DNA of 63,668 bases, counting the filler, from Octopus bimaculoides (lineage: Eukaryota), in assembly GCF_001194135.2 (NCBI RefSeq). It is 6 parts of 6 records of this genome, joined end to end, with 100 filler letters (N's around TTAATTAATTAA, not from the genome) between each part and the next. Parts side by side here need not be neighbours in the genome. Positions count along the whole stretch, not along the records: positions 14,214 to 38,610 come from NC_068981.1; 5 more parts are not named here. One strand, 5' to 3'. Below are positions 1 through 63,668 of the stretch, piece by piece. A model generated the notes under the pieces. That model did no database searches. It saw only the letters and a program-made list of their open reading frames with translations, and was not told where the DNA came from. The position numbers were made by a program, and so were the translations under genes. Every line of letters begins with the position of its first letter. The first letter of the stretch is position 1.

Positions 1-13267: not shown

Positions 13268-14550
13268 TGTGTGTGTGTGTGTATGCATATATACATATTT
13301 TATATGTACACACTTACATATATATGTATAAATATGCATATATGGGTACAGGACGTCATAAAATGTAAACAACATGAAATATGAAACACAACATGAATTA
13401 CGAAATACGAAAACAACGTGAGATACGACGGCAAACTTGGGTATGCGAACAACGAGAGAAACAAATGAAAAACAAGACAAGTAACATAAAGAACGACCTT
13501 CATCAGTTATCGGCTGTTTATCTACTCCAGATTTCGAGCAATTAACGACAATATGAAGCTTCGAAAAACAGTTGCTCCCGTGAACCGAAATAAAATCTGG
13601 GATTTTGCGGAGGGTCAAAATTGGTAACAAAACAGGACAGTGGAGACATACAACAAACCAAACGAAAACAAACATGGAGGGCCGTTAGGCCAGATGAGGT
13701 GAGGTAGCGAACGCTGGAGGAATATTCTTTGACAAGAGAAAAGATAGGAGAGGAGACAGATAAGAATGCGTCTGGTCTGTGCGACAGACTGAAGGAAAAG
13801 AAAGATGATCACGTGAGGTAAAGAAAGATAGACGATGGTCACGTGTGAGCAGCGAGAGAGAGTAAAGGAAGAAGAGGGAGAAAGAGAAAAAGAGAGCGAT
13901 AGAAAACGGTGGAGGGGAGAAAAAAAAGAATTAGAGAAAGGATGAGAGAGAAAAAAACGAAAGGGGGAGAAGGGGAGAAGAAAATAATTAAAGAAAGGGA
14001 GAGAGAGAAAATGAAAGTGGGAGAGAGAGAACAGTACAGGGTAGAGTCGCATCAAAATTATTAAGATAAACTCATCTGGAAATGAATACGTGGCATTCAA
14101 TCATATAATAATANNNNNNNNNNNNNNNNNNNNNNNNNNNNNNNNNNNNNNNNNNNNTTAATTAATTAANNNNNNNNNNNNNNNNNNNNNNNNNNNNNNN
14201 NNNNNNNNNNNNNAAGTTTAAAAAGTTTAAAGAAAAAAGTTTAAAGAAAAGTTTTAAAAATTGAAACAATTGAAAATATAAAATATACCTTTATGTGTTT
14301 GTGTGTGCGCGCCCGTGATGTGTGCGTGCGTGCAAACGTGTGTGCGCACACGCATGTGTGTGTGCTTGGTATCTGCAAAACTGCTTTATTCATCTCACCC
14401 TCTATTCTCTTCAGTCTCCGTCAGTCTGTCTCTCCCTTCTCTTTCTCTGTCTTTCTCCCTCCCTCTCTGTCTGTCTCATTCTCTTTTTCTCCCTCTTTCT
14501 CTCCCCTCCCCCTGATTCGGATCTTCTTCTTCTTTCTGTCATTCCCAATA

Positions 14551-14936
14551 GAGACTATCAGCCTGCCGGTAGAGCAGCTTTTTCTGTCTTCTTGTTTGTC
14601 TGTAAGTCTGCGGCCCGCCTACACGCCTGCCAGCAGGTCGGCGTAAGCGACCCGACCAATCACCGTGTTGTGTGTTGTCTTGCCTTTCAACCTTGTCTTG
14701 CAGTGTTATGTGCACGCCACTTGTTATTGTTATCTCAGTGGAGAAGTCGATCTGACAGACGTGCTGTTAACCAACTTGGTCCGATCGGGACAAGCCCCGG
14801 TATACAGACTGACAGAGAGACTGACTGGCATTTAAAATCACAGAAGTGTCAACGTCAACCACAACAACAGCAGCAGCATCACCGAAAGCGAGAGAGGAAC
14901 GAAAGAAAGTGGATCTAATTAATTAACTATACAACA
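14551..14936 (+). promoter_or_regulatory. Putative promoter/5' UTR of the CAP-like gene
   Basis: GC/CpG-richer unique sequence with a CCAAT box (GACCAATCAC, ~14655) and a (CAG/CAA)-rich leader directly upstream of the ATG. It follows a long CT tract ending in a possible acceptor (cccaatAG, 14550). Confidence 0.3.
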
Positions 14937-15089
14937 ATGTGGATGCTTAAATTACTAGTAGCTGTCCAGCTACTGACCCTCGCACTGGCCGGTGGTAGCA
15001 GTATAGGAATAGGACATTACCAACATGCTTTGATAACCTCACACAACAGCTACCGTAAAAAATTGTCGGGAGATGGAGTAAGATCTTTG
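14937..15089 (+). CDS. First coding exon of a secreted CAP/SCP/CRISP-superfamily protein (MWMLKLLVAVQLLTLALAGGSSIGIGHYQHALITSHNSYRKKLSGDGVRSL)
   Basis: ATG in ACAACAATG context with an in-frame TAA at 14916-14918. Encodes an ~18-aa hydrophobic signal peptide and the motif LITSHNSYRKK (CAP helix-1 HNxYR). TTG|GTAAGC phase-0 donor at 15090. Missed by the ORF track because the genomic ORF is only 54 aa. Confidence 0.65.
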
Positions 15090-16392
15090 GTAAGCTTCTA
15101 AATATACTTATTTTTTCTTTATTTGGTCCCTAAATATCTATTACCTTACTTTTTAATGACAGGTGGGGTATTCGCTCAGAAGTAATGTTTTCTTCAAATT
15201 TTTATGATTAAAATGCGGACGGGTTCTGTTTTAAAAACTTAGGACGGAATCAATTTTCGTTTTACCATTTTAGGTAACAGTGAAAATAAATCCTAAAGTA
15301 AGGACAGTTAACAGACAAATATTACTGAAGTGAATTCGAATACCCAGTCTTCGATGAAATGATAATACCAGTTTTTTTTAAAAAACCGAATTATTGTAGT
15401 AATGTTATCTATAGTCGTATTACAGTGATTTCTAATATAGACACAAGACCAGATATTTTTTGGTGAGGGGATGGAGGCAGTCGTATATATCGATCCGATC
15501 TCAGTACTTAACTACTTCAAAGTAGAAATAGTAAAAATAGACAACTCGGGAGATCGAAAATACGTTATTTACGTTTATTCATTGTCACGCAAATTCTCCA
15601 GGAGCCTTCCATTAATGTGAAACGTGAAGTTTCCAAGAGACACCAACTCGTATCACATGGGTTTCGATTATTGATAAGTAAACAATTTCGCCACTTTTCT
15701 GCACGATAGGCCGGCCGATAGGCTATTACTGTCGAGTAATGCATAAAACACAAACCAATGCTCTGAAATCAATACAACAGATACAAGCCCATTGATGGAT
15801 ACTGCTGATACTTGATACTACATATCTCACAATTGGACGAAACGAATCGTTATCGGATTGAAACTTATCACAGCATAGGGGGTAGGGAGCTGAAAATATT
15901 TCACAACTGATTGAATAACTATTTACCTACGTGCACACATGCACAGTACGCTAATGGTAAATAATACTTTCACAGTTAGCGATAAAACGTTAACTACATT
16001 CAGTATATATATATATATATAAACAATATATGAGTATATGCATATATATGTACATATATATAAACATGCATATATATGTATGTATGTATTATGAAAATAT
16101 ATACTATACATATATAAATGTGTGTAAATGCATAGCTATCTATATGAATATATGTACATACATACGTATTCATATAAAGATACGTGTGTGCACGTTCATG
16201 TAAAATATATACATATATATGCATATATATAATGTATATATACGCATATAATATATATCTGTGTTTGTGTGTGTGTGAGAGAGAGAGAGAAAGAGAGAGT
16301 TTGTATTTATGTATGTGTATAACGTTGTGTGCATATGTGCATATATGTACACATATAAAGATTGTGCAAGAGTTATAAATATGTATACATTT

Positions 16393-16425
<33 letters not shown>

Positions 16426-17166
16426 NNNNNNNNNNNNNNNNNNNNNNNNNNNNNNNNNNNNNNNNNNNNNNNNNNNNNNNNNNNNNNNNNNNNNNNNNNN
16501 NNNNNNNNNNNNNNNNNNNNNNNNNNNNNNNNNNNNNNNNNNNNNNNNNNNNNNNNNNNNNNNNNNNNNNNNNNNNNNNNNNNNNNNNNNNNNNNNNNNN
16601 NNNNNNNNNNNNNNNNNNNNNNNNNNNNNNNNNNNNNNNNNNNNNNNNNNNNNNNNNNNNNNNNNNNNNNNNNNNNNNNNNNNNNNNNNNNNNNNNNNNN
16701 NNNNNNNNNNNNNNNNNNNNNNNNNNNNNNNNNNNNNNNNNNNNNNNNNNNNNNNNNNNNNNNNNNNNNNNNNNNNNNNNNNNNNNNNNNNNNNNNNNNN
16801 NNNNNNNNNNNNNNNNNNNNNNNNNNNNNNNNNNNNNNNNNNNNNNNNNNNNNNNNNNNNNNNNNNNNNNNNNNNNNNNNNNNNNNNNNNNNNNNNNNNN
16901 NNNNNNNNNNNNNNNNNNNNNNNNNNNNNNNNNNNNNNNNNNNNNNNNNNNNNNNNNNNNNNNNNNTTTCTATCCTGTTCGACTGTGTTCTGTTGTCCCT
17001 TACCAGATGGTATAATGTAGGTACCAGACAATGCACTATGATGAACGTGAACGACTAAATCCCTTGAAGCCGGCGCTCCCATTACGGCCGCTGTCTAATT
17101 TTGTTGAAACCAGTTGAGGAATATGTGTGTACTTCTGTGTCTATGTGCATGTGTGTGTGTGTGTGG

Positions 17167-17197
<31 letters not shown>

Positions 17198-18232
17198 CGT
17201 GCGTGGATGTGTGTGTGTGTGTAAATATATGTGTAAATATATGTGTGTATACTTACAGAAGATAAAAAATATTCACATTGATAAAAAATATTCACACACA
17301 TATACATAGATACATACACACACATATATATACATACTAACAGAGACTGACAGATAGACAGGCAAAGAAATACACATACACATGAGCACACGCAAGCACA
17401 CACACACACACACACACCACCCTCCCTTTACCACACATACATAAGGTATTCTAGCTGCACGTCAATTGAAAACTGGTATCCACTTACAACTCACCTGGCG
17501 ACCGGTTTGAACACTTTGTACAGACTTCATGTCACATGTGTTATATATAAACACACTGTCTTTTACAGTAAATATTTTACACACACACATACATACGCAC
17601 AAATACATATACACACTCACACAAAGATACATACATAGTTACGCACACACAAATGGCATACATATATATCTGTATGCATGCATGTGTATGTATGTATGTG
17701 TGCGTATGTATATATATTTGTGTGTGTGTGTATGTATATATATATATATGTATATATATATANNNNNNNNNNNNNNNNNNNNNNNNNNNNNNNNNNNNNN
17801 NNNNNNNNNNNNNNNNNNNNNNNNNNNNNNNNNNNNNNNNNNNNNNNNNNNNNNNNNNNNNNNNNNNNNNNNNNNNNNNNNNNNNNNNNNNNNNNNNNNN
17901 NNNNNNNNNNNNNNNNNNNNNNNNNNNNNNNNNNNNNNNNNNNNNNNNNNNNNNNNNNNNNNNNNNNNNNNNNNNNNNNNNNNNNNNNNNNNNNNNNNNN
18001 NNNNNNNNNNNNNNNNNNNNNNNNNNNNNNNNNNNNNNNNNNNNNNNNNNNNNNNNNNNNNNNNNNNNNNNNNNNNNNNNNNNNNNNNNNNNNNNNNNNN
18101 NNNNNNNNNNNNNNNNNNNNNNNNNNNNNNNNNNNNNNNNNNNNNNNNNNNNNNNNNNNNNNNNNNNNNNNNNNNNNNNNNNNNNNNNNNNNNNNNNNNN
18201 NNNNNNNNNNNNNNNNNNNNNNNNNNNNNNNN

Positions 18233-18293
<61 letters not shown>

Positions 18294-18721
18294 CATACAT
18301 ACATGGATGCATGCATACATGCATACATACATATGTAGAGAGTGGAGGAAGAGAGGAGTAGGGATCTAGGAATACACTCTTTCATTTAATCCATATATGG
18401 TGTACTGTTGAGAGGTTAATTAATATCGTTGGTATCTCTAAAGTCAATCTGGCTGCTACATCTGGGACTTATGTTGTTTGCCAAAGAATATTTACGCACA
18501 CACGTGGTCAGGCAAAGTGTAGAATTATATCTGATACATATGTCTGTATTCTTAGTAATATTTATAGGATAATAAATGCAACAGGATAATACACAAATTT
18601 TCATTCTATACTCCACTCACTCTGCTTGCTTTATTCTCACGCGCACGTATATACATAGGTGTTTATATCTATCTGTCCCTCTATCTATCTATCTATCTAT
18701 ATATATATATATATATATATA

Positions 18722-18868
18722 TACGACGGGCTTTTTTCAGTTTCCGTCTACAAAATCCATTCACAAGGCTCTGGTCAACCCGAAGCTATATAGTAGCTGG
18801 ATGTCGCGCAGTGGAACTGAACCCGGAACCATGTGGTTGAGAAGTAAACGTCTTACTCCACAGCCATG
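18722..18868 (-). mobile_element. SINE family C, 5' half
   Basis: Reverse complement of the head and core. Related pieces lie at 9095-9230(-), 59375-59470(-), 40965-41118(+), 2770-2900(-) and 62385-62715(-). Confidence 0.8.
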
Positions 18869-18872
18869 TATG

Positions 18873-18904
<32 letters not shown>

Positions 18905-19122
18905 TGTATACGTGTGTGTCTGTGTGTGTATTTATAAGTATATATGTATGTATATATGCGTATATATACACACTACATACATACATGTGCTTATATACGT
19001 GTGTTCGTATATACTTATATATACATTTATACATGTGCTTATACATATGTGTGTACATACGTGTATGTGTGCGTGTGTATGGATTTATGTTGTCTACACA
19101 CGGACATTGTGCATGTGTGTGC

Positions 19123-19182
<60 letters not shown>

Positions 19183-19402
19183 NNNNNNNNNNNNNNNNNN
19201 NNNNNNNNNNNNNNNNNNNNNNNNNNNNNNNNNNNNNNNNNNNNNNNNNNNNNNNNNNNNNNNNNNNNNNNNNNNNNNNNNNNNNNNNNNNNNNNNNNNN
19301 NNNNNNNNNNNNNNNNNNNNNNNNNNNNNNNNNNNNNNNNNNNNNNNNNNNNNNNNNNNNNNNNNNNNNNNNNNNNNNNNNNNNNNNNNNNNNNNNNNNN
19401 NN

Positions 19403-19454
<52 letters not shown>

Positions 19455-19679
19455 CAAGCTATAAATCACTGGTGCGTTAGCAGTACATCATTTGGATGCC
19501 ATACTGGACTAAAGAATCTTGTTTCATTTATATGCTACGCTGGACTATAGAATCTATTTGCGAATGTTATACATGACTGTATGCTTTTTTTTTTCCTTTC
19601 TTTTCATTATGTGCTGGGTTAGGAAAAAGGGTTTGGGCCCATGACCTTTTTATGCCTTCTGTGACTAGTGTGTTTGCTG

Positions 19680-20420
19680 TCGTTTACGTTCCGTTTAAAC
19701 AGTTACAATTCAACAACTGCGGGGAAAAATATGAGGGGTGTGATGATTCCAGAGAGGCGTTATTCTAAAGACGAAAGATTGGACTTAGTGATTGGACTAT
19801 GGTACCTAGAGAGTTAGACGCAACAAAGGTGACCAGAGGAAGAAAGGTGAGTGGATAAGCGGACGAGGGACATGACCATCAAATTCCAAAAAACAGCGGC
19901 CGGTAATGTAGCAACATACTTATGAACCAGAAACTGGAGCGTGTCTGTAAGTGATTTTATATGCGAATCAGTTAAACGGCCCGATTCTGGATGCGATCCA
20001 AGATGTCGGTGTGTGTAGCAGCAGCACCGTTCCTGATGCGGAAGCAATATGTGTGTAACCCAATGTGGGTCACACTTGAGTTTCATTGTCGGTAAATGTT
20101 GAAAGAAGGGATAAAGTATATTTTGGTCTGGAGAGAAGGGCCAGTCTTTGAGATGCACGCCTTGCTATATTAAAACTGTATTTTCGCCAGGAGAGACTCT
20201 TCATGATAACAAGGTAAAACATTTGGATTGGCCGTGAGGGCTCTAGCTGAATATCGCTCATGGTTACTGGGAGAGGATAGAGGAAAGTTGTTTTTTTTTA
20301 ATTTCTTGCGTTTGAAATTTTTACTTTTAAAAGATTGGCACACCCACTAGAAGATGATTTCGAAGTGTCCGTTGATGGAATGAAATAGATATGCACACTT
20401 TGTCTTTACATGCAATATTT
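19680..20420 (-). mobile_element. Highly degenerate mariner transposase remnant
   Basis: Fragments MKLKCDPHWVTHILL (WVPH-like), HPESGR, AAVFWN (ATVFWD-like) and HPSYFSPQL (HPPYSPDL-like) occur in the expected order. Boundaries are approximate. Confidence 0.45.
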
Positions 20421-20518
20421 TCAGTGATCACCCGAGCCAGTTTCAATCTTCTAATGGAAGTGACCGAGGATCCTGTTTAACTGTTCACACACAACTTATA
20501 ATTGCTATTACTAAATGC

Positions 20519-20730
20519 TTAAGGCGGCGAGATGGCAAAACCATTAAACTCCGGATAAAATGTTTAGCATAATTTCTTCCGGCTCTACGCTGAGTTCAAA
20601 TTTTGCCGAGGTCGACTTTTTATCTTTTCAGGGGTCCATGAAATAAGTACCAGTTGTGCACTAGAGTCGATGTAATCGACTTCTCCCTTTCCCCAAATTT
20701 GTTGTCTTTGTGCCAAAATTTGAAACAATT
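20519..20730 (+). mobile_element. SINE family B
   Basis: AAGGCGGCGAGATGGCAAAACC head, family core, and TTGTGCCAAAATTTGAAAC end. Confidence 0.8.
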
Positions 20731-20738
20731 AGTACTAA

Positions 20739-20973
20739 GAGCTCACTTTAATCGGAATGACTTGATAACACGCTACTTCAAGCGCTAACAATGTTTCGCT
20801 TAATGGCTATACTCTGCTACAAAATATATCTGATGATTTTAGTCAACACTGCATGTGATAGTCAGATGGGAACATCTTTATATGCAATCTTTATATACAG
20901 TATCTTCATGGACATACGAAATTTAATAGTTAAACAGTAAAGATATATTGACTTTCTTATGAGTGTATGTATG

Positions 20974-21017
<44 letters not shown>

Positions 21018-21273
21018 NNNNNNNNNNTGTGTGTGTGTGTGTGTGTGTGTATAGAAAGAGAGAGAGAGAGAGATGCATATATATTTATGCATGCAAATAT
21101 GCATATGCGTAAGTATATATGTATGAATATAAATAAAAGATGGAGAGAAAGAAACATAGCTGTATGTGTGTCTATAAGAATGTATTTAAATACATGCATG
21201 TCTATGTGCGCGTGTATATGTACCTGTATGTATATATACACACACAGCTATGCTTCTTTCTCTCCCTCTTTTA

Positions 21274-21314
<41 letters not shown>

Positions 21315-21411
21315 NNNNNNNNNNNNNNNNNNNNNNNNNNNNNNNNNNNNNNNNNNNNNNNNNNNNNNNNNNNNNNNNNNNNNNNNNNNNNNNNNNNNNN
21401 NNNNNNNNNNN

Positions 21412-21507
<96 letters not shown>

Positions 21508-21722
21508 CATAAGAAAACCAATATATCTATACTGTTTAAGTATTAAATTTCGTATGTCCATAAAGATGCTGCATATAAAGACAAGATGTTCCCATCTGAC
21601 TATCACATGGAGTGTTGACTAAAATCAACGAACATTTTCTGTAGCAGAGTATAGCCGTGAAACGAAATATTATTAGTGCTCGAAGTAGCGTATTATCAAG
21701 TCATTCCGATTAACGTAAGCTC
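20739..21722. repeat. Diverged ~220-bp inverted repeat around a microsatellite core (foldback)
   Basis: 20739-20964 aligns to the reverse complement of 21505-21722 with scattered substitutions (roughly 80-85% by eye). Confidence 0.88.
21412..21504. repeat. (CT)n microsatellite
   Basis: Directly visible. Dozens of other (TG)n, (TA)n, (TACA)n and (CT)n tracts occur window-wide, most abutting N gaps. Confidence 0.97.
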
Positions 21723-22288
21723 AGATTGACTATAACTATAATTCAAAATGCCCAGTGGTATTTTAAACCATGCCACGCTAATTATACGCGAAGAATACGT
21801 TTCGAATACAATTTTCTGAGGAATGCTCAATAGCTTACTCTATAATATTCAAAAAACCTGAAGTACTCCTCGTTGAATTCGACGGAGCGCTTTTCCCTTT
21901 TTAAAAAAATAATATATGAATTGGAATTGAGCCAAAAATTAAAAACTGGTTTCCTCCACCATGTATCTTAGTATTCTTACACCTGCCTCCTCCTCTATAT
22001 GTGTATGTCTTCTTTACCAGTCTACCTGACGGTCTGTATCTTTGTGTGTGTGTATATCTGCGCGCGCATGCGTGCTTTATGTAACTTGTCCATCTTTCAT
22101 CTATCGCTACCTAACTCTTTTTGTGTTTGTACTTCTTCCAAGCATATATACACAAACATACATATACACAAATAAATAGCAACCCGCACAGTCACAAGCA
22201 TATATCAACAAATACACACGCATAGCTACACACACACACATACATACATACTTACATCCGTACGTATATACATGCATATATATAACTG

Positions 22289-22351
<63 letters not shown>

Positions 22352-22529
22352 GTATGTGTGTGTATGTATATATGTATATGTATACATATATACACACATA
22401 TGTATGTATTATGTATGTATGTATGTATATGGCGGCTGTCAGCTCCTTATCTTGTATGACCATCTGTTGTGCTAAAATTACAGGCGTAGTGCCCCTTTAT
22501 GTCATGTCTTCCCATGACGATGTCAACAG

Positions 22530-22778
22530 ACATCTGTATGGGATGATCAAAACTCCGCCTCCAACACTCCTCATAGTATTTCAACAAAGAATGCACCCAC
22601 CCAAGCAACCAGAGTATCATCGCGACTGCTCACGCTTACACCATACAATCCGTGCCCTCCCAAACAAGGAAACTCCGGAAGTTTCCTGTATTTCATTGGC
22701 TCAGATACACGTAATACCCTAATTGTAGCAACAAATGCCCCGTTATCTGTTTTGGGTTCCAAGATGCTCGAGTTCTAG
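22530..22778 (+). CDS. Weak candidate Ser/Thr/Pro-rich terminal exon ([16 protein letters not shown]...LGSKMLEF*)
   Basis: GC-richer unique island with a tcaacAG acceptor and 82 open codons. An overlapping frame from the acceptor at 22483 is also open for ~80 codons, so the frame is ambiguous. Confidence 0.2.
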
Positions 22779-23158
22779 AACTTAGGAAGTAAAGGAAGCA
22801 AAAATCTCATGTAACTCAAATTTTATAGTGATAAAGGCTTATGCAAACAAGTGCCGGTCTGTAAATGCTTGAAGCTGTTAAGCTGGTGTGAAGCAAAAAA
22901 AGGGATAAAATGATCAGAGACTACTACACCGAAGGTTTAAAGTCAGAGTAATCTTCCATATGCATTTATATATGTGTACATATGTAAATACACTTTTGGC
23001 TGGCCATTGACTCCTCTTGAGTTCATCCGTTCTTCTACAGGTTTTGCTTTTCAATCCGCAAGGTGTCCAAATAGATCGCCTGTTTCACAATGAAAATTTG
23101 GTGGAGTTGTTGATTTTGTCACCGACGACTTGACTAAATACACACGCGAGCGCGCACA

Positions 23159-24696
23159 CAATATCTCACAGAAGTATGTACACTCCTAAAAATTTCAGTA
23201 AAATCGCCATTACTCTGATAATATCGAAGGAAATCAAATGAAATTTGTACTGAATAAAATTTATTATACATGCAAACATTATACAAATTTGAAACACAAA
23301 ACAATAAACATTTTGAAAGATATGAACGAAATATTAATTTTCAACCGATACAGAAATATGTACACCTTAAAAGATTATTTGCTATACTCAATATTTGGTA
23401 TGACCGCCCTTGCTTTTGATGACTGCATTAAGCCTTCTGGGCATAGAGTCGATTAAATTTCTGCACATAACCGATGAAATCGACCTCCATTCATCTTTCG
23501 ACTGTGTTACATTGCGGGGTTATTTCTCCTCAAACTTCCTTTTCAAAACACCCCACAGATGTTCTATTGGATTTAAATCAGGTGATATGGTAGGCCAAGG
23601 CAATACCATTACCGTTTTATCTGATAAAATCTTAGTCGCCATCTTTGAAGTGTGTTTAGGGTCATTATCATGCTGGAACATGGAATGTCTACCTAGTTCC
23701 TTGATGCTTTTCAACAGTGTTTTCTGCAATATGTCACAAGAAAGCCTTGAATCCATTGTTCTCTCAATAAATGTGAGTTTTCCCACATCAGCCGCATTCA
23801 TGCATCCCCAAAACATAACACTTCTGCTGCCGTGTTTCACGGTAGGCACGGTGCATTTGTTGTTATTGTCTTTACCTGGTCGTCGCCATACTCGTTTAAT
23901 ACCATCTGACCCAAACGAGTTGATTTTAGTCTCATCAAAAAAAAAAATAATAATAATTTTATTCAAAAACTCCTCCTTACTCACATAGGTTTCGGCAAAA
24001 GAAAGACGACTTGATTTATGCCTGGTAGTGAGGAGAGGCTTCTTACGAGGAATGCGTGCATGAATATCACACTGGTTCAAACTTCGGTGAACTGTTTGGA
24101 CGGATACACTCTTTCCACTAACAGAAGACACTTTTGGGGCCAAAGATAAAGCGGTACGACGCCTGTCGTCCATCACGCAACGTTGGATGTGGCGAATATC
24201 ACGTGCAGTTAAAACAGGACGACTGGACGATGTTTATTGCTTAGCCGTCCAGTAGCTTTGTACTTCTGAATTACTTTGACAACTGTGTTTATGCCAATAT
24301 GTGTTCGTTTGCTAATTAACTAGTATCCTAAACCATTCTTGTGCAAATTAAAAATAATTTTCTTCAAATCTTCAGACAATTCTTTTCCTTTTGGGTTCAT
24401 TTTAATAACAATGAAGATTTTCACCACGGTACACAAATAGAGTTTCTGCGGATGCAATAACAATAACGGGTGCAAAAATGCCAGGAGAAATAATTTATTA
24501 GAACTAATATTAGAATTAATATTTCGTTCATATCTTTGAAAATGTTTATTGTTTTGTGCTCCAAGTTTGTATAATGTTTGCATGTATGATATATTTTATT
24601 CAGTATAAATTTCGTTTGATTTCTTTCGATATCATCAGAGTAATGGCAATTTTACTGAATTTGTTTAGGGGTGTACATACTTCTGTTGAGATACTA
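23159..24696 (-). mobile_element. Tc1-family DNA transposon, near full length, decayed
   Basis: ~180-bp imperfect TIRs (23159-23339 and 24514-24696) beginning CARTATCTCA(A)CAGAAGTATGTACAC, with TA at the right end. Encloses a transposase pseudogene. Confidence 0.93.
23388..24400 (-). pseudogene. DD34E Tc1 transposase pseudogene
   Basis: Starts MNPKGKELSEDLKK. Catalytic motifs FDETK, QHDNDPKH and SPDLNPIEHLW, with 34 residues between the second D and E. C-terminus MPRRLNAVIKSKGGHTKY*. Lesions: TAG at 24320-22, a 1-nt frameshift in the GRP linker near 24225, and TAA at 23520-22. Confidence 0.93.
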
Positions 24697-26939
24697 TATA
24701 TATATAGAGAGAGATATTCCATGAGTACCTTTTCCTACATCGTGACTTTCATACTTTATGCGGTGGCCCCTTTCAGTTAATTGAAATTATAACCGTAATG
24801 AAAAGAAAATTCATGAGCGTTAATAAAAAATGTTGACGTCGGACAAGAGAGATTGTTCCCAGAATTGCAGTCGTCTAAAAGCTAAATCAAACTGTGAATA
24901 CTGGGAGTGAGAGATTGATCTTTGATAACTAAGGTGATAACTCAAGACATGTTTTGATCTTGTTGAACCTCATCAGCAAAGAATGCGCAATACGAAGCTA
25001 ACTAACCACAAACTGACCTAGAGGGTTTATGGTTTTGGTGTGAAAATAATTCATTGAGGCAATTTAAAACAATAGCATTGGAAAATGTATGATGTCAAAA
25101 CAAATTCGGTCAAACAGGTATTTGCACACACACACACATGTTTGCATACGCATAAACATAAACACACATACACAAAAACACACATTCACACATACACGCG
25201 CGCACACACACACACACACTCACACGCGTGCGCACAAACATACACACGCGTGCGCGTACATGCCATTATATATCGGAGCTATTCCATTTTTTATTTATTT
25301 ATTTCATACATCATCCGCTTCTGTTAGGCAGTGACAGACGCGTGGGAGTGTGAAGAGGTGGTAGGCCTTAATTCTTTCTTTTCGAAAGAAATATCGTAAG
25401 TTAATGATTCTTAAGTAGTCCCAAGACCATAAAATTTGGACGGAAATATAGAATATAGTCGAAGACATCGAACCCCAGTGGTACTCGATACTTTTGATCC
25501 CAGAATGATTGAAGGCAAAGTTGACCTCGAGCGAGGATTTGTTGAACTCATGAAGTAACGATCCATTACTAAATACCGTAAGGTGGTAGTGATAGTGATG
25601 TTAAGAGAATTGAAAGTAAAGCCGTGTAGTTAGTGCTTCAGTTCTGGTTCAAACCACAGCAGGACTCGAACTCTTTACAACAGTAGTATTCTTCAAATTA
25701 CACTCATATGTCGGAAGAAAGAACGAAAGCGTTCCATAATGCATCCAAGATAAACAGTCATTACTGAAGCACTTTCTAGAAATAACAAGTGCATCTATCT
25801 CAAATCACGTCACCATTAGGCCTCAAGTGGTAGACTTAATCTTTCGATGGTAGACTTAATCCGACTTAACTCCATCACTTGGCACCATAGCTGCCTCTAG
25901 CGAACTTCATTCTCTTATTCTGTTGTAAATATTTAGGTCAGGCTTCCAGTTTGAGAATACATACTTCCCTCTCCTCCACCATTCTCGGGGACCCAATACT
26001 GGTTCATGGACACTGTTTTCTTACCTGAGAAAATGAGGACAAAAAGTGAGAGAATACTTTAGTTAATGTAGTTGTAGATTCATGAGGTGAAGGTGAGGGA
26101 GTAACAGCATGAACATGTCTGGGAGGTTTTTGAGAAAAGATCTGCGCAATCAAGGATGGTCTCAGTCTCAGCAGTAACAACAATAATGAAATGTTCACGA
26201 AAACTGTAACAAGTTATCACAGCAGAAATCAAATATACCACACTGTTGTTTTATCCATAATATAGAAGTTGGGATGGATCGTTAATAGTTCAATACTTAG
26301 ACACGTTAAAAGTGCAATGAATTTCAATTCACGAAGTAGATAAAATATATCAAATTATATAATCCGTTATTGATATTACATTGAGATTCAGGATTTCATA
26401 TCCATAGATGGTGGATAATCACCAGATGATTAAAAAGCCGACTTGTTTCTCGAATATCAGACATAATTATTTTGTCATACAGTTTCTAGTCTTGCATTAT
26501 TTGAATGAAAATATAAGGGATAAAATTCATTGAAAATTTTGTAGAAATAAAGTAAATGAAGACTTAGATGGCATGATTATAATAAGGGGGGGTTCAATAA
26601 ATAATTATATGGTAGTAAATACGGAAAGTTAAGGAGTTGAAATTATGATGATGTAAATAATTACTTTGTAACATAGCATAGAGAGTTACGGACAGCGATT
26701 CACAAAATGAATGGCAGAGACTGGTATGAAATATTTCATTTGGATTAAACAGAAAAGGAAAATAGCGAATGTGATTGTTCGTGGTAAATAACTAAATATT
26801 AATACGTTAAATTGGATGTTGATATAATCTTCCAATGTTCTAAGTGACATGTGAGCGAGATCTCGGATTGGCATTTTAGATACTCTGTGGGTTTATTAAG
26901 TTTGTTGACTATGAGGCTTTCGTTAGCAACGTTTTATAT

Positions 26940-27420
26940 CATTTCTCTATATACTCCAGCATCCACGTGTTAGATGTTGTAGTATGTTCTTTCAAATGCC
27001 AGACATAAATCGATAGTTTTGTTACATTCCTTTTCTCTACATAAACTATGGCGAGTAATTTGTTTAAGTTTATCTTCCACCATACCGTCGTAGTGTTGCC
27101 GTATGATATGTAATTTTGTTTTGGGTGAGGTGACTTTTGCTTCGTAGATACAGCTTCGGCGTTGTATGGCTTAATAAGAGGACATACATTTGTATTTCTG
27201 CATATGCAGTTAATCTCGGTAAATTTAATTGGTTTTCTTGCAACAAAATTTGTCATAATAGTGGTGCAGCTGTAACCAATTTAAGGTTATTTCTGTATGA
27301 TAGTTTTCTGTCTCTATGGTTGATGGGGAAATGTTTGTTTATTAAGGCTAGGAGATTTTTAGAAATGTTTGACTTAACATTTAAGAAGATGGGTGTAACC
27401 AGATAATACTACAGCGTTTC
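26940..27420 (-). mobile_element. Penelope-like element remnant: linker plus GIY-YIG endonuclease region
   Basis: Translates NVKSNISKNLLALINKHFPINH...NNLKL, then NCICRNTNVCPL, YISYGNTTT and RNVTKLSIYVWHLKEH..TW, all typical of PLE C-termini. Frameshifted. Confidence 0.72.
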
Positions 27421-27666
27421 TTACTACTGGATGATGGCTATTATTTTCTACTTCGAAATTTTTTTTTACTTTTATGTCAGAATATGCAAGTTTTTCCTTT
27501 TCTTTTTTGTTTTGTTTTGTCTTCTCTAGTGTTCTTTAATCTTCTCAATATCACAATTAAGTTTGCTTCTAAAGGTAATGACGTACGTAGGAAATTCACA
27601 TTAGCTATTACAGTTATGATATCGGATTCAAATGGTTCTCGGTCCTTATCTATATATGTATATATG

Positions 27667-27721
<55 letters not shown>

Positions 27722-28099
27722 TTTTCCTCACTTGTAGATATACTAGATATACTAAACTTTCAAAGACAAGGCTGGTTTCATCCTGAGCCATCATCTTCAT
27801 GTCAAATACAGTTACTGTATTGTCTCTGATAGGTAACTTATCGTAGCGCAATGATCAATTTNNNNNNNNNNNNNNNNNNNNNNNNNNNNNNNNNNNNNNN
27901 NNNNNNNNNNNNNNNNNNNNNNNNNNNNNNNNNNNNNNNNNNNNNNNNNNNNNNNNNNNNNNNNNNNNNNNNNNNNNNNNNNNNNNNNNNNNNNNNNNNN
28001 NNNNNNNNNNNNNNNNNNNNNNNNNNNNNNNNNNNNNNNNNNNNNNNNNNNNNNNNNNNNNNNNNNNNNNNNNNNNNNNNNNNNNNNNNNNNNNNNNNN

Positions 28100-28168
<69 letters not shown>

Positions 28169-29088
28169 GCGAAAATGTTTGTATTTTCAGTGAACCCTTT
28201 ATCGTTTTTGTTCAGGAGAAGTCTGAAAAGAGAAACACCAACATGAAGCATAGTTTCTTTGTGGGTAACCTAAAATTATATGCCAAAATTATGGATGGCA
28301 TTTCGAAAATTCATGATCCGTTTACGATATTTTCTATAATGATATATGGAAGAAATGTGACTATGATAAATGCTCCGTAGATGATTGTAAAACAAACTAA
28401 AACTACAAATCACTCTTGCAACATATCTGTTAATGACCTCACTATTTCTCTGATTTCTCTCTGTAACTAACGAAGAATTCTATAGATACTTACTGCTGTA
28501 TGTGACACACTGTGATGAAACTTGCAATGCGTAAAGCATAACCAGAGAATTAAAATATATGATCCTCAGAGTTTTACGCATACAATAACATATTTGATGT
28601 ATCTGTATTCCAACTAACATATAGACTGAACAATTTGATGTTAGATGACATCCAAGCAATAGATATTGCACCCTGAGAACAATTAATGGTCAGCAAAAGT
28701 GTTCACCTCAATAGTGATACTACTAAACCGAAAGCACGGAGACGAGGAGATAAAATTAAGATAGCTTTTGAGTATTGCACCGATGGCATCTACTAACCAC
28801 TAAGTTTCGAAGAGCACCCATGGATCAAGCTTACATACATGAAGCAATTAGCATGACCAAAGATGTAAAATTATTCTTAAAAAATTGAAGTATTTTTAGA
28901 CTAATAACTTCAGAGGCACACTCACGGAAGTTTCGGATTTACCATGACATAATATAAGATGACAGAGGCATGTACAGTCAATGTGTTCCATCTTGTACTG
29001 ACAATTAGTATGTTAGCTTATACTTTGAATACTATACTGTTGGAATCCAGGAACAGGAAATAACATGACCTAGATCTGACAACCGATA

Positions 29089-29164
<76 letters not shown>

Positions 29165-29309
29165 CACACACACACGCACACANNNNNNNNNNNNNNNNNN
29201 NNNNNNNNNNNNNNNNNNNNNNNNNNNNNNNNNNNNNNNNNNNNNNNNNNNNNNNNNNNNNNNNNNNNNNNNNNNNNNNNNNNNNNNNNNNNNNNNNNNN
29301 NNNNNNNNN

Positions 29310-29353
<44 letters not shown>

Positions 29354-29699
29354 CATGCTATATGTAGTACTCCATTTACATACACATACGCACGCGCATG
29401 CGCATATATATATTAAGGATTTGCATTAAAGGTTCTAGATATTTGATGACGATATCTAAATTACTGTTTGTTTATTAGAAAGGTATTGATATTTTAGGAC
29501 ACTATCAATAATGTAATGAATTTGTTTACGCATCTGGGCTGCTCAAATACTACCTTCCTTATCTAATCATAAATTTTGTTTACTGTTCTTTGGATATAAT
29601 TTAGAAACAACATTTACTGTTAGAGATGCAAATGTAGAAACAAAAGACAAAGGAAATGAACGGAAAATTTACAGTCACTACCACTTACATTATACCTGT

Positions 29700-30390
29700 A
29701 CTTATTTGGGCATTTATATCTAATTAGAAAAGTTATATTCCAAGGGTAGTTCATGCTTTCAGTGAAAATGTTCCGAAACGAAGAGTGGCGTTTTTCAAGT
29801 GGTGCTTGAGACGATTTGTAAAAGATGCGGCTAAATTTAAACTAAATGGCTAAATTAACTACCACAGTTGCACGTACTGAGTTTCTCCGCATGTTACGGA
29901 GGAACATCATGTTAATTTACCAGAAGCTAAAGTATGATACGGTTTTTCATCAAAAGATTTAATTGGCCCATTCTTTTTTGACAGTACAATGACTGGTTTT
30001 ATTCACTTGAACCTGCTGCAACAATCTGTCATGTCAAGCATTCAAGAGGATTTTGAAGATGTGGATTTTCTTTAACTCTGGCAATACGATTTTTGTACTG
30101 TTTCTTAGTTTGTGAGGATCGTCGATGTCCGCAATCGTATCTGCTTCAAATTTATCTCTAGTTCCATCGTTGGCAAATCGCCCAAGTGGATCTGTTTGAA
30201 ACTCTCTCCTAAACTGTTTTTTGCACTTTGACTACGTCTTCAAACTTCTAGTGGAACATTAGGAAAAATTTCCTTTGCACCGAGCTTAGTCTAACTTCCT
30301 TCATTATTTCTAAGTTAAATCTAAAAAGAAATGAAAAGTGGATTAGCAGCTGTTAAAGTGTGTTTTCGATCCTTGAAACACTCCCTTCTT
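29700..30390 (+). mobile_element. Degenerate Tc1/mariner-superfamily (maT/rosa-like) transposase fragment
   Basis: 29850-30070 translates, with stops, to [46 protein letters not shown]...LNLLQ, matching the NCRxW...VWCG...IIGPFFF..TVTG pattern. Boundaries are approximate. Confidence 0.6.
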
Positions 30391-30411
30391 TACCCATTCG
30401 CTCTCGTTCTG

Positions 30412-30440
<29 letters not shown>

Positions 30441-30445
<5 letters not shown>

Positions 30446-31235
30446 CATTCTGTAAGCTATGTGCTCAGTAATTCTTACATTGAAAGCTAAATGATATTTC
30501 TGTTAAATGTTATATTCTTATGCACACGCAGTACTTTGTTACTAGGACCATAATATGACTCAGGTGGAAATAACGAATAGTTTTATTCGGTAATACATAT
30601 ACATACATACATATGTGTGTGTGTGCGTGTATGTGTGCGTGTGTGTGTGTGTATATNNNNNNNNNNNNNNNNNNNNNNNNNNNNNNNNNNNNNNNNNNNN
30701 NNNNNNNNNNNNNNNNNNNNNNNNNNNNNNNNNNNNNNNNNNNNNNNNNNNNNNNNNNNNNNNNNNNNNNNNNNNNNNNNNNNNNNNNNNNNNNNNNNNN
30801 NNNNNNNNNNNNNNNNNNNNNNNNNNNNNNNNNNNNNNNNNNNNNNNNNNNNNNNNNNNNNNNNNNNNNNNNNNNNNNNNNNNNNNNNNNNNNNNNNNNN
30901 NNNNNNNNNNNNNNNNNNNNNNNNNNNNNNNNNNNNNNNNNNNNNNNNNNNNNNNNNNNNNNNNNNNNNNNNNNNNNNNNNNNNNNNNNNNNNNNNNNNN
31001 NNNNNNNNNNNNNNNNNNNNNNNNNNNNNNNNNNNNNNNNNNNNNNNNNNNNNNNNNNNNNNNNNNNNNNNNNNNNNNNNNNNNNNNNNNNNNNNNNNNN
31101 NNNNNNNNNNNNNNNNNNNNNNNNNNNNNNNNNNNNNNNNNNNNNNNNNNNNNNNNNNNNNNNNNNNNNNNNNNNNNNNNNNNNNNNNNNNNNNNNNNNN
31201 NNNNNNNNNNNNNNNNNNNNNNNNNNNNNNNNNNN

Positions 31236-31284
<49 letters not shown>

Positions 31285-31448
31285 ATGTATATGTATTACC
31301 GAATAAAACTATTCGTTATTTCCACCTGAGTCATATTATGGTCCTAGTAACAAAGTACTGCGTGTGCATAAGAATATAACATTTAACAGAAATGTCATTT
31401 AGCTTTCAATGTAAGAATTACTGAGCACATAGCTTACAGAATGTATAT
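30441..31448. repeat. Near-perfect ~170-bp inverted repeat flanking an N gap
   Basis: 30441-30612 versus the reverse complement of 31277-31448; one mismatch seen. Confidence 0.9.
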
Positions 31449-32915
31449 GGAATGTTCAAGAAGCTCATGAGTCATATATTATTCATTATCAAGTAATTAA
31501 GATAAAAATGCAGTGGAAGGCGCCGTGTGACTCTTCTCTCCAAATAAAGAGACTTTCATCCTTACACATTCACTAGCAAATATTAACCAACGTTAATCTT
31601 GCCTGATGAACTGGACTGCAAATCTGATCATTTATAAACCTTAGTACCATCAATCGTTGATCTCTCGCTTTAGTATTAATTTTTTGTCTATCTTTAGTTG
31701 ACTTATAACACTAGGAAATAAGCTTTAACACGTTAATAATATAATACATGCCTTTAGAAGTTAATTATTACTCGTACTTTTATGTGTCAGTATTCACTTA
31801 AGATGAGTTGAGCCGTCTTTAATAAGTGAATCCACAACTTCCAGAATGGAAAAAGACTACGCCTGGCGGTCATAGATCTCTGGCGCAGAAATCATCAACT
31901 AGTCGCAATTCCATCTACAGACACCGTTTAACGATTGAAGCTAAGAGTCAGTTCTAATAAACATAAGTGAGCATTTTTATCATACCTCTTGGCAATGCTT
32001 ACCATCTTTCTATCCACTCATCGTTGCAGTATTTATATGTCCATGACAAAGACAAACTCACAGAAAATCAGTGGCCAATCATTGAGCATAGACGCGATAA
32101 GAAACATCTATTACATAATGGTATATTTATCTTGATTGCATATTTTGTAAACACTTCGACCTTTTTTCTATTATATTCTACTGGTTGTCGTTTTAAATAT
32201 TTTCCCTTTCTTCGCTGTCACACAATATCATTATCTCGCCGTTTTATTTGCAATTCGTTTTCAGATAGAATTTCTTTCTCGTTTACTTTTCACTCTTTTC
32301 TTTCCTTCTTTCTTCTACTTCCTTTCTCTTTAACTTTTTCTTTTTCTATTTTTCCTTTTTTCCTCTTTTCTCTTTCTAAATTTAGTGCAATGACCTATGC
32401 TGTAATACATCCGTCAACGTTTAGCGGTTTTGGTATGTCAGATTAAAAGGCTTTAGCTTGTGAATTGCTTCCCTTTTCCTTGAACATTTCCACTCCCTCT
32501 TAATTTTCTAATCTTTTCCCTTTACGAGTCCATCTCACATTTTTCTTTGCTCGCCTATTTAGTGTGTTTCCTTCTCCTTCTCTTTCTCTTTTACTACTTT
32601 CCTCTTACATATACTCTTGGTCGTCCGCTTTCGACAAAAACAGGTTTCGTTATATAAACACTATATAAACACAGATTTGAAAATTAGACGATTTCAGTTG
32701 ACAATTGACAAAACCAACATGCAAAAACGCCATCCATGGCTAGTAAAATTACCCAACAAAACATAAAATAGATCAGAAAAAAATAATAAACAAAGCAAGG
32801 AAGGACATACAACCATCTTTTGACTCGTTTCATTCGTGTACCTTGACACTAACGAATACATATTTTGACACAACTTTTTCAAACGTACCTCTTGTTTCAA
32901 TCCGAAATGTGCGTG

Positions 32916-32957
<42 letters not shown>

Positions 32958-33358
32958 CGCATGCATACACACGCAAACATACCTACGTGTATATATATAT
33001 ATATATATANNNNNNNNNNNNNNNNNNNNNNNNNNNNNNNNNNNNNNNNNNNNNNNNNNNNNNNNNNNNNNNNNNNNNNNNNNNNNNNNNNNNNCATGCA
33101 TGTATGTATGTATGTATATATGTATATATATGTATATATATATTTATGTATGTATATATATGTATATATATACATATGTATATATACATATGTACATATA
33201 TATACATATGTATATACATATATATATGTATACATATATATGTATATATATATGTATATATAGATATATAGATATATATATATATGCTAATATATGTGTG
33301 TGTGTATATATATATGTGTGTGTGTATCTATATTTATATGTATATCTATACGTATGTG

Positions 33359-33411
<53 letters not shown>

Positions 33412-33412
<1 letters not shown>

Positions 33413-33582
33413 GTATCAGGACAATACAATTGTCCACTTAAGACAACTACCCCCTAGGACAATTACTCCCTTGGCTAATTACCCCTTCTCCAATATATTA
33501 AGAAGTTTTAAATCATCTGTTGTCCGCAGGGGTAATTATCCTTGGTGGGTTACTGTCCATGGGGGCAAATGTCCTAGACTCG
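33412..33582. mobile_element. Putative MITE with repeated inverted subterminal motifs
   Basis: The left half carries GGACAA(T/C)TACCCC-type motifs several times. The right half carries their complements (GGGGTAATTATCC, GGGTTACTGTCC, GGGGGCAAATGTCC). No clear TSD. Confidence 0.5.
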
Positions 33583-34249
33583 TAATATATGTGTTTGTGT
33601 CTTTGTATGTATATGTATACATAAATATATGTATGTATATGCATGTATATATGTGTGTGTGTATGCATACACGCTATGAACGCATATGCGTGTGCGATTG
33701 TGTGTGAATTCACGTTTGTGATCTTTCGAATTTGTGACCTCTGTCACACTATGCTCTGCCAATGTCAATGTAGTTAAATCTCAATGATTCAGCCGTTTAT
33801 ATATAAGCCAATACTCTGGAATGGTACTGATCACCGTTTGTAAATGTCAGCAGCTTGAGCTTGAGTTTCTCCAGGAGCATTTACTTTGATAAGGCAAGTA
33901 AGTTCTAAGTCCAAAGCTCTATCAAAGTAAATCTGATATCTTGCCTATGACAACAGTATGTATTCATTGCTGTTGGTATCGTTGCCACCGTCGTCGTCTT
34001 TACTCTCTAGCGTTCCACCATCAATCCAGTTTTTTTTTTCTCCCTTAAAAATATCTGACGTAATATCCTTGTTAAAACCCTCGAGGAATAATTAAGTTCA
34101 TGGCGTTTTTAAAAGTTCTTAAATAACAATATATTTTACGTGCCTTCGTATGGCTCCATAAATGTTGACACATTATGTTGACATTTATTCTTCAAGAATA
34201 ACTTTTTTTCTCTGGAAACAAGCCATTTTATCTTGTTTTAAGTTACACT

Positions 34250-34462
34250 CAAAGGCGGCGAACAGGCAGAATTGTTAGTACACCGGACAAAATGTTTAGC
34301 GACATTTCCTCTGGCTCTTTACATTCTGAGTTCAAGTTCCGTTGAGGTTGACTTTCCCTTTCATCCTTTCGGGCTTAAAATCAGTTGCGCTCTAGGCTCG
34401 AAGTAATCGGCAAGATCCATCGCCCAAAATTTCTGGCCTTGTACCTCTAAGTAGAAAGAATT
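34250..34462 (+). mobile_element. SINE family B, degenerate
   Basis: Head, core and 3' end are all recognisable. Confidence 0.75.
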
Positions 34463-36402
34463 AAGTAACACTCACAGCTGTATTTTCATGCAAACACACA
34501 ATAAACCGCGATAGTTAAAATTCGAATCAGACGGTTTTAAAGCAACTCACTTCACTCGGTTGATTCTTGTGCGATCTTCTGTCACATACGCACATCAGAT
34601 ATTATTTACCTCCTTTTATTGCGAGTTAGATATTACAAATCGATCCCTGGTCACATTTTACTATGCACATGGTAATTCAACTGAATGAAGCAGGTATTTC
34701 AATTATTTTATAAATGTTTCTAACTGTCCTTATTGGAAGGAATCTCTAACCCAAATAATAATACAACTTCAGCTGTAGTGATAGTGATAGTAGCAATAGT
34801 TCTCTATCAACAGCGCAGCACCAACACTTTAAAATTGTCCCGTGTTCCGTTTGGATTGTGAACTATTATAGCAACCCTTAATAACGTGGTCTTACTTATA
34901 TCTGTGTCATCACCACAGTTGTGTGCCTGGAAAATAAATTAGCCTTAACAGCAAACAGTAGCAACAGCAGTAGATGTAACAACAGCAACTGTAGTAGCTG
35001 TATCCATCTCCGAATCTTAAATTTCATGTTTGATGTCTACACAGAAAATATCCATTTAATTATTAACACGACAAACATGAAATGCTTTAAGGAGAATTAC
35101 TTCTAAATGCCAACTGTTGAAGTTCAAAGTCCAAACACTTACAGTGGGCAGGGCAGTAATGACCTGCTTAGGTCATGTTTTACTGTATACTGGATAACTC
35201 CGTTGTGAACTTGCTGAGAAAGAATTTGCTCAGCCTTTCCCAACTTGGTAGTGATATAAATGATTAGGTTCAGCCTTCCTATTAATGGTTACCTCCCAGC
35301 TACTCTCTATCAGTTGTAATCGGTCCTCTTAACCTAATTTTTAAGGATTCGGTTTAGCCATCTGTTAATTCTGTTGGCTGGAGTGAAAGATTAACTGATC
35401 ATTTATGTTATATCTTCATTTAGTTTTCTTTCCCTTTCCTAATGCCCCCTCTCACTCTTTCTCTCTCTTTCTCTCGTTCTCTTTCTCATTATTCTTATAT
35501 TATATGTGTGTGTGTGCTTATCGTCTAGAACTCATGCTTTACCATTTTTTTCCGTTTCTGTGGTATTCATTTATAAATCTCATTAATTATAAAACTAACA
35601 TCAGTAATCAATAACGTAAAGTTAACTTTACACAGTCTATCAATTTTCAGAGTTTTAGTTTTCTTTCCAATTTCAAAATCAAATGTAACTACGACTTGAT
35701 GAAATACCTCGTAGGCTTTCATGAATAATATAAGTGTCTTGCTTTCACGTAATGTGTTAAATATTTTTCAGTGTGGAAAGACTGTTATTCTCCAGACTGA
35801 CTTCCGCTGAACATACAGGCACGTCCTGTAAGTGATTGAAGCCAAGTCAAGGACACGATTCACTCCGAGCATCTGGGGATGTAGTCCTTACGTGCAGTCA
35901 TTCAATAGTAGCTACGCTAGACTGGTTTCTTTTAAAGTTATCCATCAAAGCTTTGCATCTGAGTGGATATGAATACAAATTCAAGCTAAAGATATATCAA
36001 TTATGTGGTATCCTTATTGCATTATAGCTGTGGAGTATAACTCTTATAGTACTTGCTTGTAGTGAGGTGGGACTGACAAGAAACATTGAATTACCGCCCA
36101 ATATGATATCCTTACACCGACTCGACCAGCTGTTGCAATGAATACTTTATGGAAACATTTCAATAAAACAGGAATTAATATTCAAAGTAAAAGAATTGAA
36201 AATACTTTCAACCATAAACTAGCTCACCAGGTGATATCATACATTATGACTACAGGGAAATAAAGTTATGCATCCGTCGTCAAAGTAAATTACTAAATAC
36301 ATTCACAATTATAAAGACATCACTTACAGTTTCCAATTGAATTTTATCTTGATTCATAAACGACAATACACCACATTAGTTATGTAACATTTATTTATAG
36401 TA

Positions 36403-37044
36403 GGGCGGTAAGCTGGCAGAATGGTTAGCACGCCAGGCGAAATGCTTAACGGTATTTCGTCTGCCGTTACGTTCTGAGTTCAAATTTCGCCGAGGTCGAC
36501 TTTGCCTTTCATCCTTTCGGGGTCGATAAATTAAGTACCAGTTATGGACTGGGGTCGATGTAATCGACTTAATCCGTTCGTCTGTTCTTGTTTGTTCCCT
36601 CTATGTTTAGCCCCTTGTGGGCAATAAGGAAATAGGTATTTCGTCTACCGTTACATTCTGAGTTCAAATTCCGCCGAGGTCGACTTTTTCTTTCATCCTT
36701 TCGAGGTCGATAAATTAAGTACCAGTTGCGTACTGGAGTCGATCTAATCGACTGGCCCCCTCCCCTAAAATTTCGGGCCTTGTGCCTAGAGAAGTAAAGA
36801 AAAAAAAAAGAACATTTATTTATAGTAAGGTGGCGAGCCAGCAGAAACGTTAGCACGCCGGGCGAAATGCTTAACGGTATTTCGTCTGTCTTTACGTTCT
36901 GAGTTCAAATTCCGGCGAGGTCGACTTTTCCTTTCATCCTTTCGAGGTCGATAAATTAAGTACCAGTTGCGTACTGGGGTCGATTTAATCGACTGGTCTC
37001 CTCCCCAAAAACTTCGGGGCTTGTGCCTAGAGTAGAAAAGAATA
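36403..37044 (+). mobile_element. Three stacked copies of SINE family B
   Basis: Repeated GTTCTGAGTTCAAAT..CCGAGGTCGACTTT..CATCCTTTCG.GGTCGATAAATTAAGTACCAG core at ~36475, ~36655 and ~36895, with nested TSDs. Confidence 0.92.
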
Positions 37045-38813
37045 TTATTTATAGTCAATGCAATCAAGCTTTCTCTTATAACTATTTAGCGTTGATTATA
37101 GATATTTACATTATCTACTATCCAAGGAGGCGTACTCTAATGGGCTCCTGACCTACTAGATATTCCTCAAATCACACCCCATAGTCTTAATGAAATATAA
37201 TACAGTTCTAGTTATCTCTAGGAAAGCGAGATGTCACCGCCGAGCTAATATTTTCGATCACAGTTCTGCTTGATCAAAGTTAATCTGGAACTAAACAACA
37301 ATAGTAGTAAATAGTGCAGTGATGTTGCTCTTCTTTAGACAACTTTATTTTTCCATGAATCAACGACTTTCTTAAGTTTTAAATCCTATTTCAGATACAG
37401 TTTTGATAAAATTCCTTTGTCCCCTTTCATATGAAATTTCATTAACGCCAATGTTTCTTTTTTTTTTTCTATTCTTATTACAAATATAATTTCAATTGAT
37501 TAAAATTTATTTTCGGCTCACAACCATTAACTATGATAGCCAGCTCGTTTTACTATATGTAGCATGTACTGAGTTTCACATGATTCTTCCAAAAGCCTTA
37601 GACATTTTAGTGCATGTCACTAACATCTATATTATTTTATTTTATTTCAAGATCAATTTCCAAATTTGTTTTCACATCACCGTATTTATGTTTATTCTAC
37701 TCTTACAAAAGTGACGCTGCTCCTCTGATTTCTTAAAATCATTCTGTCAACCATGAAAGTGTTTTCATTTCCCATTATTCTTATCATGTCTCTCCAACAG
37801 CTTTTCATTTCTTTAAAACAAACAAATGATTCAGTTCGTGGTTTAAGATTTTTGATTTTTGTTTTTTTCTTTAATGGCTTAGTCAGAGGGAAAATTATAG
37901 CACCCATGACTTTTCTATGAAGGCTTCCAAGGTCAGTAGCAGGTAGAGAGGGAGACCTAGCCCGAATGCTTCCAACAGGTAGTGATGCTTAACGGAGCGA
38001 CAGATTAACTCTATCCCTGAACAAAAGACAACGTTCTCGCCAACGAGATTCTACATAGATTCCTTGAACTAACTTTCACCTACAAGATGACTGATATCGG
38101 TGGTATAATGATGGTGGTGGTGGTGGTGGTGGTAATAATAATGATACCGATACAACGCATGGCTTCAGTGACTCAGCGAAGAAATTCTCTATGTGATTCT
38201 TCGGTTTGCTAGAAATAGCAGTCAAAACCAAATTTCCCTCAAATCACACCCTACTATCATAAAACACAGAAAGGGTTAAATAATGTAGTTTTAAAAATTA
38301 GTCTGAATAAAACGTGGGATGACTTTATACATACAAAAATATGCACACACATACACAAATGCACAAACACACACACACACAAATGCATACATACATACAA
38401 ACATACATACATACATGCATACAAAACGCTCTCCTACTCGACTGGGCGTCGAATAGTTGCCTCGCCAGCGATTGCACAGCCGAAACTTTTACGTTCAAAA
38501 CGGCTTGCACAGTCCGTCACAGACCCTCTCCATCCTACTGACATACTCCAACGACAAGCGGAAGCAAGATATCTAGTGCCAAATGGGCCGCACATATACA
38601 TACACACACANNNNNNNNNNNNNNNNNNNNNNNNNNNNNNNNNNNNNNNNNNNNTTAATTAATTAANNNNNNNNNNNNNNNNNNNNNNNNNNNNNNNNNN
38701 NNNNNNNNNNTACATACATAGATACATACATACATACATAGATACATACATACATACATATTTCGTATCATTCACGGACCCAAATATAAACAGGCAAACG
38801 AATGGCCAGCGAG

Positions 38814-38868
<55 letters not shown>

Positions 38869-40000
38869 NNNNNNNNNNNNNNNNNNNNNNNNNNNNNNNN
38901 NNNNNNNNNNNNNNNNNNNNNNNNNNNNNNNNNNNNNNNNNNNNNNNNNNNNNNNNNNNNNNNNNNNNNNNNNNNNNNNNNNNNNNNNNNNNNNNNNNNN
39001 NNNNNNNNNNTCAAACACGATATTCGCATTTCGCACACACACGCACACGCACGCACACGCACACACACACACGCACACACTAAAGCCACCCAGCACTAGA
39101 AGTTCTGGTTCGGGTGGAGGAGTAAGGCAAGGGTTGTGAAGCTGCAGGTGGTGCACACTGGGTAGCCAGAGCTGTCATTAGAAGTGGACCCTTAAGAAGA
39201 AGAAGAGGAAGGTGGAGAAGGAGGAGAAAAGATTTCACTGCAATAGCAGTAGTAGCGGCGGTGGTGGTGGTGCGTTTGTTTTGGGTCTTGACTAACACTG
39301 GGGGGTGGGTAGTAGTAGTAGTAGGAGGAGGAGATGGAGAGTGAAGAGAAGAGTTACCAGAAGAAGGAGGAGGGGAGGAGAGATAAGAACGGTCATCGTG
39401 TTGTTGATGTTTAAGGTGATGGTGGCAGTCCTGGGGGTGGTGGTGGTGGTGATGGTAGTGTTGATGTTGTTGTTGGTGATATAGTAATGGTGATGATGGC
39501 GATTAATGTAGTAATAGAGGGTAANNNNNNNNNNNNNNNNNNNNNNNNNNNNNNNNNNNNNNNNNNNNNNNNNNNNNNNNNNNNNNNNNNNNNNNNNNNN
39601 NNNNNNNNNNNNNNNNNNNNNNNNNNNNNNNNNNNNNNNNNNNNNNNNNNNNNNNNNNNNNNNNNNNNNNNNNNNNNNNNNNNNNNNNNNNNNNNNNNNN
39701 NNNNNNNNNNNNNNNNNNNNNNNNNNNNNNNNNNNNNNNNNNNNNNNNNNNNNNNNNNNNNNNNNNNNNNNNNNNNNNNNNNNNNNNNNNNNNNNNNNNN
39801 NNNNNNNNNNNNNNNNNNNNNNNNNNNNNNNNNNNNNNNNNNNNNNNNNNNNNNNNNNNNNNNNNNNNNNNNNNNNNNNNNNNNNNNNNNNNNNNNNNNN
39901 NNNNNNNNNNNNNNNNNNNNNNNNNNNNNNNNNNNNNNNNNNNNNNNNNNNNNNNNNNNNNNNNNNNNNNNNNNNNNNNNNNNNNNNNNNNNNNNNNNNN

Positions 40001-40034
<34 letters not shown>

Positions 40035-40049
40035 TAGAAAAATGTTACA

Positions 40050-40505
40050 AAAAGAAAATAGAAACTACATTGTTTTATCTTCTGTGAGGATGGGTAGATT
40101 TTGGATGATAATATTGAAGACTTCGTTGTTTCTAGAGTTATGTGTGGAGATGTATGGGAGTATTTTTAAGTCTGGTTTAGTGTTTCGGTTGACTTCCCTT
40201 AATGTTCGTATATCTCTTTCTTTAGCTCGTTTAATGCCATCATTTACTAATGATATTGGGTAATGTCTTTTGATTAGTATTGATCTGAGTTCAAGGAGTC
40301 TTCGTTCACGAGTCTAGGAGTCCGAAACTATGGTACAGATTCTTTTCGCTAGATTATAAGGAATATTAATTTTTATGTATTTGGGGTGACATGAGTTGAA
40401 TAATAGGTAATGTTTAGAATCTTTGGGTTTATAGATGTCTGTTTCCATGTGGTTATTGACTATTTTAATAAATACTTCCTGAAATTCGTCAACACTACAC
40501 CTAAT
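40050..40505 (-). mobile_element. Penelope-like element remnant: RT thumb/linker region
   Basis: ETDIYKPKDSKHYLLFNSCHPKYIKINIPYNLAKRICTIVSDS*TRERRLLELRSILIKRHYPISLVNDGIKRAK...ILPYISTHN. Confidence 0.75.
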
Positions 40506-41406
40506 ATCCCCCTCCCCTCCATACGCATGCATGTGTGTATATCATAGACTCTCCACTTTCTTTACTTTTGTACATAATTCTGTGCACTGTACATGCACCT
40601 TTGATGAGTTGTAGTGCAACCGGGCATTATACACAATAATTTCATTATTGTTATAATGAACAAAATGTTAGAAAGGCTGAAGGGTCAAACACCCCTCCCC
40701 CTTTTTGCGGCGAGTTTGGAGGTCAGATAAGTTGAATGCTCTCGTGGAAAAAACTTATTTCACATCGAGGTACGAACGGGTCCTTTACGAAATATTTACC
40801 TAACCATGCCTAGAANNNNNNNNNNNNNNNNNNNNNNNNNNNNNNNNNNNNNNNNNNNNTTAATTAATTAANNNNNNNNNNNNNNNNNNNNNNNNNNNNN
40901 NNNNNNNNNNNNNNNTATATATACATATGTATATATATATATGTATATATATGTATGTATTTGTGTGTCTCTGTTTGTCTCTCCAATCATCGTTTAACAA
41001 CGGATAGAATAAGTACTAGGCTTACAAAGAATAAGTCCTGGGGTCGATTTGCTCGACTAAAGGCGGTGCTCTAGCATGGCCGCAGTCAAATAACTGAAAC
41101 AAGTAAAAGAATAAAAGAATATATATGTAATTTACCATGGATCTTTTATTAAGCATATGTTCAACTCAGCCTTTTGTTTTTGAATTCCAATTATATCTCT
41201 TATTCCAATTAACTAATCTAATCTAATTAATTAATCTGGGACCATAAAACTTAATATGTTTCTCTATAATGATGTAATAAAATGCAAATATGTGAACACG
41301 TGGAATTTTATCTCTTCTCCCCCCCCCCCCACCGTCCCCAGTCATTTACATATCATCTCTGCAACTCCCATTTTGATATTCAATATACATATATGATAAG
41401 TATGTA

Positions 41407-41752
41407 GAGCCACAATGGCCCAGTGTTTAGGGTAGCGGGCTCGCGGTCGTAGGATTGCAGTTTCGATTCCCAGACAGGGCGTTGTGAGTGTTTATTGAGC
41501 GAAAACACCTAAAGCTCTGCAAAGCTCCAAATTTCTCTCACCCTTTCTTCCTGTTTCTGTCGTACCTGTATTTCAAAGGGGCCAGCCTTGTCACACTCTG
41601 TGTCACGCTGAATCTCCCCGAGAACTATATTAAGGGTACACATGTCTGTGGAGTGCTCAGCCACTTGCACGTTAATTTCACAAGCAGGGTGTTCCGTTGA
41701 TCGGATCAACTGAAACCCTTGTCATCATAAGTGACAGAGTACCACGATAACA
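41407..41752 (+). mobile_element. SINE family A copy with internal deletion
   Basis: Colinear with the reverse complement of 11582-11969, but lacks ~45 bp after AAAGCTC. Confidence 0.88.
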
Positions 41753-42130
41753 GGTATATAGACAAATCATAATTGTCATCATTTAATGTTCGTTTTCCAT
41801 GCTAGCATGGATGGAACAGTTCAACAAGAGCAGGCACGCTGGTGAGCTCTGTTTTGGCATGGTTTCTATGACTGGATGCCCTTTCTAATGCCAACCACTT
41901 TACAGAGTGTCCTGGGTGCGTTTTATGGGGCACCATCACCAGTGTGTCTTATGTATTACATTTATCATATACTTTAGAAAATTAAAATATTGTTATAAAT
42001 CTTTGGTTAAACATTATTGAGTATCATTTTGTTTCTTTTGTTTGTTTAAAGAGGAACAATTCTTGATGGACATTTTGATAATATTTCTTTCACAAAGAAA
42101 AAAATAAGGATATATTTGATTTAAGTTTCA

Positions 42131-42164
<34 letters not shown>

Positions 42165-42433
42165 GTACGTCTATTTTTATTCATTTATTTATGTTTATTG
42201 TTTATGCACCTTTTTTGTAACCTCCTTTCTATTTGACAATGACAGATGGGTGTAAAATATACGGTCTTAACTGACAAACTCGCTGCACTCATACAGGTTT
42301 TTTTCTGCAGTATATTGAGAGTGTTCTTTGATGTTGAACCACAGCAGAGAAGAGAATACAGGCCACTCCGGGTGACAACACCATCACAATGATAGAGCCT
42401 ATCCTAATTATTTTTACTCTTTGCTACCTTCCT

Positions 42434-42478
<45 letters not shown>

Positions 42479-42488
42479 NNNNNNNNNN

Positions 42489-42870
42489 TCTGAGTTCAAA
42501 TTCCACTGAGGTCAACTTTGCCTTTCATCCTTTTGGAGTCAACAAAAATAAGTCCCACTCGAGTACTGGGGGGTCGATCTTATTGATTAGTCTCCTCTCC
42601 CCAAAATTCAGACCTTGTGCCTTTCTAATAGGGAGGATTATTATTGTTATTATTCAGACGGTGAACTGGCCAAATCGTTAGCACAGCGGGCAAAGTGCTT
42701 AGCGGCATTTTGCCTGTCCTTCTGTTCTGAGTTCAAATTCTGCTGCTGTTGGTTTTGCCATTTGTCCTTTTGGGGGTTGATAAATAAGTACCAGTTGAGC
42801 CCTGGGGTCGATGTAATCGACTAGCTCTGTCACTGAAAAAATATCAGGCTTTGTGCCAATAATAGAAAGA
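42489..42870 (+). mobile_element. Two tandem SINE family B copies
   Basis: Cores at ~42490 (cut by a gap) and ~42725, each followed by (ATT)n. Confidence 0.8.
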
Positions 42871-42906
<36 letters not shown>

Positions 42907-43036
42907 GTTATTATGGTATTGGTTTTCATTTCATCCGATTTAATTTTCAACACTCCTCTACACTTGTTTTTTGTAACGTTTCATTTCCCTGTAATGTCCC
43001 CCCAATCTAATGCCTTTGTGGCATTAACATTATTAC

Positions 43037-43091
<55 letters not shown>

Positions 43092-43388
43092 ATTATAATT
43101 AATTATTAATTATTAATATCAATATTATTATCGTTATGATGTCGGAATCGTTATTGACAACTTAATTTTTTTTTTTCTTCACACTGATTTCTGTCCTCGT
43201 TGTAGACAAAGTCTTCAGAGAAAAAAAGCAATGTAAGAATCTTAGCCGACAAACTGCATGGTATTGGCTAAGGATGCTGACTGCCTGCTTTTATGCCCCT
43301 ACATCTGGAATGGTGTCCATCATTCTTAGTTCTCTGTTGTTGTTGCCTCTGCTTGCTGGCACAGACTACAGTCTTGGCTGCCATTGAT

Positions 43389-43475
43389 ACTACTACTACC
43401 ACTACTACTACTACTACTACTATTACTACTACTACTACTACTACTATTATTACTATTACTACTTTCACTACTATT
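43389..43475. repeat. (ACT)n microsatellite
   Basis: Directly visible; source of the poly-T and poly-L ORFs. Confidence 0.95.
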
Positions 43476-43490
43476 ACTAGCACTACAAAC

Positions 43491-43540
<50 letters not shown>

Positions 43541-44622
43541 CATTATTATTATTATTACTATTACTACTATTACTATCACAGTTAAAGAATGTAGCGTCTC
43601 TATTGATAGATTCTTTCGTATGTGTATATGTATANNNNNNNNNNNNNNNNNNNNNNNNNNNNNNNNNNNNNNNNNNNNNNNNNNNNNNNNNNNNNNNNNN
43701 NNNNNNNNNNNNNNNNNNNNNNNNNNNNNNNNNNNNNNNNNNNNNNNNNNNNNNNNNNNNNNNNNNNNNNNNNNNNNNNNNNNNNNNNNNNNNNNNNNNN
43801 NNNNNNNNNNNNNNNNNNNNNNNNNNNNNNNNNNNNNNNNNNNNNNNNNNNNNNNNNNNNNNNNNNNNNNNNNNNNNNNNNNNNNNNNNNNNNNNNNNNN
43901 NNNNNNNNNNNNNNNNNNNNNNNNNNNNNNNNNNNNNNNNNNNNNNNNNNNNNNNNNNNNNNNNNNNNNNNNNNNNNNNNNNNNNNNNNNNNNNNNNNNN
44001 NNNNNNNNNNNNNNNNNNNNNNNNNNNNNNNNNNNNNNNNNNNNNNNNNNNNNNNNNNNNNNNNNNNNNNNNNNNNNNNNNNNNNNNNNNNNNNNNNNNN
44101 NNNNNNNNNNNNNNNNNNNNNNNNNNNNNNNNNNNNNNNNNNNNNNNNNNNNNNNNNNNNNNNNNNNNNNNNNNNNNNNNNNNNNNNNNNNNNNNNNNNN
44201 NNNNNNNNNNNNNNNNNNNNNNNNNNNNNNNNNNNNNNNNNNNNNNNNNNNNNNNNNNNNNNNNNNNNNNNNNNNNNNNNNNNNNNNNNNNNNNNNNNNN
44301 NNNNNNNNNNNNNNNNNNNNNNNNNNNNNNNNNNNNNNNNNNNNNNNNNNNNNNNNNNNNNNNNNNNNNNNNNNNNNNNNNNNNNNNNNNNNNNNNNNNN
44401 NNNNNNNNNNNNNNNNNNNNNNNNNNNNNNNNNNNNNNNNNNNNNNNNNNCCCTCATTTCATTTCCTTGACAGTTATGAGACTCACATAGAAAGGAAAAA
44501 AAAATACGCAAACCTAATTATATCAAGATTGATTAAAAAAGATTAAGGTGCATTAGGGAATTGTAATATAATATGGTATTATAGATAGATAGATATACTT
44601 TCTCACTCACACACACACACAT

Positions 44623-44659
<37 letters not shown>

Positions 44660-44915
44660 CACCTAATCCTGGATGAAGACTTTGGAGTCTAAATTCAAAT
44701 CCATTTGGGTGCTTTGTGTCTTTTCTACTGAGCATATCCAGCTCTCACCAGTTATCTGCATACATGTATATATGTATATATTTATTAAGTTATTTATATG
44801 TATGCATATGTACATATACATACACTAGACATCTGTGTGTGTATATCTGTGTGTGTGTGTGTGTGTGTGTGTATTTAGATATATATATATATGTGTGTGT
44901 GTGTAAGTATACATA

Positions 44916-45129
44916 TGAAGGGGTACTGTAAAGTTCCTGGCTTTGGGTAAAAGAAAATACAGGAGGATCAGTTAATTATGATTTTATTCAGCAAATTCCC
45001 TTCTCAGATTCACACACTTATTGCAGCAGTCCTTTAGTTTTCTAAGCTCTGTAAAAGAACTCAGAAGGTTGGGCCTCCAACCAGGCCTTTCGCAATACCC
45101 TTAAGACTAGGAACTTTTCAGCACCCTCA
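44916..45129 (-). mobile_element. Mariner-derived MITE, copy 2 (opposite orientation)
   Basis: Reverse complement of 9318-9534 along its whole length, with TIRs and TA flanks. Confidence 0.85.
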
Positions 45130-46099
45130 TATATATATATATATGCATATATTATGATAAATAGATACACGAATTCAGATCCCTGTATATATTTTTACAG
45201 AATAGAAAATACTACATTAATTTGCTAGTAGGTTTCTTTTATCAACCACTCCAAATTCAAAAGTTAATTAGAGCGTATAATGAAAACAATTTGGTCAAAT
45301 TATGATTTCTTTATGATTTAAGTGACAATAAGCTTACTTTGGAGAATATCTCCACCAAAAAGATTGCTCTTTGAATTTACATTTTATTAACAAAAATCCA
45401 AGTTTTATGAAGAAAAAATAATTAAAAATAAAATGACAAAATTCACATCGTTGCTTTTAATTTCAGACATTAAATTAATGTTGAGTTCATAAAGTTAAGT
45501 TTATTTTGCAACTCATGCAAGAAAGAATAATTTTCTTCATGGCTGTATTGATGAATTGATAATAGTCTTTAGGAGTAAAAGAATCCCTGGCACTGAGCTG
45601 GGTCCATCCATATGGGGCTGAGATGAGACATTGAACCAACTAATGAATTCAGGTTCATTTAATTTATCTCGCTGTAATTAAGCAGTAACTGTTGTAAAGC
45701 AGCATACCGTTATGGCTAACTATAAACACCGTTTTCAGTGCTGTAACAACACTTTTGTTTATCAGCTTGGACCATTATGTTCTTCTATGTCTTTCTATGA
45801 ATGTATCTTGGAAAGGATGACAACCAGTGAGTCATGGAAGAACAATGAATGAATAAATTAAATAAATAATTTTGTATCATTGGAAGACTATCCCCTATGT
45901 TGATGTATATTTTTCCTAATAGCGGGTATGAAATATTTGTTATCAGCTAGCAAGGCAGCACGGCCAAAAATTCCCCTGTAGGCAGTTTTAATGGCAGTAT
46001 AGAACTCATTAGATTGATTCTGATACTCTAGAGGACTTGCAGTGATAGGTTTCTACAGAAACATCTTGAAAGTAGAAATGAAAAAATCTGTAATCTTGC

Positions 46100-46157
46100 T
46101 CTTTAATCTTAAGGATTAAGAAATAGGTTCTTTAATCTTAAGGATTAGGAAATAGAT
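46100..46157. repeat. 29-bp tandem duplication
   Basis: TCTTTAATCTTAAGGATTA(A/G)GAAATAG occurs twice. Confidence 0.8.
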
Positions 46158-46219
46158 GTTTCTTGTTAAACCAATACATTTTTCAACATTTATATTTATT
46201 TATATTATTTTGTTATCAA

Positions 46220-46286
<67 letters not shown>

Positions 46287-46504
46287 TTAGTACTATTTTC
46301 TTTTAACATAATATTGCATGGATGAAATCCATCAACATCATTATCATTATCATCATTATAATCATTATCATTATGGCATGAAATTTTCCATGCTTTTATA
46401 AGTTAAACGAACGTGCAAAAAATGCATGCACACACATGCACGTACATCTAACACAGACACACATATAAATATATACATATATGCATATATAAATGTTATG
46501 TATG

Positions 46505-46546
<42 letters not shown>

Positions 46547-47479
46547 TATACTAGACTATTTACTATTCATTGCTATGAATGTGTGTGTATGCACACATGC
46601 ACACGTGCACACACACTCACACAGAAAACACAGTTATATATATAAATAGAACATATATGTTCTGAATTAAGTGTTCAGTGCAATAAAGGAGCAGAATGTA
46701 TTAATAGTAAATCAATTTAGATATGCAAAAAAATGGTCATCTTAGGCTTCAAATAATAATAGTTCCATCTACGGTTTCATATGTTACATTAACGATCTTC
46801 AGTGGAGAGAAAAGAAACAGAGCTTCTAATATATACACAAAACAACTAGTCTAAGCCTAGAACTAGCGCCTATTTGGCAATGTCACTGATAGTATGTGTA
46901 TAATCAGATTTATAATCTGGGTATCAGTGATCCAAGTGACGTGCCTGAGGCCTCCATGTATGAACAGGTTTATACATAGGTGGTATAAGAGCAAGGCTTT
47001 CTAGTGAAAGAAGTGTTTATATTAAACTCAGACTATACACTGCAGATATTATTTTATGCAGTACGATTCAAATAAAGAATTTGCAAGTTGTTAAATTTCT
47101 TGCAACCACTTGAAGTGTTTCACAATTTCACCAGATTATTTTCAAGAAATGTACTTTTGCATGGTGATGATGAAAATTGCATTAATTCATTTTTTTTTTT
47201 TTTTTTTNNNNNNNNNNNNNNNNNNNNNNNNNNNNNNNNNNNNNNNNNNNNNNNNNNNNNNNNNNNNNNNNNNNNNNNNNNNNNNNNNNNNNNNNNNNNN
47301 NNNNNNNNNNNNNNNNNNNNNNNNNNNNNNNNNNNNNNNNNNNNNNNNNNNNNNNNNNNNNNNNNNNNNNNNNNNNATTTTGCCAAGATTATTGGAAGTT
47401 TATATTATTAAATCATCTAAAATTTGCAAGGATTTATTAAAATAACACTATTTTTATTATTATTATATTATTATTATTA

Positions 47480-47499
<20 letters not shown>

Positions 47500-47511
<12 letters not shown>

Positions 47512-47665
47512 ATCAGGTCGCTGCCGTGAATCGAACTCGGAACCTTGGGGTTAGTAGCCCGCGCTCTTATGCCCATGGGCATATGGCGTAATGGTTAAGA
47601 GCGCGGGCTATTAACCCCAAGGTTCCGAGTTCGATTCACGGCAGCAACCTGATTAATAATAGTAA
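47500..47665. repeat. Head-to-head inverted pair of tRNA-like SINE heads (hairpin)
   Basis: Arms 47510-47569 and 47596-47655 are reverse complements at 58/60 positions. The + copy has A- and B-box-like motifs. Confidence 0.92.
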
Positions 47666-48013
47666 TAATAACACTATTTTTGTTATTAAGCTGATAATTA
47701 CATCTTAACTTAAAAGTGTTCTTTGTGTAAAAATTGACAGAAGTTTAAATTTTTAGATATAACAGGTTAAAATAGGCAGTTTAGAGATGATAGAACCAGG
47801 AGTAAGTTCAGGGAGTTGGTGTGAAAATGGTTAAGAAAAGATGAACAAAACTTGGCTTTAACTTTTTAATCTGTTTAGATTCCTGCTGCTGCTGCTACTG
47901 CTGCTACTACTCTCAGCCTCATCATGAAAAAACAAAACTAAATAAAATACATAAACAGTTATTGGAATATAGATAGATAGACAGAAATAGACAGATAGAT
48001 AGATAGATTGATT

Positions 48014-48069
<56 letters not shown>

Positions 48070-48712
48070 CACATACTTTTGTTGAAAACACCCAACAAAA
48101 GAGTCAGTTTCAAAGAGGAATGAGAATCTTGATTCAATATTCTTTACCAATTTGCCCCTCATTTCATTCTGCTATTTTAAAAAAATATTTGTTTTTTAAA
48201 TATATTTCTTATGTGAAACCAGAATTCTGCAGTCTAGTGTTAGTTTTAAGGTCCACTTAATTTACTTAGACTATATATTACTTAGATTATAATTTACACA
48301 CATGCACACATACGCACACAAACACAAAAACACACGTACACACTTATATCTACATGCATTTGTATGATTATATTTTAGAGAAGTAAGCAATTTAAGTAGA
48401 TTTAGAAAATTAATATTATTTCACTCAAATTTAGGTATTATCATCACAATATACAAACTTCAAACTCAAAGTTGAGATCTTTTGAAATTTTCTACACTTC
48501 GATGGCAGGCATAGAAAGATGGAAATGAAGTCCAAGTTGCTTCTTGCTATTGTATATTATATATATATATATACATATATATTATATATATCTATGTATA
48601 AATGTGGAAAAAAAAAATATATGTACATCCTATTGTCGCATGTAAAAACAAACAAAAATATATCTTCATGTGTGTATACATACATACATATGTGTATATA
48701 TATATACATATG

Positions 48713-48789
<77 letters not shown>

Positions 48790-49438
48790 NNNNNNNNNNN
48801 NNNNNNNNNNNNNNNNNNNNNNNNNNNNNNNNNNNNNNNNNNNNNNNNNNNNNNNNNNNNNNNNNNNNNNNNNNNNNNNNNNNNNNNNNNNNNNNNNNNN
48901 NNNNNNNNNNNNNNNNNNNNNNNNNNNNNNNNNNNNNNNNNNNNNNNNNNNNNNNNNNNNNNNNNNNNNNNNNNNNNNNNNNNNNNNNNNNNNNNNNNNN
49001 NNNNNNNNNNNNNNNNNNNNNNNNNNNNNNNNNNNNNNNNNNNNNNNNNNNNNNNNNNNNNNNNNNNNNNNNNNNNNNNNNNNNNNNNNNNNNNNNNNNN
49101 NNNNNNNNNNNNNNNNNNNNNNNNNNNNNNNNNNNNNNNNNNNNNNNNNNNNNNNNNNNNNNNNNNNNNNNNNNNNNNNNNNNNNNNNNNNNNNNNNNNN
49201 NNNNNNNNNNNNNNNNNNNNNNNNNNNNNNNNNNNNNNNNNNNNNNNNNNNNNNNNNNNNNNNNNNNNNNNNNNNNNNNNNNNNNNNNNNNNNNNNNNNN
49301 NNNNNNNNNNNNNNNNNNNNNNNNNNNNNNNNNNNNNNNNNNNNNNNNNNNNNNNNNNNNNNNNNNNNNNNNNNNNNNNNNNNNNNNNNNNNNNNNNNNN
49401 NNNNNNNNCATACATATGTGTATATATATATACATATG

Positions 49439-49473
<35 letters not shown>

Positions 49474-49474
49474 T

Positions 49475-49525
<51 letters not shown>

Positions 49526-49694
49526 GTGTTTGTATTTGTATAATCTTTTCATGTCGCTCAGTGGTCATCATTTGGTCAGGAAAAACTAATCGGGTGCTAA
49601 AACACGGCATCTAATGTCGAAACATCTTCATTAAATCTGAACCTCATTTGAACTTTCCATTCTTTCATTCAGTATTTTTTTTTTCTTCAAATTT

Positions 49695-50135
49695 AAGGCG
49701 CCGAGCTGGCTGAATCATTAGCACGCTGGGCAAAATGCTTAGCGGCAATTTCATCTATCTTTACATTCTGAGTTCAAATTCCATTGTGGTCAACTTTGCC
49801 TTTCGTCCTTTCGAGATTGATAAAATAAGTACCAGTTGAATACTGGGGTCGATGTAATCGACTTACTCCCACCCCTAAAATTGCTGCCCTTGTGGCAAAA
49901 TTTGAAACCAATATTTTTCTACAAAATGTTCTACATTAATGATTATTTTCTTTTTGTTGTTATTATTACTATTATTATCATTACTATTATTATTATGCTA
50001 ATGATTACAGGTAGTGGATTGGCAAAATTGGTAGAGCAACTGGCACAAAATGCCTTTGATGTATTTAGTTACCTTCGTTTGTTTGTGTTCTGAGCTCAAA
50101 TCCCGCTCGGGTCGACTTTGCCTTTCATCAATAAA
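49695..50135 (+). mobile_element. SINE family B full copy plus a second partial copy
   Basis: Heads at ~49695 and ~50010, with cores following. Confidence 0.8.
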
Positions 50136-50188
50136 ATGAACCTAAAACTGGCACTGGTCTTACATTATATAAGTGACTGTAACTTATA

Positions 50189-50705
50189 ATATGTGGTTAG
50201 TCCCTTTTTGCCAAAACATGGTTAGCCCCTTTTTACCAAATTATGTGGTTAGACCTTTTTCACCAAGTTAAATGGTTAGCCCCATCTTTGTCAAAATATA
50301 TGGTTAACCCCTTTTTATCAAAACATGGTTAGCCCCTTTTTGTCAAAACAGGGTTAGCCCCTTTTTACCAAATTATGTGGTTAGACCCTTTTCACCAAGT
50401 TAAATGGTTAGCCCCTTTATTGTCAAAATATATGGTTAATCCCCTTTTTATCAAAATATGTGGTTAACCCCTTTTTACCAAAACATGGTTAGCCCCTTTT
50501 TACCAAATTATGTGGTTAGACCTTTTTCACCAAGTTAAATGGTTAGCCCCTTTATTGTCAAAATATATGGTTAACCACTTTTTGTCAAAACATGGAGTTA
50601 GCCCCTTTTTATCTAAATATGTGGCTTGCTCGTTTTTGTCAAAATATGTGATTAGTTTCATTTTTCCAAAATATGGTTGGCTCCCTTTTTTGCCAAAACA
50701 TGGCT
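50189..50705. repeat. 25-28-bp minisatellite with higher-order (~5-unit) structure
   Basis: About 19 units of GGTTAGCCCCTTTTTACCAAAA(C/T)AT type. The variant ACCAAATTATGTGGTTAGACC recurs at 50235, 50367 and 50502. Confidence 0.92.
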
Positions 50706-51076
50706 GTGTGCCAGTTTTAGAAATCTATATAAAAATTGTAGCATCACAGAAACATTTTAATGATCAACTGTCCCCTTTAAGATTTCTGGCTTTGTCTGTG
50801 CCCCTGTTAAGAAATCTAGCAGAATCATAAAAGCATTGGACAAAATGCTTTGCAGTGCTTAGTCAAAGCTCTTTATATTCTAAGTTTGGAGAAGGAACAA
50901 AAATATCATTTTTACTACAGACCCCCCACACACACACTTAGAACCGAAATCTTGTGCCAGGTTGTGAATAAAATAGTACATTGCAAGGGAATACTGTTGA
51001 GTGTCTCAACCAGCAAATGAAATATACAGTGGTTAAGTCTTTATATTATATTATATTATATTATATTATATTATAT

Positions 51077-51115
<39 letters not shown>

Positions 51116-51246
51116 CATACATACACACACGGACTAATTAGTCTCTTTTCCTTTTTAAATTTTTTCAGGATTTCTTTTTCAGCTATTATTATTATTATTA
51201 CCATTATTGTTGTTGTTGTTATTGTTGTTGTTTTTTTTTATTATTA

Positions 51247-51461
51247 AGGCGGAGAGCTGGCAGAATCGTTAGCACTCTGGGCGAAATGCTTAGCGGTATT
51301 TCGCCTGTCACCATGTTCTGAGTTCAAATTCCGCCAAGGTCGACTTTGCCTTTCATCCTTTCGAGGTCGATAAATTAAGTACCAGTTGCATACTGGGGTT
51401 GATCTAATCGACTGCCTCCCTCCCCCCCAAAATTCCAGGCCTTGTGCCTATAGTAGAAAGG

Positions 51462-51462
<1 letters not shown>
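51247..51462 (+). mobile_element. SINE family B, full-length copy
   Basis: Runs from GGCGGAGAGCTGGCAGAATCGTTAGCAC to GCCTTGTGCCTATAGTAGAAAGG, followed by an (ATT)n tail. Confidence 0.9.
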
Positions 51463-51513
<51 letters not shown>

Positions 51514-51576
51514 CTTGTCATCCTGTATTGTCCTCAATCCTATTGTGAACCCTTGTGTTTAGTGAAGAAATCATTC

Positions 51577-51620
<44 letters not shown>

Positions 51621-52027
51621 ATCATTTTTTTTCATAATTACTGTTGTTGTCCTCTTTCTATATTTTGAATCAACTCCACTTGCCCCGCTGCCACAATTTA
51701 AACAAAATTAAAAACTAAAATAAATTAAAAATCAAATCAAATATAAATTCAGAAATAAAATAAAATAAAAATAGAAAACATTAAAATAAACATCATAAAC
51801 AAAAGCCTAAATCAATAAATCAATAAATAAATAAATAAAAAAAAATTCCAATTCCAAAATTCTTTTCCAGTGTTCTTTTCTCTCTGTTAACAATGTTGGT
51901 CCTTTCTCTTTTCATATTTTCAAAACTTGCTGCCGTTTAGAGCCACCCAGAGGTAACGTAAACGTAATAACGCACCAGTTGACTTACTTTTAATCATCAG
52001 CCTTTTTATATATATATATATACAAAA

Positions 52028-52068
<41 letters not shown>

Positions 52069-53040
52069 ATCATCATTAATATTATTATTATTATTATACC
52101 TATTTTTTTTAATTATCTCTATCACCTTTATCATTTTCTTTTATTACGACTTTTATCAATTTTATATCATAAGTGATATTTTATTTATTACATACATTCA
52201 TTATTTATTATTTAATTAGTATTTTTTTTTTATCACTTAATCGCTGGTAACCTTACTCGCTAACAAAGTCTTAATTTTTGATGATTTTTTTTTCCTTTAG
52301 TCTTAGTTGCTAGTTAGACTTTTTCTTCTTCTTCTTCTTTTTTCTCTTCCTCCAGTTAGTATTTTTAGTACTACTGCTACTTAATTAGCACCAATACACC
52401 ACTACTTTTTTTCTTCCTACTACAACAACTACTATTACTACCTCTACTACTGCGACTAGTATTTTTTTCCTCCTACTACTATTACTACCACTTCTACTAC
52501 TTCTACTAGTACTACTGCTACTACCACGCCCACTACTACTTCCTTCACGATTTGTAGTCAATTAATTTCACTCATCATAAGTAGTCCTCGTAGTTGTCCT
52601 TTAGTAGCTCTTCGTAGACTCTTAAACCAATTCTGTGATAAACACAAACACACCTACACACACCTTACATATATGTATTTATACATATATATATATGTCT
52701 TTATACGATATACTTATGTGTATAGTTGATAAGCCAGAAGCAGCATTTTCATCCGGGGAAGAAAAAAAAATCCTTTGTGTTTGGTGTGTCGGTGTTTTTT
52801 GAAAAATATGATTATAAAAGGATTTTTTTTGCTGGATGAAAGATTGCAGATTCTGGTTTGTCAATGGTGCACATACATTAAGTATGTCATATACATAAAG
52901 ATTTTATTCTGGAGCTGCTTCTCTTGTGTAATTCATATATACACCATACATATATATTTGTATGTATCTGTATATAGATTAATATGCACACGCTCTGTCT
53001 CTCTCTCTCTCTGTCTCTCTCTCTCTCTCTGTCTCTCTCT

Positions 53041-53285
53041 CTCTCTCTGTCTCTTTCTTACAGATTCAGAGACTCTCTCTCTGTCTCTTTCTAACAGATT
53101 CAGAGACTCTCTCTCTGTCTCTTTCTTACAGATTCAGAGACTCTCTCTCTGTCTCTTTCTTACAGATTTAGAGACTCTCTCTCTGTCTCTTTCTTACAGA
53201 TTCAGAGACTCTCTCTCTGTCTCTTTCTTACAGATTCAGAGACTCTCTCTCTGTCTCTTTCTTACAGATTCAGAGACTCTCTCTC
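53041..53285. repeat. 34-bp minisatellite (CTCTCTCTCTGTCTCTTTCTTACAGATTCAGAGA) x7
   Basis: The CAGATT(C/T)AGAGA motif starts at 53061, 53095, 53129, 53163, 53197, 53231 and 53265. Confidence 0.95.
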
Positions 53286-53496
53286 TTCCTCTCTTGCACT
53301 CTCAAGTGTATTTGTGTTTAATTTTTTTTCTCCTCTTCATTTCAGTTATTTAAGATATATGTATATGTGTCTTGTGTATACATATAGGAATCTATATATG
53401 TATATGCATATATATATAAATATGTATGTATCTTTATTACATACATATATGCACATACTTGTTCATGGACACACGCACACATTGGCACACATACAT

Positions 53497-53539
<43 letters not shown>

Positions 53540-53977
53540 CATTTAAATTTATGTTTCAGCTTCTTGCACCAAGTTTTGTATTTATTTTTGCTTCGTTGGT
53601 GAGAAAGAAAGAAAGAAGGAAAGAAACTGACTTCCTTCACTTTCACAACATATTGTTCTTGTTTTCCTCTTTTTTTTTCTTCTCCTTTTTTCCATTTCAA
53701 ACATCTTTAGATTTGTATAATATATACATAACAAACATGGAATATGTACTCCAGAGGTGTACTCGCCAGACAAGTGATTTGATCGGAGACTGTTTATTGA
53801 AACTAAAATGATTGCAGCATGGAAGACACCTATTAACCATTCAGAAACACACAAGAACTGTTAACTTCACTTAAATATTTTTCATTTGGTATCAAAATTT
53901 CCATTACACCAGCTGTGACCTGGTCACTGACATGATTCCACTGTATCTTATAATAAGTATTATGGATAGTATAACAG

Positions 53978-54011
<34 letters not shown>

Positions 54012-54689
54012 TAGGAGTTATTAAATACTGAAAACCTATCATGACTTGTGGCCTACCATCATCATCATTTAATGTCCAGCACAGAACATGGACGTTAAAT
54101 GATGATGATGATGATGATGCTGGGCCAAAGGTCATGATAGGTTTTAAATATTTAATAATTTCTTTACATTTTTGTTTTAAATTCACAATACCATACTACA
54201 GTATACACACACACACATTTAAGGGAGGTAACTCTACTCGGGATTGTATCCAAGGGAAGTAACTTTTATTAGCTTATTAAACAAAATGATGTCGAGTTGG
54301 TGTGTGTGTATGTTACATCAGTAGTTCTCAACCGGGGTCCCTATAAGATTTTGTTAAAATTTATGTGCAATAAATTGGTCATACTTCTACAATGCACAAA
54401 ATATTTTAACAATTTCTTTTGGGCAATTTTTAATAATATTTTGAACATCAAATAGCTAGGAGTGTCCATCTGAGTGAAATAGGAATCAAAGACGTCCATA
54501 GGTAAAAAAAAAATGGTTGAGAAACACTGGGTTAGATAAATAATAGAGCTTCTTGAAGGCTCTACTCCAGTATGGCCGAAAGTCCAATGTCTTGAAAATC
54601 TTTCACACCACTCATTCGAAGAGTTGGATGTAATCCTCAACATTATGGTTGTATGCCTTTTATTTAATTTATTATTTTAGGCTACAGGA

Positions 54690-54850
54690 AAGTGGTAAGC
54701 TGGCAGAATCGTCAGAGCTGTGGACAAAATGCCTGATGGTATTTTCTCATTGCCCTTTGAGTTCAAATACTGCCCTCGGTCAACTTTATATTTCATCCTT
54801 TCAGGGTTGATAAAATAAATTATGAGTCAAGTTTTTGGGCTGATGTTGTC
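54690..54850 (+). mobile_element. SINE family B, degenerate
   Basis: GGTAAGCTGGCAGAATCG head and TTTCATCCTTTCAGGGTTGATAAAATAA core. Further decayed copies lie near 15425-15520(-), 25415-25580(-) and 56690-56790(+). Confidence 0.65.
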
Positions 54851-56890
54851 GCTGATTCAAAACTGATAGACATTACAACGAAGCAGCAGTGGTTTTACAT
54901 GATTGGCCAAATATGTGACTACTCTGTGTAAAAACATTTCATGATTGAACTTCCTAGAACTTTCTGACTGTGCCCTATATAAAGGTGGGTTTTGGCTGTA
55001 ATCCCAGGATATCAAGACAGCCGCTTAACGTCTGCATTCTCATTCACAACCAGCTGATGGTAAATAGATTTTGCCACCATCAATATAGCACAATTATTGT
55101 CCAGTTGTGATGGACCAGCCATAGATTGCTATATACCAATTAAATTGCCATAATCCCAGCAGTATGTCTCTCCCAGTGTGTAATTGTTGCTATTAGTTTT
55201 TGTTCCATTAACAACACAGAAAACACAATGATCAGTACATAAACCTGTTAAATGTTACTTCTACATACAGACCTAGAAATACATTTTCATTCACCAGCCA
55301 GCAACAGACAAAAACCTATGGCATCTGGTGACCCAACATAATCAACAAACGATGACCACCACCAACTGTGCCAATGTAATCAACTTGATGCTTCCCATCA
55401 ATGTTGCTGGTCTTGTGCAAAAATTTAAGATAATCATGTTAAGCTTGGATTTACACGAATAACTATGATGAAAAATGACAAAACAATACAAAGACAAAAC
55501 ACACCAAAACAAAGCAATGTTTTTATATTTATTTTGCAATTTTTATTTTTGATTTTCTTTCAGTATTATCATTTATTATTTTTTTTATATTTCTGATCCA
55601 ATTCCAGTGTTTTGAATTTTAATCTTTTTCTTCTTTTTCCTTTTATTTCTTCTGTTTTTCTCTTCTTCTATGAAACAATCCAAACAAATCTCATTGGTTG
55701 TTCTTGATAAGATCCAGTGGCTAATCTAGTTTTAACAGATATGTGATGAAGGCAAGCTAGCTGAAACTTTGAAATCATCTTTTGAATATTAATAACTATT
55801 CACTCTACCAAAACGTATTGAGATACCCTTCAGTTTAATGTCAAATTCTTTTTATGTATAACCAAATGTAAAAACAAAGAAATACGTCCATACATGGTGT
55901 CTGTCAATTTGTAGACGAGTATGACCACAACTAACAAATTGTCTTATCCTAAAAATTAAAGACAATTGTTGTCAGCAATGCCTGTACTGAAGTTTAAAGA
56001 CAATATCAGCTTGCACACCATCACTTACAAAGACAAGTAGTCCATTTCTGAAAGAAGCGAGAGTAAGATCTCCGGCTTCGCTATGTGTTGGGTGTTATTT
56101 TGGAATTTCCTTCTCTTAGAGAGATAGACTTGGAGTCTCCCGTTTCCAGCTGTTGGACAGCCCTTGACTCTCCTGAGTTCATCCATCTTTTGGCAGGTTT
56201 TCTTCCTCATCCTGCAGGATGTCCTACAAAGATCACCCACCTTAACGAGCAACGCCTTGTAGGGTTGCTGGTGTCGTCACTGACAACCCAACCACGTGTC
56301 AAGTTTACTGGGTTACATTTTACCAGTGGCCTGACATGCATACATGCGCACACACACACACGCACACATCATACATACATACACACATGCACATATGTAT
56401 ACACACACATATATATAATTTATGTATGATATAAATGTCATGTGTATACATGTAAACACAGATATACATAAGATATATATACATGCTTTTCTTTAACTGC
56501 ATTATCCTAAATCTTAGCTGATGCTATATACTAAAACATATTATTGCAAATATGTTGCAATGTTAGCAATTAAGTTCAGCCCCATCCCCTGTTTCTCTCT
56601 CTTTCTCTCTCTTGTAACCTCTATCTGTCGATCTATCTATCTGGATCATTAATAAAAGGGTGTTGGCTTGATTAAAAAGGTACATTGGGTCAGTTGGTAG
56701 AGTGCTGGACCAAATGTTTTACAGCATTCAGTTACAACACATTATGCTCTGAGTTCAAAATCCACCCAAGGCCAACTTCTCCTTTAATCCTGTTTTTACT
56801 CGCTATATAGGTGTGTGTGTGTGTGTGTGTGCATATACACATCTATATCTCTCTCTATGTATATATATATGAATTTATTCAGGTACTTAC

Positions 56891-56928
<38 letters not shown>

Positions 56929-57012
56929 GATAATATACACATTAATATGTGTGTGTGTTTGTGTACTTGTGTCTAAATATATGTATATATGTACATATGA
57001 ATGTGTATATTG

Positions 57013-57051
<39 letters not shown>

Positions 57052-57061
57052 NNNNNNNNNN

Positions 57062-57092
<31 letters not shown>

Positions 57093-57881
57093 TACATACA
57101 TAAATGCGTGCATGCACGCACACACATGGATGTATAAGGTATTGAATATAGACAAAAACACATACACAATCATAAACATTTAGTTTATATATGTGTGTAT
57201 GTTTGTTTTCCTGCATGCATGCATCTATGTATACATGTGAGCGTGTGTGTGTTTGCGAAAGAGTCTCTATTGCAATTAATTTCTCGTCTCATGAGGGAAC
57301 AAAGCAATTACATCTAATGATTTAAGCTTAATTTCAAATTTTGATGCATGTTTTGAAAAATTACAAATTTTTTTTATGCTTTATATTTTCAATTCTTCTC
57401 AGTGTCACCATTGCACCAGCATTTTCCTAAATCTGAACATTTGAGTCTATTTTTATATCTCACTTTTTCTAAGAAGACATAAGTTTATTTGTAAAATTTT
57501 TCATCCATAATCTTTCCTTATATTCTTTCATAAGATGTAGGTGGCTTTATGTGTGTGTTTGTATATTGTGTGTGTATGCAGTGGGTATCAGTGTGAGAAT
57601 GTTAACTGATGAAAAATGATGTGTTGTATTGTGTCCCTTTACATCAGAAGGTGACTTAGCCAGTCGATAAGTAGAGATTGATAAAATAAAATAAGTATCA
57701 GTAAGATCAACAAAGGCCTTTGAAAAGCAGTGCCTCTGCATCATGGCTGAAACTAATGGTAAAGTATAAAAGGATATCCAAAACAGAGACAAGTACAAAT
57801 GTTCTCATATGGAAGGCTTGAAAATTGTTAAGAGATTTCTTTTTACATGAAACTATCTGTAGCCCTGTTAACCCACAAATA

Positions 57882-57917
<36 letters not shown>

Positions 57918-58264
57918 GGAATTAAATTTCACTCTTTTTTCTTTGTTTTCTTTGCTTTCTCTCTCTCTCTTTATTTTTTCTCAATTATCTCACCTAGTGA
58001 CTCTCACTCTTTTTACTGGTACTGGTATAGATGCAGGTATGAAATGAAATAGAGACAGATCTAAAATGATATTGATAATATTAAGAATAAAAAGCAACAT
58101 GTCTCACCTCACTTTATATTTTTGCAAGCTTCTGGGAGGAAACAAAGATATGTCACAGGTTTAANNNNNNNNNNNNNNNNNNNNNNNNNNNNNNNNNNNN
58201 NNNNNNNNTTAATTAATTAANNNNNNNNNNNNNNNNNNNNNNNNNNNNNNNNNNNNNNNNNNNN

Positions 58265-58578
58265 GGGGGGGGGGGCTAGTCTTGAGTGAATTGAAAACAT
58301 AATACTGATATCATTTGGATAATATTGGTGGAATATTTTCCACATGGTGCAAATAATGTGTCGCTCATGGCGGCGTTGCAGAGAATAGAGTTTTAGCTGC
58401 TTAAGTAGAGCCCAATAATCAAGTCCCATCATGCCATTTATTTTTTTAGTGGTTGATCTTTGTGACGCTTCCCTCTTCGTCATGTCTTGTTTTTTTTTTA
58501 TTTTTTTTTTTGTAGGGGGACCACAATGGGCAGCAGCACTCTAGCTGGGGCCTAGCGAATGTGAAGAAGAGGCTTAAT

Positions 58579-58580
<2 letters not shown>
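58265..58580 (-). mobile_element. CR1/L2-type LINE ORF2 C-terminal fragment
   Basis: FARPQLECCCPLWSPY, then after a frameshift QRSTTKKINGMMGLDYWALLKQLKLYSLQRRHERHII, the conserved post-RT pattern of this LINE group. Confidence 0.75.
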
Positions 58581-58637
<57 letters not shown>

Positions 58638-59970
58638 TATATATATGCATGTATGTATACATTTCCATGGTTGAGTATACTTGTATTTATATGTAAGTAT
58701 GTGTATATATTCATGTACGAAATATATCTGTCTTAATAACTATATATACGTGTATGTTCGTCTATATATGTACGTGTGTATATATTTATGTATGTATTTG
58801 TATGTATGTTCTTATATCTGTGCATGTATGTATATGTATGTCTATATATGTTTGATTATGTCTTATGTCCATCTGTGTTTTGTTCGTGTCGGATTTAATC
58901 ATTTTATTTCTCTATTCTATCATCTATGAATACACATCTTGCCACTCCCCATATACCTTTCATCATGGCGCACGCCCCCCCCCACCCACACACAGAGGCC
59001 ACACAAATTCTTCCTCATTTCTCTTGCCAAACTGTCCTCTTTCATCAAATTCCTTTCATCTTCAAAAGTGTTAATGACCTTGGTAAACGTTTTTGTTTAC
59101 GCCTTCTCCACGCTTCCTTATCCTCCCATCTCTCTTCTCTTTATCTTATTTTCGTTTTATGTGTCTGTGTATGTGTGTGCATGCGCGTGCATGTGTGCGT
59201 GTGTCTCTATATGTACAGACATACATATATATAAATATTTGTATATATATATGCGTACGATGTATATGTGTGTGTGTGTGTATGTATATATATATATGTG
59301 TGTGTGTCTGTGTATATGTATGTGTGTGAATATATATGTATGTGGGTATGTGTGTATGCGTGTATGTGTATAAGAGACGGGTATTTTTTTACTTTCCGTC
59401 TACCAAGTCTACTCAGAAGGCTTTGGTAGGCCCGAGACTATAGTAAAAGACACTCGGCCAAGATGCCACACAAACACACTCACACTCACACACATACACA
59501 CACACACACACACACGTATACATTATATGTGTGTGTGTGTATGTGTGTGTTTGTGTATGCTTATACATGTATGTGTCATACGTGTCTTTATTGTTAGATC
59601 TATGTTACCACTATCTCCATCTATGCTGATACATATGTTATGGCGATTTTAATTATCTATCTATGGGAAAAGCCCCTTGTATTTACCCTCCACATATTTC
59701 CTTTCTCAATGGTCATTCCTTTAAATAAATGTTATTCTATTATCAAATGAATTTCACTCATCTATGATGCCACTGTACATCATAGGAGAAACAGCTGTAC
59801 GTTAATAGTTTTCGTAAGATAATCATTTATTTTTTGTCATCTATTTATTAACATTATATACATACATATATGTGTGCATGTATGTGTTTGTGGGTGTCTA
59901 TGTGTGCGTGTATGTGTTTGTGGGTTTTTGTGTGTGCGTGCTTCTGTATGCAAGTATGTATGTATAATTA

Positions 59971-60852
59971 CGACGTGCATTCTAGAAGTTTTGAGACTTC
60001 TTAGGAAAGGCAGTTATGACTGTTCTAGATTATTCTTATTTTTCGTATATCATTACCATACATCTGATAAACTGAAATGTCCCCTTGTTTTATTCCCGGT
60101 TGAAAGATATCACTGTAACTGTACTCTGAATAGTCAGAGCTGACAAGTGTGTACAATACACTCAGGACATTTGGACGCTCGCTATGCAATAACATTTTGT
60201 GTTAAACAGGGCAAAAAAAAATAAACCCTCTGCAGACACAGGAAATACTCCAGACTTCCACATTTTGGGTGGTACAAGAGACTCAAGGCCAGTAGAGACG
60301 ATGTGAGGGAGAGTAAAATGTGTGAGCGGGAGAAGGACGTCAAAACATCAAAGCTGGTTGATAAAGGTTGCAATTTTCTTATGAGGACCGTCGGGTATCT
60401 TTAAAGACGGTAAGCATAGGGTTTGGTGTTACTCTGGCAACTGTAACTGAATTTTGCATGAAAAACTGAATATGTCACAAATTTGTGCTAAAATATTCCC
60501 TGTGTGCTTATCATCGTGCACTCTAGTATCCGACTACGTTACAGAAGTGGACATCGGACGATTCCTCACCCACCCTACAATCAGGACATTGCTCTGTCTG
60601 ACTTTTGGTTGTTCCTCAACTGGAGAAGAACCTCGGGATACATGATTTTAAAGATGCCGGAGACTGTGTCAAGAATCCTGGACATATTCACTTTGGAGAA
60701 CAATCATGAGGCTTTCAGGAATTAACTTGAGTCCTCAAAGAAGAGCATTGAAGTTAAAGGATTCTACTTAGAAGGTTGTTTAGAGATTTTTACTTCCTTG
60801 AAATTAATAAATGTATCTCCTGAAAAGGTCTCAAAACTTTTTCAGTCTATAT
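59971..60852 (+). mobile_element. Internally deleted, degenerate mariner element
   Basis: Reads RYAITFCVKQG..WYKRLK..EDRRVS..ILHEKLNMSQICAK, then jumps to IPHPPYNQDIALSDFWLF (the HPPYSPDLAPSDF motif). The ends share the inverted AAGTTTTGAGAC. Confidence 0.75.
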
Positions 60853-63668
60853 TAGGATGTATTAAAATTCATAAATTATACTCACTCTAGTTATAGTTAT
60901 AAATTGAAAATTGTAGTACATATGTGATATATATATTGTATATTTGGACGATAACACTACGCAACAATCTCGTACTGCAGGCAGTTTCACCTTGCTGCGT
61001 GTATATATTCAGAGAATTACGGTGTGCAGTATAATCGGGTAAACTACCGGTTATAACATATCAAGCGCTCGCGCTAGTATAAGTTACTGTATTACCCAAA
61101 GATACGATTACTGTATCACAGATATAGTAATTGTATCACAGCTAGGTCATGATATTGAAACACGTTGCAATGATTAGATAACATCCGGTACATTCGTTAA
61201 AATTTATGTAATGAAATATATTTATAAATAGGTTTCTTATGTCTACTATGAGATTTAATTTTATGTTAACGAAGTGAGAGCCATTTATTCATAGAGCAAA
61301 CTTTCTGTTGTCAAATTGAATATTCATAATTAAAGATATATCTGTTACATAACGGTTTCTGGCTTATGCTATAAAGTTATGAAAAAGTAATGACTTCTTA
61401 TCTCCGCGAAAATAACTGGATGAAAAGCATATATTCAATTGCAAAAGCTAGGGGATTGTCGAACCATATAAGAAAAACATAAATATTCTTGAAATTAATA
61501 CAAATATTTATACATTGATTTTCTATAGCAACTGCCGATAGAATTATGTCTATTGGATTCCGAGAAAATAGAAATGAGATATGGTTTTAAAGAGTTATTC
61601 AGAAAAAAAATTGATAACAACCTTGGCGATGAATGTTATTTTGCATTAATAAGAGAATATTTTTTTGCAAAACATTTATTTAATATACCAGACAGTAGCG
61701 ACTCAACATTCATTAATTATTAGAGACGGATGTAGTATTAATACCAAAAAGTAATCTTTTTATCCAACTTCACATGGATGTCTTGTTAGAGCATCAAGTA
61801 CTGCATAGCTTATATGAGATCCTCTTATATAACCGATTGGTGTATAAAAGCACACATATAGATTGTTGCAGGCGAAATTCGCCTGCCATGGGCGCCGGAT
61901 ATCGTATATCACGTGATTTTGGTCTTTTGGATCTCCTCAGTGTGAAGCAATATGCTTGTCAAATCTCGCTGCTACGGTATATAAGATCTTAACATCTTTT
62001 TAGACATTCATGTTTGTTTGACATTTATGTTCGAAGGCTATGAATCTGTAGTTAAATTATTTGCAAGGACGGAGTTTAAAATAGAGGAACGTCTAGAAAG
62101 GAAATTGTGTAGCGCATGAAATGTTGACGTATAATTATATAATTAAAAAATATTGGAGTGAACGATATTCATAACCATAATGAAAAACATAGACCCTTAT
62201 TCCTGTTTAGAAACAGTGCGATGTAACTATAAGCCATATATTATATAATATTGTTGACCAAGCTGTTGCCATTGAGTGTAATGATTTGGCTTACGTCAAA
62301 GACGATTTCGTATGTAGCAACATTTCGTAATTTATGTCAAAAATCAGAACTTTTACATTTATATTTACAATATTATCGTTCGTCTATAATTAGTTTCATG
62401 CATTGGATTGCGGCCATGCTGAAGTACCATGTTAAAGGGCTTAATCGAAAAAATCTAACCGTTTTCTTATTTTCTAAGTCTGGGCCGTACCCTATTGTTC
62501 TCTTATTCCAAACTCCAAGGTTCGGAAACATAAACTCACCAACGCCGGTCGTCAAAGCGATGGTGGGTAAGAAATACAAAGACACAAATATTTATATACA
62601 GAGTGCTTCCAAATTGTTGGTGTCTACCAGCTTCACTCACAAGGAATTAATCGAACTGGAGCTATATTAAAAGACACTAGTTCAACCTACTGTGCAGTGG
62701 GACTGAAGCGAAACAACAATGCAAGCTTCGTAACCAAATCGAAAAAAAAAGAAGAATGTTGATAGTTCCTAACCAACAAAGGTTTTGCATTAGTATAATT
62801 ATGGATATACGATCAAAATATGTAGATTAACATTTGTGTATCCTTGTATTGACAACATAGCTGAGTGTAACAGTAAAGCACATAAATAGAAATAGCAAAG
62901 CCCTTATGAGATGCAAATTCATCTAATCATAAATAATGCGTTACAATTGCATGGCACCTCACATTTCAAGATACAAAGAAATATATGATCATCTTGTCAT
63001 ATCAAATCCACTATAAGGTGTAGAAAATGAACATTTCTGCCACCTTTATAACAGCTGTGCCTGGAAGAGAAAACGTGATTGTTAAAGAGAGTAGAGCGGG
63101 AGGAAATTGAGAAGCCAGTAGAATTATTGAGTATGAGAAAGTAGGGTGAAATAAAGAAAAGAGGCTTTAGACCTTTGCCGGAATTGAAGAGTATGCGGAA
63201 AGAGCAGAAAGGAGATAAAATGAAAGAAGGAAGAAGGAAAAAGATAGTGAGACTGAAATATTTCAATGGAGTCGAAATGAAATGAGAGACAAATATTTTA
63301 CAAAAGAGTGGGAAATACAGAGGATCAAAGGAATAAAAGAATATTTTGAAAGAAATAGTGAGAGAAAATGAAGAAAAAGTACGTCACGTGTGTAATTAAG
63401 GCTGATTCCTATAGTTTCACATAGAAGCCAAGCTAGTGATAATGAAATGAAAATATCAGAGCAAGTGTGAAATGAAAAATAACTATAAGTAATCATTAAG
63501 AAACAAGACGAATAAACAGCTAAGTAGATAGCTATCAAATGCTTGAAACCACAGCTGAACATCACTTATGTGATATCCTGAAGACAATCAAGTCAGCCTA
63601 ACGATCAAGATAGCCTAATTGAAAACAAATAGATAGTATTGATGCTTTGCATTGCTTTGCTCACACAC

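Follow-up and report, generated by a model that had tools for sequence, protein, structure and literature searches.

Proteins of the CAP superfamily are recognized by short signatures that include the GHYTQ-type CAP1 motif, the CNYxPxGN-type CAP2 motif and the CAP4 motif G[EQ]N[ILV], together with a His-Glu-Glu-His tetrad. Within this superfamily, the CRISPs proper, which are known from snake and lizard venom and as mammalian CRISP1-4, combine the CAP domain with a hinge and an ion-channel-regulatory (ICR) domain. Architectures with two CAP domains are more familiar from hookworm ASPs than they are from molluscs.

The locus described here lies in a window of 63,668 nucleotides of Octopus bimaculoides DNA, assembled from six joined parts, and specifically in the part at positions 14214-38610 (NC_068981.1), hereafter the piece. 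The piece is AT-rich (36% G+C), contains many microsatellites and looks like part of a eukaryotic draft assembly. A sequence-only reading of the window had proposed that this piece carries the first exon of an unannotated, secreted CAP/CRISP-like gene whose later exons lie in N gaps, lie beyond the window or were lost.

Identity of the gene

The proposed coding frame opens at 14937 and comprises 51 codons, MWMLKLLVAVQLLTLALAGGSSIGIGHYQHALITSHNSYRKKLSGDGVRSL, with its last nucleotide at 15089.

14937..15089, + strand: 51 codons assigned, by tblastn, phmmer and alignment, to the coding part of exon 1 of a GLIPR1-like CAP gene (RefSeq XP_014788268)

Searched exhaustively with phmmer (HMMER), a library of 1.84 billion representative proteins yielded four matches to the 51-aa query. 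The best of these, XP_029635426.1 from Octopus sinensis ("GLIPR1-like protein 1 isoform X2"; here P0001), aligns query residues 1-51 with target residues 1-51 at 90% identity (E = 6.7e-21). Its 90% cluster includes CAI9715155.1 from O. vulgaris and two versions of an O. bimaculoides record named "GLIPR1-like protein 2", XP_014788268.2 (P0005, 203 aa) and XP_014788268.1 (P0009, 196 aa). The first 51 residues of both versions, which are identical over exon 1 and represent the same gene, reproduce the exon in the window letter for letter, and tblastn of P0005 against the piece places aa 1-52 at 14937-15092 with 100% identity (E = 3.4e-29).

The full protein that begins with exactly these 51 residues matches the CAP profile PF00188 (56.3 bits) and human GLIPR1 (E = 2.9e-11), which bears out the proposal that the exon opens a CAP-superfamily gene, with a predicted secreted product. 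The description of that gene as unannotated does not hold, as it is already in RefSeq as XP_014788268.1/.2 and its orthologues are annotated in two other octopuses. We estimate at about 95% the probability that 14937-15089 represents the coding portion of exon 1 of the annotated XP_014788268, in the GLIPR1-like branch of the CAP superfamily. The gene is ordinary and already known, not new.

A word-indexed homology search gave no match either with the 51-aa peptide or with the 203-aa protein. We treat this miss as a blind spot of the index and not as evidence, the cluster having been found by exhaustive HMMER and exact look-up; taken alone, the word-indexed negative would have misled here.

Architecture of the first exon

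Around and within the coding frame, the following features were located.

14916..14918, + strand: in-frame stop codon TAA, 5' of the start codon, read directly; the stop-to-stop frame starts at 14919
14937-14939, + strand: start codon ATG, with A at -3
14937..14990, + strand: predicted signal peptide, aa 1-18 (MWMLK followed by LLVAVQLLTLALA), from hydropathy, small-x-small at -3/-1 and leader conservation
15033..15089, + strand: start of the CAP domain, aa 33-51, first helix; the PF00188 envelope begins at aa 33 (P0001) or aa 35 (P0005)
15042-15056, + strand: HNSYR (HNxxR, CAP3) motif in helix 1, aligned with HNKFR of human GLIPR1
15090..15095, + strand: splice donor GTAAGC of intron 1, phase 0; the annotated protein runs GVRSL/VWDD, and Logan contigs have a donor at the same aligned position

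Read directly from the sequence, the in-frame stop, the ATG, the leader, HNSYR and GTAAGC all lie where the sequence-only reading had placed them. The exon encodes a leader of ~18 residues that a short linker connects to the opening 17-19 residues of the CAP domain, in which HNSYR provides the HNxxR (CAP3) signature of the superfamily. The leader is Leu-rich, and its 13-residue hydrophobic core (LLVAVQLLTLALA, aa 6-18) averages 2.49 on the Kyte-Doolittle scale, compared with -0.5 elsewhere in the peptide. A Lys in the n-region precedes the core and A-L-A/GG follows it, so that signal peptide cleavage would be expected after Ala18 (A-L-A). The leader is kept both in the octopus orthologues and in the more distant homologue described below.

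At the 3' end of the exon, genomic read-through past 15089 encodes VSF and then meets a stop, three codons on, and no exact database record was found for the resulting 54-aa read-through ORF. In the annotated protein, GVRSL is followed instead by VWDDGLSSAAGTWSLTCDYKEYDKYFGQNMYY, exon 2 starting with VWDDGLSSAAGTWSLTC. The latter segment is the xW...LA..A..W...C continuation that the sequence-only reading had expected of a CAP protein. On the basis of the annotated protein models and of conservation, the junction at 15089/15090 is probably in use.

A chance frame or a real exon

We asked how often comparable frames arise in simulated sequence, using crude criteria: a first ATG, an uncharged hydrophobic core, small-x-small and a GTRAG donor downstream. 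A second-order Markov model yielded 0.44 signal-like ORFs with a donor per ~24-kb piece, against 1 observed, and by these criteria the exon's own features are not shown to be beyond chance. The 51-aa peptide alone, moreover, gives no PF00188 match at E up to 10, with a sub-threshold PapR-like leader match as the only Pfam result, and retrieves no CAP structure from the PDB (PsaA noise). The Pfam check that the sequence-only reading had suggested for the peptide thus comes back empty. Both the simulated frequency and these empty searches are what one might see if the frame were an ORF in AT-rich non-coding DNA that had acquired a signal-peptide-like start and a splice donor by accident.

The failure of the peptide to find the CAP family is expected, however, because the exon holds just 17-19 residues of the 117-position PF00188 profile. 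The accidental origin is contradicted by the 51/51 identity to an annotated N-terminus, by a match of E = 6.7e-21 to an orthologue among 1.84 billion sequences and by a conserved homologue that holds the same donor position. We regard a chance ORF as vanishingly improbable, since it is refuted by the phmmer match, the identical annotated N-terminus and tblastn. The exon is real because of homology, that is, the complete identity to the annotated O. bimaculoides N-terminus and the O. sinensis match.

The homologue that shares the donor was found on two short Logan contigs, L001 and L002 (runs ERR12921339 and ERR12945500), which are 99% identical to each other and carry, in the regions L001:195-425 and L002:195-455, a 52-codon frame, MWIPKLLAVVQLLVAVMAEFASIVDIGPYRHTLITQHNHYRKKIEATKMKEM. 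At 50-52% identity to the exon, it is more distant than the octopus orthologues, and at the DNA level it aligns with the window only over the beginning of the exon (14929-14975, 81%) and not over the flanking sequence. The two have in common the leader, an IGxYxHxLITxHNxYRKK block and a phase-0 donor, with GTAAGT in the homologue at the aligned position of GTAAGC. Conservation of the leader, the motif block and the donor in a distant gene is the pattern that a real exon would leave. L001 and L002 differ solely in how long an intronic A-run is, and this alters the read-through ORF.

Intron 1 and the extent of the gene

Downstream of the donor, the remainder of the piece is assigned to the first intron, which is set below beside the ranges of the annotated genes.

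15090..38610, + strand: first 23.5 kb of intron 1, with microsatellites, SINE-like repeats, a Tc1-type element and ten N gaps (tblastn, Pfam scan)
Gene range in O. bimaculoides (GCA_001194135.2): 146,174 bp
Gene range in O. sinensis (GCA_006345805.1): 162,865 bp
Gene range in O. vulgaris (GCA_951406725.2): 163,730 bp

There are no later CAP exons in the piece, in which tblastn with P0001, P0005 and a second O. bimaculoides protein, P0007, matches exon 1 alone. No family emerged when every + strand ORF of at least 28 aa in the piece was scanned against Pfam, and a six-frame motif scan of the piece (GEN, GHYTQ, LxWD and similar) produced chance matches only. Because the Pfam scan used long + strand concatenates, which lowered its sensitivity, tblastn with the true protein is the stronger negative. 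Among the three whereabouts that had been considered for the later exons, a position beyond the window is the one supported, given a gene of 146-164 kb and none of them in the 23.5 kb downstream. Their absence from this interval is explained by the span of the gene models: where ~200-370 codons are distributed across ~150 kb, it is no surprise that intron 1 should exceed 23.5 kb. The N gaps in the piece, ten in number and 2.4 kb in total, could hold a single exon, yet they need not be invoked.

A different account of the missing exons is that the locus is an orphan duplicate or pseudo-exon, an exon-1-only copy that arose by segmental duplication or misassembly and has no downstream CAP exons. 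The 23.5 kb devoid of later exons would suit such a copy, as would the state of the draft assembly, in which gaps occur and at least one of them is bracketed by a suspicious inverted duplicate. However, the annotated gene takes 146 kb to encode 203 codons, so that a first intron of more than 23.5 kb is expected, and two sister species show a span just as large. The exon is also intact in its start, frame and donor and shows no difference from the RefSeq protein. An orphan copy is thus very unlikely, and we favor the first exon of the annotated gene, followed by a long intron that continues past the end of the piece.

Several repeated elements occupy the intron. A Tc1/mariner-type transposon lies at 23162-24693, with inverted ends (23162-23339 and 24514-24693) that are 91.7% alike over 180 nt. 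It contains a minus-strand ORF of 237 aa (23523-24233) with Pfam matches to HTH_Tnp_Tc3_2 (69.9 bits) and DDE_3 (51.2 bits); this copy is probably decayed, because the ORF has no start codon and its DDE domain breaks off before the end. A SINE-like unit of 184 nt is present in five copies in the piece, of which three are neighbours (36386-36569, a partial copy at 36635-36753, and 36811-36994; 90-93% alike) and two are older (34252-34409 and 20520-20681; ~75%). Translations of this unit (…EFKFRRGRL…, …FHPFGVDKLST…) turn up repeatedly among the ORFs and do not represent genes. An inverted duplicate of 173 nt, 99% complementary between 30441-30613 and 31276-31448, flanks the N gap at 30657-31235 and is either an assembly artefact at the gap or a true palindrome.

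Orthologues and a second CAP domain

The sequence-only reading had tied its proposal to conservation of the frame in a related octopus. Exon 1 is 90% identical to the orthologues in O. sinensis (XP_029635426.1 and XP_029635418.1) and O. vulgaris (CAI9715155.1), and the first CAP domain is ~91% identical. These orthologues, of 364-373 aa, are encoded by genes of similarly huge span and have a second CAP domain in tandem with the first. In O. bimaculoides, the second domain is annotated apart, as the 142-aa XP_014788279.2 ("uncharacterized LOC106882199"; P0007). The C-terminal end of the XP_014788268 model, …SKYSYSHNLS, is unlike that of the orthologues, perhaps through an error of the gene model.

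At a PF00188 cut-off of 21.1 bits, P0005 scores 56.3 bits (E = 7.3e-15) with aa 35-160 on profile positions 3-117, P0007 scores 49 bits, and P0001 and P0008, a further one of the two-domain orthologues, each reach 92.9 bits in two stretches. By comparison with the single protein of O. sinensis and O. vulgaris, the 203-aa and 142-aa models of O. bimaculoides probably represent a split gene model. This two-CAP-domain split is the sole mildly new point of our analysis, and it is an annotation detail. A fuller proposal, in which the gene would encode a tandem two-CAP secreted protein with a decayed metal-binding tetrad in its first domain, wrongly split by RefSeq into XP_014788268 (203 aa) and XP_014788279 (142 aa), is one that we advance tentatively and hold to be somewhat less probable than its negation.

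Comparison with GLIPR1 and CRISPs

The closest solved structure to the annotated protein is human GLIPR1 (PDB 3q2r), which matches aa 33-195 with E = 2.9e-11; weaker structure matches are to a platelet inhibitor (4tpv), hookworm ASP-2, plant PR-1 and wasp antigen 5. Identity between human GLIPR1 and P0005 is ~28%, and the alignment covers HNxxR, xWDxxLAxxAxxWxxxC, WxDE, the Cys pattern and the C-terminal CSxCPxxxKCxxxLC. Judged by its sequence, the octopus protein is a bona fide member of the CAP superfamily, of the GLIPR1-like kind. It would be expected to adopt an alpha-beta-alpha sandwich fold, for which similarity to the solved GLIPR1 structure at E = 2.9e-11 serves as a proxy. The corresponding segments of the two proteins are as follows.

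HNSYR in P0005, HNKFR in GLIPR1: aligned
VWDDGLSSAAGTWSLTC in P0005, TWDPALAQIAKAWASNC in GLIPR1: aligned
FGQNMY in P0005, LGENIW in GLIPR1: Gln in place of Glu
KWNDEAE in P0005, NWYDEIQ in GLIPR1: Glu retained
CNK-AQMLW in P0005, CGHYTQVVW in GLIPR1: Lys in place of His, one residue shorter
LVCLYWPRLP in P0005, FICNYGPGGN in GLIPR1: degenerate
CSKCPEKTKCVNDLC in P0005, CSACPNNDKCLDNLC in GLIPR1: aligned

By this alignment, which concerns motifs encoded outside the window, GQNM of P0005 is near CAP4, whereas CAP1 and CAP2 are present in degenerate form, as NK-AQMLW and LVCLYWPRLP; relative to human GLIPR1, GQN stands for GEN, NK-AQ for GHYTQ and CLYWPRLP for CNYxPxGN. The octopus protein also differs in having no His after the first conserved Cys, and a C-terminal transmembrane segment was not seen in it. 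In the first CAP domain of P0005, one of the four His/Glu tetrad positions is kept by alignment (the WNDE glutamate), and the other three appear to be replaced.

The label "CRISP-like" in the sequence-only reading proved too specific in its strict sense, as Pfam shows only a CAP domain, with no Crisp/ICR domain, and the protein is GLIPR1-like. Neither a hinge nor a Crisp/ICR domain was detected by Pfam in P0005, P0001, P0008 or P0007. The octopus protein has the CAP domain and, as predicted, secretion in common with CRISPs proper, and the Crisp/ICR domain of the latter is absent from the octopus proteins.

Proposed expression and function

The sequence upstream of the exon contains one candidate promoter element.

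14831..14837, + strand: TATA-like TTTAAAA, ~100 nt 5' of the ATG, a possible core promoter judged from the sequence and the composition profile

Around TTTAAAA the G+C content is 0.48-0.53, compared with about 0.30-0.36 downstream, and CpG observed/expected, compared between the upstream region and the intron, gave no island signal. A CT-rich low-complexity tract is present at 14394-14545, ~400-540 nt 5' of the ATG, in the G+C-richer upstream region.

Exon 1 provides the start Met, the leader and the first CAP helix, and we propose that transcription probably starts within ~100 nt upstream of the ATG. The primary transcript would then be spliced at 15089/15090 (GTAAGC, phase 0), across an intron 1 of more than 23.5 kb, onto an exon that starts with VWDDGLSSAAGTWSLTC past the end of the piece. 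Removal of the leader after Ala18 would yield a secreted, Cys-rich CAP protein.

For this product, a role in binding a ligand (lipid, sterol or protein) seems more likely than a metal-dependent one, because three of the four tetrad positions appear to be replaced (Gln for Glu, Lys for His, and no His after the first Cys). Sterol- or lipid-binding CAP proteins offer a precedent within the family for such a role.

The gene could instead encode a CAP toxin of the posterior salivary gland, that is, a venom component. Rapid divergence is usual for venom paralogues, and the present gene, conserved at ~91% over three octopus species, shows no sign of it; its closest relative is GLIPR1 and not the CRISPs that have an ion-channel-regulatory domain. 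A literature search for the gene accessions, and for GLIPR1 in octopus, found no mention of this gene in the papers covered. The toxin reading draws on the predicted signal peptide and on reports of CAP or cysteine-rich secretory proteins among cephalopod salivary-gland proteins (bioRxiv 10.64898/2026.04.09.716377). On balance we consider a venom gene unlikely, and any venom or immune role of this GLIPR1-like gene would be speculative.

Significance

The biological weight of the finding is small, the gene being present in RefSeq under two successive versions (.1 and.2) and having orthologues in O. sinensis and O. vulgaris. Its value lies in calibration: a first exon and its family were rightly recognized from raw sequence through a leader, HNxYR and a GTAAG donor, at a place where a prokaryote-style ORF track, which overlooks short eukaryotic exons, had registered nothing. 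The locus also illustrates that cephalopod genes can stretch ~200 codons across ~150 kb, so that the lack of later exons in a stretch of 24 kb is no evidence of gene loss. Were the tandem-CAP protein proposed here to be real and to show salivary-gland enrichment as well, it would constitute a double-domain CAP venom component.
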